This document shows, one piece after another, positions 1 to 64,000 of a DNA stretch of 64,000 bases; the first letter of the stretch is position 1; each line of letters starts with the position of its first letter. The stretch is from Vulcanimicrobiota bacterium (GTDB lineage Bacteria > Vulcanimicrobiota > Vulcanimicrobiia > Vulcanimicrobiales > Vulcanimicrobiaceae). A program made the translations under genes and the position numbers. Below the pieces are notes generated by a model, which was given only the letters and a program-made list of their open reading frames with translations, had not been told where the DNA came from and did no database searches. The stretch lies in NCBI GenBank assembly GCA_963715815.1, contig OY970278.1, forward strand, positions 2,460,569-2,524,568, in the 5' to 3' direction.

Positions 1-610
1 GGAACGGGTGCAACAAAACCGCGCCGGCCGAAATTACGACGGCGGCGCCGACGACCGGTGCTGCGACGCGCCAATCGGAATCGATCAATCGCAAGATCGA
101 GATGACCAACATCAGGATCAACGCGACCGTAATCGCCGAAACCACATACGAGCGGGGTATGTTGAGGGCCGGTGTTAGATCGATCGTTTCTTGGACGATG
201 AACGAATAGCTCGACGGCATGAGCTCGATCGCGAACAGCGAGACGACAACGGCCGTGATCGCATCGAATATCTGCTGCTGCCGCCGCGGACGCTTTCGGT
301 AAAGTGCCGTCAGTCGCATGTGCTCGCCGCGGCGGTACGCGATGACCGCGCCCATCATGGCAAGCCACAGAAAGAGAATCGTCGCGAGCTCGTCCGTCCA
401 CACGATCGCGTTGTGCAGCACATAGCGTGAGAACACGCCGCTCGCCAAGATCGCGACTTCGACGACGAGGATGACGGATGCGGCCGGTTCGAGTACCGCG
501 CCGATCGCACGATCGATCGCGACGGTCCAGGGTCGCCACAAACCGCTTACGGTCGGGACGATCCCTTCGACGGCTTCGAACGAAGCGGCCGCGTCCGCGC
601 GATCGGCCAT
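1..610 (-). CDS. dctQ: TRAP transporter small permease (DctQ-like); only the 5' part is in the window
   Basis: Absent from the ORF track because there is no stop in the window. A reverse-strand ATG at 610..608 directly follows the dctP stop (TAG then ATG). My translation MADRADAAASFEAVEGIVPTVSGLWRPW...VLHNAIVWTDELATILFLWLAMMGAVIAYRRGEHMRLTAL carries the DctQ-style WxDE...G..R..H core and stays open to position 1. Confidence 0.75.
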   Translation of the reverse strand, partial: MADRADAAASFEAVEGIVPTVSGLWRPWTVAIDRAIGAVLEPAASVILVVEVAILASGVFSRYVLHNAIVWTDELATILFLWLAMMGAVIAYRRGEHMRLTALYRKRPRRQQQIFDAITAVVVSLFAIELMPSSYSFIVQETIDLTPALNIPRSYVVSAITVALILMLVISILRLIDSDWRVAAPVVGAAVVISAGAVLLHPF

Positions 611-1615
611 CTAGCCGAGTTTACCGCTGTATCGTTCGAGCAAGCTCCACGCGGTATCTCCGAATTCGGTATGATATTCGTGGTAGAAACCGCCGAGCTT
701 CCCGCGGAAAGTCGAGACGTCGGCGTTGTTAACGGCCATTCCCTCGCGATGCAACTTGTCGATCAACGTGTCGTTGAGAAGTTGCACATCGCGCCGCTGC
801 AACAGTGCGTACTTGCGCGAATTACGCGTGACGACGGCCTGGATGTCGGACGGAAGCGCATTCCACGCGTCCATGTTCCCAAGCAAGTGAAAGGCCGACC
901 ACATGTGATTCGTAATGCTCAGGTATTTCTGCACTTCGTACAGCCGAGCCGTTTGCAGAATTGCCGGCGGGTTTTCTTGACCGTCGAAGATGTGCGTTTG
1001 CAGCGCCGTGTAGACTTCGTTGAAATTCAAAGGACTCGGCGACGCACCGAGCGCCTTGAACAGATCGACCCACAATTTTCCGGCGGGTGTGCGAATCTTG
1101 AAGTTGACGAGATCGTCGGCGGTGCGAATCGGACCTTTGCTCGACGTAATGTCGCGCATCCCATTGTCCCACATCCGGTCGAACACCCAGAGGCCCTTGG
1201 CCTTGATATCGCTGCGAACGTAATCACCGAGCGCTCCGTCCATCGCACGGAACGCGTCGGCAGAATTACGAAATGCAAAACCAACCGCCTGGATTGCCGC
1301 GACCGGTACGACCGATTGCAAAATGCCGCCATCGAGCGTGAAGAATTGCAATGCGCCCGAACGCAGCTGCGTGAGCATCGCCGTATCACCGCCAAGTTGA
1401 TTGTTCGGAAAATTCTGGACCTCGAGACGGCCGCCAGACTCGTCTTTGACGGCTTTCCACATCTCAACCATGCGGACGTTGAGCGGGTGCGAGACGTCGA
1501 TATTACTTGCGTACTTATATGCGAATTGCGCCGCTCGTGCGCGCGAACGCACAATGCCGACCGAAGCAAACGTTGCGGCCGCTCCCGCGGCAAACGTGCG
1601 TCGAGTGTGGGTCAT
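611..1615 (-). CDS. dctP: TRAP transporter substrate-binding protein (DctP family) with a Tat-like signal
   Basis: 334-aa ORF. N-terminus is THTRRTFAAGAAATFASVG. The body (NFPNNQLGGDTAMLTQLRSGALQFFTLDGG, FKIRTPAGKLWVDLFKALGASP) is typical of DctP solute receptors. It is followed by dctQ. Confidence 0.9.
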   Translation of the reverse strand: MTHTRRTFAAGAAATFASVGIVRSRARAAQFAYKYASNIDVSHPLNVRMVEMWKAVKDESGGRLEVQNFPNNQLGGDTAMLTQLRSGALQFFTLDGGILQSVVPVAAIQAVGFAFRNSADAFRAMDGALGDYVRSDIKAKGLWVFDRMWDNGMRDITSSKGPIRTADDLVNFKIRTPAGKLWVDLFKALGASPSPLNFNEVYTALQTHIFDGQENPPAILQTARLYEVQKYLSITNHMWSAFHLLGNMDAWNALPSDIQAVVTRNSRKYALLQRRDVQLLNDTLIDKLHREGMAVNNADVSTFRGKLGGFYHEYHTEFGDTAWSLLERYSGKLG

Positions 1616-1632
1616 GGGGTTCCCTTCCGCGT

Positions 1633-2331
1633 TTACACGCCGAGATGCTTCTTGAGGAATTCGGGGTCGGCTTTTATCTCGCTGGCCGGCCCCTCGTGAA
1701 CGATATGGCCGTTGTTGAGAAAGTAGGCTCGGTGCGCCAAGCCCAGCGTCGCCGCAAGATTCTGCTCGACCAGCACGATTGTCTGCCCTTCATCTGCGAG
1801 CTTGCGGCAAACCGCAATCAGATCGTGTACGATCACCGGGGCCAACCCCTCGAAAGGCTCATCCAGCAAAATGAGCTTTGGACTGCGAATCAGCGCGCGC
1901 GCGATCGAAAGCATTTGCTGCTCGCCGCCCGATAGATCGGTGCCGCGGCTTCGTCGACGTTCGGCAAGACGCGGAAACATGTCGTAGATGCGCTCGAGTG
2001 TCCAGGCCTGGGGTGCGCTAAAGGTCGCCAGCTTCAAGTTCTCCTCGACGTCGAGGGAGCCGAACACGCGCCGATCCTCGGGCACGAGCTGCATGCCCGC
2101 TTGAGCGATAGCGTGCGCAGGCTTGCCCGCAATCTCTTCGCCGTCGAATACGATCGAGCCCGAGCGAGGCCGGACGAGTCCGATCAGGCTTTTCAACGTC
2201 GTACTCTTGCCGGCACCATTGCGACCGAGTAACGCGACGACTTCGTGCGCTTCGACGCGAAGCGTAACGTCGAACAAAATGTGCGAGTCGCCGTAATAGC
2301 TGTTCAGCGATTTGACTTCGAGCAGGCTCAC
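1633..2331 (-). CDS. livF: Branched-chain amino acid ABC transporter ATP-binding protein (LivF type)
   Basis: 232 aa with Walker A GRNGAGKSTT, signature LSGGEQQML and Walker B LILLDEP. It is the last gene of the liv-like operon. Confidence 0.9.
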   Translation of the reverse strand: MSLLEVKSLNSYYGDSHILFDVTLRVEAHEVVALLGRNGAGKSTTLKSLIGLVRPRSGSIVFDGEEIAGKPAHAIAQAGMQLVPEDRRVFGSLDVEENLKLATFSAPQAWTLERIYDMFPRLAERRRSRGTDLSGGEQQMLSIARALIRSPKLILLDEPFEGLAPVIVHDLIAVCRKLADEGQTIVLVEQNLAATLGLAHRAYFLNNGHIVHEGPASEIKADPEFLKKHLGV

Positions 2332-4157
2332 ACTGCCTCGCTTACGCCAAGATAGGCTTCTTGAACCGCACTGTTTCGTCTGATCTCTTCGGGCGTGCCC
2401 TCCACCAGCACGCGGCCGCGCACCAGCACCGTGATGGTTTGTGCCAGCTCAAAGATGGCATCCATGTCGTGATCGATGACGATCATGGTACGGCCGGCGT
2501 TGAGCGATTTCATCAGCTCGACCGTCTGAATGCGTTCGCGTGGGCTCATCCCCGCAAGCGGCTCGTCGAGCAGCAAGAGCTTGGGCGACGTCGCCAATGC
2601 CAAGCCGATCTCGAGGCGCCGTTTTTCGCCGTAGGCCAGCTCCGAAACGGGAAACGATGCGCGCTCGGTAAGCTGCACCAGTTCCAGCGTCTCTTCCACG
2701 CGCTCCCGCAATCCGCGCACGCTGCGAAGGCTGCGCAGGAAATCCATGCGGAACGGTCCGCGCTCGGAGAGCGCGGCGACGGTGATGTTCTCGCGCACCG
2801 TGAGCCGGTTGAACAGCTGGTTGACTTGATAGCTCTTGGTGAGGCCGAGCTGGCAGACCCGCGTGATATTGAATCCGGTAATATCTCGATCATCAAAGCG
2901 AATCGCACCAGACGTCGGCGCAACTTCGCAGGTCAACATCTTGAAGAACGTCGACTTGCCGGCGCCGTTCGGACCAATGATGCCGCGCAGCTCGCCGCGT
3001 TGCACGGCGAAATCGATTTGATCGTTGGCGAGAATCCCACCGTAGCGCTTGGTGAGACCGTCGGCCCTTAAGATCGTGTCATTGGGGTCCGATGACGGAC
3101 GCTGCGCCGCGGGCACGAACTGAACGACCGGCGCACTTGCAACCGGAGTCGGATCGGGCTCGGCAGCTTCTTGAGGTTTGCTGCGCGATCCAGATGTAGC
3201 AAGCCGCCAGAGATCGGCCAGTGCACCAACGATGCCGTGACGCAGGAACCAAACGAGTAACACGAAGATGACGCCGAGCACCAGTTTCCAGGCTGCACCC
3301 AAATGCAGCGTCGTCTGGAGAAAGTCGCTCAGATAGAGCCAAACCGCCGCGCCGACTAACGGTCCGACGAGCGTGCCGGCTCCGCCTATAGCGGTTTGCA
3401 TTACCAGCTGGCCCGAGGTATCGAATGCGAATGCATCCGGCGGCATGAAGCCCTGCATCAAGCCGAGCAGACCGCCGGCAAAGCCGGCATATGCCGCGGC
3501 AATTATAAAAGCGGCGAGCTTGTATCCGTGAATGTTGTGCCCGACGGCAGCGGCGCGTAAGGGATTTTCGCGGATCGCGCTCAGGATGGCGCCGCCCGGT
3601 GAGCGGATGATGCGCAGCGCAATCACCATGCCGATGAAATACCACGCTGCGAGGTACCAATAAACGAGGAAATCGTTCTGAAAGTTGATCGTTGTAAAGC
3701 CAAGCGATAAGCTCGGCGATGGGACGCCCGGCAATCCATTCTCGCCGCCGGTAAAGCGCGAAAGCGGATTGAACTCGACGAAATAAAAAACTTCCGCAAT
3801 CGCTACCGTGATCATGGCGAAATAGATACCGGTGCGCCGGAGTGCGAGCAATCCGACCAGATAACCAACGCCGGCCGCTGCGATCATGCCGATAAACACG
3901 GCAGCCGTGACGTTCGGAAAGTTCATTACGGTCAGCAGATACGCCGCAATCATACCGCCGGTACCGAAAAACGCCGATTGGCCGAACGAGAGCAGACCGC
4001 TGAATCCAAACAAAATGTCGAAGCCGATTCCGAACAAGCCCCAGACCAAGATGCGATTGATCGTGGTCGATGTAAATCCGAGATGCGGCAATACGAATGG
4101 CGTTGCAATCAACGCCAACAGAGTCAACCCTTCGACGAGAAAGGGACGTTGTCTCAT
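2328..4157 (-). CDS. Fused LivM-type permease and LivG-type ATPase
   Basis: 609 aa. The N-terminal ~330 aa are polytopic membrane protein. The C-terminal ~250 aa have GPNGAGKSTFF, LAYGEKRRLEIG and LLLLDEP. 4-nt overlaps with both neighbours. Confidence 0.9.
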   Translation of the reverse strand: MRQRPFLVEGLTLLALIATPFVLPHLGFTSTTINRILVWGLFGIGFDILFGFSGLLSFGQSAFFGTGGMIAAYLLTVMNFPNVTAAVFIGMIAAAGVGYLVGLLALRRTGIYFAMITVAIAEVFYFVEFNPLSRFTGGENGLPGVPSPSLSLGFTTINFQNDFLVYWYLAAWYFIGMVIALRIIRSPGGAILSAIRENPLRAAAVGHNIHGYKLAAFIIAAAYAGFAGGLLGLMQGFMPPDAFAFDTSGQLVMQTAIGGAGTLVGPLVGAAVWLYLSDFLQTTLHLGAAWKLVLGVIFVLLVWFLRHGIVGALADLWRLATSGSRSKPQEAAEPDPTPVASAPVVQFVPAAQRPSSDPNDTILRADGLTKRYGGILANDQIDFAVQRGELRGIIGPNGAGKSTFFKMLTCEVAPTSGAIRFDDRDITGFNITRVCQLGLTKSYQVNQLFNRLTVRENITVAALSERGPFRMDFLRSLRSVRGLRERVEETLELVQLTERASFPVSELAYGEKRRLEIGLALATSPKLLLLDEPLAGMSPRERIQTVELMKSLNAGRTMIVIDHDMDAIFELAQTITVLVRGRVLVEGTPEEIRRNSAVQEAYLGVSEAV

Positions 4158-5029
4158 TCGCGGCCTGCCGTGCCGAGCAAGCCGTAAGGTCGCAACACCA
4201 AGACTAGCGTCATCGCCACGAAGAGCATCACGTACGAATAGCCCGGATTAAACACGGACGTGATACTGATGATCTCTCCCGCGATCAATCCACCCAGTAT
4301 GGCGCCGGGGAATGAGCCGACGCCTCCGATGACGATCACAACGAAGGTCTGTACAAGAATGGCCTCGCCGACATCGGGCGAGATCGACACCACCGGCGCG
4401 TTGACGATTCCGGCGAAGCCCGCGGCCATCGCGCCAATTCCGAATACCAGCATGAATGCGCGGTAGACGTTGATTCCAAGCGCATCGACCATCGCGGAAT
4501 CCTCGATACCTGCTCGCACGATCATGCCGATGCGCGTGCGATAGAGAACGACGTAGAGCGCGAATAGTGCAACCGCGACGATCGCAACTACCACGAGGCG
4601 ATAGGTCGGATAAAACATGAAGCCGAGGTTGGTGGTCCCGTTCAACCACACCGGAAGCCTGGTCGTCTTCGAGAGACTGCCGAAAATGAAGCGCACAACT
4701 TCGACAAAGACGATCCCGAGACCGAACGTGACGAGCAGCTGATCCTCGGGCGGCCGTGCATAGAAATAGCGGATGATGAGCCGCTCCGTCAGCACTCCAA
4801 GAATCAAACCAAACAGCGCCCCGGCGACGATCGCTATGAAGAAGTTGCCCGTGTGTTGATAGGCGAGCCAGCCCGCGTAGCCGCCGAGCATGAACATTGC
4901 GCCGTGCGCGAGATTGAGGACGCCGAGTGTACCGTAGATGATGGTTAGGCCGGATGCGATCAACGCCAACAACGCGCCGAGAGCCAGCCCATTGAACATC
5001 TGCGAGACGAGATCAGCCCAGTTGATCAC
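4154..5029 (-). CDS. livH: Branched-chain amino acid ABC transporter permease (LivH type)
   Basis: 291-aa hydrophobic ORF (GLALGALLALIASGLTIIYGTLGVLNLAHGAMFMLGGY), typical of LivH. Confidence 0.9.
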   Translation of the reverse strand: MINWADLVSQMFNGLALGALLALIASGLTIIYGTLGVLNLAHGAMFMLGGYAGWLAYQHTGNFFIAIVAGALFGLILGVLTERLIIRYFYARPPEDQLLVTFGLGIVFVEVVRFIFGSLSKTTRLPVWLNGTTNLGFMFYPTYRLVVVAIVAVALFALYVVLYRTRIGMIVRAGIEDSAMVDALGINVYRAFMLVFGIGAMAAGFAGIVNAPVVSISPDVGEAILVQTFVVIVIGGVGSFPGAILGGLIAGEIISITSVFNPGYSYVMLFVAMTLVLVLRPYGLLGTAGRE

Positions 5030-5057
5030 AAACGATCCAACGCGCCGAAATTAGAAA

Positions 5058-5087
5058 AGCGTGGTCCGCACCGATGCGGACCACGCT
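5058..5087 (-). terminator. Intra-operon hairpin between the SBP gene and the permease genes (possible partial terminator or mRNA stabiliser)
   Basis: Perfect 13-bp stem agcgtggtccgca / tgcggaccacgct with loop ccga. An A-run lies on one side and a T-run on the other, so each strand reads hairpin followed by a U-rich tract. Confidence 0.4.
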
Positions 5088-5104
5088 CGTTTTTATACTG
5101 TGGA

Positions 5105-6454
5105 TCAGGCGTAGTCGCCGAGGCTGCAGCCGAACGCGTCGGGCTTCTGCATCAGCGGCTCGCCGGGGACGACCTCGAGAACTTCCCAGAAGTCCTCTTT
5201 GTTCTTCATCGCACTCGGCTTCTTGCCGCGCACGATGACGACCGGACGAACCAATTGGTGATCAGCGGCGCGGAAATGCACGTCGCCCACCATCGACGGG
5301 AAGGTTTCGCCCTTCTCGTACTGTTTGATGACGTCGGGCGGATAGAAGGTGCCTGCCTGCGAGACCATGCGCGCCCAGATCGCGAACTGCATGTATCCGT
5401 TTTCGGCGCCCCACTCCGGACGGGAACCGTACTTTGCATTGAACGACTCGACGAACATCTTCGCTAGCGGATACTTGTCCTGGAGCGTCCACCAGAAATC
5501 GGTCGCCGCCAAAACGCCTTCAGTCAGCTCCGGTCCCACCTGCGGGGCGAGGAACGGAATCTGATAAGGAATGATCAGCTGCATCTTTGGAATGAGACCG
5601 AACTGCTTGGCCTGCTGAATCGACAGCACGGCATCACGGCCCCAGTTGACGTTGATTATGAACTCAGCGCCTGAATGCGCGATGTTGGTCAGGTACTGGC
5701 TGAAGTCCTGAGTGCCGAGCGGCGACACTTGATCGGTTACCTGCTGCCAGCCCGCGTTCTGGCTGAGATAATCGTTCACCGACTTCGTCACGGTGTGACC
5801 GTAGGTGTAGTCCGGTGTCATGAACGCGGCTTTCCGATTCTTGCCAAAGTTCTTGACGAGCACCGGACCGATCGCGTTTGCTGCCGTCTCGCCGTAGAAG
5901 CACTGGCGGAATGAGTAGCGCGCGCAATCTTTGCCCGTTGTATCGTTTGAGCCCGAAATCGCGACGAGATAGACTACCTTCTCACGCTGCGCGAACTTAT
6001 TGAGCGCCACAGCGACCGCCGATGATGTCGAGCCCGTCATCGCGATGATCTTGTTGTCCGTGATGAATTTCTGTTGTTCTTGAACTGCGTCGTTCGGCTT
6101 GGCGCCGGAATCGGCAACGACCAGCGCCACTGTCTTGCCGAGAACGCCCTTCGTAACTTTGGGCGCTATCTTTCTGATCAGCGGATCACCGTTGTTGATG
6201 TGCTCGATGGCGAGCTGCATGCCTTTGAGCTCATCCTCGCCCTGCACGGCATACGCACCGGTACGCGGCACGGCTGCACCGATTGTAACCGTACTGCCGT
6301 TTGCGCCTTCCGGCCACGTGCCTAGAGGCGCTTCGCCGGCTGCGCCGACCATCGCCCACGGCCATAATGTCGCCCCTGCGATCCCGGCCCCGCCGGCAAG
6401 TATCGCTCGACGCGACATGCCCGCACTCAGCGAGCCTTCGATTTTTTCTGACAC
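5105..6454 (-). CDS. ABC transporter substrate-binding protein (Liv/amide-binding family) with a Tat-like signal
   Basis: 449 aa. N-terminus is MSRRAILAGGAGIAGATLWPW. Type-I periplasmic binding fold features are present (TIGAAVPRTGAYAVQGEDELKGMQLAIEHIN). First gene of the liv-like operon. Confidence 0.85.
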   Translation of the reverse strand: MSEKIEGSLSAGMSRRAILAGGAGIAGATLWPWAMVGAAGEAPLGTWPEGANGSTVTIGAAVPRTGAYAVQGEDELKGMQLAIEHINNGDPLIRKIAPKVTKGVLGKTVALVVADSGAKPNDAVQEQQKFITDNKIIAMTGSTSSAVAVALNKFAQREKVVYLVAISGSNDTTGKDCARYSFRQCFYGETAANAIGPVLVKNFGKNRKAAFMTPDYTYGHTVTKSVNDYLSQNAGWQQVTDQVSPLGTQDFSQYLTNIAHSGAEFIINVNWGRDAVLSIQQAKQFGLIPKMQLIIPYQIPFLAPQVGPELTEGVLAATDFWWTLQDKYPLAKMFVESFNAKYGSRPEWGAENGYMQFAIWARMVSQAGTFYPPDVIKQYEKGETFPSMVGDVHFRAADHQLVRPVVIVRGKKPSAMKNKEDFWEVLEVVPGEPLMQKPDAFGCSLGDYA

Positions 6455-6580
6455 GAAATGCCCCTCGATTCTACTTGAAACAGCGGAGTCGTCTGCGGAT
6501 TGTTCTCACATCCGCCGTCCCCCTTGTTCCACGAGGGTCCAGGCCTCGGGCTCCTGCCCGCCCGAGGCCCGATTTAAGGG

Positions 6581-7006
6581 CTAGCTGCCGCTACCAATTA
6601 CTCCGCAGCCGATCGAAGGCGAACCGATCGTGATCGCGTGCGCCAAAATGGGATTTGCACCCGCCACGTTGACCGACGGCAGATATGCGGTCACGGCACC
6701 GTTGCCGCGCGAGTCAACGAAAAGTTCAGGCAGCGCGGCGATCATGTCACCGTTTGCCGGGCAGGCCGTAGCATTGCTGATCGTCATGTCGTAAACACCG
6801 GGCGTCAGACCGGTCGTGGTCAGTACCATCTCGATCCCACCGGCGTTTTGCGGGACGAAGTTGACGCTGCCGACTTGTTGTCCGACAGCGTTGAAGATGG
6901 GCGCGACGTAATGCTCTTGCGGCGTCGCGAGGGCGAGCTGCGCTGTAAATAGGAAAGCCGCGGCCGCGACGGCCGTTATTCCGATTAGGCGAAGGTGAGT
7001 AACCAT
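6581..7006 (-). CDS. Small secreted hypothetical protein
   Basis: 141 aa with a clear signal peptide (LIGITAVAAAAFLFTAQLALATP) and a beta-rich G/V/T/N composition. I recognise no catalytic motif. Confidence 0.6.
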   Translation of the reverse strand: MVTHLRLIGITAVAAAAFLFTAQLALATPQEHYVAPIFNAVGQQVGSVNFVPQNAGGIEMVLTTTGLTPGVYDMTISNATACPANGDMIAALPELFVDSRGNGAVTAYLPSVNVAGANPILAHAITIGSPSIGCGVIGSGS

Positions 7007-7048
7007 GCGACGGTTTTACCCGTCTTTTCAGGTTGCACGCTCGGTCGC

Positions 7049-7825
7049 TTAGCGGGCGGTCGTGCCTCCGACTGGTATGACCTCACGCTGCGTTATCCGT
7101 GAGCTCGAGCCGTCGACGACGAACGTTCCAAAATACTCGCCGCGCGAAGTACGGAACTCAACTTGAACGTTTGTCCCGCCGCCTGGCGAGCGGCTAGTCG
7201 TCATCGATGTGATGCGCATGGTTGGATCGAGGAACTGCGCCTCGCCGAGCGGCGTCGACGATCCGCCCAGAGTCCCATACGCCGTCGCGTCGTCGCCGTG
7301 CGCAACCGCTTCCAGGAATTTGCGAACTAACGCTTCAGCCGGCGACGATTGCGCAGCGACGGGGGCTGCGGTCGGAGCCACCGTAGGCGCCGGCGTTCGC
7401 GCCGGCGTCGCGGTCGTGGTAGATACGGGCGCCGGCGTTGCAGTCTTTGCAACACTCGCCGCTGCCGTCGGTGTCGGCGACGGTGTCGCGGTTGGTTTCG
7501 AAGTCACTGTCGCAGTCGCGGTAGCAGTCGACGCCGGCTTCGACGATGTCGATGGTTTCGCCGACGGCGCGGGCGTCGTCGTCACCGCCACTGTGGCAAT
7601 CGGCGTCGGCGTGTGCATCACGACAAGCGGCGTGCGGCTTTGCGCCGGCGCGGGTACGTGTCGTGCAGCGAACGCAGAAAGGAGCGCGCCGATTCCCAAA
7701 CCCGCGATGATAACGCCCGCAAAAAGCGGCACCATCGGTAAGCCGCCCCGGTCTTCGTCGTCACTCGAAGAACGGCGTCGTCGCGGTGGACCTGATCCGG
7801 AACTCATGTTCTCGCAGCGTTCCAC
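7049..7825 (-). CDS. Single-pass membrane protein with a long Pro/Thr/Ala linker and a small C-terminal domain
   Basis: 258 aa with one TM segment (MVPLFAGVIIAGLGIGALLSAFAA), ~110 aa of PT/A-rich low complexity, then a ~95-aa globular tail. The start is uncertain (GTG 7825, ATG 7807). Confidence 0.6.
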   Translation of the reverse strand: MERCENMSSGSGPPRRRRSSSDDEDRGGLPMVPLFAGVIIAGLGIGALLSAFAARHVPAPAQSRTPLVVMHTPTPIATVAVTTTPAPSAKPSTSSKPASTATATATVTSKPTATPSPTPTAAASVAKTATPAPVSTTTATPARTPAPTVAPTAAPVAAQSSPAEALVRKFLEAVAHGDDATAYGTLGGSSTPLGEAQFLDPTMRITSMTTSRSPGGGTNVQVEFRTSRGEYFGTFVVDGSSSRITQREVIPVGGTTAR

Positions 7826-7882
7826 GCGCGGAGGTCTCGCCCTGGATGGGCGAACGCACGGCGAAGCGAATCCAAAGGCAGC

Positions 7883-8197
7883 ATGATTCGGGTACAGGTG
7901 CCGATAGATCTGGGGACCGCTATCACGGCGGGCGCTTCGGTCTTTGCGCTTGTCACGCCGATTCGCGTTGCTACATTGCTCGAGCTCGCGATCGAACGAA
8001 CGCTCGGGCGGCGCGCACCGGCTGATAGATGCGCACGCGTCTTCAATACGACGCTGGCGGGATTGCGAGCCGGCTCGTTCTCACTCGATATCGACGGTCG
8101 CCGGATTTGTGATCCCGACGACGTCGTTGTCTGCAGCGGCGGTTCCGCGACCTTGCGCTTTTTCGCGCACCGTTCCGTTATTACGTCGATCGATTGA
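7883..8197 (+). CDS. Hypothetical protein
   Basis: 104-aa ORF whose TGA overlaps the TTG start of the next gene (TTGA), suggesting translational coupling. No recognisable motif. Confidence 0.35.
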   Translation: MIRVQVPIDLGTAITAGASVFALVTPIRVATLLELAIERTLGRRAPADRCARVFNTTLAGLRAGSFSLDIDGRRICDPDDVVVCSGGSATLRFFAHRSVITSID

Positions 8198-8928
8198 TTC
8201 TGGACGAGAATCGTAAACCACGTTCCGAACGGTTCGTGGCGATTGTTGACGCCGCACTCGAAGCCTGGGGCGCGCGCTGGCCGCTCTATATTGCGATCGC
8301 GGCCGCTTGCGTCGGTATTCAAATCGCAGTCGCATATATTTCGCGGTTCGACCCGCTGGCGACGTTCATCGCAAACTGCCTCGTCGACGGCTATGCGACG
8401 GCGTTTTTTACAATCGCGATCGCCGCACATCGGCAAGAGGTCAAAGCACCCACGGGCGAGATCGCGCGCGCTGCACTCGCACGTTACCCGGTCGTCTTGT
8501 TCGTCTACTTTGGAATTCAAGTCGTCATGTGGGCGTTTCTGCCCTGGATTTTCGGGACGGCCGAAGAGATGGCGTACGGCCTCGGAGTCCTTCCGACCCT
8601 GCTCGTTTACGCGATGATGTATATCGCGACCGTCATTGCAACGCTCGACACGAAGCGGCCGGCATACGCGCAACCCGGCTTTGCGATCTTGCGCAGCCTG
8701 ATGTTCGCGCGGTCTTGGGCGAATATCTGGCGTTTGATGATCGGCGGCGCAATCATCGTTATCCCTATCATGCTGCAATGGTTGCTCGAGCAGTATCTCG
8801 CGCATCACGGTATGCCGGCGGCGCAGAATGCGTTCTGGTCGAACACGCCGATCGATGCGCTCGTGCTCGGACCGACGCAGGCGTTCTTCACGTACCTCTA
8901 TATGGACTTGGTCGCGCGCGAGAGTTAG
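8194..8928 (+). CDS. Polytopic membrane protein of unknown function
   Basis: 244 aa with about six hydrophobic segments (e.g. WPLYIAIAAACVGIQIAVAYI, YPVVLFVYFGIQVVMWAFLPWIF). Confidence 0.6.
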   Translation: MILDENRKPRSERFVAIVDAALEAWGARWPLYIAIAAACVGIQIAVAYISRFDPLATFIANCLVDGYATAFFTIAIAAHRQEVKAPTGEIARAALARYPVVLFVYFGIQVVMWAFLPWIFGTAEEMAYGLGVLPTLLVYAMMYIATVIATLDTKRPAYAQPGFAILRSLMFARSWANIWRLMIGGAIIVIPIMLQWLLEQYLAHHGMPAAQNAFWSNTPIDALVLGPTQAFFTYLYMDLVARES

Positions 8929-10163
8929 CCGCGCTCGGCTGCGACTTGCCGGTCCTGGACAAACTGCGCGTAAAGCGCGTTCGGCCACGCAAAATCCGCA
9001 CGGGTGAACTCGTGCGGCGCGTTGACGTCGAATGATTCGTGCAGCCGGTGATCGCCGATATCGGATGCTGCGAGGTATTCGAGGACGCGACTGATCTCCG
9101 ATTTGTCCGAGGTCGTGAGGGCTTGCACGACGAGCGCGAGCGGCCAAACGTAGTCTTTCGGGGTATGCGGGCTGCCGACGCCCTGCGCGTACTTTCCAAC
9201 GAAGTAATACGGATTGCGCGATGAGAGAACGAAGCTGCGCGTGCGCTGATACGCGGAATCCGTCACCGGTAGATAGCCGAAATAGGGGATCGCCAAGAGC
9301 GAAGGGATGTTCGCGTCGTCCATGACGTTAGCGTGACCGAGGCCGTCGACTTCGTAAGCGTAGATTTTTCCAAACGAGTCGAGATCGACGTAGCCGTACT
9401 GCTCGACACCACGCTGAATGTCGACGGCAAGCCCCCACGCATTGCGAGCTGAAGTCATGTCGCCGAGGACATCGCGCTCCAAGTCGCCGAGCATGTGCAT
9501 CACAACCGAGGCAAACATGTTGACGGGGATATTGTACTGGTAGCGCGCCGCGTCATCGGATGGCCGGAATCCCGTCCACACCATGCCGGTGTACCCGACC
9601 GGCGAACCGCGGCCGTTATTGGCCAACTGCGGATGGCGGTATTGCGAGCGCCGCGGGTGATGCTGCTCGTTGCGAAGCGTTTTGAGGATGAGATCGAACG
9701 CATGGACCAAATCGGCGGTAAAAATTGAGCTGTCGCCGGTCTGCTTGTAGTAGAGCGCCGCAAACCAAACCGGATATAGGAGCGAGTCGACTTCGAATTT
9801 TTCTTCGGCGACTTCATATTCGGCCGTAAAGGCGTTTGCGTAAGGGTCCTTGAGGATGCACTTGGCCTGGCGCGCCAACAAGCCGCGCAGGAGCGAAGCG
9901 ATCGACGCATCTTTACCGGCGAGATCGATATAGGGCAACGCCACGGCGGCCGAATCGCGCAGCCACATCGCCGGAATGTCGCCGCTCGACACGTACGTCG
10001 TTCCATCACTCTCGACGCGCGCGTGGCGATTGATCGTTTCGTCGAACGCAGTCAGATATAGAGGGTCCGTCGAAACAGCAGCATCGGCCCGTCTCGGCCA
10101 TAGCGAGCCGAGAGCGAGCGTACCGGCAATTCCAGCAAGTAGACGGCGGCGTGTGAAGCTCAA
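8925..10163 (-). CDS. Glycoside hydrolase family 125-like (DUF1237, metal-independent alpha-mannosidase), exported
   Basis: 412 aa with a Tat-like signal TRRRLLAGIAGTLALGSLW. The SGDIPAMWLRDSAA block and overall length match what I recall for GH125. Confidence 0.65.
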   Translation of the reverse strand: MSFTRRRLLAGIAGTLALGSLWPRRADAAVSTDPLYLTAFDETINRHARVESDGTTYVSSGDIPAMWLRDSAAVALPYIDLAGKDASIASLLRGLLARQAKCILKDPYANAFTAEYEVAEEKFEVDSLLYPVWFAALYYKQTGDSSIFTADLVHAFDLILKTLRNEQHHPRRSQYRHPQLANNGRGSPVGYTGMVWTGFRPSDDAARYQYNIPVNMFASVVMHMLGDLERDVLGDMTSARNAWGLAVDIQRGVEQYGYVDLDSFGKIYAYEVDGLGHANVMDDANIPSLLAIPYFGYLPVTDSAYQRTRSFVLSSRNPYYFVGKYAQGVGSPHTPKDYVWPLALVVQALTTSDKSEISRVLEYLAASDIGDHRLHESFDVNAPHEFTRADFAWPNALYAQFVQDRQVAAERG

Positions 10164-10265
10164 GAACGATTACGTCTTGCGGAAATAGCTGCGCACTCTC
10201 CCTCTTGCACTCTTGACGTTTTATCCGTCTTCACCGACTTTTAACGGGAGGGAGATTTTAGAGTC

Positions 10266-10979
10266 GTGTTCGTCGCTCGGTCATCGATGGCCATTCTCGC
10301 GTTGCTTCTCACCGCCGGGTCGACGGAAAGTCATCAGATCTATCAGGTTAGCGGTAAGGATAGCTACCAGATCGGCTCGCGCGAGCTGCGAGCCGACACG
10401 ACGTATCAGGGAAAAGAAAGCTTAACGATCCGTCAGCGTGACGGCGTTACACGCTATAGCGCACGCGCAACCTACATTAAAACAGATCAAGGCCAAGGTC
10501 GGTCGAACGTCGCGACCTTCGAGTCGGCTCTCCTCGCCGGCGGCCAAGAACGCGACACTGCAAGCGACGATCCGGATTTCCTCACGGTCCTCAATCAACC
10601 GTTCGCCGTTCAGCTTGATGCGCAAACGCTACGCGACGTGCGCAAGCTGCGCGAGCCCTCGCCCTTCATCTTCACCTCGGCGATGACGGGCGCGACCCTG
10701 CGCGGCACCCTCTTTCACGTGAGGGACGGCTTGATCGCCGGTCACCCCGTCATCGGAATCGGTTTCGATGCCAGTGGTCCGATGCGGGGCGGGCTTCCCG
10801 AACATCCGGAGATCTCGCTGCGCGGGACGATCCGCATGTCGGGACGCGCGTACTACACACAGGCGTCCGCCCTCTTGCTCGCACTCGATGCGAAATTGCA
10901 AATAGCCGGGACGCTCGCGGACAAGCGCACTTCGGATCCGGTGAAGATTCTCTACCGGCGCGTCATCCGCGCCGAATAG
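10266..10979 (+). CDS. Secreted hypothetical protein
   Basis: 237 aa. Signal peptide MAILALLLTAGSTES. SD-like gggaggga upstream. No known motif. Confidence 0.55.
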   Translation: MFVARSSMAILALLLTAGSTESHQIYQVSGKDSYQIGSRELRADTTYQGKESLTIRQRDGVTRYSARATYIKTDQGQGRSNVATFESALLAGGQERDTASDDPDFLTVLNQPFAVQLDAQTLRDVRKLREPSPFIFTSAMTGATLRGTLFHVRDGLIAGHPVIGIGFDASGPMRGGLPEHPEISLRGTIRMSGRAYYTQASALLLALDAKLQIAGTLADKRTSDPVKILYRRVIRAE

Positions 10980-10981
10980 CC

Positions 10982-11398
10982 TTAGGTCAGGGCCAGCTCC
11001 GAGGCGATATCTACTTCGAGCGGGTGCGCCAAAACGCGATCTCCCAACTCGATGAAGTTGCTAAACGACAGATGCTCTTGGTGGCAATCAATTAGCATCT
11101 GGATGCCGCGTTTCACGCTGCCCGTCTTATCGACGTACTTCGTCACCTTGCGCCGGAAATAGCTATGTGGATCGCGCAAGAGCTGGGCATAATATGGGTC
11201 ACTCGTAAGCCCCTCCGGATCGATGCCGGCTCTTGGAACGAGCCAAACAAACGACGGTTCACATCCGTCGTTGTATCCGATGATTACGAGCGGAATTGCG
11301 TGCGCGGTGCGTTGCGTCCCATCCGGGAGTCGTGGAACGAAGCTGCACAACGTGTACCCATCGAATGCAAGCTCGTTAGGTTCCATCTGTAGTGACAT
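10982..11398 (-). CDS. Hypothetical protein (orphan, lower GC)
   Basis: 138-aa ORF with no signal peptide or TM segment. GC is about 53% over four 60-nt lines I counted, against about 63% in a typical line elsewhere. Confidence 0.5.
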   Translation of the reverse strand: MSLQMEPNELAFDGYTLCSFVPRLPDGTQRTAHAIPLVIIGYNDGCEPSFVWLVPRAGIDPEGLTSDPYYAQLLRDPHSYFRRKVTKYVDKTGSVKRGIQMLIDCHQEHLSFSNFIELGDRVLAHPLEVDIASELALT

Positions 11399-11518
11399 GA
11401 AAGAACCCCGTTAGTTCAAACAAAAAAACCCCGCTCGGCATGTGCCGGAGCGAGGCGAGGTAGGCGCGAGGCGAACCATGATCGAGGGCTTCGGTGGTCC
11501 GCTGAAGGAGCACCTTCC

Positions 11519-12241
11519 GTGCCGACCAAAACGCGAAACCTTCACAAGAGTCCGGGCGGTCAGGGGGCGCGTATGGCTGCTCTCGCCCCGCTCCGACGGG
11601 AGTACGGTTTGGCCCAACCCGCCGCGGCGTCGGCACCCACTCGGTCGGAGGCGACTCCGGGACCGGAGAATTTCGAACGAATCGTCGACGAGTACCAGCG
11701 GCGACTCTACGGCTTCGCGTTGCGCATGACGGGCAATCGCGAAGACGCCGAAGAGATCGTCCAGGATGCGTTCGTGCGAGCTTACCGAGCCCTCGTCAAG
11801 ATGGACCCCAAGCAACGGGCCGAGCTTCGTTTGCAGCCGTGGCTCTATACGATCACGTTGAACGTCACGCGCAATCGTTTGCGCAGCAAGCGGCCGACGA
11901 ACGTGGCGTTGGATGCGCTCGCAGATCCGGATGCGTTGCTCAATGAAACGCAAGAGGGACCGGATCAACCCGAAGCGATCGTCGAACGCGGCGCCGACAT
12001 GGTCCTCGTCGAGCAAGCGCTATTGCAATTGCCGATGCACTTGCGTGCCGCGGCGACGTTAAGATTCATCGAAGGGCGCAGCCATCCAGAGATCGCGGAG
12101 ATTCTCGATCAACCGATAGGGACTGTTAAATCCCACGTCCACCGGGCCGTCCGTATCCTCCGACGGATCCTCGGTCCACAAGTCGGACGCGTTGTTCCCT
12201 CGAGTGCGGAGGAAGGAGAACCGAATCATGCGGTGCTGTGA
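11519..12241 (+). CDS. ECF-type RNA polymerase sigma-70 family factor
   Basis: Region 2 (FERIVDEYQRRLYGFALRMTGNREDAEEIVQDAFVRAY...PWLYTITLNVTRN) and region 4 (LPMHLRAAATLRFIEGRSHPEIAEILDQPIGTVKSHVHRA). GTG 11519 has gaaggag 8 nt upstream. ATG 11574 is an alternative start. Confidence 0.85.
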   Translation: MPTKTRNLHKSPGGQGARMAALAPLRREYGLAQPAAASAPTRSEATPGPENFERIVDEYQRRLYGFALRMTGNREDAEEIVQDAFVRAYRALVKMDPKQRAELRLQPWLYTITLNVTRNRLRSKRPTNVALDALADPDALLNETQEGPDQPEAIVERGADMVLVEQALLQLPMHLRAAATLRFIEGRSHPEIAEILDQPIGTVKSHVHRAVRILRRILGPQVGRVVPSSAEEGEPNHAVL

Positions 12242-12989
12242 TCTCGTTCGAATGTGGGACGAACTGCGAGAAGGCGGCTCGGCTCCATCCCGCGATGAGG
12301 TTCTGTCGCACTTGCGCAAGTGCTCGGACTGCCAAGAAGCATATCAAGAGTACGAAGGCGTCGCGTACTGTTTGAATTGCTTGCCGGTCGTCGAACCGCC
12401 CTCAGGTCTCGTACCGAAGATTTTGGATCATCTCAAGTCGATGCGACCAGCGACGCCGGACATGTTCGCGCGCATGACGAGCCCGCTGGGAGATTTACTC
12501 GTCGCGTTTCGTGAAAGCGGCATCACTGCGGTCGTCATCTGCGCCGACGGCGTCGAGAGTACGCTGTGCGAAGCGATCGCCAAACGTTTGCATCGCGGTC
12601 TGGTCCCGGCGCAAGCACCGGAGTGGGTGCGCGACACAATCGATCGGTATTTCCGTACGTTCAAGACGGACGGGTCGCGCGTCGACATCTCGGCACTCAC
12701 TGAGTTCGAACAGGCGGCGCTCAAAAAGACCGCCGAGATCCCGCCGGGCGAGGTCCGTTCCTACGGTTGGATTGCGCACGAAATCGGGCAACCATCCGGC
12801 GCACGGGCCGTCGGTCGAACCATGGCGCGCAATCCGGTCCCGCTGTTGTATCCGTGTCATCGCGTCGTCGATTCCAACGGCGCGCTTCACAACTACGCGT
12901 ACGGCCTGGAGCTAAAAGCTCGCCTCCTTGAAATGGAAGGCTACGTGCCGCCAAACGCGTCACGTTCGGCTGCAGCGGGCAGGGCGTAA
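12228..12989 (+). CDS. Soluble ZAS-type (zf-HC2) anti-sigma domain fused to a methylated-DNA-protein-cysteine methyltransferase (Ogt/MGMT) domain
   Basis: ATG 12228 overlaps the end of the sigma gene by 14 nt. The N-terminus MRCCDLV...SHLRKCSDC carries H-x3-C-x2-C. The C-terminal part has the MGMT N-lobe (SPLGDLLVAFRESGITAVVI) and the DNA-binding lobe with active site PCHRV. No TM segment. Confidence 0.8.
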   Translation: MRCCDLVRMWDELREGGSAPSRDEVLSHLRKCSDCQEAYQEYEGVAYCLNCLPVVEPPSGLVPKILDHLKSMRPATPDMFARMTSPLGDLLVAFRESGITAVVICADGVESTLCEAIAKRLHRGLVPAQAPEWVRDTIDRYFRTFKTDGSRVDISALTEFEQAALKKTAEIPPGEVRSYGWIAHEIGQPSGARAVGRTMARNPVPLLYPCHRVVDSNGALHNYAYGLELKARLLEMEGYVPPNASRSAAAGRA

Positions 12990-13071
12990 CCTCGGCGCCT
13001 CGAAGGTCGCCGATAGAAAACGTCCGCGGTTCCTTCAGATAGAGAACAACGAAGGTGAACAGTCGGACAGA

Positions 13072-13200
13072 GGAGGTGATCATCGTTACAAGCGACAGCA
13101 ATAAACGTAGTTACACGATGATTGGAGGTGCTGCGACCTAGTCGCAGCCACTTAAAACTCAGTTCGACTCGAGCCGGCGCGGACGTCGGCTCTTTTTTTT
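13072..13200 (+). ncRNA. Candidate structured RNA (3'UTR element or sRNA) ending in an intrinsic terminator
   Basis: Two direct GGAGGTG copies (13072-78, 13124-30), each followed by a hairpin: 13079-86/13115-22 atcatcgt/acgatgat, and 13130-37/13141-48 gctgcgac/gtcgcagc. The terminator at 13171-13200 follows. I see no convincing ORF. Confidence 0.25.
13171..13200 (+). terminator. Rho-independent terminator
   Basis: 9-bp stem gagccggcg / cgtcggctc (one G.U pair), loop cgga, followed by T8 (13193-13200). Confidence 0.7.
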
Positions 13201-13282
13201 GCCCTTCCGGGGCCGGTCGGCCGCCTGGTACTAACTCTCAAGAAGGCGAACAGGCAGGCACGGCTAACGAATTGACCCGAGC

Positions 13283-14641
13283 TTGAACGATATTCAGAGC
13301 CGGGACGCACGAATCGCGGCGATCCCGGACACGCATGGTCACGCCAAGGGTGAGCATAAGGCGTTCGCGGAGGAACGGCCCATCCCGTACTCAGCGCGGA
13401 TGCTCTTCCTTTGGTTCTACCATGCCTGCCGGCGTGGGTTCCCGCGATTCATGATGGTCACCGACCACATGAATTACCTCACCTTCGAAGACCCCGCTGC
13501 CGTCAATCTGGTCCGTCGCGCACTCAAGCTTGCCCAAGCCGGCGACCTGTATGGCGCCGCCGAGAGCGCCAGCGTCGACGTCGCACACGCGGCCGTCGTT
13601 TCCGAAGGCTTGCGCCATGGCATGCACTTCTCGATCGGCGCCGAGCTCGACAACGATCCGCGCTGCCGGCCGGACGCACAAAACATCGTCGACGCCATGC
13701 GCCCCGATGCCATGATCCGTTCCGTGCACTTTCTCACGATCGAGCATCCGACCGCGGGCCCGAACTACAACTGGAACTTCGACAACCCGGAGTTCATCGC
13801 GCTCTACGATCACATCGGCACCGAACGCACGTGGCAACTTTATATGGAAGCGCTGCTCAAAGCTATCGACGAGCAGCCCGGACAGATCGTCGGACACTTC
13901 TTCGTCCCGGCGATTTTCGGACATTGGCCCGACCGTGCAACGCTCGAGAAGTATGAAGATCAGGTCGTCGCCGCGGCCAAGGCTAAAGGCATGGCGATTG
14001 AGTTCAACACGCGTTTCCTCTATCGGGATCACGCGCCCGAAGAGAAACAGCGCTATCTCGATGCCAACAAGCGGCTTCTCAAGAAGTGCCGCGACTCCGG
14101 GGTCATGATATCGGTCGGATCGGATGCGCATAGCCCGAAGGACCAGGGCGGAGCTTTCGACGTCGTCCTCGATTTGCTCGACGGACTCGACATCAACGAG
14201 ATCGCGTTCCCGATCGGCGGACGCATGGCGCGCGTCGCGCTACGCGTGGTTCAGCCCGAGCCTCCACCCGTGCCGGTCGCTGAAAAGCGCGCTCGCAGCA
14301 GCGCGACCAGAAAGACTGCGACGCCGGCGCGGCAACCCGAGCGCAAAGCCGCAAAGCCGGCGCCAAAACCAGCCGCGAAGCCGGCGCCGAAACCCGCCGC
14401 CAAGCCTGCGGCGAAAGCTAAGAAAGCTGCGCCGCCGCCCAAGAAAGTCGCGCCGAAAAAGGCAGCGGCAAAACGGCCGGCTCCGGCGAAAAAGCAGAGC
14501 CCGCCCAAACGCGCCAAGGCGACTGCCGTTAAGGCGCCCGCAAAGAAGGCGGCCGCGAAAAAGAGTGTTGCAAAGAAAGCGGCTCCCAAGCGTTCGATGC
14601 CCACGAAGAAATCATCGAAGAAGGCCGGCAAGCGCCGCTAG
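13283..14641 (+). CDS. PHP-family (HisJ-like) phosphoesterase with a C-terminal Ala/Lys/Pro-rich histone-H1-like tail
   Basis: PHP motif series DTHGH, VTDH, GAELD, RSVHF, VGHF, IEFNT, GSDAHS. From about residue 325 the sequence is ...KAAKPAPKPAAKPAPKPAAKPAAKAKKAAPPPKKVAPKKAAAKRPAPAKK.... The start is TTG. Confidence 0.8.
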   Translation: MNDIQSRDARIAAIPDTHGHAKGEHKAFAEERPIPYSARMLFLWFYHACRRGFPRFMMVTDHMNYLTFEDPAAVNLVRRALKLAQAGDLYGAAESASVDVAHAAVVSEGLRHGMHFSIGAELDNDPRCRPDAQNIVDAMRPDAMIRSVHFLTIEHPTAGPNYNWNFDNPEFIALYDHIGTERTWQLYMEALLKAIDEQPGQIVGHFFVPAIFGHWPDRATLEKYEDQVVAAAKAKGMAIEFNTRFLYRDHAPEEKQRYLDANKRLLKKCRDSGVMISVGSDAHSPKDQGGAFDVVLDLLDGLDINEIAFPIGGRMARVALRVVQPEPPPVPVAEKRARSSATRKTATPARQPERKAAKPAPKPAAKPAPKPAAKPAAKAKKAAPPPKKVAPKKAAAKRPAPAKKQSPPKRAKATAVKAPAKKAAAKKSVAKKAAPKRSMPTKKSSKKAGKRR

Positions 14642-16281
14642 TGCGGATCCGCGCGCTCCTTGTCGCTCTTTTTTTATTGTCCGGCTGCACCCGAGCGACC
14701 GAACAGAGCGTCACGGTAGGATCGACGACCGTCGAACGCCACTCGTGGTCGATCCCCGGCGTAATGCGCGTCGCCGTACAAAGCCCTCCGACGAATCTGC
14801 AGCCCATTTTGAGCGGCAACACTACGGACGTCATGATCGACCGGCTCGTCTACGATCCCTTAGTGAGCGTCAGCGCAGACGGCAAGACACCGGTTCCGAT
14901 TCTCGCCGCGCAGGTACCAACGCTCGCAAACGGCGGCATCAGCAAAGACGGTCTTACGATCACCTACAAGTTGCGTCACAACGTCAAGTGGCACGACGGC
15001 GTGCCGTTCACAAGCGCAGATGTCAAGTTTACATGGCAAGCGATCATGAATCCGGCGAACAACGTCGGGACGCGCAGCGGCTATACGCTCATCCGTTCCA
15101 TCGACACGCCGGATGATTACACGGCGGTCTTTCACCTCATGCAGAAGTTCTCGCCGGCGGTCAATACGTTTTTCGCTGAAAGCGACTCACCGATCTTCAT
15201 CATCCCCAAACATCTTTTTGGAGCGTTACCGAACCTCAATAACGCCCCACAGAACGTGAATCCGGTCGGGACGGGGCCTTTCAAGTTTAAGCAATACGTT
15301 CGGGGCGACCGTTTGGAGTTCACGGATAACGACGACTACTTCATGGGAAAGCCGAAGCTCAAAGAAGTCGTCGTCAAGATCATTCCGGACGAGAACACGT
15401 CCGTCAATTTGCTGCGCGCGCACGAGATCGATTGGATCTTCGAAGCTTCACCACAAATCTACGGCCAGCTCAAGACCATCCCCAACATCAAGAACCTACT
15501 CGTCGAGCAGAACCAGTGGCTTGGTCTCTTGATGAATGAGCATAGTCCCCTTCTCACCGACGTGAACGTTCGGCACGCAATCGCATACGCGATCGACAAA
15601 CGCGCCCTCGTCAACAAGGTAACGGCTGGCACGGCGCTGGTGGCCGATGACGAGCATCCGCCGTTCATGTGGGCGTACGCAGGCGGCAAGACCTATCCAT
15701 ACGATCCCGCAAAAGCCAAAGCGATTCTCGCTTCGGACGGCTGGACTCCGGGCCCCGACGGGATCCTGCGCAAAGGGAGCAAGCGTTTGAGCCTCGTCCT
15801 TTCGACCAATACGTCCAACGTGACGCGAAGAACCGCCGTCGTACAAATCCAGTCGTACTTGAAAGCGATCGGCGTCGACGCGTCGGTCAAGAGCTATCTC
15901 GGCGTTCAGCTGTTCGCGCCGCTCGGTCTCGGTGGAATTTTGTCTACAGGAAAATACGATCTCAACGTTTCCGGCTGGATTGCGGGAATCGACCCCGACG
16001 ACTCCACGCTTTTCATGTGCCGTTCGTTTCCGCCCAACGGTACCAACAACACGCGAACCTGCTACCCGCAGCTCGATGCGGCCGAAACAATTGCGCTCAC
16101 GCATTATGATATTCCGACGCGCAAGAAAGCCTACGCGCAAATCCAGCAGATCCTCTTCGAGAAGATGCCGCTCGATTTTCTTTGGTGGCCGCGGCAGCTG
16201 CAGCCGGTCAGCACCGACTTTCAAGGCTTCGATCCCAACCCCGTCAACGAGGCGTGGAACTGTTGGGAGTGGTCGATCTAG
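14641..16281 (+). CDS. ABC transporter substrate-binding lipoprotein, family 5 (peptide/nickel, Opp/Dpp type)
   Basis: 546 aa with lipobox LFLLSGC. Family-5 SBP blocks are present (KWHDGVPFTSADVKFTWQ, VGTGPFKFKQYVRGDRLEF). Confidence 0.9.
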   Translation: MRIRALLVALFLLSGCTRATEQSVTVGSTTVERHSWSIPGVMRVAVQSPPTNLQPILSGNTTDVMIDRLVYDPLVSVSADGKTPVPILAAQVPTLANGGISKDGLTITYKLRHNVKWHDGVPFTSADVKFTWQAIMNPANNVGTRSGYTLIRSIDTPDDYTAVFHLMQKFSPAVNTFFAESDSPIFIIPKHLFGALPNLNNAPQNVNPVGTGPFKFKQYVRGDRLEFTDNDDYFMGKPKLKEVVVKIIPDENTSVNLLRAHEIDWIFEASPQIYGQLKTIPNIKNLLVEQNQWLGLLMNEHSPLLTDVNVRHAIAYAIDKRALVNKVTAGTALVADDEHPPFMWAYAGGKTYPYDPAKAKAILASDGWTPGPDGILRKGSKRLSLVLSTNTSNVTRRTAVVQIQSYLKAIGVDASVKSYLGVQLFAPLGLGGILSTGKYDLNVSGWIAGIDPDDSTLFMCRSFPPNGTNNTRTCYPQLDAAETIALTHYDIPTRKKAYAQIQQILFEKMPLDFLWWPRQLQPVSTDFQGFDPNPVNEAWNCWEWSI

Positions 16282-16845
16282 ATGCGCGACGATCGTCCGC
16301 CGGGGAATTTCGACTCCTCACTTCATCGTCTCCCCGAGCTTAAATGGCTCAAGCAGATCATCGTCGAGCGCGCTCTGACGCGCGGTGACTACGTCTTGGC
16401 CGGCGGCGCGCGCAGCGATTACTACATCGACAAGTTCCGGCTCTTCAGCGACCCGCACGTGCTCCGCCGAATCGCGCGGATGTTCGTCCCGATTCTGTCC
16501 GAGGTCAATCCCGATCTCGTCGCGGGAACCGAGCTTGGCGGCGTGATCATCGCTACGGCGGTCTCGCAGATGTCGAATATTCCGATGATCGTCGTGCGCA
16601 AGACGCCGAAATCATACGGTGCCTTCGCCGACGAGTACGTCGAAGGCGGATTTGAGAGCGGCCAGCGCGTGCTGCTCCTCGAGGACGTCGTGACCTCGGG
16701 ACGCGAGGTGCTCGACGCAAAGCGCCGCTTGGTCGAGCTTGGCTTAGACGTAACGGTTTACGCGGTTATTGCGCGCGAGCTCGCGCCCGTCAACGCGCTC
16801 TTACAGTTTTCGCTTCCGCAAGGCCGGGCCAAAACCGAGAACTAG
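16282..16845 (+). CDS. pyrE: Orotate phosphoribosyltransferase
   Basis: 187 aa. Contains GDYVLAGGARSDYYIDKF and the PRPP loop VLLLEDVVTSGREV. Confidence 0.9.
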   Translation: MRDDRPPGNFDSSLHRLPELKWLKQIIVERALTRGDYVLAGGARSDYYIDKFRLFSDPHVLRRIARMFVPILSEVNPDLVAGTELGGVIIATAVSQMSNIPMIVVRKTPKSYGAFADEYVEGGFESGQRVLLLEDVVTSGREVLDAKRRLVELGLDVTVYAVIARELAPVNALLQFSLPQGRAKTEN

Positions 16846-16846
16846 G

Positions 16847-17617
16847 TTAGACGGCCATCCTTGTGTGGTCGTCGGCTACGCTAATCTTTCCGCTGAAGAC
16901 GCTGCGCGCGTGCAGGATTAATTCTTCCTGCGAGGTCTCGGCGGGATAGTGGCTGAGCATCAGATGATCGACACCCGCCTTCTTCGCCATTTCCGCGGCT
17001 TCGCGCGCTGAAGAATGCCCGCGCATTCCGTGCTCGACTTCATTTGCCGTCAGCGTCGCCTCGCAGATGAACAGATTGCTGTCGCTAGCGTGCCGCGCGA
17101 CGCCATCGTCGGGCGCCGTGTCGGCCGAGTAGGTTACGACCGTACCATTGCACTCATAGCGCAGGGCAAAGGTCGGGATGTAGTGGCGCGTCGGGACGAA
17201 GCTGACTTTCGCTTCGTCGAGCTGGATCGATGCCTGCGGATCGTACGTCGCGATATCGAAGACTTTGAGAAAGTCGCCGGCGCCTTCATCCGCAAACGAG
17301 TTCGAGAGCTCGCGCAGCTGCGCCTCACCGCCCGGCGGGAGCCACAGCTGCACCTTCGTGGCGCGCTTGCGCGGACCGTACAAAAGCGCATAGCGCAGCG
17401 GGATGACGTCGAAGAAGTGATCGGCGTGCATGTGGCTGATCACGATGTGATCGACCAAGTCGTAATCCAAGTGCTCGCGCATGTTGGCGAACGAGCCGGT
17501 GCCGAGATCGAAGACGACGCCGCTGTTACCGTTGAAAAAAAGATACGAACTGCACGCTCTCGATGGTCGCGGAATCGAGGAACTTGAGCCAAGGACCGTG
17601 AGAGAGATTCCGCTCAG
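16847..17617 (-). CDS. MBL-fold metallo-hydrolase, apparently starting at a non-canonical codon
   Basis: The track ORF (16847..17482) starts inside the fold at ...HIVISHMHADH. The same frame is open upstream and encodes (L)SGISLTVLGSSSSIPRPSRACSSYLFFNGNSGVVFDLGTGSFAN, the expected first strands. No in-frame ATG/GTG/TTG is available. CTG 17617..17615 overlaps the bcp TGA, and ATC 17608 is an alternative. Confidence 0.7.
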   Translation of the reverse strand: MSGISLTVLGSSSSIPRPSRACSSYLFFNGNSGVVFDLGTGSFANMREHLDYDLVDHIVISHMHADHFFDVIPLRYALLYGPRKRATKVQLWLPPGGEAQLRELSNSFADEGAGDFLKVFDIATYDPQASIQLDEAKVSFVPTRHYIPTFALRYECNGTVVTYSADTAPDDGVARHASDSNLFICEATLTANEVEHGMRGHSSAREAAEMAKKAGVDHLMLSHYPAETSQEELILHARSVFSGKISVADDHTRMAV

Positions 17618-18066
17618 TTTAGCGATGATAGCACCTCGGCCGCGTGACCCTCGACCGAGACCTTCGGCCAGACACGCACGACTTTGCCCTTTTCGACGAC
17701 AAACGTTGCGCGCTGTATCCCCATCGATTTCTTTCCGTACATATTCTTTTCAACGATGACGCCGAATGCATCGCAAATCTTCGAGTCGGTGTCCGCTATC
17801 AAATGAAACGGCAGACCGTACTTTTCTTTGAACTTCTTCTGCGATGCGATTCCGTCGCGGCTTACGCCGACGACCTCAGTTGCCTTCTTCTTGAACTTCG
17901 CGTACAAATCGCGAAATTGTTGCGACTCGTTGGTGCATCCGGGCGTGTCGGCTTTCGGATAGAAGTAGACGACGGTACGCGAATCCGCAAGCGAGCCGAG
18001 CGAAATGTCATCGCCGGCTTCGTTCTTAACGGAAACGTCGGGGATGCGATCGCCTGCGCTCAGCAC
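17614..18066 (-). CDS. bcp: Peroxiredoxin (Bcp type thiol peroxidase)
   Basis: 150 aa with VVYFYPKADTPGCTNE containing the peroxidatic Cys. Confidence 0.9.
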   Translation of the reverse strand: MLSAGDRIPDVSVKNEAGDDISLGSLADSRTVVYFYPKADTPGCTNESQQFRDLYAKFKKKATEVVGVSRDGIASQKKFKEKYGLPFHLIADTDSKICDAFGVIVEKNMYGKKSMGIQRATFVVEKGKVVRVWPKVSVEGHAAEVLSSLN

Positions 18067-18113
18067 GCGTATAGGCCCCGTCTAAAAAGCAGGTTAAGCA
18101 AGCAGGATTTCCT

Positions 18114-19844
18114 TTAACCTGTCGCTGCCGTTTCCATTTCGGCCGCGTCTTCAGGTTCAGTCTTGGGGGCCGGGGGTTTGGCCTTGAACTGCGAGAGCGG
18201 GACGAGGAAAAGGAGCCGGTCGAAAGGCTTCATCTGGCCGAAATCGTTGATGAGTACGAGGCCGCTCTCCCGCCAGACGCAGAGCGGAATGCAATCTTGA
18301 GCGGGCGGCGGCTGAGGAACTTCGCCTTGTTGTCGCTCACCGACGTTATATGTCTCGTCACCGTAGGCGATCCGGCCGCGCGTTCCCGGGAACCGGGAAA
18401 GTCCGGCAAATCCCGGTGCCGACAGTTCGGACGTCGAGAAGCTGTGATCGAGACTGAACTGATGCTCGACGAGCCTGGCAAACGTCTCGTCTTGAACGCG
18501 CATGATGACGGGAAGATCGGGATTGCGTGCGCGCGCGCCGAGCGCGACCTCGAGATTTGCCGTCTCGTTGCCGGTCAACGCGACGACTGATTGTGCTTCC
18601 ATCAAATTGCACATTTGCAAAACTTCTTCGCGTGTCGCATCGCCGGTGAGCAGCGTGAAGTCGCGGTTGCGAACGCGATCGACGATTGTCGTATCGGGAC
18701 TCGGATCGATGACGACGACTTTCTTGCGCAGCTCGACCAAGTAATCGATGACACGCGTTCCGACTTGACCCGTTCCGACGACGACGATGTGATCCTTGTG
18801 TTTGAGCAGGCGCAAGCCTTGCGTCGCGACGTACTGCGCACGGCTGAAACCTTCGGCCATGAACGCGATGAAGATACCGGTAAGGATCGTACCGACGATC
18901 ATCAAGCCGTTTGCCATCAGCATCGGAAGCGGTCCCTTGTCGATCGGCGAAATATCGCCGTATCCCGTGGTCGTCATGGTCGTGAGCACGAAGTAAATCG
19001 CCGTCACGGGGTCCTTGTGATAGACGAAATTGAAATACGTGCTGAATGCGACAAACAGGCACGTAGCGATGACGGCGACCATCTTGATGATCGGATCGAG
19101 CCTACGATAGAACGTTTTTAAGAGGTCTGGAATGCCGCTCAAGACTTCGCGCCAAGGCCGGCGTTCGATCACGACTTCGCGCTTTGGAACGAGTGCCTCG
19201 AGCGTTGCAACGTCGCCGAAAAGAACGACTTCGTCTTCAGGCCGCGGGATGATGCCTGGCACGAAGAAGTCCATGCCGTTGTAGCCGACGATGCGAATCT
19301 TGTGTTGGGATTCCAGCTCGGCAATCGTTTGCGTGGTGATGTCGCCGAAAACCGATGCGGGCCTTCGAGCAAAGGCAACAAGCGGACCGTCGAGATCAGG
19401 AAATTGCACAGCGTAAAAGACCGAACGATCGACGGCGCAGGCTGCAAACGTCGCGGCCGCATGGCCAGAGAGCGAAACGACCGAGCAATCCGGAAGATTC
19501 TGTGCGATCTTTCGGCCCAGCTGACGATTGAACTGACGCAGTACGACGCGAATCTTCGGGTTGATGTCGCGCGCTTTGAGCGCGACCTGCAGATTCAGGC
19601 GGTCGTCATCGGAGAGCGCCATGATCGACGCGGCATCATCGACGCCGGCGGCATGCAGACTGTCGAAGTCGTTCGGCGGGAAACCGAGGAACTCGGCGCC
19701 CAACTTCTCGACGTATGCAGCAATCTCAGGATCGTGATGCCACATGAGCGCAACACGATGACCAGCCGTAGCGCAAAGCTCTTCGGTGACCCGAAGTGCA
19801 AGTTTATCGCCACCCACGACCAAAATCAGGGGTTGCTGAACCAT
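18114..19844 (-). CDS. Potassium channel with N- and C-terminal RCK/TrkA-N domains
   Basis: Selectivity filter TTMTTTGYGDISP lies between two TM helices. Rossmann-like RCK starts are ILVVGGDKLALRV and IVVVGTGQVGTRV. ATG 19844 has gaagagg 8 nt upstream. The longest ORF would start at 19880. Confidence 0.85.
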   Translation of the reverse strand: MVQQPLILVVGGDKLALRVTEELCATAGHRVALMWHHDPEIAAYVEKLGAEFLGFPPNDFDSLHAAGVDDAASIMALSDDDRLNLQVALKARDINPKIRVVLRQFNRQLGRKIAQNLPDCSVVSLSGHAAATFAACAVDRSVFYAVQFPDLDGPLVAFARRPASVFGDITTQTIAELESQHKIRIVGYNGMDFFVPGIIPRPEDEVVLFGDVATLEALVPKREVVIERRPWREVLSGIPDLLKTFYRRLDPIIKMVAVIATCLFVAFSTYFNFVYHKDPVTAIYFVLTTMTTTGYGDISPIDKGPLPMLMANGLMIVGTILTGIFIAFMAEGFSRAQYVATQGLRLLKHKDHIVVVGTGQVGTRVIDYLVELRKKVVVIDPSPDTTIVDRVRNRDFTLLTGDATREEVLQMCNLMEAQSVVALTGNETANLEVALGARARNPDLPVIMRVQDETFARLVEHQFSLDHSFSTSELSAPGFAGLSRFPGTRGRIAYGDETYNVGERQQGEVPQPPPAQDCIPLCVWRESGLVLINDFGQMKPFDRLLFLVPLSQFKAKPPAPKTEPEDAAEMETAATG

Positions 19845-20433
19845 GGCTGACGCCTCTTCGTCGCCCGCTGCCGCGGGCACTTTTCAAAACGCGCACCCTT
19901 TGGCGCAGCGACTCTACGAGCGCGTCGCTAAGGGCAACGCCCCCATCATCGTCGTCGGCGACGGGCATGGTCGCAATTCGCGTGCGCTCGGGGAGGCGGG
20001 GCTCAACGTCGTCGCGATTCCCGATGAAGCCTCGTATACGCAACTCGCGTATCCCCCACGTCACTTTGCGGGTGCCCTGTCGACACACGCATATCTGCAC
20101 GGAACCGTATCGAAAATCAGGCTGGGCATCGCCGAGCTGGCTCGCGTTCTGCAGGCCGGTGCGCCGGCTCTTCTGACGTTCGGGTCGATTCAGGACGTGC
20201 GCTACGGTTTCGGCGACGCACTGGATGCGCAAACATTCGCGCCGGGCGATGGCCCCGAGCAAGGCGTCCCACACGCGTATTTCGATCGAGATGGAATCGT
20301 CGAACTGCTGCGACCGCTCGTTATCGTCTCAATGGACGAGGTGAACGTCGATGCGATCGTCGGCAAATGGGCTCATCTCGAGGAGGAGCCGCCCGGCAAG
20401 GTCCACTGGTTTGTCGAAGCAAGGAAGGCCTGA
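19843..20433 (+). CDS. Class I SAM-dependent methyltransferase-like protein (TehB-like)
   Basis: 196 aa. IIVVGDGHGRNSRAL resembles the G-x-G-x-G SAM loop of TehB-type enzymes. Confidence 0.6.
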   Translation: MADASSSPAAAGTFQNAHPLAQRLYERVAKGNAPIIVVGDGHGRNSRALGEAGLNVVAIPDEASYTQLAYPPRHFAGALSTHAYLHGTVSKIRLGIAELARVLQAGAPALLTFGSIQDVRYGFGDALDAQTFAPGDGPEQGVPHAYFDRDGIVELLRPLVIVSMDEVNVDAIVGKWAHLEEEPPGKVHWFVEARKA

Positions 20434-20465
20434 TCGCTGTCCCTCGATCCCTCGACTCCGCTTCG

Positions 20466-21269
20466 CTACGCTTGGGATGACAGTGAAATGAGGTCACTCA
20501 TCGGGCTCGATGCGTTCGCGTAGAGCCGCTTCTCCATCCGTCCGGCCAGAAACGCGGCGCGTCCGGCTTCGACGGCTAAGCGCATTGCGTGCGCCATGCG
20601 CACCGGATCCTTCGCCGCCGCTATACCGGTATTCATGAGCACCGCGTCCGCGCCAAGCTCCATCACTATAGCGGCATCACTCGCCGTTCCGACGCCGGCA
20701 TCGACAATTACCGGAACCTTTGCGCGTTCTTTTATGATGCGGATCGAGTACGGATTGCACACGCCAAGGCCGCTGCCGATCGGCGCCGCGAGCGGCATGA
20801 CGGCTGCGCAGCCGATAGCTTCGAGACGCTGGCACGCAATTGGATCGTCGACAATGTACGGCAAGACCGTGAAGCCGTCCCGAATGAGAGCCTCGGCAGC
20901 GGCGATCGTCTCGCGCGTATCGGGATAGAGCGTCTGCGCATCACCGATGACTTCGAGCTTAATCAGATCCGTCTGCAGCGCTTCGCGCGCGAGGTGCGCG
21001 GTTAGGATCGCTTCCTTCGCGTTGTAGCATCCCGCGGTGTTCGGAAGAATCTTATACCGGTCACGATCGAGATAATCTAACAGCGTCTTCCCGCTCGGAT
21101 CGTCGAGATGAATCCGGCGTATGGCAACCGTGACGAGCTCCGCGCCGCTGGCCGCATGCGCCTGCTGCATCACATCGAGCGACGGATACTTTCCGGTTCC
21201 GACGATCAGCCGCGAAGAAAACTCGTATTTGCCTATTCTCAAAACGTCGTCTTGCATGACTCTATCCAC
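20466..21269 (-). CDS. thiG: Thiazole synthase
   Basis: 267 aa. [11 protein letters not shown]...NTAGC...[12 protein letters not shown]...[13 protein letters not shown] is characteristic of ThiG. Confidence 0.95.
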
Positions 21270-21465
21270 CAGCTACTGCGTTGATGATTTCGATTGCATC
21301 GCCGTCTACAGGATGATAATCCTGCAACCCTCCGCGTGGCACGACCGTGTCGTTGACGGCAACCGCGATGCCGAAGGTTGGGGATAGCCCGAATTCGTCC
21401 AAAATCTGCGCAAGTGTCAGGCCCTCGCTTACATTGCGCTCGTCGCCGTTGACGATCAGTTTCAT
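21262..21465 (-). CDS. thiS: Sulfur carrier protein ThiS
   Basis: Only the last 67 aa of track ORF 21262..21633 belong to this gene: [12 protein letters not shown]...[14 protein letters not shown], with the C-terminal GG. ATG 21465 lies 1 nt after the ETF-QO stop. Confidence 0.85.
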
Positions 21466-21466
21466 G

Positions 21467-23125
21467 CTACAGGCCCGTGTAGACCGGCCCCTCGCCGCCT
21501 TGCGGCGGCACCCAGGTGATGATCTGATACGGATCCATGATGTCGCAGGTCTTGCAGTGCACGCAATTCGAGAAGTTGATCTGCAGACGGCCCTCGACAT
21601 TGCCGTTGCTGGATGCGGTGAATTGCGGCTCATAGACCGCAGCCGGACAAAAATACTGGCACGGATTGCCGTACTCGTGCGTGCACTTCTGCGCGCAGAT
21701 ATTCGTGTCGGCCACGTGCAGATGGACTGGTTGATCCTCGTCGTGCATCGTTCCGGAGTTGAAGACGTCGGTCACTTTATCGAACGTGAGCACGTTGTCG
21801 GGGACGACGCGCGGCCGCACCGGCCGCGGATGTTCGCTAATCTTCTGCATTCGCGAATATCCGGGCTCGCCCGCTAGCCGGTCCCGAAACACAAAACCTT
21901 TGCCGCCGAACAACGTCCCGAGTCCGGCGTTCAGCATACCGAGAAAAAGACCACCTTCGAAGCCCTGATGGAAGTTGCGCGCAGCGTGCAGCTCTTTATA
22001 AGCCCACGAGTCTTCGAATGCACGCTGATAGGATGAGAGTGTCTGGGCATCGCTCTGGGCTTGCGCAAGCGCGGCGAAAGCGGCGTCCGCTGCAAGCATC
22101 CCGGATTTTACGGCAAGATGAATGCCTTTGAGCCGCATGCCGTTTAGAAAGCCGCCGGTGTCACCGATCAACATCAAACCGTCGGCATAGAGCTGCGGCA
22201 TCGCGTAGAGCCCGCCCTCGGGAATTGCTTTGGCGCCGTAACGTAAGAGCTTGGCACCCTCCAGCATTCGTTTGATTGCCGGATGCGTTTTGAAGCGCTG
22301 AAAGTTATTGTGCGGATCCGTTTGCGGATCGCGATAATCGAGCCCCGTCACGAAGCCGACGTCAAGGATGTCGTCTTTCATTCCGTAGACGAAACCGCCG
22401 CCGAACTCATCGCTCCCCAGTGGAAAGCCCATAGTGTGAATCACCATGCCGGCCGGAACGCTGCCCGGCTTGCATTGCCAAATCTCTTTGACGCCGGTCG
22501 CGTACACTTCGGGCTCGCGTCCCGACGCGAGATTCAGTTTCGGAATCGCCTGCTTGGCGAGCGTCCCGCGCGGGCCTTCGCCCAGAATCGTAATCTTTGC
22601 AAAAAGATCCGGCCCGGGTTCGTAGTTTGATTTTGGTTGACCGTTCTTGTCGACGCCCTTGTCGCCGACGCGCACGCCGATGACGCGCGAGCCGTCCCAC
22701 AACAACTCTTGTCCCGGGAACGAGGGAAAGACGTCGGCGCCGGCGGCTTCGGCCTGCTCGCCCATCCACTTCGTCAACTTTTGCAACGACGCTACATACT
22801 TGCCGCTATTGTTGAGCATCGGCGGCACTATCGGCGCTTTGATCTTGCCGGACGCCGTGAGAAACCATAATTCGTCGCTGGAGACTGCTGCTTCGACCGG
22901 CGCTTGCGTCCGCCAATCCACGAAGAGCTCATCGAACGAGCGCGGATCGAGGACGGCGCCCGAAATCCCGTGACTGCCGATCTCGCCGCCTTTCTCGATC
23001 ACCATAACGGAGATCTCACGGCCTTGCTCGACAGCCAGACGGCGCAATCGGATTGCACCAGCCAAACTCGCCGGGCCACCCCCTACGAAGAGTACGTCGA
23101 CTTCGAGACTATCGCGCTCAGGCAT
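21467..23125 (-). CDS. Electron-transfer flavoprotein:ubiquinone oxidoreductase (ETF-QO)
   Basis: 552 aa. FAD fold VLFVGGGPASLAGAIRL and a C-terminal 4Fe-4S segment (CPAAVYE...NCVHCKTCDI). Confidence 0.9.
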   Translation of the reverse strand: MPERDSLEVDVLFVGGGPASLAGAIRLRRLAVEQGREISVMVIEKGGEIGSHGISGAVLDPRSFDELFVDWRTQAPVEAAVSSDELWFLTASGKIKAPIVPPMLNNSGKYVASLQKLTKWMGEQAEAAGADVFPSFPGQELLWDGSRVIGVRVGDKGVDKNGQPKSNYEPGPDLFAKITILGEGPRGTLAKQAIPKLNLASGREPEVYATGVKEIWQCKPGSVPAGMVIHTMGFPLGSDEFGGGFVYGMKDDILDVGFVTGLDYRDPQTDPHNNFQRFKTHPAIKRMLEGAKLLRYGAKAIPEGGLYAMPQLYADGLMLIGDTGGFLNGMRLKGIHLAVKSGMLAADAAFAALAQAQSDAQTLSSYQRAFEDSWAYKELHAARNFHQGFEGGLFLGMLNAGLGTLFGGKGFVFRDRLAGEPGYSRMQKISEHPRPVRPRVVPDNVLTFDKVTDVFNSGTMHDEDQPVHLHVADTNICAQKCTHEYGNPCQYFCPAAVYEPQFTASSNGNVEGRLQINFSNCVHCKTCDIMDPYQIITWVPPQGGEGPVYTGL

Positions 23126-23933
23126 GCGGTCGCGCTTCCGCGAGCAGAGATTTCGCCCCCGCCAGGGCCGTGGTTACGGCAAGACGATGCATTGCAATAC
23201 GATCTTCCCACAAACGCCGGCGCGGCGTTTCTGCCGTGATATAGCGAGTCGTGGCGAAACGTAGGAGGTAGAGCGAGAGCGGCAATCCCGGAAACAGACG
23301 CATTTCCGCCCCAGCGTTCACCAATACACGCCCGCGCTCGAGCGTTCGCAGTCGATCCGCTCTATTCGGATCGCGTGGATAGCCAAGATCGAAGAGATGG
23401 TCCAGGGATTGTAAAGGGAAGCCGGCGAGCTCCAGAGCTTGCAAAATCGCTTCGCTAAGGGGAGCGCGTCCCTCGACGACCGGCTCGTAACAGTAGAAAC
23501 CCTCGGCTTCGAAATCTTCGTGCAAGTCCATCGCGACCGCGAAGCGGCGCTCGCGGTTTTCGGCCATAATCGCGCGCGACTCCGGCGTTGATGCTGTCTC
23601 GCTAAAGCTGCGATTCACGTCATTTCCTTCGGCGTTGACGCGCGTTCCGGCGCGATAGCCGCTTGGATTCGTGCACGGCCATATGCGATATGAAAATGCC
23701 GTGTCCAGCAGACCCGCCTCGACACACGAGAGCAGCGCCCAGGGGCCCGCGGGCTCGTCGCCGTGGACACCGGAGGTGAGGTGGACGATGGGCCTTTCGC
23801 GGGGCCCAAGCTCGACCAGCATCAAGCTGCGATCGCCGCTGTCGCAGGGGACCTCGCGGAACCAAAAACCCCGCCGGGTACTGGCCTTTTGCCAGGCTTC
23901 CCGCAGGGTCGCATATCCGGTGATTTGACTCAC
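23118..23933 (-). CDS. Zinc carboxypeptidase-like protein (M14 / succinylglutamate desuccinylase-aspartoacylase superfamily)
   Basis: 271 aa. LTSGVHGDEPAGPWALL is the Zn-binding H-x-x-E block. 8-nt overlap with the ETF-QO start. Confidence 0.7.
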   Translation of the reverse strand: MSQITGYATLREAWQKASTRRGFWFREVPCDSGDRSLMLVELGPRERPIVHLTSGVHGDEPAGPWALLSCVEAGLLDTAFSYRIWPCTNPSGYRAGTRVNAEGNDVNRSFSETASTPESRAIMAENRERRFAVAMDLHEDFEAEGFYCYEPVVEGRAPLSEAILQALELAGFPLQSLDHLFDLGYPRDPNRADRLRTLERGRVLVNAGAEMRLFPGLPLSLYLLRFATTRYITAETPRRRLWEDRIAMHRLAVTTALAGAKSLLAEARPHA

Positions 23934-24050
23934 GTTACCGGTTCCAATAAACGATTCGCCTCACAGGTTTCCTTCGCCACGCAGGGGACGGTCGTCAGCC
24001 GAACAACCAATCACTGTAAGCACCGGCGGTTTCTCGTCAGGGAGGTAGGA

Positions 24051-25136
24051 ATGTTTTTGGGCCGGGGTCACCGCGTATTTGGACGTCTACTGTCGGTAGC
24101 GTTAGCCGCGGCTTTCGTGTTGATGCAAGCCCCCCATGTTAGCCGTGCCGTCAGTGAAAAGACGGTCGTCCGGGTTTCCGGCGATGTCGGCTATCAAACG
24201 GGTGCCAACACACCCTTCATTCCGATCACGGGACAGCAAGCCGTCCCGGATAACTCGTATGTCGTTACACACGGGAGCGGCGTCGCCGACTTAGTGATGC
24301 CCGACTCGTCGGTCATTCGTATCGCGCAAGCCGCGACAATTCAAGTCGGTGAATTCCACGATCCGGGTACGGGAACGAATCAAATCACGATTCTCAACGG
24401 ATCGTTCCGCTTCAAGGTTCAGCATCCAGCCGGCGGCGTCTCGAACTACAAGTTCGTAACGCCGACCTCGCAGATTGCTGTCCGTGGTACAGAAGGCCTC
24501 GGCACCGTGAAGTCAGACGTCACGCAAGTTTCGACAACCGTCTCAACCACGCCGAACGACGTTCAAGTCGCAGCCGCAAAGATGCAGACATCCTACCTGC
24601 CGATGAACGGAAGCGCAAAAGATCTGAAGCTCTTCTTACGCGCGGATCCGAACGATGAAGAGCAACTCGCGAACATGTCGCCCGAACCGCGTCTCGTCTC
24701 GCAAGTGCAAGTCGTGTTCCAAGCCTTGGCGCAAGGCTTCACGGCAACGGTTACCGTTAACGGTGTCGTGGTCGGTCAGTTCGTCCTCTCCGGTGCCGCA
24801 CTCGGCGTCGGTGGTACGCTCTCGTCGACAGCAAGCGCAGCTGCAGGTGCAGGTTCGAGTGCAATCTCGGCCGGCACGTCGGCGGCAGCAGGCTCTGCAG
24901 CGGGAACCGCAGTCGTTACGGGTGCAGCAGCAGCCGCAGCAGCTGGCGGACTTGCGGCAGCCGCAAATCAACCGAACTCAGGCGTATCGGCCGCGCCGTC
25001 AGCAACGCCCGTACCGTCTCCGACGGCGAGCGTCGTGATCAGCATCGGTAATCATGATAGGAAACCGCAAGCGGCTCCGGCTCCGGCTCCGACACCACCG
25101 CCGATGCCGGTACCAGTGCCACCAGGACACAAGTAA
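24051..25136 (+). CDS. Secreted FecR-domain protein with Ala/Gly/Ser-rich and Pro-rich C-terminal tail
   Basis: ATG 24051 is preceded by ggaggtagga, followed by a signal/anchor segment LLSVALAAAFVLMQAP. A FecR-like block is present (GSGVADLVMPDSSVIRIAQAATIQV). The tail ends PAPAPTPPPMPVPVPPGHK. Confidence 0.7.
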   Translation: MFLGRGHRVFGRLLSVALAAAFVLMQAPHVSRAVSEKTVVRVSGDVGYQTGANTPFIPITGQQAVPDNSYVVTHGSGVADLVMPDSSVIRIAQAATIQVGEFHDPGTGTNQITILNGSFRFKVQHPAGGVSNYKFVTPTSQIAVRGTEGLGTVKSDVTQVSTTVSTTPNDVQVAAAKMQTSYLPMNGSAKDLKLFLRADPNDEEQLANMSPEPRLVSQVQVVFQALAQGFTATVTVNGVVVGQFVLSGAALGVGGTLSSTASAAAGAGSSAISAGTSAAAGSAAGTAVVTGAAAAAAAGGLAAAANQPNSGVSAAPSATPVPSPTASVVISIGNHDRKPQAAPAPAPTPPPMPVPVPPGHK

Positions 25137-25142
25137 CATAAT

Positions 25143-25182
25143 GGAAGCCCCTGAGCGATCAGGGGCTTCCTAATTTTTATTT
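25143..25182 (+). terminator. Rho-independent terminator after the FecR-domain gene
   Basis: Perfect 12-bp stem ggaagcccctga / tcaggggcttcc, loop gcga, followed by taatttttattt. Confidence 0.75.
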
Positions 25183-25258
25183 AACGGCGCTACGCCCCAG
25201 GCTCCGCGCCCCCCATGCTACGCATGGGGCTCCCAAACTGCAGGGCCCATCATCATTG
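25181..25258. repeat. Copy A of an ~80-nt intergenic element (second copy at 59299-59378)
   Basis: About three-quarters identical to copy B by hand alignment. Contains helix ggcgc...gcgcc and hairpin ccccatgc-tac-gcatgggg. Confidence 0.4.
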
Positions 25259-25287
25259 CGATAATGTCAACATCACCCGAGGGGGCC

Positions 25288-26559
25288 CTAAACTACATTA
25301 CCTAGTTGAATCGAGCGATCCAACAGTTCGATCGGGTGCATCGATTCAATCGTCTCACCGCGAGCGCGTAAGCGCGATTGTATCTGGAGCGTGCAACCCG
25401 GATTCGCGCTTGCGATCAGGCGCGTATTGGTTTTCAGGACGGCGTCGGCTTTGCGATCGCCGATCTCGCGCGCGCTTTCCGGCTCGAACAGGTTGTACGT
25501 GCCGGCGCTTCCGCAACACTGATCGCCATCCGGAATCTCGCAAAGCTCGAGACCTGGAATCTGCTGCAGCAAACTGCGCGGCTCGGTCCGGATCCCTTGC
25601 GCGTGCGCGAGATGACAAGCGTCGTGATACGCGACGCGCGCATTGATTCGCCCGCGCGGCGCTTGCGGTTCGAGACCGGCAAGGAGCTCGTTGATATCAC
25701 GGACGCGCGAGGCAAATCGCTGCGCTTTCTCGCGATATGCGAGATCGCTCGCGAACAGCTCGCCGTAGCCTTTCATCGCGGAACCACAGCCGGCCGCGTT
25801 CACGACGATCGCGTCATAAGGTTGTTGCTCGAAGCGGTCGATCAACGCACGCGCAAAGCCTTTGGCTTCTTCTTCACGCCCGGAGTGCAGTGAGAGCGCA
25901 CCGCAGCAACCCTGACCCTCGGGAATGTCGACTTCGCAACCCTCGGCGGAAAGGACACGCAGTGTCGCGGCGTTCACGTTCGGGAAGAAGACACGCTGCA
26001 CGCAACCCGCGAGGAGGCCGACGTGCATGCGTTTGGTTCCCTGTGCGTCGACGTGCGCAGGCAATTCTTCGCGCGCTGCCGCCGGGGGAGCAAGATCTTC
26101 AAGCTGTTGCAGCCGAGCCGGTAAGAGACTGAGAATCCCCGAACGCCTCACCAGCATTTGCAATCCGCTTCGCACGTAAAGCTGCAGCGGGGCGCGAAGG
26201 AACGCGAGCCGCGCCGGATACGGAAATATTGAAAACACGAAGTCGCGGAAGAGCTGATCGAAGAAGGTGCGTTTCGTCTGCGTCTCGACCTTCGCACGCG
26301 TCGATTCGATCAGGAGATCGTAGCGGACACCGGAGGGGCAGGCGGTGACGCAGGCCATGCAGCCCAGACACAGATCGAAGTGCTTTCGCACGGTGTCGGA
26401 AAGCGGAATAGCGTTTTCTTCAACGCCCTTCATCAAATCGATCCGTCCGCGCGGCGAATCCATCTCGACGCCCCACGAACGATACGTCGGGCATGCCGGT
26501 AAACAGAAGCCGCAGTGCACGCAATCCGAGATCAGATCCGCGTACGTTCGCGTGCTCAT
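25288..26559 (-). CDS. glcF: Glycolate oxidase iron-sulfur subunit
   Basis: MSTRTYADLISDCVHCGFCLPACPTY...CLGCMACVTACPSGV plus two CCG motifs (GCCGALS, QCCGSAG). ATG 26559 overlaps the glcE stop (ATGA). Confidence 0.9.
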   Translation of the reverse strand: MSTRTYADLISDCVHCGFCLPACPTYRSWGVEMDSPRGRIDLMKGVEENAIPLSDTVRKHFDLCLGCMACVTACPSGVRYDLLIESTRAKVETQTKRTFFDQLFRDFVFSIFPYPARLAFLRAPLQLYVRSGLQMLVRRSGILSLLPARLQQLEDLAPPAAAREELPAHVDAQGTKRMHVGLLAGCVQRVFFPNVNAATLRVLSAEGCEVDIPEGQGCCGALSLHSGREEEAKGFARALIDRFEQQPYDAIVVNAAGCGSAMKGYGELFASDLAYREKAQRFASRVRDINELLAGLEPQAPRGRINARVAYHDACHLAHAQGIRTEPRSLLQQIPGLELCEIPDGDQCCGSAGTYNLFEPESAREIGDRKADAVLKTNTRLIASANPGCTLQIQSRLRARGETIESMHPIELLDRSIQLGNVV

Positions 26560-27651
26560 AGGCCTCCCACGAAACGTCCAGGATTGAGACGATATTCCGG
26601 ATCGAAGCGTTCTTTGAGCGCGCGCATGAGCTTGAACGCCGGGGGCGGCGTCCCCCACGCGTCGATCTTCCCGCGCCACTCTGCGGGCATGTCTTGCACG
26701 ACCAGCGTTCCACCGAGCGATTCGAACAGCGCACGCAGGCTCACCCACTTTCGTCGAGGGGCAGCTGAAATATACGACGCCGAGGCTCGGATACGCTAAC
26801 GCCTCACCGTTGATCTCGCGCGCGATGCGTTCGAATTCCGTTGGCGGAAATGTTGCCTTGAGACGATATTTGCGCTGTCCCTCGATACCCTCCGGGGCAC
26901 AGGCTTCGCTCGGGATGACAACGGGGGCGAGCCCTAAATTCAAGCACGCAGCGCTCTGCGCTTCGACGCCCGGACCGAAACCTTCGAACACGACTTCGAC
27001 GATCGCGTCATCGCCATCGATCTGCGCTGAAAGCGACGCCGGCTCGAGCTGTGCTTCGCGCAATGCGAGCACGAACGGAAAGACGCGATCGATCTTGGCG
27101 TTGAAGCAGAGCCGGCGCGCGCTTTCCGGAAGCGGGTGCACGCGAAATGTCGCTTTCGTGATGATCGCGAGCGTGCCGAGCGAGCCGACGATGAGTTTCG
27201 AGACGTCGAATCCGGCCACGTTTTTCACGACTTTGCCGCCGGCGTGGGCAATCACGCCGTCGGCGCGCACCAGCTCGATCCCGACGATCAGATCCTTGAG
27301 CGTTCCGTAGCGGAGCGCGCTCGGTCCGTAGGCGTTCGTCGCGAGCATCCCGCCGATCGTGACATCGTCGCTGCCGAATGACTCGATGGCAAGACGCTGG
27401 CCGTGCTTTGCAAGCTCGGCTTGGAGCTCGCGCAGCGTAATTCCGGCTTCGACGACGACGACTTGATCTTCGGGCGTGTAATCGACAATTCGGCTCAGTC
27501 CACGCGTGCGAAGCGTAATGTCTTCGCGCGTTGCCGGATTGCCAAGGCCGAGCGCCGTCCCCGCACCGATCGTTGCAATCGCTTGATTCCCGGTTGAACG
27601 AACGGCTTCTACGACTTCCTCGACGGTTTTGGGTTCGAGCGTTTGGGTCAT
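26556..27651 (-). pseudogene. glcE: Glycolate oxidase FAD-binding subunit GlcE, interrupted by a 1-nt frameshift as sequenced
   Basis: The N-terminal ~300 aa (MTQTLEPKTVEEVVEAV...GGKVVKNVAGFDVSKL) are in the frame of track ORF 25288..27891. The conserved C-terminus (VSLRALFESLGGTLVVQDMPAEWRGKIDAWG...RFDPEYRLNPGRFVGGL) is in the frame of ORF 26556..26744. The switch lies within 26744-26796. Confidence 0.7.
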
Positions 27652-29111
27652 CCACGACCAGCCAGATCGTCTTTTTCCGTCTGGTGCGCAACGTACCGCC
27701 CTGGCCGGTCCCCGCACAAGCGCGGCGTTGGAAAAACTTTCGCCGGATTGAAAATGCGTTGCGGATCGAAGGCGCAACGGACACGATTCATCGTTTCGAG
27801 ATCGTCGTCGGTGAAGAGCTCTCCCATGTAGAACTGCTTGTCGTGGCCGACGCCGTGTTCGCCCGTAATCGAGCCGCCGTAACGGATACAAATACGCAAG
27901 ATTTCGCCCGAGACGTGCTCCGCGCGTTCGGATTCACCCGGTTTGCGCGCGTCGTACAGCACGAGGGGATGCAGATTGCCGTCGCCGGCGTGAAAGACGT
28001 TTGCGACGCGCAATCCCTCGCGTGCGGCGAGCTCCGCGATTTCGCGCAAGACCGGTCCGATCGAACGGCGTGGCACGACGCCGTCGCCGACGTAGTAATC
28101 GGGACTAATCCGCCCAACTGCCGCGAAGGCGCTCTTGCGGCCCTTCCACATCAAGTCACGTTCGAAGACATCGCGCGGCTTCCGAATCTCGATTGCTCCG
28201 GACGCCTTTGCGATTCGTTCTGCTTCCGAAGCCGTATGCGCGGCTTCGGCTTCAACGCCGTCGACATCCATCAAAAGCACTGCGCCGACGTCACACGGCC
28301 AATCGACACCAGTCGCGGCCACGATCGCTTCGATCGCCAGCGTGTCGCACATCTCGATTGCAGCCGGTACAATCCCCGCCGCGATGATTTTCGAAACGGC
28401 TTCACCGGCTTCATCGGTCGTCGGAAACGTTGCAAAGAGCGTGCGCGTCGATTGCGGCTTGCGCAAGATCCGCACCACGGCCTCGGTCACGATCCCGAGC
28501 ATCCCTTCGCTCCCGACGATAGCTCTTGTGAGATCGTAGCCCAGCGGATCGCCATGCTCGGCGCCGACGTCAACTATGCTCCCATCTTCGAGGACAATCT
28601 TTACCGCGACGACGTGATTCGTCGTGAAGCCGTACTTGAGACAATGCGCGCCGCCGGAATTCTCGGCGACGTTTCCGCCGATCGAGCAGACGCTTTGCGA
28701 GCTCGGATCGGGCGCGTAGTAGTAGCCGAGCGGGGCGAGGTGCGCGCTCATTGCAAGATTGATGACGCCGGGTTGCACGCGCATCCGCAGATTCGGCAAG
28801 TCGACTTCGAGGATCGCATTCATGCGCGAGAGCCCGACGACGAGACAGCCTTCAGTCGGCAGCGCACCACCGGAAAGCCCGGTCCCCGAACCGCGCGGCA
28901 CTACCGGCATGTTGGCATCGCGCGCGATGCGCACGCAGTCCGCGACTTGTTCGGTCGTGTTCGGGAGCACGACGATCCCTGGACGGACGCGATAGCCGGT
29001 GAGACCGTCGGCCTCGTAGGTCCGCAATTCGGTCGGATCCGTGATGCAATGCGCATTTCCGACCGCAAGCCGAAGGCGGTCGATGACCTCGCGCGACGGC
29101 GTGGCGATCAT
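27648..29111 (-). CDS. glcD: Glycolate oxidase subunit GlcD (FAD-linked oxidase)
   Basis: 487 aa. Contains VVPRGSGTGLSGGALP, GYYYAPDPSS and FHAGDGNLHPL. Its stop overlaps the glcE ATG (ATGA). Confidence 0.9.
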   Translation of the reverse strand: MIATPSREVIDRLRLAVGNAHCITDPTELRTYEADGLTGYRVRPGIVVLPNTTEQVADCVRIARDANMPVVPRGSGTGLSGGALPTEGCLVVGLSRMNAILEVDLPNLRMRVQPGVINLAMSAHLAPLGYYYAPDPSSQSVCSIGGNVAENSGGAHCLKYGFTTNHVVAVKIVLEDGSIVDVGAEHGDPLGYDLTRAIVGSEGMLGIVTEAVVRILRKPQSTRTLFATFPTTDEAGEAVSKIIAAGIVPAAIEMCDTLAIEAIVAATGVDWPCDVGAVLLMDVDGVEAEAAHTASEAERIAKASGAIEIRKPRDVFERDLMWKGRKSAFAAVGRISPDYYVGDGVVPRRSIGPVLREIAELAAREGLRVANVFHAGDGNLHPLVLYDARKPGESERAEHVSGEILRICIRYGGSITGEHGVGHDKQFYMGELFTDDDLETMNRVRCAFDPQRIFNPAKVFPTPRLCGDRPGRYVAHQTEKDDLAGRG

Positions 29112-29153
29112 ACCAGCGTCGTTCGACGCCGGGACGGAATTCCTAAGAGCTTA

Positions 29154-31229
29154 CTAGAGTATCTGGAAGTACGGGCTGACGATCGCCGCGTGCGTGGCGC
29201 TCATCGAGCCTGCCACGGTGCCGCCCAGATTGTAGAAGAATTGAACGAGGCCGCCCGTGCTGATGCCGTTCCAGAGTCCGTCGTACGAGTTGACGATCTG
29301 CGTTACCGGATTGCCAAACGCCGGCAATGGCGCGCTCGTCGGCTGGGCCGGCGTATTGGCGATGAGCGGCGCAACGCTGGTGCCGTTTGCGGCCAGCAAA
29401 TAGAGTCCGGGCGCAGGGGTAGGATACGCGACCGCAAGTCTACCCGGACCAAGGTTGGCGCTGGTGCTGAACACGACGTTGCCGACTTCAACGCTACAGA
29501 AAAGATACAGACACGTGACCACGTCGTCGTTCCCGGAATCGAACGCCGTAAATGCCACATATTGCTCGCCCGTGAAATTATCCGCGGACGCCGCGTAGGT
29601 AACAGGATTGGAAAATGACGCGCCCGAGACCCCGGGGCCATCCGCGAGGTCGATTGTCGTCAACGACGGGTCGGCGTTCGCATCCGAGATTTCGAAGATA
29701 TTCGGCGAATTGTTACTCGTCGCGAACACGTAATCGCCGCTGCCGCCCGTGTTCCAAGAGACGATGAGATCGGAAGGCCCCGTTACTGTCCCGGCCGACA
29801 CGATCGTCGTAGTGGTTAAGGACGGCAAATTACTATCGCCGACCGCTTGAATCGAGCCGTCGGCATTCAAGATGTAGATCATCCCGGAACCAACGCCTTC
29901 GCCCGGCGAAACCGCAAGCGCGAGCGGATTACTTCCCGGAACCTGGGTTACAACAGCCGGTTGCGCGTTGATAAGGCCAACGTTGTAGGTCAAGCCGCCG
30001 AACGCGTCGCGACTCATATCGATGAGCGTCAGATACGGCGTACCGGAGACGCTGTCGAGAACTGCCACACCAGGAACGTAATCATCTCCTCCGATTGCCA
30101 CGGGATTGGAGAACGACGTGATCGTTGTTCCCGTCGCATAGTTTGCGAACGGAAGCGTGCCGCAGTTATATGTGCTTGGACCTGAGTCGACGAGCCCCGT
30201 CATGCTTATCCCGGTCGTCGATGGAGCGAGGGCGAGACGGTCGACGGCGTACAGATTTCGCGTCGTACTGGGCGTCAAATTGATTCCCACGCTGCCGGCG
30301 CTCGTGCTTACGTTGACGACACCCGTGCTGCCGCTGCTTGAAGCGGCAAATTCGAAATCCTGTGTCACGCCGTATGCAGTGGCGATGGTATACGGTGTCG
30401 TCAGTAGCTGCTGATTAAAGTTGTAGAGCCCGAAGCCACCCGAAACGCCGATCGTAACCGGATTCGCCAGCGGACCGCTGATGGGGTATCCAGCAGCATC
30501 TCCGATCAAAAATTCGGCAACGCCTGGGCCGCCGCTCGGATCGATGCACGACGTCGGTGCGTCGATGAGGACAGAAGCCGCGACGCCGTAGGTCTGAATC
30601 GAGATTGGACCCGGATAACCGGACGCCGAAATCGCGTACGCCGGCTGTGTGGCCTGGACAAAGCTCGTCCCCGGGAAACCCGGCGTTACCGAAAGCAGAT
30701 GCCCCGCCGAGTCGTACATTGCAACGTAAAACGTATCGCCGCCGAGAGGTGCGAAAACGTTTGAATAGTTGCTGCACTGATACGCGCCCGCAGCCGGAAC
30801 GTAGCCGCAGTAGAAATCGGTTTGTCCGTAGACCACACCAGCCGTGAACGGTCCCTGCGTAAGCGCTAGATTCGCACCCTGATAGATGGAGATCGAGATC
30901 GAGCCACCGATAACGCCTTCGCTGATATATTGCGGCTTTCGTACGAACGCGGCGCGCGTTTTGCGTGGCGTTAACGCCTTGGATCTCCGCTGTTTGTACG
31001 CGGGCTGATAACCCGGCGTCGTCCACGCCACATTGCTGCGCGTGGGCAGCGAAAATTTCAGCGCTATCTTCGACGAATTCGCCGGTGCGGTATTGTTATG
31101 TAGGTTGTTGCTCGGCGCGTTCGGGAGCGAGCCGCCACCCATTTTGCCGCCACCGCCGCACCCCGCAATAAGGATAAATCCAGCCGCCGAAACAGCAGCA
31201 GTAGCTTTGCGCGCGTCCATAGGGGTCAC
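29154..31229 (-). CDS. Large lipoprotein A of the three-member family (unknown function)
   Basis: 691 aa with lipobox FILIAGCGGGG. A short basic stretch (YKQRRSKALTPRKTRAAFVRKPQYIS) is followed by ~600 aa rich in S/T/G/N/A/V/Y/P and nearly devoid of K/R/E. Shares the ISGPLANPVT block with B and C. Confidence 0.75.
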   Translation of the reverse strand: MTPMDARKATAAVSAAGFILIAGCGGGGKMGGGSLPNAPSNNLHNNTAPANSSKIALKFSLPTRSNVAWTTPGYQPAYKQRRSKALTPRKTRAAFVRKPQYISEGVIGGSISISIYQGANLALTQGPFTAGVVYGQTDFYCGYVPAAGAYQCSNYSNVFAPLGGDTFYVAMYDSAGHLLSVTPGFPGTSFVQATQPAYAISASGYPGPISIQTYGVAASVLIDAPTSCIDPSGGPGVAEFLIGDAAGYPISGPLANPVTIGVSGGFGLYNFNQQLLTTPYTIATAYGVTQDFEFAASSSGSTGVVNVSTSAGSVGINLTPSTTRNLYAVDRLALAPSTTGISMTGLVDSGPSTYNCGTLPFANYATGTTITSFSNPVAIGGDDYVPGVAVLDSVSGTPYLTLIDMSRDAFGGLTYNVGLINAQPAVVTQVPGSNPLALAVSPGEGVGSGMIYILNADGSIQAVGDSNLPSLTTTTIVSAGTVTGPSDLIVSWNTGGSGDYVFATSNNSPNIFEISDANADPSLTTIDLADGPGVSGASFSNPVTYAASADNFTGEQYVAFTAFDSGNDDVVTCLYLFCSVEVGNVVFSTSANLGPGRLAVAYPTPAPGLYLLAANGTSVAPLIANTPAQPTSAPLPAFGNPVTQIVNSYDGLWNGISTGGLVQFFYNLGGTVAGSMSATHAAIVSPYFQIL

Positions 31230-31278
31230 GGTTTCGCGAAGACGAGCGCTCGCCCTCGTTAATGATCTGTGCCGCTGC

Positions 31279-33024
31279 TCACTTGCCGATCGGGCCTTCT
31301 TCCTTTAGCCGTGCAGGTTTCGTCAAGCGCGAGCCTGTGACGTTCAGAACGACACCGCCCTTGGCTCGAATATTCTCTACGAATTCGCGCCGCCGGATAG
31401 CGAGGAGTGGGCGATCCGGGAAGGGGTGCCGCTTGTATGCCTCCTCATAGAGACCGGCGTAGGCGGTACCGGTCCGTTGCAGCCAGTGCGCATAGTCGCC
31501 ACCGTAGGACCACAGCGACGTGACCCGGTCGACGTGAATCCAATCGTAACGCAGGGCGATCCGCAAGATCATCTCGTAGTCGTCATTAGGCGAAAGCGCC
31601 GTGTCGAACAGTCCCAGTTCGCGGAATACGTCGCGTCCAATGACCGCGGATATCATTCCGAGAAACGGGCAAACGACGAGCGCTTCTTCGATATCGACGC
31701 CGGAGACCGCGCCGGATGCAAAGCCGACGAGCTCATCCGGCGCGCCGCGGATTCCCATCAACGCGTCCGCATGCGCGACCGATCCTCGTGAACGCTCGAG
31801 CGCATCGACGAGCGACGAGATGTGATCGGGGAAAAAGATGTCGTCGTCGTCCAAGAACGCGATATACTCACCCGACGCACGTTCGATTCCGGAATTGAGC
31901 GCTGCACCGTGCCCGCCATTCGACTCGCGCATAACATGGCTAGCGCCGAAACGCTCGGCGATATCGGCAACGTCTTCTCCCGCATCGTTGACAACGAACA
32001 TTTCGATCGCCGGATAGTCTTGCCGCTTTATGCTCTCCAGGGCGCGCGGCAAAAGCGTGCGGCGATTGTAGGTCGGCGTGATGACGCTGACGCGCGGCGC
32101 ACGCTCGCGGACAATGGCTCCGTTTGAACGGCGCTTCGATGTTTTGGCGGGCAACAGCGGCTGCGCGACCGCGATCGGCGGAGCACTTCCGAGTGCACGG
32201 AGCGTCGAAGCCAATATCGAATCGCGGTTCCAGCCATCGTACGTCGAAACGCCGCCGATAAGCTCGTTTGCACCCGTCGTGCGCGCCACCGCAAGGGGAA
32301 CGCCGAAGCGCGCGAGCGCGAGAGCGGTTCCGGGCTGATCGTCGCTCGTATCGACGATCGCAGCCGCCGAACGTAGCAACGTTTGTGCTTGCGCGACCGT
32401 CGCGCGATGGATCGTGTCCGGAATCTTTCCGCCTTTGCAGACGACGTAGACGGGGACGTGCAGCTCCTCGAGCGCGCATAACGTAATCGCGATCTCATCC
32501 GCGCTCCGGTTTCCCGCCCAGATGACGACGTGATCGGCGTCCTGCGGCGGACCGAGCGGCTCGGGGACAGTTACATCGCCTTGTACGACCTCGGTACGCG
32601 ATTCGTGCCACCGTCCGAACATGAACGCGAGCCGCGTGTAGGCGGATTCGGACACGACGACGCCCGCGTCGGCAAGACACCACAGTGCGCGCGCGAGCGC
32701 GAGAATCTCTCCCGGGACTCCGCTTAGCTCAGCCTGCCGTTTTCCGTCGACCACGATTGCGCCCATCGCGATCCCTCCGCAGACGCCGCGGCGATCGTCG
32801 AATGTTTTCGCGGACGTCAAAAGCTTCGCGGCCCATGCGCGCGAGAATCGGTTTGGGTCTTCGTCGAGAAACATCGCGACGGCGAAACGCTCGCCGCGCG
32901 CTCGCTGCCGTACGCCTTCGAGAATCGCTTCCAGAAACGCGGACTCGTCTGCAGCAATGACGTTACCGCCGGTCTGCGCACTCTTCGCCCACCTGCGAGC
33001 GTGCTCTCCAAACGCCTTGATCAC
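31279..33024 (-). CDS. Two-domain glycosyltransferase: unassigned Rossmann/GT-B-like N-domain plus a GT2 (GT-A) C-domain
   Basis: 581 aa. GT2 block: VSVITPTYNRRTLLPRALESIKRQDYPAIEMFVVNDAG...YIAFLDDDDIFFPDH. The N-terminal ~290 aa are paralogous to the next gene. Confidence 0.8.
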   Translation of the reverse strand: MIKAFGEHARRWAKSAQTGGNVIAADESAFLEAILEGVRQRARGERFAVAMFLDEDPNRFSRAWAAKLLTSAKTFDDRRGVCGGIAMGAIVVDGKRQAELSGVPGEILALARALWCLADAGVVVSESAYTRLAFMFGRWHESRTEVVQGDVTVPEPLGPPQDADHVVIWAGNRSADEIAITLCALEELHVPVYVVCKGGKIPDTIHRATVAQAQTLLRSAAAIVDTSDDQPGTALALARFGVPLAVARTTGANELIGGVSTYDGWNRDSILASTLRALGSAPPIAVAQPLLPAKTSKRRSNGAIVRERAPRVSVITPTYNRRTLLPRALESIKRQDYPAIEMFVVNDAGEDVADIAERFGASHVMRESNGGHGAALNSGIERASGEYIAFLDDDDIFFPDHISSLVDALERSRGSVAHADALMGIRGAPDELVGFASGAVSGVDIEEALVVCPFLGMISAVIGRDVFRELGLFDTALSPNDDYEMILRIALRYDWIHVDRVTSLWSYGGDYAHWLQRTGTAYAGLYEEAYKRHPFPDRPLLAIRRREFVENIRAKGGVVLNVTGSRLTKPARLKEEGPIGK

Positions 33025-34745
33025 GGCAACGGCCTAGGCGGCTCGAAGCGAATCGCGGGCGTCCCCCAGCGCGGTGTCATGTCGACGCCGCGATGCTGAT
33101 CGATCATCTGTTGACGCATCGCATCGATTTGCGGACGCTCGACGAGCGGATGAAGCTCGACGATACGCGTGAACGCGCTTCCGAAGCGGGCCGCGAGCGT
33201 TACCACGGTGTTCGTCGCGTCCGTTCGAACGGAATAAATGCCGGTCACGTACGGCACGTACTGTACGTCGTAATGTTCGGCGATGCGGATCCAAAGCTCC
33301 CAATCTTCGGCGAAATCGACCGATTCATCGAATCCGCCTAGATCTTCAAGCACGGATCGTCGCATCAGCATCGACATCGGTGCAATCGGATCGCGCACGT
33401 AGATGTCCGAGCGGTCGATATGACGTGCGAGCGCGACGCGGTAGCCGTAGACGGCGTAATCAGAAAAGGGCGTAAGCTCGAGATAGCACGTGATGGCGTG
33501 CGCGTTCGCAGCCGCGCCTCGCGTCCGCTCCATCGCATCGACGAGACGAGCGACGTGATCCGGAAAGAGCATGTCGTCGTCGTCCAAGAGGCCGACGTAC
33601 GTTCCGCGCGCTGCGCGCAGGCCGACGTTTGCAGACGGCGTCGTTCCAAGATTCTTCTCGTTGACGACCAGACGCGCAAACGGGAAGCGCGCGACGATCT
33701 CGTCGACCGGCTCGCCGGCGTCGTTGACGACGACCGCTTCGACATCGCGATAAATTTGCGATGCGATGCTTCCCAGCGCGCGCTCGAGAAATCTCGGGCG
33801 ATTGTGCGTACGAACGATGATCGAAGTCAACGGTCCGTTCGTCCGAAGCTGCGGTGCGTGCAGTGGCACCGCCGCCGCCGGCGGTGAGATCGTCGCGGGT
33901 GGACGTCCGAGCGCGACCTGAACACTTTCCCGAATGCTGCGTCGAATCCACGGCACATAGGCGGCAATGCCGGGAACGTATTCGTGTGCGCCGTTGGTCA
34001 TCGGCGTCACGACCCGGTGCCCAAGGCGCGTCAATTCGATCGCGTCGTGCGGATCGGACAATTGCGCGTCGACGACGACAGCCGCATCTGCGATGACGTC
34101 AGCGGCCTGGTGCGGACGCTGAACTTCGACCTCCGGATCGCGAAATGTTCCGCCCTTGCAGACGATGACAAGCGGCATATGAAAATCTATCAGCCCGTAA
34201 ACGAGTAAGCTCAGTTGCGGCGCCTGCAGCTCCGGCGCCCAAAGAACGATTTTCCCGGCGTCGTTTTTCGGCCCGGGCAAATCGAGCGGCTTGCGCGAGA
34301 CGATCCTGCGCACTTCTCCGGGCTCGATGCCAAGCATGCGCGTCACACGATTCGCTTCGGACCAGCTTCGCACGACGAGAACGTCGGCCATACGCGCAAA
34401 ATCGCGTAAGGTGTCGAGCGCGCGCGGATCGATCGTCGACATCTGAGTCATCGGCTTTCCGTCGATAACAGCGCGGTGGTTCGCGATCTCTTCGAACATC
34501 TGCATGCGTTCATCGCGATAGCGATGCTTGTTGATTACGTTCCCCGAGAGTGCCCACGCAAGCGAAGAACGGGGCTCGTCGATTGCAATCGCAGCCAGCA
34601 CGGGCTCTCCGCGCTTTTTCGTCTCGATCGCGTGCAGAAACGCAGAAGACGCGCCGGTAGGATCGACGATGATGAGCTGATCGTCCATCTCGTCGAACCG
34701 GCGCGCCCACGCCCGTGCATTATCGCCGAAGGCTAGGATCGCCAC
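33021..34745 (-). CDS. Two-domain glycosyltransferase, paralogue of 31279..33024
   Basis: 574 aa. GT2 block: SIIVRTHNRPRFLERALGSIASQIYRDVEAVVVNDAG...YVGLLDDDDMLFPDH. 4-nt overlap with the downstream paralogue. Confidence 0.8.
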   Translation of the reverse strand: MAILAFGDNARAWARRFDEMDDQLIIVDPTGASSAFLHAIETKKRGEPVLAAIAIDEPRSSLAWALSGNVINKHRYRDERMQMFEEIANHRAVIDGKPMTQMSTIDPRALDTLRDFARMADVLVVRSWSEANRVTRMLGIEPGEVRRIVSRKPLDLPGPKNDAGKIVLWAPELQAPQLSLLVYGLIDFHMPLVIVCKGGTFRDPEVEVQRPHQAADVIADAAVVVDAQLSDPHDAIELTRLGHRVVTPMTNGAHEYVPGIAAYVPWIRRSIRESVQVALGRPPATISPPAAAVPLHAPQLRTNGPLTSIIVRTHNRPRFLERALGSIASQIYRDVEAVVVNDAGEPVDEIVARFPFARLVVNEKNLGTTPSANVGLRAARGTYVGLLDDDDMLFPDHVARLVDAMERTRGAAANAHAITCYLELTPFSDYAVYGYRVALARHIDRSDIYVRDPIAPMSMLMRRSVLEDLGGFDESVDFAEDWELWIRIAEHYDVQYVPYVTGIYSVRTDATNTVVTLAARFGSAFTRIVELHPLVERPQIDAMRQQMIDQHRGVDMTPRWGTPAIRFEPPRPLP

Positions 34746-34781
34746 GCGCGAACCTTTCGCCCGGCCGTTAGCGCGCGGCCT

Positions 34782-36791
34782 CTACGGATAGGTTAGCGTG
34801 AGGTAGTGATTCGGCCAGCACATCGATGCGAGGTAGCTCCAGCTATTCCCGCCCGTCCAGCGCAGCCACGTGACCTCGCCGGTGCCGGTGCAAGGTCCGC
34901 TCCCTTGCGGACCGCCATAAAATCCGGCGACACCCGGAGTGCCCTCGAGGCCCGAGAGAATTCTATTCGCGCCGTGGGCAAGTGGATAAATCGCTGGCGT
35001 CCCGGGGAAGTTCGCAATGAAGGTGGCCGGCGTCACGCCGTTTGCCGGAAATCCGAACGCACTGGTACCGCCGCTCGCAAACATGATGTCGCCCGAGCCG
35101 GGATCATATTGCAGGCTGACGGGATTTGTGTCCGTGCTGCTCGTGCCGTGGCAGTAAACGCTGCCCGTAAACGCCGACGAGCTGAACGCGCAGACATAAA
35201 AAGCATTTGTATTGTCAGCACCACGGACGAGATCAAGGCCGGAGTTGTTGCCGGACGTCACGACCGAATAGATCTGTCCCGTAATCGGATAGCCCGACGA
35301 AAAGTCAACCGGCGTAAGTGCAGATCCCGGCGGCGAACTGGAGTTGAAGCCGTATAAGACCGGCGTTCCAACATCGTTGAAATAAATAACGCCTTTGCCC
35401 GGATTCCCGGCGAATCGCGTACTAGAATTGAACAACGTGCTTGACGGGCCATAGGCGCCGTCGCTGTAAACGACGCCGTTCGACGTATCGTCGAAGTCGA
35501 TGGTGTTCGAGGATACGATGTCTACGCGGCCTGGCCACACTGCCGACGTGAGTATGTTGACAAACGGACTCGACGGCATGAACGCGTACGACTGATAAAG
35601 CTGCGACTTGGGTCCGATGTTTCCGTAGGCGTTCGAGGCTTGGAAGAACGTGTAGGCGTGCGACGCAGACGCGGGCGAATACGCATCGAAGATCGCGACG
35701 TTGTTGTAAGCGTCGCCGGTTACGAGGTACGGCATCCCCGTGACGGGATCGAGGAACGATTCCACCTCGATGAAGGCACTGTTCGTTCCGTTCGCCGATT
35801 GACACATCACCGCTTGGTTCAAGCTCTGCTGTATCGCGATCGGATACATGCCGTCTTGCTGCGGATTGCCGTCGAGCGCCCAAGCGATATACGTGCCGGT
35901 CGCGGCATAGCCCGCGCCCCCTGAGTAAGAGAGCGTCTGACTATTGAAGTACAGCGGAATGTTCGTCACGCTCGCGCCGATGTAGACAGCGCCCTCTTGG
36001 CCGCTTACGAAGATATACGGCGAAGAATAGATCGAGGAATCCGTCATCGTCCACGTGTTTGCCGCGGCCGGGGAGCCGTTGTACATCACGTAGAGGCTAA
36101 CTGCACCGAGCCCGGCGCCATTGTAGGCGGTGAAATTTGCCGTCAACGGATTCGCGATCGGTCCAACAATCGTGTTGCCGTCGAAGTCGAGCACGTACAG
36201 TGGAATGCTTTGCTGGACACCGGCCGCGAAGCACTCTTGGGGCGTTTGGAGCTGCAGGTTCGAGATCACGCCCGCGGTCGTAACGTAGACATTGTTCGGA
36301 TATGGCGAGCCATTGGCATAGATCGTCGTCAAGGACGGATTGGAGTAGACGTTCGTGGAGAGCAGATTGATATTCTGGTCGTACAGGTTTAAGTAGATTT
36401 CGTAAGCGCCGGCCTGCAAGTTGGTGCTGCATTGATAAGTATAATTGCTGGATGTGCAAGACGAGAGCGCAAGATACGTGAAAAATGCCTGCTGCCCGTT
36501 GTACATCTCCTGGATACCCACGTACGCAGTCGATGGACTGACCCACGTCGGCACGCGCTTTGCAGCCGTGGGGCGATAGGCTGCAGTGCCGCGTTTTGAC
36601 ACTTGAGTCTGTCGCGCCGGCACGGTGAGACTCAGCGTAACTTTGGCCGGATTCGTGAGCGACGACGACGGTCCGAGGCCGTTGCTGTTCCCACCGGCCG
36701 GCGAGGGCGCAAGCGCGTGTCCTCCGCCGGAGCAGCCGGCGACGAGAAACAACCCTGCGGCCGAGAGCGCAGCCACTTGAGCCTTTTTCAT
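34782..36791 (-). CDS. Large lipoprotein B (paralogue of C)
   Basis: ATG 36791 is preceded by gaggaaaagc. Begins MKKAQVAALSAAGLFLVAGCSGGGH. The track ORF extends to 36947, but that extension is Arg-rich and overlaps gene C. Confidence 0.75.
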   Translation of the reverse strand: MKKAQVAALSAAGLFLVAGCSGGGHALAPSPAGGNSNGLGPSSSLTNPAKVTLSLTVPARQTQVSKRGTAAYRPTAAKRVPTWVSPSTAYVGIQEMYNGQQAFFTYLALSSCTSSNYTYQCSTNLQAGAYEIYLNLYDQNINLLSTNVYSNPSLTTIYANGSPYPNNVYVTTAGVISNLQLQTPQECFAAGVQQSIPLYVLDFDGNTIVGPIANPLTANFTAYNGAGLGAVSLYVMYNGSPAAANTWTMTDSSIYSSPYIFVSGQEGAVYIGASVTNIPLYFNSQTLSYSGGAGYAATGTYIAWALDGNPQQDGMYPIAIQQSLNQAVMCQSANGTNSAFIEVESFLDPVTGMPYLVTGDAYNNVAIFDAYSPASASHAYTFFQASNAYGNIGPKSQLYQSYAFMPSSPFVNILTSAVWPGRVDIVSSNTIDFDDTSNGVVYSDGAYGPSSTLFNSSTRFAGNPGKGVIYFNDVGTPVLYGFNSSSPPGSALTPVDFSSGYPITGQIYSVVTSGNNSGLDLVRGADNTNAFYVCAFSSSAFTGSVYCHGTSSTDTNPVSLQYDPGSGDIMFASGGTSAFGFPANGVTPATFIANFPGTPAIYPLAHGANRILSGLEGTPGVAGFYGGPQGSGPCTGTGEVTWLRWTGGNSWSYLASMCWPNHYLTLTYP

Positions 36792-36804
36792 GCTTTTCCT
36801 CGTG

Positions 36805-38766
36805 CTAATATAGCGACGCCAACCATGCGTTCGGCCACATAACTGAACCGTAGCTCGTCCACGAGCTTCCGTTCCACTGCAGGAACGTCGTTGTAGACGA
36901 ACCGTCGTAGACACCCACAAAGCCCGGCGTCGCTTCTCCCGGTACAAATCGCGCTTGCGCCGCCGGGAACGTGTAGGCGCCGCCCATAGCGAAGCTCGCC
37001 GGCGGTACGTCCGCGTAGCCGTATTTCATCACGGTTCCGTTGATGGCCAGCATATCGCCCGACAAACTGTCGAACCGCATGCTGACCGGGTTCGAATTCG
37101 CACTCGAGATATAGAGGCAATCTTCACTTCCGACACCGATCGTGGGATCGAACGTGCATATCTGGTATTGCGTCGCAGAAGCGTCGTAGCCTCGGAAGAA
37201 AATGTAGTTGAAGTTAGTGCCCGATGGTTGGAGCGTGTATATCTCACCGCTTGACCACATTTGGAGCGCCGGATATTGATTACCGTTCGTCCTGTCGACG
37301 CCGTACAACCAGTTTGAGCCGCTCGGATTCGTGTAGTAGAGCGGATAGATGCCGTTCCCCGCACCAGCGATGCGCAGCGACGAGGTCGCGGTGAACTGGA
37401 ACGTGTACGTTCCCGAGTAGACCGTATTTCCGTTTGTGGCATTAAACTGATCGGCTTGACCGTTCCCCGAGTTGTTCGAATTATTCGTTATGACGAAGAA
37501 GCGGCCCGCAACGTCAGGCGACGTGAAGAGATTCACCGGAGTTTCGTTACTGCCCAGCGTGTACGTCGACGTAATGGGGAAAGCTATTTGAGGAACGCCG
37601 CCGGCGAGGTACATAACGGGATTGCCGGAGCCGAGCATGTCAATGGTGTTCCCGTCGACAACGATGATATTGCGATTTGAACCTGACGAGTCACCGGTGG
37701 TGCCTAAGTAGGTCGGGCTGCTGAGCGACGGATAGAGTGAGATGCTGTTGCAGCTTATAATAGCCGGAACGTTTTCTTGAATGTCGTAGGCGTTGAGCAC
37801 CGGATTACCGGGCGTCATTGCGATGGCGATGTACGTACCAACAGCCAATTGCGCGAATGCAGGGCTCGCGATCGAACCGAGTTGAAAGCCGGCGGCTCCG
37901 TTGCTTCCAGCGCCGAAACTGGCCGGGATATTGTACGTCGCGCCGTAGAGCACGCCGGAACCCTCAGGGCCCGATTCGTAGACGAACAACTGATACAGTG
38001 ACGTGTCGTAAACCGTGTTATGATCCGCGGAAGCAACGCCGTACGTCGACACTTCGTAGAGGTCGACCGCGGCGAGCCCAGCGCCGTTCCCCGCATTAAC
38101 GTAACCCGTGAGCGGGTTGGCTAATGGGCCGACGATCTCGTTGTCGTCGGCATCGAACGCGTAGATCGGAGCATAGGCGCTCGAGCCGGTCGTCGTCGTG
38201 CAATTGTCCGGCGCGGCGATGAATACATACTGCGCAATCGCTTGGCTGTCCACGTAAAGATAATTGCTGTACACCGACGGCGCCGCGCCGTTGGCGTAAA
38301 TCGTTTGCGCGGTGGGGTTCGCGTATAAATTCGTGCCAAGCCAATGATTGCTCGAATCGTAGAGATTCGAGTAGATCGTGTACGTTCCGACCGGAAGATT
38401 CGTCGCGCACTCGTAGGCCACGTACACATTCGTGCATTGGCTAAGGTAGATCGACGTCGTGAAGACGCTCGTGCCGTTGTACGTTGCGGTAAGCGCGACG
38501 CTTGCCGTCGAGGGGCTCACAAAACTCGGAACCCGCTTGCTCGAAACCGCCGGCCGGGCCTTATTGCTGACACGCCGCCCGCTCAATGTCTGTTTTTGGG
38601 CGAGCGTGATGCTCAGTGTGACCTTAGCGCCATTGGTGAGACTCGATGGACCGTTGCCGCCGCCCGATGACGACCCAGAACTTAGGGAATGCCCCCCTCC
38701 GGAGCATCCCGCAATCAACATCAAGCCCGCAGCCGAAAGTGCCGAACGTCGCGCCCTGTTTGCCAA
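36805..38766 (-). CDS. Large lipoprotein C (paralogue of B)
   Basis: TTG 38766 is preceded by aaggaag 6 nt upstream. Begins MANRARRSALSAAGLMLIAGCSGGGH. Collinear with B at both termini (KVTLSITL.../...WPNAWLASLY). Confidence 0.75.
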   Translation of the reverse strand: MANRARRSALSAAGLMLIAGCSGGGHSLSSGSSSGGGNGPSSLTNGAKVTLSITLAQKQTLSGRRVSNKARPAVSSKRVPSFVSPSTASVALTATYNGTSVFTTSIYLSQCTNVYVAYECATNLPVGTYTIYSNLYDSSNHWLGTNLYANPTAQTIYANGAAPSVYSNYLYVDSQAIAQYVFIAAPDNCTTTTGSSAYAPIYAFDADDNEIVGPLANPLTGYVNAGNGAGLAAVDLYEVSTYGVASADHNTVYDTSLYQLFVYESGPEGSGVLYGATYNIPASFGAGSNGAAGFQLGSIASPAFAQLAVGTYIAIAMTPGNPVLNAYDIQENVPAIISCNSISLYPSLSSPTYLGTTGDSSGSNRNIIVVDGNTIDMLGSGNPVMYLAGGVPQIAFPITSTYTLGSNETPVNLFTSPDVAGRFFVITNNSNNSGNGQADQFNATNGNTVYSGTYTFQFTATSSLRIAGAGNGIYPLYYTNPSGSNWLYGVDRTNGNQYPALQMWSSGEIYTLQPSGTNFNYIFFRGYDASATQYQICTFDPTIGVGSEDCLYISSANSNPVSMRFDSLSGDMLAINGTVMKYGYADVPPASFAMGGAYTFPAAQARFVPGEATPGFVGVYDGSSTTTFLQWNGSSWTSYGSVMWPNAWLASLY

Positions 38767-38913
38767 ATTTAACTTCCTTGGTAGGTAGTTAGGCGGTTCG
38801 AGCCCTGGGTTGTCCGACCTTGCGTTGGTTTAGAAAGTGTGAGGTCGCTCAGACAGGGGATGACCTCCGAAGAAGCGCCAAAGGCGCTCGACCAATCGAC
38901 GAAAGGATGGCAC

Positions 38914-39273
38914 ATGAATCCGTCTGACCTCTCAGAACGCATCATGGCCCAAGCGCGCGATCTCCAGAACAAGGTCACGCAAGCGGCGAGTCAATCCGCG
39001 GAACAGATGAAACCGTTCATCGAGCAATCGATGACCACGGCCGGCGAGCTTCAGAAGACGCTCGCCGAGCACGCCTCTAAGACGGCCGCGATCAACCAGG
39101 AGTACACAAACCGCGCGCTCGGACACGTCTCAGAGCTTATGAAGCTGGGATCCGAAGCGATGCGAGCAAATGCGGAGCAAGCACGCGCAATGGCACAGGA
39201 CATGGTCGGCCACGCACGTCGAGCGTACGAAACGACGAGCGCCTTCGGGCACGAAGCCGGGAAGGACGACTAG
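38914..39273 (+). CDS. Small all-helical protein, phasin-like (tentative)
   Basis: ATG 38914 is preceded by gaaaggatgg. 119 aa rich in A/Q/E/M with no hydrophobic segment. The call rests on composition only. Confidence 0.5.
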   Translation: MNPSDLSERIMAQARDLQNKVTQAASQSAEQMKPFIEQSMTTAGELQKTLAEHASKTAAINQEYTNRALGHVSELMKLGSEAMRANAEQARAMAQDMVGHARRAYETTSAFGHEAGKDD

Positions 39274-42200
39274 CGGCTTTTTGCCGCGACCGGAACCGCG
39301 ACCACTTCCACGACGGCCGGAGCGAACTTCAGAAACTTCTCGGTTGACTGCGGCCACGACGCGATAAGCTCGCGGGCCAAACCCGAGTTCGTCGCCGCGT
39401 GGTGCCGTTCCAAGAGGTCGCGTAACAGGCCGGCATCCGCGTCTGCGGCGCTCATTGCGGTCATCGCCTCGTGCGGCGACGAGAGAAGATCGGTCGCCAG
39501 AACGAAGACCGTTCCGCCGGTCATACCGCTTGCGAAATTCCGGCCGATTGGGCCGAGAATCGCGACCGTGCCTTTCGTCATGTACTCGCAGGCGTGGTCG
39601 CCCGCGCCTTCAGTGACGATCGTTGCACCGGAGTTACGCACGGCGAGCCGCTCGCCGGCCGCGCCGCGGATGAACGCTTCGCCGCCGCGCGCGCCGTAAA
39701 AGGAAGCGTTGCCGATTGCGGGTTCATGCGGCTCTCCGGGCGAGCGAACGATGATCTTCCCGCCTTCCATACCTTTGCCGACGAAATCATTCGCATCGCC
39801 GTCAAGCTCGAGGGAGAGTCCATGCGTAATAAACGCGCCGAAGCTTTGGCCGGCGGTTCCGCGATAGTGCAGCGTAATAGGACGCACGTCTTCGCCGCTC
39901 TTGCGCTGCAACACGATCGAATGCGCGATGCGGGCGCCGACGGTACGATCCGCGGGCGTCAGCACGAAACGCTCGTTGCGCGCTGAGGCGCGATCGTCAA
40001 CATGGCCCTCTTCTTGCGGAACGTCGCGGGGCTCGACCATTTGTTCCGGAAGACGCAGCACTTCCGTTAGATCGACATCGACGCCGAGGGCAAGTGTTGA
40101 ATCTGCAACGCGCAGCAAGTCGGAGCGACCGTGAATCTCTTCGAGGCTGCGCGCGCCGAGCTTCGCAAGACGGCGGCGGACGTCATTAGCAATAAACTCA
40201 AAGAATGCGATTGCTTCCTCAGGCTTGCCCTTGAACTTCTCGCGGAATTTCGGATCTTGGCTCGCGATGCCGACCGGGCACGTGTTCTTGTGACATTGCC
40301 GCGCGTAAATGCAGCCGAGCGCAATTAAGAGCGCGGTTCCGAATCCGTAGAGGTCCGCGCCGAGCATCGCGGCGACGATAACATCGCGGCCGCTCTTGAA
40401 TCCGCCGTCGACGCGCAGCTTGACGCGCGAGCGCAACCCGTTTGCGACGAGCGCATGATGCGTCTCGACCAGACCCAGCTCCCACGGCAATCCGGCGTGC
40501 TTGATCGACGAGAGCGGCGAAGCGCCCGTTCCGCCGTCGAAGCCGCTGATGTGAATGACGTCGGCTCGCGCTTTCGCAACGCCGCTTGCCACGACGCCGA
40601 TCCCGGATTGGCTGACCAGCTTTACCGCAATTTTGGCTTGCGGTGCAGCGCGCCGCAAATCGTATATCAGCTGCGCCAAGTCTTCAATTGAATAGATGTC
40701 GTGATGCGGGGGTGGCGAGATCAGCTGTTGACCGGGGCTCGCGCCGCGCAGACGCGCAATGTCGGCCGAGACCTTGAAGCCCGGAATCTGCCCGCCTTCA
40801 CCCGGCTTGCTGCCCTGCGCCATCTTGATCTCGAGCTCGTCGGCGCTCGCCAAATATTCTGCCCCGACACCGAACCGTGCGGAAGCGACTTGTTTGATCG
40901 TGCTGCGCGACGGGCCCCAGAAGCGTGAGGGCTCTTCACCGCCTTCACCGGAGTTACTGCGAGCACCGATCACGTTGACGCCGGTTGCTATCGTCGCATG
41001 TGCCTCAGGCCCGAGTGCGCCAAGCGACATTGCCGCAGTCGTGAATTTGCGCACGATATCGCTGACGCTCTGCGTTTGCTCGAGCGGAATCGAATCACCA
41101 ATCGATTGCGGTTGGATCAGGTCGCGCAGCGCAATCGGCGGTCGCGCTTCCATTTCGTCCGATAGTTTTTCGAACGCGGCATAGTCGCCGTTCATCGCGG
41201 CCGCACGCAAGAACTTGATGACGTTCGGATCGAACCCGCGCCGCACGCCTTCGCGCCGGTAGCGGAACAAACCGCGATCTTGCGGGACGCCGCCTTGCGC
41301 GGCGGCCGCGCTCCAGGCGCGGACGTCTTCTTCCAGCTCGACGAAGCCAACCGTCGGAACGTGCGCGCGCATTCCCGGGAAGCACAAATCGGCGATATCT
41401 CGACCCAGTCCGATGGTCTCGAAGGTTTGCGCGCCGATGTACGAGCGCAACGTGCAGATGCCGAGCTTCGACATCACTTTGAGGACGCCCGAACGCACGG
41501 CATCGAGAAACGCGCGGCTGGTGCCGCCGTTGTGCGCCGCGATTCGCAGCCCCAGCCACGGGCAAACAACATTTGCACCCGCGGAAATCACCGCCGCAAT
41601 CGAGTGCGAGTCGCGACCGAAACCATCGGCGACCGCGATGCTCGATTGCATCCGCAGCCCTGCGCTCGTCAACGTTTGATGCACGGCTCCCGCCGCGAGC
41701 ACCGCCGGAACGGGCGTCTGCGCATCGCGATCGTCGAGTACGATCAAGCTGGCGCCGTGACGCACCGCTTCTTCTGCTTCGTGCGCAATCTCGCGCAAGC
41801 GCTCACCAAGACGTGACTCGCCGAGCTCGAGTCGAACGACATGCTGCGCCAACCGTTCGTCGGCGCGCACGAGATCGAATGCGTGCTCGTCGAGCACCGC
41901 GTGGTCGAGCATGACGAGCGAACCGAAAGACGGAACGTCCCCGTTTGTCGGGCCCGAACCGATCCACGCACGCATGTCGAAGGCGAGCCCTTCGCGATAC
42001 GGATCGATCGGCGGATTCGTGACCTGCGCGAAACGCTGACGCAAATAATATGCGACCGGCATGCGCCGTTCGAGGAACGGCAGTGCCGCATCATCACCCA
42101 TCGAAAAGACGGGCTCGCCGCCTCCGGCTGCGACGACCTCGACGACGTCTTTGATCTCATCCTTCGCAAATGCAAAGCGAACGAGATCGGCATCCGTTGG

Positions 42201-43490
42201 TGCAGCGGGTGCCGTAAGTGCCTGTGCGTGTGAAAGATCGAAGTGCCACGAACGCACGATCGCGCGATAGTCTCCCCGTGCGCGACGCTCTTCGCGAAAC
42301 GTTTTCGGCTTGACCAACTCGCCGGTAGCAAAACGCACAACAAGCCGTTCACCCGGGCCTAAACGCCCGCGCTCGAGGATTTTATCGCTGCCGAAATCGA
42401 CGACGCCCGCTTCGCTCGCGCACAAAACCTTTCCGGATTCGGTGCGGCACCAGCGCAGCGGACGAAAGCCGTTGCGATCGAGCGCGGCGCCGACGATATC
42501 GCCGTCGGTGAATATCATTGCGGCCGGACCGTCCCAGGGTTCGATGGTCGGAACGTGCGCATCGTAATACGCGTGCAGACGGTCATCTTCGGCGTCGATC
42601 GCCGGCGCCAGCATGAAGTCGATCGCTACGTCGATACGGTGACCGGAACCGAGCATCGTATCGAGCGTCGTATCGAAATCGAGTGAGTCGCTTGCACCCC
42701 GAATCGGCTGCATGCCTCGCGCGCGCATCCAGGCGCGATTGCCGGTGATCGTGTTGATCTCGCCGTTGTGCGCAATCAGATTGAACGGCTGCACCAGCTT
42801 CCACGACGGCGACGTGTTCGTCGAAAAGCGTTGGTGGAAGATCGCATAGCGCGACGTGAATGCGGGATCGCGAAGATCTTTGAAATACGAACCGAGCTCG
42901 TTGCTCGAAAGCAATCCCTTATAGATGACGCTGTCGGGAGATGCGCTCACGAGCGCTGCGCCGCCGCCCGCGTCGCGAAGCGTGCGAATGATGTTGCGCC
43001 GTACCTGGCGCATCCGCTCCCGAACGTTTCCCGGACCCATATCGACCAGCAGCTGCTCGTAAAGCGGGCGAGTCGCCCGGGCATGCTCGCCGAGGACTTC
43101 CGGGTCGACCTTCGGACGCCGCCACAGCAGCGGCTTCACATCGGTCGCAAAAACTGCGGCCTCGATCTGCGCACGCAGGCCGGTTGCTTCCTCGGGATCG
43201 TGCGGCAAGAACAGCGCGATTGCGGCCAAATGTCTCTCCGGCACGCGGCGGCTCATCGCCGGAAGCTCACGGATCAAAAGACTCCGAGGAGTCTCGATCA
43301 GGAGGCCGGCGCCGTCACCGGTGCGCCCGTCGGAGGCTCGCGCGCCGCGATGCACCATGCAGCCAACAGCCTCGAGCGCGAGGCGCACGATTTCATGGGA
43401 TGCGGTGTGCGAAAGATCGGCGATGAAACCGACGCCGCAGGCGTCGTGCTCGCGTGCCGGTCCCTCATCTTCAAATGCTAGGGCACGCAT
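39270..43490 (-). CDS. gltB: Glutamate synthase large subunit
   Basis: 1406 aa. Contains the Ntn amidotransferase start HDACGVGFIADL, the FMN/Fe-S central domain and a C-terminal GXGXG-type beta-helix region. No gltD is adjacent. Confidence 0.95.
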   Translation of the reverse strand: MRALAFEDEGPAREHDACGVGFIADLSHTASHEIVRLALEAVGCMVHRGARASDGRTGDGAGLLIETPRSLLIRELPAMSRRVPERHLAAIALFLPHDPEEATGLRAQIEAAVFATDVKPLLWRRPKVDPEVLGEHARATRPLYEQLLVDMGPGNVRERMRQVRRNIIRTLRDAGGGAALVSASPDSVIYKGLLSSNELGSYFKDLRDPAFTSRYAIFHQRFSTNTSPSWKLVQPFNLIAHNGEINTITGNRAWMRARGMQPIRGASDSLDFDTTLDTMLGSGHRIDVAIDFMLAPAIDAEDDRLHAYYDAHVPTIEPWDGPAAMIFTDGDIVGAALDRNGFRPLRWCRTESGKVLCASEAGVVDFGSDKILERGRLGPGERLVVRFATGELVKPKTFREERRARGDYRAIVRSWHFDLSHAQALTAPAAPTDADLVRFAFAKDEIKDVVEVVAAGGGEPVFSMGDDAALPFLERRMPVAYYLRQRFAQVTNPPIDPYREGLAFDMRAWIGSGPTNGDVPSFGSLVMLDHAVLDEHAFDLVRADERLAQHVVRLELGESRLGERLREIAHEAEEAVRHGASLIVLDDRDAQTPVPAVLAAGAVHQTLTSAGLRMQSSIAVADGFGRDSHSIAAVISAGANVVCPWLGLRIAAHNGGTSRAFLDAVRSGVLKVMSKLGICTLRSYIGAQTFETIGLGRDIADLCFPGMRAHVPTVGFVELEEDVRAWSAAAAQGGVPQDRGLFRYRREGVRRGFDPNVIKFLRAAAMNGDYAAFEKLSDEMEARPPIALRDLIQPQSIGDSIPLEQTQSVSDIVRKFTTAAMSLGALGPEAHATIATGVNVIGARSNSGEGGEEPSRFWGPSRSTIKQVASARFGVGAEYLASADELEIKMAQGSKPGEGGQIPGFKVSADIARLRGASPGQQLISPPPHHDIYSIEDLAQLIYDLRRAAPQAKIAVKLVSQSGIGVVASGVAKARADVIHISGFDGGTGASPLSSIKHAGLPWELGLVETHHALVANGLRSRVKLRVDGGFKSGRDVIVAAMLGADLYGFGTALLIALGCIYARQCHKNTCPVGIASQDPKFREKFKGKPEEAIAFFEFIANDVRRRLAKLGARSLEEIHGRSDLLRVADSTLALGVDVDLTEVLRLPEQMVEPRDVPQEEGHVDDRASARNERFVLTPADRTVGARIAHSIVLQRKSGEDVRPITLHYRGTAGQSFGAFITHGLSLELDGDANDFVGKGMEGGKIIVRSPGEPHEPAIGNASFYGARGGEAFIRGAAGERLAVRNSGATIVTEGAGDHACEYMTKGTVAILGPIGRNFASGMTGGTVFVLATDLLSSPHEAMTAMSAADADAGLLRDLLERHHAATNSGLARELIASWPQSTEKFLKFAPAVVEVVAVPVAAKSR

Positions 43491-43502
43491 AGGTAAGTTT
43501 CG

Positions 43503-43531
43503 ACTTTAGGCCAGGCCCGCTATGGGGTCAA
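43503..43531 (-). promoter_or_regulatory. Candidate sigma-70 promoter for gltB
   Basis: On the reverse strand: TTGACC, then 17 nt, then TAAAGT. The -10 ends 12 nt before the gltB ATG, and there is no SD between them. Confidence 0.3.
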
Positions 43532-43590
43532 TCGACAATTGGCTAATTTGTATACATTTTAACGCACGGGCCTACCCCGGCGATACGACC

Positions 43591-44748
43591 TTAGCCTCGG
43601 AGACCGAGCGCGACCATCATCTTGTAGCCGACCTCGAGCGCGCGCTCGTCGATGTCAAAGCGTGCCGAGTGGTGCGGAAACGCGGTCCGTTCGTCGCCGC
43701 GTGCACCGACGATGAAGTATGCCCCGGGCCGCTGTTCTTGCATGAAGGACATGTCTTCGGCCCAGCTGACAAGGTCGTGCTCGACGACGTTCTCGGCGCC
43801 GAGCGTCTTGCGGCCGACCTCCCGCACGACGTCGTTCATAGCCTTGTCATTGACCGTCGGCGGATAACTCCAGCGATATTCCATCGAAGGCTCGACTCGC
43901 ATGGCGTCGCCAACACCTTTAGCGATGCGCTCGATGCGCTCGGGCATGCTCTTACGGATCTCCGGATCGAACGTGCGCACCGTTCCGCGTAACATCACTT
44001 CGTCCGGAATGACATTGAAGGTCGTACCCGCTTCAATGTGTCCGACGGTGACGACGACGGGATCTTTCGGCGCCATCTCGCGGCTGACGAGCGTTTGCAC
44101 CATCGTGATAAAGTAACCCGCCGCGGCGATCGGATCGTGCGTCGTCTGCGGCATTCCGCCGTGCCCGCCTTTTCCGCGGATATGCAACGTGAACTCATCT
44201 GCCGACGCAAAGAACGCGCCGTCACGCACGCCGATCTTCCCGACGTCAAGCCCGGTATACAGATGCAGCGCGAAGGTGCGATCGACGTGCGGATTCTCGA
44301 GCGCACCGTCGTCGATCATCAGCTTGTTGCCGGCCAGGCCTTCTTCACCGGGCTGAAAACAAAAGACGAGCGTCCCGGGAACCTCGGTGCGGCGCTCGGC
44401 GAGCGTCTTCGCGGCGTTGAGCAAAATCGACATGTGTCCGTCGTGCCCGCACGCGTGCATTTTCCCGACGTTCTTCGAGCGATACGGCGTCTCGCCGAGC
44501 TCGGTAACCGGAAGCGCATCGATATCAGCGCGCAACAGCGTGACAGGGCCTGGTTTGCCGCCCTTGAGCGTTCCGAGCAATCCGGTCTGTCCAATCCCGG
44601 TACGCAGATCGTCAAGACGCATCTTGCGCAGATGCTCTTCGAGATACTTTGCGGTGTCGTGTTCCACGAGCGACAACTCCGGATACATGTGGAGATGCCG
44701 GCGGACCTGGACGAGCTCTTCGGAGACTTGCGGACGATCGAGCAGCAT
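43591..44748 (-). CDS. M20D family amidohydrolase (N-acyl-amino acid / hippurate hydrolase type)
   Basis: 385 aa. Contains HLHMYPELS, MHACGHDGH and GGHGGMP. Confidence 0.9.
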   Translation of the reverse strand: MLLDRPQVSEELVQVRRHLHMYPELSLVEHDTAKYLEEHLRKMRLDDLRTGIGQTGLLGTLKGGKPGPVTLLRADIDALPVTELGETPYRSKNVGKMHACGHDGHMSILLNAAKTLAERRTEVPGTLVFCFQPGEEGLAGNKLMIDDGALENPHVDRTFALHLYTGLDVGKIGVRDGAFFASADEFTLHIRGKGGHGGMPQTTHDPIAAAGYFITMVQTLVSREMAPKDPVVVTVGHIEAGTTFNVIPDEVMLRGTVRTFDPEIRKSMPERIERIAKGVGDAMRVEPSMEYRWSYPPTVNDKAMNDVVREVGRKTLGAENVVEHDLVSWAEDMSFMQEQRPGAYFIVGARGDERTAFPHHSARFDIDERALEVGYKMMVALGLRG

Positions 44749-44858
44749 GTTCGGGGCTTCGCAACCTTTGCGGCGGTGCCCCTGTGGTGCGGGGGGTACG
44801 ACACCTCTATAGAAGGGAGCCGACCGGGAATGAAAGGCCAGAATCGGATGGAGTTTGG

Positions 44859-45899
44859 ATGGCGCGGGCGCTAAGGCCGCATACCGGCCCCGGCGCGACG
44901 ACTTTCGAGCGCTTCGGACTGTCGGACGAACAGCTGATCACGATCTTGCGCAACATGTTGATGCAGCGGATCGTCGACAACCGCGGGTTTCAGCTAAACC
45001 GGCAGGGCAAGGTGCCGTTCGCACTCGGCAGTGAGGGACATGAAGCGGTGCAAGCCGGCGCTGCGCTGGCGTTTGCACGCGGCAAAGACATTTTCGTCCC
45101 GTACTATCGCGATCTCGGCCTCGTGCTCGGCATCGGCTATCCTATTCTCGATTTGCTGCTTTCGATGTTCGCGCGCGGCGCGGATCGTTCGGGGGGACGC
45201 CAATTTCCGAATCACTTCGGGAATCACGATCTCGGCATCATGAACATCTCGTCGATCATCTCTGCGCACATTCCGCATGCGGTCGGCGCGGCATATGCGT
45301 TCACGTATCGCGGCGAAACCGGACGCGCGGTACTCGTAACCTTCGGTGAAGGTGGAACGAGCGAAGGCGAATGGCACGAATCAATCAATTTCGCGTCCAT
45401 TCATAACTTGCCGATCGTCTTTCTCTGCCAGAACAACGGCATCGCAATCTCGGTCCCGCAGACGCAGCAGATGCATGTCAAAGACGTCGCGCAGAAGGCC
45501 GTTGCGTACGGCATCCCCGGCGAAACCTTTGACGGAATGGACCCGCTGATCAGCTACGACGCCGTCAAACGCGCACTTGATCGCGCGCGGACCGGCGGCG
45601 GACCAACGCTGCTCGAAGCCAAGTGCGCGCGCTTCCTTTCACACTCTACCGACGACGACGACCGTGCATATCGTTCGCGCGAGGTCGTACAAGAGTTGCG
45701 CAAACGCGACCCGATTACGACTTATGAAGCTCTGTTGCTCGCGAACCACGTCATCGACGAAGCCAAGATCGAATCGTTGCGCCGCGAGATTCTCGAAGAA
45801 ACAAATGATGCGACCGATCGGGCCGAATCAATGCCGCTTCCCGAGCCATCGGATCTATACAAGAACGTATATGCGGGAGACTACGAACCGTGGCAATAG
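44859..45899 (+). CDS. 2-oxoacid (pyruvate/branched-chain) dehydrogenase E1 alpha subunit, TPP-dependent
   Basis: Start taken at MARALRPH. The upstream part of the track ORF is Arg-rich and overlaps the divergent gene. TPP motif region: VTFGEGGTSEGEWHESINFASIHNLPIVFLCQNNG. Confidence 0.9.
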   Translation: MARALRPHTGPGATTFERFGLSDEQLITILRNMLMQRIVDNRGFQLNRQGKVPFALGSEGHEAVQAGAALAFARGKDIFVPYYRDLGLVLGIGYPILDLLLSMFARGADRSGGRQFPNHFGNHDLGIMNISSIISAHIPHAVGAAYAFTYRGETGRAVLVTFGEGGTSEGEWHESINFASIHNLPIVFLCQNNGIAISVPQTQQMHVKDVAQKAVAYGIPGETFDGMDPLISYDAVKRALDRARTGGGPTLLEAKCARFLSHSTDDDDRAYRSREVVQELRKRDPITTYEALLLANHVIDEAKIESLRREILEETNDATDRAESMPLPEPSDLYKNVYAGDYEPWQ

Positions 45900-46891
45900 C
45901 GACCCAAACGCGCGAGATGAATAACGTCGAGGCGGTGCGCGAATCGCTACACGAGGCGTTGGTCACTGACGAACGCGTCCTCATCATGGGCGAGGACGTC
46001 GGCGCACGCGGAAACGTCTTCTTGATCACCAAAGGCTTTCTTGAAGAATTCGGCCCGAAGCGAATCATCGATACGCCGCTCGCCGAAGCCTCGATCGTCG
46101 GCGTCGCAATCGGCATGGCGATGGAAGGATTGCGTCCGATCGCCGAGATTCAATTCGCCGACTTCATTTATCCGGCTTTCAACCAGATCGTCGGTGAAGC
46201 CGCGAAGACGCGCTACCGCAGCAACGGCGATTACACGTGTCCGCTCGTCATCCGTACACCCTACGGCGGCGGCGTACGCGGCGCACTCTCGCACTCCGTC
46301 TCCATCGAAGCTCTGTTCTATCACGTTCCCGGACTAAAAATTCTCGCGCCCTCGACGCCCGCGGATATCAAAGGTTTGCTGACCGCTGCGATCGAGGATC
46401 CCGACCCCGTCCTGTTCCTCGAACACAAGAAAACGTATCGCCTCGTCAAAGGCCCCGTCCCCGAAGGGCATTACGTTCTGCCGATCGGTAAGGCGGACGT
46501 TAAGAAGGACGGCTCGCAGCTGACCGTCGTTTCGTACGGACTGTACGTGCATCAAGCACTCGACGCGGCACGCCAGCTCGAAACCGAAGACGTATCGGTC
46601 GAAGTGATCGACCTGCGTTCGATTCGGCCGATGGACCGCGAAACGATCCTAGAAAGCGTGCGGAAGACGCGCAAGCTTCTGATCATTCACGAGGACAACA
46701 AGTTCGGTGGCATCGGCGCCGAGATTGCGGCGATGGTAGCCGAAGAGGCACTCTTCGATTTAGACGCGCCGGTCAAGCGGCTGTGCGGCCCCGATGTTCC
46801 TGCAATGGGCTACGCGATCTCGCTCGAAGAAGAGTTCATGATCTCGACTGAGCGCATGCGTGAAGCAATGCGCGAATTAGTGAATTTCTGA
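45890..46891 (+). CDS. 2-oxoacid dehydrogenase E1 beta subunit
   Basis: 333 aa. Contains MGEDVGARGNVFLITKGF...DTPLAEASIVGVAIGMA. Confidence 0.9.
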   Translation: MAIATQTREMNNVEAVRESLHEALVTDERVLIMGEDVGARGNVFLITKGFLEEFGPKRIIDTPLAEASIVGVAIGMAMEGLRPIAEIQFADFIYPAFNQIVGEAAKTRYRSNGDYTCPLVIRTPYGGGVRGALSHSVSIEALFYHVPGLKILAPSTPADIKGLLTAAIEDPDPVLFLEHKKTYRLVKGPVPEGHYVLPIGKADVKKDGSQLTVVSYGLYVHQALDAARQLETEDVSVEVIDLRSIRPMDRETILESVRKTRKLLIIHEDNKFGGIGAEIAAMVAEEALFDLDAPVKRLCGPDVPAMGYAISLEEEFMISTERMREAMRELVNF

Positions 46892-48150
46892 TGCCGACCA
46901 CGATCAAGATGCCGCAGCTCGGCGAAACAGTCACGGAAGGCACGGTCGCGCAATGGCTCAAGAAGCCTGGCGACCGCATCGAAAAGTATGAAGCCTTCGT
47001 CGAGGTTTCGACCGACAAGGTGAACGCCGAAGTCCCGGCCCCGGTGAGCGGGATCTTGCGCGAGATCATCGTGCAAGAAGGCGAGACCGTTCCTACCGGC
47101 GCGGCGATCGCCGTGATCGACGAAGCCGGCGCACCCGCGAATGCGGAACCTGTCGCCGATGCGATTATGGCCGCGCCCGCGACGGCCGTTCACACCGCAG
47201 CACCGGCCGCCAGGGTACCGACACCGAACGGTGTCTCGCGCGCTGATACGTCGCTGCGCGGCGTCTCGCCCGCGGTACGCAAGCTCGCACGCGAACACAA
47301 CGTCGACGTGACGAGCATCCGAGGAACCGGCTCGAACGGACGTATCACGGCACAAGATATTTTAGAAGCGTCACGTGGCGGAAGCGCCGCACCGGCAGCT
47401 CCGCGAGCGGCGAGCGCGCCGAGCGACGGACGCTCGAGCTACACCAATCCGATTCCAGGCACGACGATCCCGTTGACGCAAGCGCGCAAGATCATCGCGC
47501 AGCGCATGGTCGAATCGCGCCGAACCGCGCCGCACGCGTGGACGATGGTCGAAGTCGACGTCACCAATCTTTGGACGTGGCGCACGCGCGAGAAAGACAC
47601 TTTCGAACGCGAGAACGGCCAGAAGCTCACGCTACTGCCCTTCTTCGTGCGCGCAGTCGTCGGATCGCTCGCGGCTTATCCATTGATGAACGCATCCTTC
47701 ACCGATGCGGGTATCAAGGTTCACAAGGACATCAATGTCTCGGTTGCCGTCGCGCTCCCCGACAATTTGATTCTTCCGGTCATGCGCAACGCCGACAAGC
47801 TTTCGATCAAAGGTCTCGCCGTCGCGGCAGGGTCGCTCGTCGATCGCGCGCGGCGCGGCCAGCTCGGCGCAGACGATCTCGCGGGCGGTACGTTCACGGT
47901 GAACAACACGGGCGCGAACGGCTCGATTCTGTCGGCACCGATTCTTCCCACCGGTCAAGCCGGCATCATCACGATGGAGGCGGTTGTGAAACGCCCCGTC
48001 GTCGTGACCGGCGACGCGATCGCGATCCGCTCGATCATGAACGTTTGTCTCTCGCTCGATCACCGCGTCGTCGACGGCGGCATCGCCAGCGCATTTCTTT
48101 CTGACGTCAAGAAGCGGCTCGAAGCGATGGGGCCGTCCGGCACGCTCTAA
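46891..48150 (+). CDS. Dihydrolipoamide acyltransferase (E2)
   Basis: Lipoyl domain (MPQLGETVTEGTV...VSTDKVNAEVPAP), E3-binding domain (SPAVRKLAREHNVD) and catalytic domain (SLDHRVVDG). Confidence 0.9.
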   Translation: MPTTIKMPQLGETVTEGTVAQWLKKPGDRIEKYEAFVEVSTDKVNAEVPAPVSGILREIIVQEGETVPTGAAIAVIDEAGAPANAEPVADAIMAAPATAVHTAAPAARVPTPNGVSRADTSLRGVSPAVRKLAREHNVDVTSIRGTGSNGRITAQDILEASRGGSAAPAAPRAASAPSDGRSSYTNPIPGTTIPLTQARKIIAQRMVESRRTAPHAWTMVEVDVTNLWTWRTREKDTFERENGQKLTLLPFFVRAVVGSLAAYPLMNASFTDAGIKVHKDINVSVAVALPDNLILPVMRNADKLSIKGLAVAAGSLVDRARRGQLGADDLAGGTFTVNNTGANGSILSAPILPTGQAGIITMEAVVKRPVVVTGDAIAIRSIMNVCLSLDHRVVDGGIASAFLSDVKKRLEAMGPSGTL

Positions 48151-48155
48151 GCCTG

Positions 48156-48518
48156 GTGCAAGTCCGCAAAACGTTTCGCTTCGAAGCCGCGCACGTTCTC
48201 CCGCATCATCCCGGAAAGTGCTCGCGTCTTCACGGGCACTCGTATCGTCTCGAGGTCGCAGTCAACGGGCCGATTCAAGGTGACGGACCGAGTCTGGGTA
48301 TGGTGATCGATTTCGACGAGATCGACAAAATTGTTCAGACAACGATCATCGGTCAATTGGATCATGTCTCGCTCAACGATCTGATGCCGAATCCGACCAG
48401 CGAAAATATCGTCATGTGGATTTGGCGCCGGCTCAATGATTCGCTCGATGGTCTCGAAGAGCTGGTGTTGTGGGAAACCGCAACGGCGTGCGCCGTTTTC
48501 CGAAGGTCGGATCTGTGA
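48156..48518 (+). CDS. queD: 6-carboxy-5,6,7,8-tetrahydropterin synthase
   Basis: 120 aa. Contains FRFEAAHVLPHHPGKCSRLHGHSY. Confidence 0.9.
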   Translation: MQVRKTFRFEAAHVLPHHPGKCSRLHGHSYRLEVAVNGPIQGDGPSLGMVIDFDEIDKIVQTTIIGQLDHVSLNDLMPNPTSENIVMWIWRRLNDSLDGLEELVLWETATACAVFRRSDL

Positions 48519-49099
48519 TGCTACAGATGGTCGAGATCTTCTACAGCTTGCAAGGCGAAGGCAGCTATGCCGGAACGCCCGCCGTGTTCGTGCGCCTCGC
48601 CGGCTGCAATCTTGCATGCGATTTCTGCGACACCGACTATGCGCTGAAATTTCTTGCATCGATCGACGATGTCGTCGCCCGCGTGCGTGAAATCGGCGGC
48701 GATTGTCCGATGGTCGTGATCACGGGTGGTGAGCCGTTTGCGCAACGCGAGACGCTTGCGCTCATCGCTGCGCTGCGTGCCGACGGCCGGCGCATCCATG
48801 TCGAGTCGAACGGTACGATTCCGGTCGATGCCGAGCTTCCATCCGATGTCTGGCTGACGGTCTCGCCGAAAGATCGGCTCGACTCCGGCATGGCGCGGCG
48901 CGCCAACGAAGCGAAACTGATCGTCGACCGTCGCGTTCCGCGCGAATGGACGGAGCGTTTTGACGCGCACACGCCAATCTTTCTGCAGCCCGAAGGAAAC
49001 AAACCCGAAAACGTTGCGCTCGCCATCGAAGCTGCAAAAGCCGAGCCGAATCTTTTCCGGCTCTCACTGCAGACGCACAAGTTCATCGGCATTCGTTGA
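48518..49099 (+). CDS. queE: 7-carboxy-7-deazaguanine synthase (radical SAM)
   Basis: MLQMVEIFYSLQGEGSYAGTPAVFVRLAGCNLACDFCDT. The ATG overlaps the queD TGA. Confidence 0.85.
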   Translation: MLQMVEIFYSLQGEGSYAGTPAVFVRLAGCNLACDFCDTDYALKFLASIDDVVARVREIGGDCPMVVITGGEPFAQRETLALIAALRADGRRIHVESNGTIPVDAELPSDVWLTVSPKDRLDSGMARRANEAKLIVDRRVPREWTERFDAHTPIFLQPEGNKPENVALAIEAAKAEPNLFRLSLQTHKFIGIR

Positions 49100-49707
49100 T
49101 CCTCGTCGTGTGTGCGGTCGCGCAAGAGCTGCGGCATTGGAAGCCCCGCGAGCACGTCGAGATGCTGGTGACGGGGATCGGTCCCGTGGAAGCCGCAGCT
49201 GCAACGTCGCGGGCACTTGCAACTTCGGCGCCCAGCATCGTCATCAACGCGGGCATCGGCGGCGGTTTTCGCGGCCGCGCAGCCGTCGGCGATGCATTTG
49301 CGATCGAGACCGATCATCTCGCCGAGCTTGGACTAGAGGACGGAAACCCGCTGCCGCCCTTACCTGGCGGCGTACGGCTCGTCGAGAAAACAGAAAGCGA
49401 TGAGGAACTGGTCGAGCTATGCGCGAGCGTCGGTGCACGCATCGGCAGCGCGATAACAGTCTCGACGATCACAACGAGCGATGCCCGCGCCGAAAATTTG
49501 GCACAGCGGTTCGAAGCAGAGATTGAAGCGATGGAAGGCTTCGCGGTGTTGCGCTCTGCAGCGGTGGCAGGAATACCCGCCCTCGAGCTGCGCGGCGTTT
49601 CGAATCTCGTCGGTGCGCGAGAACGCGCGGGCTGGGATTTCGACGCCGGTGCGCGCGCTGTCGCGATGCTGCTGGATCGTTTCTTGGATGCGTTTATAAA
49701 AAAATGA
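49096..49707 (+). CDS. mqnB: Futalosine hydrolase-like nucleosidase
   Basis: 203-aa PNP/UDP-type fold (LVTGIGPVEAAAATSRAL...EAMEGFAV). Coupled to mqnD by a 4-nt overlap. Confidence 0.7.
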   Translation: MILVVCAVAQELRHWKPREHVEMLVTGIGPVEAAAATSRALATSAPSIVINAGIGGGFRGRAAVGDAFAIETDHLAELGLEDGNPLPPLPGGVRLVEKTESDEELVELCASVGARIGSAITVSTITTSDARAENLAQRFEAEIEAMEGFAVLRSAAVAGIPALELRGVSNLVGARERAGWDFDAGARAVAMLLDRFLDAFIKK

Positions 49708-50549
49708 GCTATTCACTCGCGTACACGCCCTGTCCCAACGACACGTATATCTTCGCGGCCCTCACGAACGGCTTGCTGAAAGACGCGCCGAAGGTCGATG
49801 CCGTCCTCGATGACGTTGAGGGTTTGAACGCGGCTGCACGGCGCGGCGCGTACGCATTGACGAAAGTCAGCTACGGTGCGATTCCGTATCTGCTCGACCG
49901 CTATCGCATCTTGCGTTCGGGCGGCGCACTCGGTCGCGGTTGCGGTCCGCTGCTGATCGCGAAGCCGCGCGCAGACGGCAGCGTTCCTACGCTCGAGGAG
50001 CTCTCGCCGGATGCAATCATCGCGATACCCGGCGTGCTGACGACCGCATTCTTGCTCGTGCGCCTTGCGCTCGGACGAACGCCGCAGATTGCCGAAATGC
50101 GCTTCGATAAAATCGTCGACGCCGTCGCCAAGGGCGAGGTCGACGCCGGACTCATCATCCACGAATCGCGCTTCACGTACCAGGTACGCGGACTGCGCTC
50201 GATCGTCGATCTGGGCGAATGGTGGGAAGGTCAGACGCGAACGCCGATACCCCTCGGCGCAATTCTCGCGCGGCGCGATCTTGACGACAAAGAAGCCATC
50301 GGCGTCGATGGGGCCGTGCGCCGGAGCTTGCAATTCGCGCGCAAACGTGAAGACGCCATCATCGACTACGTCCGCGCGCACGCAACGGAGATGTCCGACG
50401 ACGTAATGCGCAAGCACATCGGCCTTTACGTCAACGACTTCAGCGACGACGTCGGCGACGAGGGCCGTGCGGCCGTCGACATGCTCTTCTCGCGCGCGTC
50501 TTCGGCGGGCTTGATTCCCCCGGATGTGAAGCCCGAATTCATCGGATGA
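49704..50549 (+). CDS. mqnD: 1,4-dihydroxy-6-naphthoate synthase (futalosine pathway)
   Basis: The N-terminus YSLAYTPCPNDTYIFAAL matches the MqnD SPCPNDTF signature. Confidence 0.8.
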   Translation: MSYSLAYTPCPNDTYIFAALTNGLLKDAPKVDAVLDDVEGLNAAARRGAYALTKVSYGAIPYLLDRYRILRSGGALGRGCGPLLIAKPRADGSVPTLEELSPDAIIAIPGVLTTAFLLVRLALGRTPQIAEMRFDKIVDAVAKGEVDAGLIIHESRFTYQVRGLRSIVDLGEWWEGQTRTPIPLGAILARRDLDDKEAIGVDGAVRRSLQFARKREDAIIDYVRAHATEMSDDVMRKHIGLYVNDFSDDVGDEGRAAVDMLFSRASSAGLIPPDVKPEFIG

Positions 50550-51757
50550 ACCGGCGCGGATTTCTCGCATCGTCTGTCGCACTTGCGGTTACGCCACGCA
50601 GCGTTGCGGCGGCACCGACGGTGATGCTCGGGGATGACGTTCTAGTCAACGACGTATGGAACGAGATCGGTAATCGCAGCATTGGAATCGTGACGAATCA
50701 AACTGGCGTCACATCGCGTCAGGTGTCGATCGTCGATGCGTTGCGTCGCAATTCGCGAGTCAGCGTCAAAGCGTTGTTCGCGCCCGAACATGGGTTGCGC
50801 GGCGACCGGCCGGCCGGGGCGTACGTTCCGTCGTATACGGATCCGTCTTCGGGCCTACCGGTCTACAGTTTATACGGTGCGACGCGTCATCCGAGTGCGG
50901 CTATGCTCGCGGGCATCGATCTCTTGCTCTTCGACATTCAAGACGTCGGCGCGCGCGCATACACGTTCATCTCGACGATGGCCTACGTCATGCAAGCCGC
51001 TGCTCAGCACGGAAAAGAGATCTGGATTCTCGATCGTCCGAATCCAATCGGCGGGGCGATTGTCGAAGGTCCCGTTCTCGAACCCGAATACAAATCGTTC
51101 ATCGGACTCTATCCGATTGCAATGCGTCACGGCATGACGGTCGGCGAGCTAGCGCAGATGTTCAACGATGCCTTCGGGATTCGCGCGAAGCTGCGCGTCA
51201 TTCCCATGCGCGGCTGGCAACGTTCGATGCTTTGGGACGAGACCCGACTACCATGGATTCAGAGCTCGCCGAACATTCCTAGCTGGGAAACGACGTTGTT
51301 GTATCCATGCACCGGGCTCGTCGCATCGGCAGGCCTCAACAACGCAACCGGGACAGCCAGGCCGTTTCAGTATGCGGGTACGCACGGGCTCGACGCACAG
51401 AAATTCGCGGACGCGATGAATGCGCGCCAACTCCCGGGTGTCAGTTTTCAGGGCGTCGTCTGGGTACCGCCGTCAGGGTTTTGGGCCGGCAAGCAACTTA
51501 CGGGCGTTGCACTCGGCATCACCGGTCCGCATGCGTTTCTTGCGGTGTTAACGGCTGTTGAGCTGCTGGTTACCGCGCGTCAAATCGATCCGAGCGCCAT
51601 TTCGATTCAAAGCCGCACCGGCGTCGATCGCGATTGGGGCACTGACACGCTGCGCGAAGGCTTACTTGCCGGAAAATCCGCGGCCGAAATCATCGCCGAG
51701 TGGGCTCCGCGTCTCGCAGAATTCAAAACGCTGCGCGCGAAATATTTGTTGTACTAG
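50546..51757 (+). CDS. DUF1343 / NamZ-like exo-beta-N-acetylmuramidase, exported
   Basis: 403 aa. Contains IGIVTNQTGV...ALFAPEHGLRGDRPAG. Confidence 0.8.
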   Translation: MNRRGFLASSVALAVTPRSVAAAPTVMLGDDVLVNDVWNEIGNRSIGIVTNQTGVTSRQVSIVDALRRNSRVSVKALFAPEHGLRGDRPAGAYVPSYTDPSSGLPVYSLYGATRHPSAAMLAGIDLLLFDIQDVGARAYTFISTMAYVMQAAAQHGKEIWILDRPNPIGGAIVEGPVLEPEYKSFIGLYPIAMRHGMTVGELAQMFNDAFGIRAKLRVIPMRGWQRSMLWDETRLPWIQSSPNIPSWETTLLYPCTGLVASAGLNNATGTARPFQYAGTHGLDAQKFADAMNARQLPGVSFQGVVWVPPSGFWAGKQLTGVALGITGPHAFLAVLTAVELLVTARQIDPSAISIQSRTGVDRDWGTDTLREGLLAGKSAAEIIAEWAPRLAEFKTLRAKYLLY

Positions 51758-52320
51758 TAGAGAACGCGCTTATCGCGTTCGGTTTTGATTCGCAGCTGGT
51801 TGAGCTGAAAATAGTGCGCAAAGCGCTGGATTTCGTCCATCGTGCCTTCGCTGATGTCAACGAACTGCATGCCGTGAACGAATACCGCACGCGGTAGGTT
51901 AAAGAACGTAATCTTCGATTTCGCGCGCACGTGCATCTCGCTGAATTTACGCGGCGGCTTCTTGACCCGCTTCTTGCGCGGACCAAACGGCGTATCTTCG
52001 GAGACTTCTTTCCACTCTGGGAAGAATTCGAGAAAGTCGCACGGCAGCGTGAAGTGCAAAAGCAGTTCCTGGTCGTGAATCATGTCCTCGTCGAGCAATA
52101 TGCGCAATCCACCCGCGGAAAGATCGTTTGCCATCGCGCGACGCTCGCCCGGACGACCTACGACTTCATAATAAACGGGGAACTCGATCTCTGCACGAAA
52201 CGCAGTGCGCTTATTGTTGGCACCGCCGGCTGCAGCCGCTGCTGCCGCGCCGCGCGCCGCCGCTGTACTTTCAGCCGAGCCACCGGCCGTTCGCTTCTTC
52301 TCGCCACCAAACCTGAACAT
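51754..52320 (-). CDS. PilZ-domain protein (putative c-di-GMP receptor)
   Basis: Only the last 188 aa of track ORF 51754..53289 belong to this gene. Begins MFRFGGEKKR. Carries R-x-x-x-R (RTAFR) and D/N-x-S-x-x-G (NDLSAGG). Confidence 0.75.
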   Translation of the reverse strand: MFRFGGEKKRTAGGSAESTAAARGAAAAAAAGGANNKRTAFRAEIEFPVYYEVVGRPGERRAMANDLSAGGLRILLDEDMIHDQELLLHFTLPCDFLEFFPEWKEVSEDTPFGPRKKRVKKPPRKFSEMHVRAKSKITFFNLPRAVFVHGMQFVDISEGTMDEIQRFAHYFQLNQLRIKTERDKRVLY

Positions 52321-52371
52321 CGAAGTTCTCGCTTTCCAGGACTCTGTGCGCAGCCCTCCGTAGGGGGCTGC

Positions 52372-53766
52372 GTGAGCGTGCTCGCCGACCGGTTGATTGC
52401 AGCGTTGGGGGCCGACGCCGTCCACACGGAACCCGAAGATTTGGCTGTCTACGCGTTCGATGCGTACAGCGAGGACCGGCTGCCGAGCGCGGCAGTCGTT
52501 CCGAAAGATGTGCGTGAGGTCACGCAAGTCGTCCGAATCGCTGCGGAGTGTGGTGAGCCGATCGTCGCGCGCGGCGCGGGAACTGGTTTGTGCGGCGGCG
52601 CCGTTCCGACGCAGGGCGGCATCGTCGTTTCGTTTGCGCGAATGAATCGCATTCTTGAAATCGATACGCGCAATCGTCGCGCGAAAGTCGAACCTGGCCT
52701 CATAAATCTCGATCTCTCGCGTGCAACGGCGCGCGACGGACTCTTTTATGCACCGGACCCGTCGAGTCAAAAAGTGTCGTCGCTCGGCGGCAACATCGCG
52801 ACGAATGCCGGCGGTCCGCATTGTCTCTCTTATGGCACGACGACCAATCACGTGATCGGCCTGGAATACGTCGATGGCCGCGGCGAAGTCGTGACGGTTC
52901 ATCAGAACGATCCGGGCTACGATATTGCCGGCGTCTTGGTCGGCAGCGAAGGTACGCTCGGCATCGTCACATCGATCGAGCTGCGCTTGATGCGCCTCCC
53001 CGAAGCGGTCCGCGTCTGCGTCGCGACGTTCGGCGACGTCGAGAGCGCAAGTGAGGCCGTTTCGCAGGTGATCGGCGCCGGGATCGTGCCGATCGCGCTC
53101 GAGATCATGGACAAAGTCATCACCGGCGCCGTCGAAGCCGCGTTCAACGCCGGTTACCCCCGGGATGCGGGGGCGGTGCTGCTCGTCGAGATTGCCGGAC
53201 TCGCTGACGACATGGACGCAAGCGAAGCTGCGATCGCCAAGATCGCCCGTGCCTGCGGCGCGCTCTCGTGGCGCACTGCGCGCAGCCAAGCCGAGCGCGA
53301 CCTCTTGTGGGCTGCACGCAAGGGGGCGGCAGGCGCGATCGGACGCCTAGCACCCAATTACTATATTCAAGATTGCACCGTGCCGCGCACCAAGCTGCCG
53401 ATGGTGATGCATCGCGTCGAAGAGATCGCGCGCGATCATCAGCTCGCAGTCGGCAACGTCTTTCACGCCGGCGACGGGAACTTGCACCCGCTGCTGCTAT
53501 TCGATCGCAGCCGTCCGCGCGATATTCAAGCCGTGATCGATGCGGGTAGCGAGATCTTAAAGACCTGCATTGATTACGGCGGCACGATCTCGGGCGAACA
53601 CGGCATCGGGTACGAGAAGCGCGAATCGCTCGCGTTACTCTTTTCGGCCGATGATCTCGCGACGATGGGACGCGTGCGCGACGTGCTCGATCCCGCGCGC
53701 CGCTTCAATCCCGACAAGATATTCCCAAGCAGCGCGATGTGCAGCGAAGTTCGTGCCGCGAGCTAA
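52372..53766 (+). CDS. FAD-linked oxidase, GlcD paralogue
   Basis: GTG 52372 is preceded by aggggg. Contains IVARGAGTGLCGGAVP, LFYAPDPSS and FHAGDGNLHPL. Confidence 0.85.
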   Translation: MSVLADRLIAALGADAVHTEPEDLAVYAFDAYSEDRLPSAAVVPKDVREVTQVVRIAAECGEPIVARGAGTGLCGGAVPTQGGIVVSFARMNRILEIDTRNRRAKVEPGLINLDLSRATARDGLFYAPDPSSQKVSSLGGNIATNAGGPHCLSYGTTTNHVIGLEYVDGRGEVVTVHQNDPGYDIAGVLVGSEGTLGIVTSIELRLMRLPEAVRVCVATFGDVESASEAVSQVIGAGIVPIALEIMDKVITGAVEAAFNAGYPRDAGAVLLVEIAGLADDMDASEAAIAKIARACGALSWRTARSQAERDLLWAARKGAAGAIGRLAPNYYIQDCTVPRTKLPMVMHRVEEIARDHQLAVGNVFHAGDGNLHPLLLFDRSRPRDIQAVIDAGSEILKTCIDYGGTISGEHGIGYEKRESLALLFSADDLATMGRVRDVLDPARRFNPDKIFPSSAMCSEVRAAS

Positions 53767-55027
53767 GAGCCGAACCAACACATACGAGATCGACGGGCGC
53801 AGCCCCGGTCGAATCGTCGAACCGGGTTCCGAACAAGAAGTCGCCGACGTACTTCGCGTGGCCGATGCAGCGGGTGACGCCGTCGTCCCGGTTGGGGGTG
53901 GAACGCTACTTGGAGTCGGCAATCCACCGCGCCACTATGAAATTGCGCTTTCGATGTTGCGACTCGACACCGTGCACGACTACGACTATCGCGATCTGAC
54001 AATCGGCGCCGGCGCAGGTATGACGGTCGCGCACCTTGCGCAGCTGCTTGCGAAGCATCGCCAGTTTGTGCCGCTCGACGTTCCGCGCCCGGCGAGCGCA
54101 ACGATCGGCGGAACGCTGGCTGCTGGTTGGCTCGGGCCGCGCCGCGCAACATACGGCCGGCCACGTGATTTGTTAATCGGAACGACGACTGCACTCGCAG
54201 ATGGAACGCTAGCCCACGCAGGCGGTATGGTCGTCAAGAACGTCAGCGGCTACGATCTCTCGCGTTTGTATGTATCATCGCTCGGAACCCTCGGCGTCAT
54301 CACGCGCGCAAATTTCAAAACGCTGCCGATGCCGGCGGCATTCCGCTTGACGATCGCGCGGCTTCCCGAAGGAACGCGCGCACGCGCCGCAGCCAACGTG
54401 CAAGCTCTCGACGTTGAGCCCAGCGCTGCGCTCTTGATCGACGGTTTTCGTGAAATCTTACCTTTTGAGCTGGGCATGGAAGGCGCAATTCTTCTCGCAT
54501 TCGAGGGTTCGGCCGCCGCTATCGAACGCGCGACGCGCAGCGTCCGTTCGGCGCTCGGCTCGGCCGGCGTTCCGGAGACACGCATCATCGACACCGGCGC
54601 GCACGAAACGTTCGCACGAACGCTCGATGCATACATCGCGAGCATTGCGGGGCGCTCGGTAACGTTGCGCGTGCTCGGTATGCCGGACGGCGCCCTCAAA
54701 CGCGAAGCTGCCGCACGCGAAGGTATCGCTCCGACAGCTGCGCTGCTCGATACGATCGTCGATCTGCGCTGCGGCGACGTGATCGCACGCGTATTCGTCG
54801 ATGGAAAGCTCGACGTGCTCGCCGTGCGCGGGACGCTTTCCGATGCGGTCGCGGCGTTACGCGCGAGACTCCCCGAAGCAACCGTGCTCGCGCGCGGACT
54901 TCCACTCGAAGGCGACATCGACGCGTGGGGAATGTTGCCGCCCGCGATCGATGTGATGCGCGATCTTAAGGTACGCTTTGACCCACGCGCAACGCTGGCG
55001 CCAGGCCGGTTTCTCGGCGGAATCTAA
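53753..55027 (+). CDS. FAD-binding GlcE paralogue
   Basis: GTG 53753 overlaps the 3' end of glcD2 by 14 nt. There is no canonical start after the glcD2 stop. Contains GGMVVKNVSGYDLSRL and ...RFDPRATLAPGRFLGGI. Confidence 0.75.
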   Translation: MPRAKSRTNTYEIDGRSPGRIVEPGSEQEVADVLRVADAAGDAVVPVGGGTLLGVGNPPRHYEIALSMLRLDTVHDYDYRDLTIGAGAGMTVAHLAQLLAKHRQFVPLDVPRPASATIGGTLAAGWLGPRRATYGRPRDLLIGTTTALADGTLAHAGGMVVKNVSGYDLSRLYVSSLGTLGVITRANFKTLPMPAAFRLTIARLPEGTRARAAANVQALDVEPSAALLIDGFREILPFELGMEGAILLAFEGSAAAIERATRSVRSALGSAGVPETRIIDTGAHETFARTLDAYIASIAGRSVTLRVLGMPDGALKREAAAREGIAPTAALLDTIVDLRCGDVIARVFVDGKLDVLAVRGTLSDAVAALRARLPEATVLARGLPLEGDIDAWGMLPPAIDVMRDLKVRFDPRATLAPGRFLGGI

Positions 55028-56204
55028 CCAGCGCAAACGCAACCGCCGAAACGAGCGGCACGAAACTCACAAGCGACAGCGCCGCGGCTGGTCCCTCGCG
55101 CGCCACGAGCACGCCGACTCCCGTCACGAGGGCGGACCCGATGCCGAACGCAACGCCGTTCATGAGGCCGAGCGCCATGCCGAGATTCTGCGGCAACATC
55201 GCTTGCACGAGCGCAACGCCCGGACCGGTATTTGCAGAAAGCAAGATGCTGCCGACTACGAGCAGCCCGAGTCCGAACGGACCGCCCAATACGAAGAATC
55301 CAAGCAGGCACGGCACCGCAGCAACGAGCGTCGCAATCGAAAGGAACAGCGCACCGAGACGATCGGCGAGCGTTCCGCCCGCGTACGTTCCAAGGACGCC
55401 GACGAGCAAGAACAGCGTGACGATCTGACCGGCCTCGACGAGCGAATGGCCTCGCGCGACCAGCAAGTTGGGCAAGAAAATCATGAACGACGAGTTGACG
55501 AGATTGCGCAGCGCGGTACTGATCACGAGCAGCGAGATGCCGAACGGATCGGCTTTGGGTACTTCCAGCGAGTGTGCGGCTTCGTGCCGCCGCTCCGCGC
55601 GCGGCCCGACTTTGCTCATCGCCCAAAAGAGTGCTGCGACCGCGAAAACGCCGGGAATCGCAAGCCACGCCGTGCCGCCGCGCCAATGTGCGAGCGCGAG
55701 AGCAGCAACAGCCGGACCAATTGAATATCCGATTTGTCCGCCGATCACGAAGATCGACATCCCCGTCGATTTGTGCGATCCGCTGAGCATCGACGAATAA
55801 CGTCCCGCTTCCGGATGCATCAGCGCCGAACCAAATCCGCCGAGAATAACGAGCCCGATAAGCAGCGCGGGCGAGCTGACTAGACCCGCAAGCGAAACAC
55901 CGAGCGTCGTCACGCCGACGGCCGCGGGTAAGAACCACCATCTTCCGTAGCGATCCGAATACGCGCCGAAGATCGGCTGCACGATCGAGCTCGTGAAGTA
56001 CCAGATGAAGCCGACGATGCCCTGAAATATCGGCGAGAGACCGTTGTTGCTCGCTACATAGTAGACGATCAGCGGGACGAATCCGGCGTAAAAGTCGCTG
56101 GTCCCATGACTGGCCGCAGTAACGAGCAGCCCGCGACGGTCCCAATCCCGCTTCTTCACGGGGCCGTTTTCGCTCACCGGCGAACCGAAGTCCCCCATGA
56201 GCAT
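54966..56204 (-). CDS. MFS transporter
   Basis: 412 aa with about 12 hydrophobic segments. The start is uncertain (ATG 56204 or 56198, GTG 56177). Confidence 0.8.
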   Translation of the reverse strand: MLMGDFGSPVSENGPVKKRDWDRRGLLVTAASHGTSDFYAGFVPLIVYYVASNNGLSPIFQGIVGFIWYFTSSIVQPIFGAYSDRYGRWWFLPAAVGVTTLGVSLAGLVSSPALLIGLVILGGFGSALMHPEAGRYSSMLSGSHKSTGMSIFVIGGQIGYSIGPAVAALALAHWRGGTAWLAIPGVFAVAALFWAMSKVGPRAERRHEAAHSLEVPKADPFGISLLVISTALRNLVNSSFMIFLPNLLVARGHSLVEAGQIVTLFLLVGVLGTYAGGTLADRLGALFLSIATLVAAVPCLLGFFVLGGPFGLGLLVVGSILLSANTGPGVALVQAMLPQNLGMALGLMNGVAFGIGSALVTGVGVLVAREGPAAALSLVSFVPLVSAVAFALVRFRRETGLAPALRVGQSVP

Positions 56205-57516
56205 CTACCGCAACCGCCGAGATGCGGTCGCCGAGAAGCTGGGCGAGGCGATTGCCATCGTCCCCGCTGCGATCCATCGCATTCGCAACAACGACGCCGA
56301 GTACGAATTCCGGCAAAACTCGGACTTCTATTACCTAACCGGCTTTACGGAACCCGAGGCCGTGCTGATCATCGCGCCCGGACACGAACAGCGCGACACG
56401 TTATTCTTGCGGCGGCGCGATCGCGAAATGGAGATCTGGACCGGGAAGCGGCTTGGCGTAGAAGATGCACCGGCCGCGCTCGAGGTCGACGCAGCATTCG
56501 GCATCGATGAGCTCGACGACAAGTTGGGTGCAATGCTCGTGGGTTGGGAACGGCTGGCGTATGGTTTCGGCCGTGACGAAGCCTTCGATCGCACGGTGCA
56601 CGCCGCCGTCGCCGAAGCGCGGCATGCTGTGCGGCGCGGCGGGAAAGCACCGCTCGAATTCTTAGAACCGGGAACGATCGTACACGAGATGCGTTTACGC
56701 AAATCGCCTGAGGAGCTCGAGGTGATGCGCAGCGCCGGCGCGATCACGCGGCTCGGACACATTGCGGGCATGCGCGCAACGCATCCCGGCATGTGGGAAT
56801 ACGAGCTCGAAGCCGTTATCGAATATGCGTACATGCGCAACGGCGCGCAATCTACTGCGTACACTTCGATCGTTGCCGGCGGTGCGAATGCGACGATCTT
56901 GCACTACAACACCAACCGCGAACAGCTGCGCGACGGAACGCTCGTTTTGATCGACTCCGCTGCGGAGCTCGACGTCTATGCCTCTGACGTGACACGCACG
57001 TGGCCTGTGAATGGACGCTTCACCGCCGAACAGCGCGCGATTTACGAGATCGTGCTCGCGGCCCAGAAAGCCGGCATTGAAGAGGTGCGTCCAGGGAAAA
57101 CGTTCCGCGCGTACCACGAGGCTGCCGTTCGCGTCCTGTGCGAAGGGCTGATCGACATTGGCTTGCTGTCCGGTTCGCTCGACGAGGTGGTAGAAAACGA
57201 ATCGTACCGCGATTTCTATCCGCACAATACAGGGCATTGGATCGGTCTGGACGTGCACGACGTCGGCCGCTATCGCAATCACGCCGACGAGTGGCGTAAG
57301 CTCGAGCCGGGCATGGTGATGACCGTCGAGCCGGGGCTCTACGTGCAAATGGACCTCAACGTCCCCGAACGCTTCAAAGGTATCGGCGTCCGGATCGAAG
57401 ACGACATCCTGTGCACCGCAAGCGGACCGGAAAATCTCACGCCGGCTATTCCAAAGGAAATCGACGAGGTCGAAGCGCTCGTCGGTACGGACGCAAAAGA
57501 GCTCGCCAGAAACTGA
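56197..57516 (+). CDS. pepP: Xaa-Pro aminopeptidase (M24B)
   Basis: 439 aa. Contains EYEFRQNSDFYYLTGFTEPEAV and metal ligands in HNTGHWIGLDVHD...VEPG. Confidence 0.9.
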   Translation: MSIYRNRRDAVAEKLGEAIAIVPAAIHRIRNNDAEYEFRQNSDFYYLTGFTEPEAVLIIAPGHEQRDTLFLRRRDREMEIWTGKRLGVEDAPAALEVDAAFGIDELDDKLGAMLVGWERLAYGFGRDEAFDRTVHAAVAEARHAVRRGGKAPLEFLEPGTIVHEMRLRKSPEELEVMRSAGAITRLGHIAGMRATHPGMWEYELEAVIEYAYMRNGAQSTAYTSIVAGGANATILHYNTNREQLRDGTLVLIDSAAELDVYASDVTRTWPVNGRFTAEQRAIYEIVLAAQKAGIEEVRPGKTFRAYHEAAVRVLCEGLIDIGLLSGSLDEVVENESYRDFYPHNTGHWIGLDVHDVGRYRNHADEWRKLEPGMVMTVEPGLYVQMDLNVPERFKGIGVRIEDDILCTASGPENLTPAIPKEIDEVEALVGTDAKELARN

Positions 57517-58361
57517 ACCTTCATATAACCGTTGCCGGCGGATCAGGTTTTGTCGGCCGGCACCTCGTCGATGCGTTGCGCGCACGCGGTGATGACGTCG
57601 TCGTCACTTCGCTGCGCAACCTCGACGCGGCTGCGCAGGCTTGCGCGCGCGCCGACGTCGTCGTCAACCTTGCGGGCGCACCGGTGGCACGACGCTGGAC
57701 GAACGCCCGGAGGTCCGAAATTCGGCGTTCGCGGGTCGAGCTGACGCGCGGATTGCTCGATCGGATTGCCAAATTTGAGAGAAAGCCTCTCGCGTACGTT
57801 TCAGCTTCGGCAGTCGGCTACTACGGCACGAGCTTCACCGAAACGTTCGTCGAGACGAGCTCACCGGGGTCGGATTTTCTTGCACGCGTGTGCCAGGATT
57901 GGGAACGCGAGGCCAACCGCGCAATCGAGCTTGGAATCCGCGTTGCGATCGTTCGAACCGGACTGGTCCTTGGACCCGACGGCGGCGCACTTCCGATGAT
58001 GCTGCCCGCGTTTCGCTTCGGCTTAGGTGGAAAGCTCGCGAGCGGTGCGCAGTGGATGTCGTGGATTCACATCGACGACTTGATCGACGCGTATCTCCAT
58101 GCAATCGACGGCACAGACGGCGCGATCAACGCAACAGCGCCGGAACCCGTCACCAATGCCGAGTTCACGCGCACGCTCGGCGATCTGTTGCATCGCCCGA
58201 CAATCTTTCCGGTCCCCGAAGGCGTCTTAAAGGCGGTCTTCGGTGAAGGCGCGATGATTCTAACGGAAGGGCAACGCGTTCAACCGGAACGCACGCTGGC
58301 AAGTGGATATCGTTTTCGTTATCCTGAGCTGGAAACGGCGCTACGTTCTCTCTTACGCTGA
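57513..58361 (+). CDS. SDR-family epimerase-like protein (YfcH / TIGR01777 type), probable CTG start
   Basis: (L)NLHITVAGGSGFVGRHLV is a normal N-terminus for this family. CTG 57513 overlaps the pepP TGA. The only canonical in-frame start (ATG 57411) would add 34 Arg/Lys-rich residues overlapping pepP. Confidence 0.7.
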   Translation: MNLHITVAGGSGFVGRHLVDALRARGDDVVVTSLRNLDAAAQACARADVVVNLAGAPVARRWTNARRSEIRRSRVELTRGLLDRIAKFERKPLAYVSASAVGYYGTSFTETFVETSSPGSDFLARVCQDWEREANRAIELGIRVAIVRTGLVLGPDGGALPMMLPAFRFGLGGKLASGAQWMSWIHIDDLIDAYLHAIDGTDGAINATAPEPVTNAEFTRTLGDLLHRPTIFPVPEGVLKAVFGEGAMILTEGQRVQPERTLASGYRFRYPELETALRSLLR

Positions 58362-59297
58362 GAGAGTTTGCTCCGCTTCGGATGACTCGAGCATTTCCAA
58401 GTAACGCTCGGCCTCCATCGAAGCTTTGCATCCCATTCCGGCCGCCGTAATTGCTTGCTTGTATCTGATATCGAAGACATCGCCGCCGACGAAAACACCT
58501 TCGACATTCGTGTGCACGCCGTCGTGCGAAACAATATAACCCGCCCGATCGAGGTCCAGCTGTCCGCGGAAAATCGCCGTATTCGGATCGTGCCCGATCG
58601 CGATGAACAAGGCGTCTGCCTCGATATCATAGCTTTTCTCGGTGATCAGGTTGCGCAAACGCAAACCAGTCATGACCGGATCGCCATGGACTTCTTCGAT
58701 GACGGTATTCCAGATGAAATCGACCTTCGCATGATTATGTGCGCGCTCGGCCATGATCTTGCTGGCGCGCAGCGTGTCGCGCCGGTGAATGACCGTCACC
58801 TGCGATCCAAAGCGCGTCAGAAACAGCGCTTCTTCCATGGCTGAATCGCCGCCGCCGCAAACAACGATCTTTTTCTCTTTGAAGAACGCACCGTCGCACG
58901 TTGCGCACGTCGAGACGCCGCGGCCGCGCAAACGCTCCTCGCCTGGAATCCCGAGCCAACGCGCGCTCGCGCCCGTCGCGACGATCAGCGCCTGCGAACG
59001 GAATTCGCCTTCGGATGTAAGCACCGTGAACGGGCGCGAACCGAGATCGACCGCCGTTACGTCGACGAATTCCAAGCGCGCACCGAAACGCTCGGCCTGC
59101 ATGCGAAAGCTTTCCATGAGCTCCGGACCCATAATGCCTTCCGGAAAGCCCGGATAGTTCTCGACCTCGGTCGTCAGCATCAGCTGGCCGCCGTAGAGTG
59201 CGCCGGCGAAAACAAGCGGCTGCAAGTTCGCACGCGCCGCATAAATCGCCGCCGTGAGCCCCGCCGGGCCAGACCCGATGATGATCAACTTCTCCAT
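58353..59297 (-). CDS. trxB: Thioredoxin reductase
   Basis: Begins MEKLIIIGSGPAGLTAAIYAARA. Redox centre CATCDG and NADPH site VCGGGDSAMEEA. Confidence 0.9.
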   Translation of the reverse strand: MEKLIIIGSGPAGLTAAIYAARANLQPLVFAGALYGGQLMLTTEVENYPGFPEGIMGPELMESFRMQAERFGARLEFVDVTAVDLGSRPFTVLTSEGEFRSQALIVATGASARWLGIPGEERLRGRGVSTCATCDGAFFKEKKIVVCGGGDSAMEEALFLTRFGSQVTVIHRRDTLRASKIMAERAHNHAKVDFIWNTVIEEVHGDPVMTGLRLRNLITEKSYDIEADALFIAIGHDPNTAIFRGQLDLDRAGYIVSHDGVHTNVEGVFVGGDVFDIRYKQAITAAGMGCKASMEAERYLEMLESSEAEQTLSA

Positions 59298-59298
59298 T

Positions 59299-59378
59299 TT
59301 AAAGGTGCTTCGCCCTGGGCTGCGCACCCCCCACGCGAAAGCGTGAGGCCCCCCAAAACACTCGGCCCATCACCATCT
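59299..59378. repeat. Copy B of the ~80-nt intergenic element (copy A at 25181-25258)
   Basis: Starts 2 nt from the trxB ATG. Contains helix ggtgc...gcacc and hairpin ccacgc-gaaa-gcgtg. Confidence 0.4.
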
Positions 59379-59461
59379 GAAACACCTCTCGATTTTCTCG
59401 CCGGCCTCGTAACAACACTGCCTCGGATGGGAAGGGGAGATGATTTGGTTGCGCCGACTAA

Positions 59462-60295
59462 TTGTTGATGCTCGAAGACGAATTTTCCGATATCGTTCGT
59501 AAGGCGAGCCGAGGCCTCGGGATCGACGTCGCGACGCTCGCGTCACGCACGGGGCTTGCGCAAACCGAACTGAAAGCCTGGATCGGCGGCGAGGGTGCGC
59601 CGACCGACAACCAAGCGCGCGAGATCGCGCGCATCCTGCGATTGGATCCCGGCAAGCTTGCTGACAGCGCTGCGCAACGCTGGGAGCCGCACGTCGAATC
59701 GCCTGAAGACGTTCGGCACCATCCGCAAAATCCGCATCCTTCGAACGGCTACATCTTCTTCCTTGAGGACGGGAAAACGGCTGCGCTGATCGATCCGGCC
59801 GGCGATCCCAACAATTTACGGCGGGCGATCGCAGAAGGCCCGTACGTGCTCCGCTACATTCTGATCACGCACAAACATCTCGATCATTGTGACGCAACTG
59901 CGGACGTCGCGAAGCAGTTCCCGGACGCGCAGATCGTGATGCACAAATACGACGTCAACGCGATCGGCGCGCTCGCGAGCAAAGCCATCCCGGTGCGCGA
60001 CGGCGAGCAGCTTCCATTCGGCGAGGCCGCTGCAATCCGCATGCTGCACACACCCGGACACACCGACGGCTCTTCGTGCTATTTGTTCAAATCAACGGTC
60101 TTTACGGGCGACACGCTCTTCGCAGGAAGCATTGGCGGGGCGTTCGGGGAGAACACCGGCTACCAAGACATCCTGCGAAGCGTGTCAACCAAGTTGTTCA
60201 AACTCGATGAAGAAACGGTTGTGATGCCAGGTCACGGCCCGCCGAGTACGATCGGGCTCGAGAAGCAACACAACCCGTTCTTCAACGGCTTCTAG
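59462..60295 (+). CDS. HTH (XRE-like) domain fused to an MBL-fold hydrolase (glyoxalase-II-like)
   Basis: The N-terminal ~70 aa are LGIDVATLASRTGLAQTELKAWIGGEGAPTDNQAREIARIL. MBL motifs follow: ILITHKHLDHC and HTPGHTDGS. The start is TTG 59462 or ATG 59468. Confidence 0.75.
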   Translation: MLMLEDEFSDIVRKASRGLGIDVATLASRTGLAQTELKAWIGGEGAPTDNQAREIARILRLDPGKLADSAAQRWEPHVESPEDVRHHPQNPHPSNGYIFFLEDGKTAALIDPAGDPNNLRRAIAEGPYVLRYILITHKHLDHCDATADVAKQFPDAQIVMHKYDVNAIGALASKAIPVRDGEQLPFGEAAAIRMLHTPGHTDGSSCYLFKSTVFTGDTLFAGSIGGAFGENTGYQDILRSVSTKLFKLDEETVVMPGHGPPSTIGLEKQHNPFFNGF

Positions 60296-60300
60296 ACGAC

Positions 60301-61296
60301 GTGAAGCCGCAAATCGGGATCGGCGTCGGCGATCGCAACGGTATCGGTCCGGAGATCACGGCGCGTTTATTGGCCGAGCCGCAGATATTCGAGCAAGCCG
60401 AGATTACGGTTTTCGGCGATTCCAAAGTCCTCGATTTCGGAAAACAAGTAAGCGGCGCCGCATTCGCGGGCCTGTTCCGAAGGGTCGAGCTGACCACCGC
60501 CAAGGACGAGCCTTTTGGCACCGGTAAGGTCAGCGCGCTCGCGGGCGCCGAGACGCTCGATCAACTTGCAACGATGCTCGCTGCAGCGCAGCGCGGCGAG
60601 ATTGACGGCATCGTGTTCGCGCCGCTCAACAAGAATGCGATGCGCCTTGGCGGATTGCGGGAAGGCGACGAGCTCGATTTCATCATCGAGCGTCTGGGGT
60701 TTTCGGGGAACTGCGGTGAGCTCAACGTACTCGGCGATTTGTGGACGTCGCGCGTAACCTCACACGTCGCCTTGCGCGACGTCGGCGAATTGATTACGCA
60801 AGAGCGCGTGTACACTGCGATTCTTCTCGCGAACGATACGCTGCGCGCGGCAGGCGTTGATGTACCGCGCCTGGCGGTCGCCGGTTTGAATCCCCATGCC
60901 GGCGATGGCGGGACGTACGGTGACGAGGAGATTCGCGAGATCGCGCCCGCGATCGCACGCGCTAAAAGCGAAAGCATCAACGCAAGCGGACCGTTTCCGG
61001 CCGACACCGTTTTCGTCGCCGCTATGCGCGGCGATTACGATGCGGTCGTCACCATGTATCACGATCAAGGCCAGATCGCGATGAAGCTCCTCAAGTTCGG
61101 AAGCGGTGTGACCGTACTCGCGGGCTTGCCCGTCCCGATAACGACAGTCGGACACGGGACGGCATACGATATCGCCGGCAAGGGGATAGCGCGCCCCGAC
61201 GGGCTGCGCGAAGCCTTTAAAATCTGCTGCAGTATGGCGGTAGGGATCGTCTGCTCGTCCGACAATAGTCGGCTCACTACTCGCTTGAGGGGGTAA
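60301..61296 (+). CDS. pdxA: PdxA-family 4-hydroxythreonine-4-phosphate dehydrogenase-like protein
   Basis: 331 aa. Contains GDRNGIGPEI, GLNPHAGDGG and MYHDQG. Confidence 0.8.
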   Translation: MKPQIGIGVGDRNGIGPEITARLLAEPQIFEQAEITVFGDSKVLDFGKQVSGAAFAGLFRRVELTTAKDEPFGTGKVSALAGAETLDQLATMLAAAQRGEIDGIVFAPLNKNAMRLGGLREGDELDFIIERLGFSGNCGELNVLGDLWTSRVTSHVALRDVGELITQERVYTAILLANDTLRAAGVDVPRLAVAGLNPHAGDGGTYGDEEIREIAPAIARAKSESINASGPFPADTVFVAAMRGDYDAVVTMYHDQGQIAMKLLKFGSGVTVLAGLPVPITTVGHGTAYDIAGKGIARPDGLREAFKICCSMAVGIVCSSDNSRLTTRLRG

Positions 61297-61298
61297 GC

Positions 61299-61745
61299 AT
61301 GCCGAAGAAAACGGTCTTTTCGCTCGCGATTCTCGTGTTCACCATGACTGCGACCGCTGCGTACGCGCAGTATGGAATGCCGTCACCGACTCCGCTATCG
61401 GTTGCGACGCCGAGCGCAATCACGCGCACGGTGCTGCAGACCGCGAGTTTTCCCGGTGACCAGTACCAAACGATCCAGGCGTATGTCGTGATCGCACCAG
61501 GCGCTACGGCCGCCGCGCATACACATCCGGGCGTCGAGCTTGGCTACGTGATCGATGGCGAAGCGGACCTCTTCGTCCAAGGTCAACCCAAGCGCCACGT
61601 CAAGGCGGGCGATTCGTTCATGAATCCGGCCGGTGTCCCGCACGGCGCAATCAATACGAGTGCGACGCGTCCGCTCAAGATCGTATCAGTCTACGTTGTC
61701 GACAAATCGAAGCCGCTCGCGACGCCCGCAACGGCATTCTTCTAA
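61299..61745 (+). CDS. Secreted cupin-domain protein
   Basis: Signal peptide LAILVFTMTATAAYA. Cupin motifs HTHPGVELGYVIDGE and PAGVPHGAIN. Confidence 0.75.
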   Translation: MPKKTVFSLAILVFTMTATAAYAQYGMPSPTPLSVATPSAITRTVLQTASFPGDQYQTIQAYVVIAPGATAAAHTHPGVELGYVIDGEADLFVQGQPKRHVKAGDSFMNPAGVPHGAINTSATRPLKIVSVYVVDKSKPLATPATAFF

Positions 61746-61749
61746 GATA

Positions 61750-63408
61750 CTACGAGCGTAACGCCAGCGTCCGGGCAGATGCCGTCGACTTTCCGTCGGT
61801 GACGACTACTCGTACGCTGGGTACGTGCCCGAGCTGCCTCGCATCCGGCGGGACAACCTGAAACTCGATCACTTTCACGCCTGAGTCGGGCAACGTCGTT
61901 GCAACTTGCAGCGGCGCGCAAATGCGATCGGTGCAGAACGAGGCGATCCAACCCTTGGGGAGATCGACCGCGTGCAAGTGAATGCTCTGCCCTGGTTTTC
62001 CGGTGACGACCAGCCGGTACTTTGCGGTATCCGGTGCGCTGCCGGGCAATTGCGGCCCAGTCCACGGCGCAAACGAGAGCGCGGTTGAAGTGCGCGAGGT
62101 GCTGCGAATATCGAGCGCGACCGTTTCTTCCTGCGCTTGCTCGAGGTAGATCGTATAGCGCGAGTTTGTCTTCGGAAGTCTCAGCGTCGTTTGCGTGGCG
62201 TCGGCGAATTGCTGACGCGCGGCCGGGATGTTTCCGGCTTTGGCTTCCATACGGCCGTAATAGAGATGCGCCCAGGCGAGCAACCGAATGTCGGTCGCCT
62301 TTGCATGCGGCGCATCGGCTTTTGCGGTCGCAAGTTCGATCGCCCGATCGAATGCGCGCCGGCCTTCTTCGAAACGCTTGGCTGCGCCCGACTCGACGCC
62401 GAGATCAACGAATGCTGCGACACTCTTCGGCTCGAGAGCCGTGAGCTGCTCGTTCGCGCGTAGCGCAACGTCGTAGTTCTTGAGCCGGCCCGCTGCAAAC
62501 GCCATTCCGCTGAGTGCATCTTCGTTCTTTGGATCGAGCGCATGCGCCGCCGTATAGGCGCTCAGCGCTTCTTCGTGTTTGCCGTCATATTCGCTCGCGT
62601 CGCCTTGAAGCAAGTCGAACGCGATCTTTCGCGCATGCGTCCTAGCAATCGGCTTCATAGCTGCGATAGCTTCGACGCGTAAAGCATTCTCTTCGGCCTC
62701 GGTGCGCGGAACATCGATCGGATTGCCGGCGACGGGATCCGAGTTGTCGATCATCTCGCCGACTTGCCCAACGGCCTTCTGGAATCGATCGACGGTCGCA
62801 CCGACGTGCGCGGCATCGCCGGTGAACGCATACTTCGAAGGTGCGAGCAGCGCATCGATCTTTTCTTGGATCGGAGACGTCAGCTGCGAATTTCGATTTG
62901 CTTGCGCGTCCGCGACGAATTGCGCGACCAGCTTCGGCGTCACGAGATCGATATAAACCATTCGCAACACGCCGTCCGGTCCGATCACGTACGTCGTCGG
63001 AAAATACTTGACGTGATACGCCTTGGCGAAAGTTTGATCCGTATCGACCGTTTCGAGGAACTTGATGTCCTTCGCAGCGGCAAACGCTTTCACGAGCGGC
63101 GCAGTCTCGGTCGAGTCGACGCCCATGAAGACGACGTCGTTGTTTGCAGTTTGGTTGTAGGCTTTGATCAGGTTGGCGGTCTCTTCTTGGCACGGCGGGC
63201 ACCACGTCGCCCAAACGTTGATAACGACCGTCTTTCCGTGCAGGCTATCGAGCGTGACGTGTTTTCCGTCGATCGTCGGAAGATCGAACGCCGGTGCGGG
63301 ATCCCCCTGGACGAGTCCGGCCGCGGCCGCGGGTAGCGCTGCCACGAGAACAAAGGCAAGAGCGGCAAAAAGTCCCGTAATTTTCATGTCTAGCCCCCCA
63401 GGGTTCAC
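61750..63408 (-). CDS. TlpA/ResA-like thiol:disulfide oxidoreductase fused to TPR repeats and an extra C-terminal domain
   Basis: Signal peptide followed by VVINVWATWCPPCQEE (CxxC), then about 250 aa of TPR-like helices and a ~110-aa beta-rich end. Confidence 0.8.
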   Translation of the reverse strand: MNPGGLDMKITGLFAALAFVLVAALPAAAAGLVQGDPAPAFDLPTIDGKHVTLDSLHGKTVVINVWATWCPPCQEETANLIKAYNQTANNDVVFMGVDSTETAPLVKAFAAAKDIKFLETVDTDQTFAKAYHVKYFPTTYVIGPDGVLRMVYIDLVTPKLVAQFVADAQANRNSQLTSPIQEKIDALLAPSKYAFTGDAAHVGATVDRFQKAVGQVGEMIDNSDPVAGNPIDVPRTEAEENALRVEAIAAMKPIARTHARKIAFDLLQGDASEYDGKHEEALSAYTAAHALDPKNEDALSGMAFAAGRLKNYDVALRANEQLTALEPKSVAAFVDLGVESGAAKRFEEGRRAFDRAIELATAKADAPHAKATDIRLLAWAHLYYGRMEAKAGNIPAARQQFADATQTTLRLPKTNSRYTIYLEQAQEETVALDIRSTSRTSTALSFAPWTGPQLPGSAPDTAKYRLVVTGKPGQSIHLHAVDLPKGWIASFCTDRICAPLQVATTLPDSGVKVIEFQVVPPDARQLGHVPSVRVVVTDGKSTASARTLALRS

Positions 63409-64000
63409 GCTCGGAGTTTGTATCCGGCCGCCGTCATCGTGAGCGCGGTTCCGAATGCCGCGACCGCGAGGAGGACGACGACCAGTAGAGAGAGTCCGAG
63501 TTCTATATCGCTGCGTCCTGTAAACGAGTACCGGAACGCATCAACCATGTAGAACATCGGGTTGAACAGCGAGAGTTTCTGCACCGCCGGCGGCAAGAAG
63601 CGGCTCGACGTGAAGACGCCGCCGACAAAGACCAGTGGCGTAATGACGAACGTCGTGAAGATCGCGATGTGATCGAACTTTTCAGCCATCAGACCGAAGA
63701 TGATCCCGATCGACGAAAAGAGTATCGCGACAACCGTTACGACGAGGAGATACAGGCCCCAGTTGTGCGGACCGACATGGACGATCAGCATGCCGAGAAT
63801 TGTGATTAGGCCCGCGATGATGAACGCACGCACGACACCGGCGATCACGAAGCCAAGCACGATCTCGAGTGCCGACATCGGCGAGATCAGCAACTCTTGA
63901 ACGTGGTTCAGAAACCGGCTCTGAAACACGCTGCTGGACGCCTCACCGTACGATTCGTTGATTACCTGCAGCATGATCAAGCCCGGAATCAAGAACGCAC
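63405..64000 (-). CDS. ABC-2 type transporter permease; 3' part only, the 5' end is beyond the window
   Basis: Hydrophobic ORF (ISPMSALEIVLGFVIAGVVRAFIIAGLITILGML) that is still open at 64000. 4-nt overlap with the downstream gene. Confidence 0.75.
   Translation of the reverse strand, partial: AFLIPGLIMLQVINESYGEASSSVFQSRFLNHVQELLISPMSALEIVLGFVIAGVVRAFIIAGLITILGMLIVHVGPHNWGLYLLVVTVVAILFSSIGIIFGLMAEKFDHIAIFTTFVITPLVFVGGVFTSSRFLPPAVQKLSLFNPMFYMVDAFRYSFTGRSDIELGLSLLVVVLLAVAAFGTALTMTAAGYKLRA

Follow-up and report, generated by a model that had tools for sequence, protein, structure and literature searches.

A lipoprotein and paired-glycosyltransferase gene cluster in Eremiobacterota, a tentative lineage-specific envelope module

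This work identified a lipoprotein family encoded beside a pair of paralogous glycosyltransferases. Judged from its sequences and their distribution, it is an unannotated, membrane-anchored family known only from the soil phylum Eremiobacterota. We tentatively propose, with somewhat less than even confidence, that these genes constitute a lineage-specific envelope module of the Eremiobacterota (family Baltobacteraceae/Vulcanimicrobiaceae), whose glycan would be tied to, and probably carried by, the lipoproteins. The families are new but assembled from known folds. Eremiobacterota are diderm bacteria with an outer membrane covered by LPS (PMC9758169, PMC6664022).

The cluster comprises five genes on the minus strand, running from LipoC (36805-38766, 653 aa) through LipoB (34782-36791, 669 aa when counted from MKKAQ, the longest ORF reaching 36947), GT fusion 2, of the GT2 type (33021-34745, 574 aa), and GT fusion 1, of the GT1 type (31279-33024, 581 aa), to LipoA (29154-31229, 691 aa). 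By these coordinates, 13 nt separate LipoC from LipoB and 36 nt separate LipoB from GT fusion 2, the two glycosyltransferase genes overlap by 4 nt, LipoA follows after 49 nt, and glcD (27648-29111) lies 42 nt beyond LipoA. The ORFs, lengths, spacers and tight packing of the original prediction were all borne out, and no terminator-like site was found within the five-gene cluster. LipoC starts with TTG and is preceded by an AAGGAAG Shine-Dalgarno sequence, and the ATG of LipoB is preceded by a GAGGA Shine-Dalgarno sequence within the 13-nt spacer. The 4-nt overlap joins the stop of GT fusion 2 to the start of GT fusion 1 and is kept in most intact loci; the two genes form a translationally coupled pair. 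LipoC is separated by 72 nt (38767-38838) from a divergent, phasin-like gene on the plus strand (38839-39273). This intergenic region would be the likeliest place for the cluster promoter but, since no consensus σ70 site was found in it, that role is suggested by position alone. The minimal conserved unit would be an N-module lipoprotein followed by the GT2-type and GT1-type genes, probably as one transcript. Pfam scans of most larger ORFs across the window, meaning the whole 64-kb stretch of DNA analysed, agreed with the claim that it holds no Wzx/Wzy, glycan ABC exporter or sugar-nucleotide genes; they likewise revealed no flippase, priming enzyme or oligosaccharyltransferase, and the sole ABC system was a Liv-type amino-acid importer (1633-6454).

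All three lipoproteins have a Sec/SPII-type signal peptide with an (I/V)AGC lipobox (LIAGC and Cys21 in LipoC, LVAGC and Cys20 in LipoB, LIAGC and Cys24 in LipoA), and they share the block SAAG(F/L)xL(I/V)AGC(G/S)GGG, which bears out the predicted lipobox motif. Each mature protein starts with Cys-x-Gly-Gly-Gly and a flexible linker, which in LipoC is a Gly/Ser linker leading into the N-module. The second predicted motif, D-x-x-G-x-x-I-x-G-P-(L/I)-A-N-P-(L/V)-T, is also shared, except that LipoC has D in place of the G at position 4, which leaves D..(x)..I.GP.ANP.T as the invariant pattern. LipoB and LipoC are paralogous over their full length (35% identity, E 1e-70). The similarity of LipoA to LipoB and LipoC is limited to the first ~255 residues (26%, E 2e-12), its C-terminal ~430 aa having no detectable similarity to their counterparts. 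LipoA is therefore placed, on sequence grounds, in a separate subfamily that has the N-terminal module in common with the other two. Thus, the description of three paralogues holds along the full length for LipoB and LipoC and only in the N-terminal module for LipoA, while the epithet "giant" does not suit proteins of just 650-690 aa. Profile searches of Pfam, NCBIfam, PADLOC and PDB returned no family match for any of the three, in line with the claim that they belong to no characterised family.

In composition the lipoproteins are charge-poor and S/T/G/N/Y-rich (K+R 2-3%, D+E 4-5%), a profile typical of exposed proteins. Such a composition would also suit subunits of a known family that build a coat of S-layer-like or adhesin type, with the glycosyltransferases as S-layer glycosylation enzymes, and the lipoprotein of locus L009 displays weak NHL, Lactonase and YncE-type repeats, which recall the YVTN propellers found in surface-layer proteins of archaea. 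Nevertheless, we consider this explanation highly improbable: SLH, S-layer and adhesin families of Pfam, NCBIfam and PDB gave no match to the lipoproteins, a slg-type glycan cluster is absent, and thin sections of the sole cultured relative are described as showing a typical Gram-negative envelope, the term "S-layer" being absent from the text of that paper. Regarding glycan acceptor motifs, each lipoprotein contains 8 N-x-S/T sequons versus ~10 expected (a hand estimate from the percentages of N and S+T) and 0-2 D(S/T)(A/I/L/V/M/T) motifs. Neither of the two motifs counted is enriched, an observation that speaks against the proposed envelope module.

The part common to LipoA, LipoB, LipoC and their distant relatives is an N-module of ~200-250 aa. 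In LipoB it occupies residues ~45-225 (36117-36659, minus strand) and bears the conserved Cys112/Cys121 and D202..I.GP.ANP.T. The N-module HMM recovered LipoC (E 1.3e-58) and LipoA (E 9.3e-64), and in hhalign comparisons with the lipoproteins of L004, L009 and L026 the N-module alone aligned, with probabilities of 95.8%, 98.0% and 98.7%, respectively. A word-indexed search retrieved 18 LipoB homologues in 5.8 G proteins, and an exhaustive HMM search retrieved 64 representatives among 1.84 billion, 27 of them below 1e-10, most of the weak matches spanning profile positions ~2-300 only. The named matches of these searches were Eremiobacterota without exception. A β-propeller probably makes up the C-terminal half: in the AF2 model of LipoB, residues ~400-660 form all-β blades, which Foldseek matched to β-propellers. 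Because the overall pLDDT of this model is 48, the assignment depends on the C-terminal third together with relatives that combine the N-module with a Vgb_lyase (P0142, P0151) or PQQ_2 (P0135) propeller; the propeller families of Pfam, PQQ_2 included, gave no match in the window lipoproteins.

GT fusion 1 and GT fusion 2 are paralogues from end to end (32% identity, E 8e-77) and have the same two-domain architecture. The AF2 model of GT fusion 2 (pLDDT 90.8, pTM 0.89) contains an orphan two-lobed α/β domain (residues 1-290) and a GT-A/GT2 domain (residues ~305-510; D342, DDD389-391, D481) that matches PF00535 (E 3.7e-20). The combination of a GT2 domain with a second Rossmann-like domain, as originally proposed, was thus seen by Pfam and AF2, but the second domain fits no GT family. 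The N-domain has no conserved catalytic-type residues, its only invariant residues being S127, A170 and G252, with zero conserved charged residues, whereas the GT-A/GT2 domains retain all catalytic-type residues. Every hydrophobic stretch of GT fusion 2 falls in a β-strand of the model, and both enzymes are soluble. By sequence, the catalytic domain came closest to the families SpsA/WcaA/EpsD/PglI/TuaG (E 1e-11 to 1e-17), at 55-62 bits versus equivalog cut-offs of 280-500; being so far below these cut-offs, the matches allow neither donor nor acceptor to be transferred to the pair. The Foldseek neighbours of GT fusion 2 were GT-A enzymes, among them AvpGT, PmHS2, K4CP, WrtF, RmlT, TarP and SpsA.

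These structural neighbours of the GT-A domain are mainly polysaccharide or teichoic-acid enzymes, which would suit a role for the lipoproteins other than that of acceptors. As lectin-like or glycan-processing propellers, they could bind, anchor, trim or export a polymer made by the pair; keeping an exopolysaccharide attached to the outer membrane would be one example. The propeller matches of LipoB include the sugar-binding lectins PHL, PLL5 and AFL among many others, a sub-threshold galactose-binding-domain-like match lies inside the N-module of P0148, and an N-module/PQQ-propeller lipoprotein is found at L025 among GT9, Wzx, AftD-like GT-C and GT4 genes. We regard this role as improbable, since export, polymerisation and priming genes are absent in and near the locus and the propeller matches are generic and come from a low-confidence model. 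Moreover, a fixed glycan ligand should conserve the binding head, and no conservation of the propeller half is seen between LipoA and LipoB/LipoC or in distant loci, while the glycosyltransferase pair is conserved.

In every related locus with readable flanks, a lipobox lipoprotein lies directly upstream of the glycosyltransferase pair, so that the linkage on which the original prediction depended was found. This adjacency holds in close relatives, at 66% glycosyltransferase identity (L026) and at 33-38% (L004, L006, L009), and every related locus has an orthologous GT2-type/GT1-type pair. Nevertheless, the gltB, phasin-like and glcDEF genes have kept their place beside the module to nearly equal evolutionary depth, and adjacency alone is therefore weak evidence of function; it may reflect inherited synteny within one phylum. 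A serious alternative, although somewhat unlikely, is that there is no functional coupling, the pair being a general glycan enzyme (for LPS, EPS or a small molecule) in an inherited block from gltB to glcDEF, beside unrelated periplasmic or outer-membrane β-propellers acting as enzymes, binders or assembly factors. Distant two-domain glycosyltransferases (L005, L008; 30-32% identity) occur in deoxy/amino-sugar clusters without such a lipoprotein, N-module lipoproteins occur without the pair (L007, P0127), and relatives have propeller heads of enzyme-type families (Vgb lyase, SGL, PQQ). Against this, the unit at L009 lies downstream instead of upstream of glcDEF, and its lipoprotein still stands between two glycosyltransferase pairs, the pair being duplicated on both sides of it. 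Inserted genes separate the lipoprotein from the phasin-like gene, or the pair from glcD (Pyr_redox in L004 and L006, a PQQ propeller in L026, a cellulase in L002, 2-Hacid_dh in L006), but never the lipoprotein from the pair. In most loci 10-40 nt lie between the lipoprotein and glycosyltransferase genes (~220 nt in L003), with no terminator-like site. Lipoprotein duplicates remain at the locus, and copy number varies (0-3 A-type copies). The lipoprotein of L006 has no detectable homology beyond the lipobox, a further observation that speaks against the proposed module.

The lipoproteins and the glycosyltransferases differ in evolutionary rate. With NG86 dN/dS calculated against L012 and L003, where dS is near saturation, values were 0.015-0.046 for housekeeping genes, 0.07-0.12 for the glycosyltransferases and 0.19-0.27 for the lipoproteins, which evolve 4-10 times faster than their housekeeping neighbours. 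Since overall dN/dS is below 1, this faster evolution may come from relaxed constraint and not from diversifying selection.

Returning to the proposed envelope module, the lipoproteins would be the exposed, fast-evolving and copy-number-variable component of the diderm envelope. The glycosyltransferase pair would probably act as a heteromer, each member adding one sugar, with the orphan N-domains serving pairing or acceptor recognition and not catalysis, and the resulting glycan would be functionally linked to the adjacent lipoproteins. Most likely the latter are its acceptors, that is, dedicated glycolipoproteins, a speculative proposal to which we assign a low probability. Glycosylation could act directly on the cytoplasmic protein, ahead of its export by Sec, or proceed via a carrier with machinery encoded elsewhere; to our knowledge, cytoplasmic glycosylation of a lipoprotein precursor has no known precedent.

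The closest known arrangements are dedicated glycosyltransferase-substrate pairs such as aah-aidA, tibC-tibA, hmw1C-hmw1A and gtfAB-SRRP, whose layout resembles a locus of glycosyltransferases plus lipoprotein only. As in Aah-AIDA-I, TibC-TibA, HMW1C-HMW1A and GtfA/GtfB-SRRP, a soluble glycosyltransferase gene stands beside that of an exported surface protein, without flippase, oligosaccharyltransferase or priming enzyme, and the paralogous, probably co-expressed pair recalls GtfA/GtfB. However, those enzymes are of GT-B type (GT41, BAHT, GT4) and the present catalytic domain is GT-A/GT2; their substrates are autotransporters, TPS adhesins and SRRPs with repeated acceptor motifs, whereas here they would be lipoproteins in which no enriched acceptor motif was found. 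BamB, a PQQ_2-type β-propeller lipoprotein, likewise combines an N-terminal lipobox with the propeller body predicted here, and P0135, with its N-module and PQQ_2 propeller, carries the source label "BamB". Unlike BamB, of roughly 390 aa, the longer window lipoproteins lack a PQQ_2 match, have an extra ~200-aa N-module, and are multi-copy and fast-evolving. The soluble GT2 enzymes of the SpsA/WcaA/EpsD/PglI/TuaG type share the D...DxD...D signature but not the ~290-aa N-domain. K4CP/KfoC, PmHS2 and GT4-GT2 fusions also join a GT-A/GT2 domain to a second nucleotide-binding-like α/β domain in one polypeptide, and the structural search placed K4CP and PmHS2 near the top of its matches to GT fusion 2. 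In K4CP and PmHS2 both GT-A domains are active, whereas the present enzymes have as their second domain an orphan α/β fold without family assignment and, unlike all these fusions, constitute a coupled paralogous pair.

The ORF list reproduced exactly the coordinates and lengths of the five minus-strand genes described in the original prediction: LipoC (36805-38766, 653 aa) and LipoB (34782-36791, 669 aa counted from MKKAQ), lipobox lipoproteins of one subfamily; GT fusion 2 (33021-34745, 574 aa) and GT fusion 1 (31279-33024, 581 aa), paralogous enzymes with an N-terminal α/β domain and a GT-A/GT2 domain; and LipoA (29154-31229, 691 aa), a lipobox lipoprotein of another subfamily. The proposed spacers of 13 nt, 36 nt, -4 nt and 49 nt, followed by 42 nt between LipoA and glcD (27648-29111, minus strand), were recovered from the same list. 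The ORF enclosing LipoB reaches 36947; the MKKAQ start is preceded by a GAGGA Shine-Dalgarno sequence, and LipoB homologues start at the equivalent position. For LipoA, the 15 nt next to the GTG start show no obvious Shine-Dalgarno sequence, and the 49-nt spacer between GT fusion 1 and LipoA holds a perfect 10-nt palindrome, CGAGCGCTCG (31243-31252). No terminator-like hairpin was found in the intergenic spacers of the cluster, and the first strong terminator-like site downstream on the minus strand is a bidirectional hairpin past glcF (25143-25170), with a perfect 12-bp stem, between the convergent glcF and a FecR-domain gene (23763-25136). Since the count of terminator-like sites equals that expected from shuffles, the hairpin-free spacers are consistent with a long transcript but do not prove one; we infer co-transcription of the cluster. 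Horizontal transfer was rejected, the GC content of the cluster being 0.57-0.63 against ~0.60 for the window. Divergent from LipoC lies a phasin-like or apolipoprotein-like gene of 144 aa (38839-39273, plus strand), whose position between gltB and the lipoproteins is kept in most related loci.

As had been proposed, the three lipoproteins start alike: the n-region is basic, the core after it hydrophobic, and (I/V)AGC is followed by (S/G)GGG. Each carries a lipobox of the pattern [LVI][ASTVI][GAS]C, with the cysteine at about residue 15-35 behind a short basic n-region and a hydrophobic h-region (IAGC24 in LipoA, VAGC20 in LipoB and IAGC21 in LipoC), and nearly every family member whose N-terminus is complete shows the pattern again. 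On the basis of this SPII/Lgt-type signal pattern, LipoA, LipoB and LipoC are predicted to be Sec lipoproteins independent of Tat. Tat export, for which a conserved S/T-R-R-x-F-L-K in a long n-region was taken as the mark, was rejected: RR occurs in a minority of members, LipoB has KK and LipoA RK, and the signal peptides span 20-24 aa. Lipoproteins with the N-module, the ~200-aa N-terminal stalk common to LipoA, LipoB, LipoC and distant relatives, nearly always begin in their mature form with Cys-(S/G/A)-G-G-(G/S), unlike the SBP_bac_5 lipoprotein of the window (14641-16281), which begins Cys-T-R-A; the glycine run after the lipobox cysteine may be a family-specific tether or sorting signal. 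Eremiobacterota are diderm, and LPS covers their outer membrane (PMC9758169, PMC6664022), so that the lipoproteins would have their anchor in one of the two membranes, inner or outer, and face the periplasm or the surface. The scarcity of charged residues (K+R 2-3%, D+E 4-5%) and the cysteines conserved family-wide, including C112/C121 in LipoB numbering, fit an extracytoplasmic protein. Composition is otherwise marked by S+T at about 20%, G at 11%, N at 6-8% and Y at 5-7%; neither N-x-S/T nor the Bacteroidetes-type O-glycosylation motif is enriched. The description of the three as paralogues holds for LipoB and LipoC, which are 35% identical end to end (E 1e-70), and has to be narrowed for LipoA, which matches LipoB over the first ~255 residues alone (26%, E 2e-12). 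Likewise, the block said to be common to them is real, with an invariant core D...I.GP.ANP.T, except that its fourth position, read as G, is D in LipoC.

The lipoproteins fall outside characterized families, as had been expected: LipoA, LipoB and LipoC matched no Pfam, NCBIfam or PADLOC model, and a PDB search with a 17-sequence profile gave chance matches alone. An S-layer-type coat built of these exported proteins is very improbable; S-layer/SLH or known adhesin identity was rejected, as no such domain appeared in the Pfam, NCBIfam or PDB searches. An anti-phage defence reading was also discarded, no meaningful PADLOC match being obtained for any of the five proteins. A word-indexed search of 5.8 billion proteins returned 18 relatives, and hmmsearch, run exhaustively over 1.84 billion cluster representatives, returned 64 with E<=1e-3, of which 27 reach E<=1e-10; all relatives with a named source come from Eremiobacterota MAGs (Candidatus Baltobacteraceae, Vulcanimicrobiaceae, Candidatus Eremiobacteraeota). 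Most of the weak matches span just profile positions ~2-300, and within the window the N-module is carried by LipoA, LipoB and LipoC only. We take its D..GN.I.GP motif to resemble Big_1-type Ig domains, for which Pfam gave no match in the lipoproteins.

An AF2 model of LipoB (17-sequence alignment) reached a pLDDT of 48 overall, with residues 1-88 and 170-355 unmodelled; in it, residues ~400-660 (pLDDT 55-88) form blades of 3-4 antiparallel strands. With this low-confidence model, Foldseek retrieved many β-propellers, among them WD40, NHL and fungal or Photorhabdus lectins, with probability 1.0 and a TM of ~0.5 on the target, and no β-propeller Pfam model matched LipoA, LipoB or LipoC. That the lipoproteins bind or process a glycan, as such lectin-like heads might suggest, we regard as improbable. 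When 37 family members were scanned individually for domains joined to the N-module, a Vgb_lyase propeller was recognized in two relatives (P0142, 184 bits; P0151, 216 bits; cut-off 50) and a PQQ_2 propeller in a third (P0135, 99 bits); NHL, SGL, Reg_prop, Lactonase and YncE repeats matched more weakly. Since the N-module is found joined to differing recognized propellers, the architecture suggested is a lipobox, a Gly/Ser tether, a stalk of ~200 aa and an interchangeable β-propeller head.

The two glycosyltransferases are 32% identical over 568 residues (E 8e-77), and the C-terminal domain of both matches PF00535 (99.2 and 73.0 bits against a gathering cut-off of 23.3); their NCBIfam neighbours (WcaA, TuaG, EpsD, PglI and MftF) all score far under the equivalog cut-offs. 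The AF2 model from a 30-sequence alignment is of high quality (pLDDT 90.8, pTM 0.89), and Foldseek with the full-length model gave only GT-A enzymes among the matches listed, with E down to 3e-16 and AvpGT, PmHS2, K4CP, WrtF, RmlT, TarP and SpsA as structural neighbours. The GT-A domain has the Asp that binds the nucleotide, the DxD motif and, further on, an Asp of catalytic type, and D342, D389-391, R463 and D481 are invariant in the 30 sequences, which span both paralogue lineages; therefore, judged by these residues, both copies look catalytically competent. Neither enzyme has a transmembrane segment, the most hydrophobic stretch falling within a modelled β-strand.

The second Rossmann-like domain of the original prediction stands insofar as the secondary-structure order of the first ~290 residues in the AF2 model fits two α/β lobes (~1-150 and ~165-280), although the term dual-domain glycosyltransferase should not imply two active sites. 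Two profile searches of this N-domain against the PDB gave chance matches alone. PF13439 (Glyco_transf_4) was found in 4 of 30 members below threshold (the best with E 0.0076 and 16.7 bits, the cut-off being 28.5), and one of the 30 had a sub-threshold match to the GT4-conflict family. Comparison with GT4-GT2 fusion proteins from the homologue list gave nothing by hhalign or hmmsearch, and hhalign against the 536-aa ORF upstream of the enzyme of a related locus, L005, gave a probability of 3.8%. Only S127, A170 and G252 are invariant across diverse members; no charged residue is conserved, catalytic acidic residues of the E-x7-E type included. None of this places the N-domain in GT4, GT-B or another family; we regard it as a degenerate, probably non-catalytic Rossmann-like domain, possibly derived from GT-B. 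Orthologous pairs of the GT2-type (GT fusion 2) and the GT1-type (GT fusion 1) occur in every locus, and the overlap or abutment of stop and start recurs in L001, L002, L003, L004, L006, L009, L012 and L026. Such an overlap is typical of subunits produced in equal amounts, and we infer that the pair acts as a heteromer.

The pair, or part of it, was found in 19 related loci; strict back-translated-pattern scans gave 4 close relatives on genome contigs and 11 on metagenome contigs, and distant loci were reached through contigs encoding homologues. Close relatives (L001-L003, L010-L013 and L014-L024) keep the order gltB, phasin-like gene, one or two B/C-type lipoproteins, GT2-type, GT1-type, one to three A-type lipoproteins and glcDEF. 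Copies upstream and downstream of the pair number 2+1 in the window, L003, L012 and L018, 1+2 in L001 and L013, and 1+3 in L002 and L020. In L003, a gap of ~220 nt between the second LipoC-like gene and the pair retains LipoB-like remnants (13976-14103, 68-73% identity over 22-25 aa), a sequence trace which indicates that a LipoB orthologue was recently lost in that genome. In L011 nearly every gene, gltB, glcD and M20 included, is split into several ORFs, as are many genes in L010; as gltB, glcD and M20 are also broken, pseudogenes were rejected, and indel errors in these Microflora Danica long-read MAGs are the likely cause.

In distant loci the pair is preceded, at 10-40 nt, by a single lipobox lipoprotein (605-629 aa), and A-type copies are lacking. 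The neighbourhood comparison showed the linkage in other genomes too, with the lipoprotein directly upstream of the pair in L026 (enzymes 66% identical to those of the window; N-module hhalign 98.7%), L004 (38%; 95.8%), L006 (37%; hhalign not significant beyond the lipobox) and L009 (33-38%; 98.0%). Most can be learnt from L009, where the unit comes after glcDEF and a pair flanks the lipoprotein on either side. Elsewhere in the block Pyr_redox, PQQ propeller, cellulase and 2-hydroxyacid dehydrogenase genes are inserted, and in loci with readable flanks none interrupts the junction of lipoprotein and pair.

In the window itself glcE looks frameshifted (26780-26940, within the minus-strand ORF 25288-27891): tblastn with the GlcE of L004 placed residues 31-242 in one frame and 316-388 in another, and the N-terminal part runs in frame into glcF as one ORF of 867 aa. 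Either a true pseudogene or fusion, or an indel error in a long-read assembly, may account for this. A second glcD/glcE-like pair (51931-55027, plus strand), with FAD_binding_4 and FAD-oxidase_C followed by FAD_binding_4, lies ~23 kb from the glcDEF adjoining the cluster.

Compared with L012 (BLAST map), amino-acid identity is 98% for M20, 95% for glcD, 92% for gltB, 90% for GT2-type, 83% for GT1-type, 66% for LipoC, 61% for LipoA and 48% for LipoB. NG86 dN/dS values against L012 and L003, approximate because dS is near saturation (0.6-1.8), are 0.015-0.046 for housekeeping neighbours, 0.07-0.12 for the glycosyltransferases and 0.19-0.27 for the lipoproteins; the closer comparison with L010 and L011 gave 0.13-0.15 for LipoB and 0.045 for GT2-type. 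The lipoproteins diverge all along the sequence, slightly more so in the C-terminal part. The rate gradient and the copy variation together make the lipoproteins the fast-evolving, duplicating and occasionally lost component, a pattern of aligned sequences that would fit exposed envelope proteins and that relaxed constraint would produce equally.

Conserved adjacency suggests a functional coupling of the lipoproteins with the pair, which we hold tentatively, at somewhat less than even confidence. The case is weakened by three observations: gltB and glcDEF are conserved almost as deep as the unit itself; two-domain family members at 30-32% identity (L005, L008) lie in deoxy/amino-sugar clusters without such a lipoprotein; and N-module lipoproteins occur without the pair, in L007 (inside a riboflavin operon) and in the context of P0127. 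Synteny inherited without any coupling would explain the deep neighbourhood, and with the unbroken lipoprotein-pair junction also in view we consider it rather unlikely. The rare-sugar clusters, both large (L005:5335-17494 and L008:1-16066), encode an AAA_22 ATPase, two-domain GT relatives, RmlA/C/D, DegT aminotransferases, WbqC, O-methyltransferases, PhyH and heptose-pathway genes, with no flippase or polymerase visible within 10 kb either side. In L025, a third case apart from the pair, an N-module lipoprotein with a PQQ_2/BamB-like propeller (8001-10232) stands among genes for a GT9 heptosyltransferase, a Wzx-type flippase, methyltransferases, a 1329-aa AftD-like GT-C and a GT4, which is a further link of the N-module with envelope-glycan genes.

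If the coupling is true, the locus would be a new dedicated GT-substrate module, and we know of no earlier one that involves lipoproteins, nor of any earlier description of this lipoprotein-GT association; the lipoproteins would then be candidate surface antigens or phage-interaction determinants of the phylum. If it is false, the hypothetical proteins can still gain an annotation, as β-propeller lipoproteins of the envelope, and so can the enzymes, as soluble GT2 proteins whose N-domain is probably non-catalytic. Either way, the locus defines two unannotated phylum-restricted families, a lipoprotein stalk with varied propeller heads and a two-domain GT2, and offers a compact five-gene hypothesis on how both cooperate. 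Peat, tundra and volcanic soils harbour Eremiobacterota in abundance; to our knowledge they have one cultured isolate only, and the phylum, its envelope included, is poorly studied.

Among the window ORFs scanned with Pfam, the only carbohydrate-active enzymes besides the two glycosyltransferases are a GH125 exo-α-mannosidase (8925-10163, minus strand) and a NamZ exo-β-N-acetylmuramidase (50546-51757, plus strand). The stated lack of exporter and flippase genes was supported, Pfam scans of most of the larger ORFs across the 64 kb having shown no flippase, priming transferase, polymerase or oligosaccharyltransferase. Since the locus holds only soluble glycosyltransferases and exported proteins, without glycan-export or priming genes, we favour the lipoproteins themselves as acceptors, a speculative reading, drawn by analogy, that we would still call unlikely: the soluble enzymes would glycosylate the co-encoded exported lipoproteins. 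The N-domains, lacking catalytic residues, and the lipoprotein N-module would be natural recognition partners. We hold it quite unlikely that Eremiobacterota have a self-contained protein-glycosylation system of a kind not described before, in which the orphan non-catalytic domains of a heteromer of soluble GT2 enzymes recognize the N-module or linker of dedicated lipoprotein precursors and the enzymes glycosylate them, so that the outer membrane would bear a glycolipoprotein coat that evolves fast, varies in copy number and carries interchangeable β-propeller heads. Both folds and overall logic are of familiar kinds, and the results demonstrate no unexpected mechanism. A soluble glycosyltransferase encoded with an exported protein and without those genes is the layout of dedicated cytoplasmic GT-substrate systems such as Aah/AIDA-I, TibC/TibA, HMW1C/HMW1A and GtfAB/SRRP.
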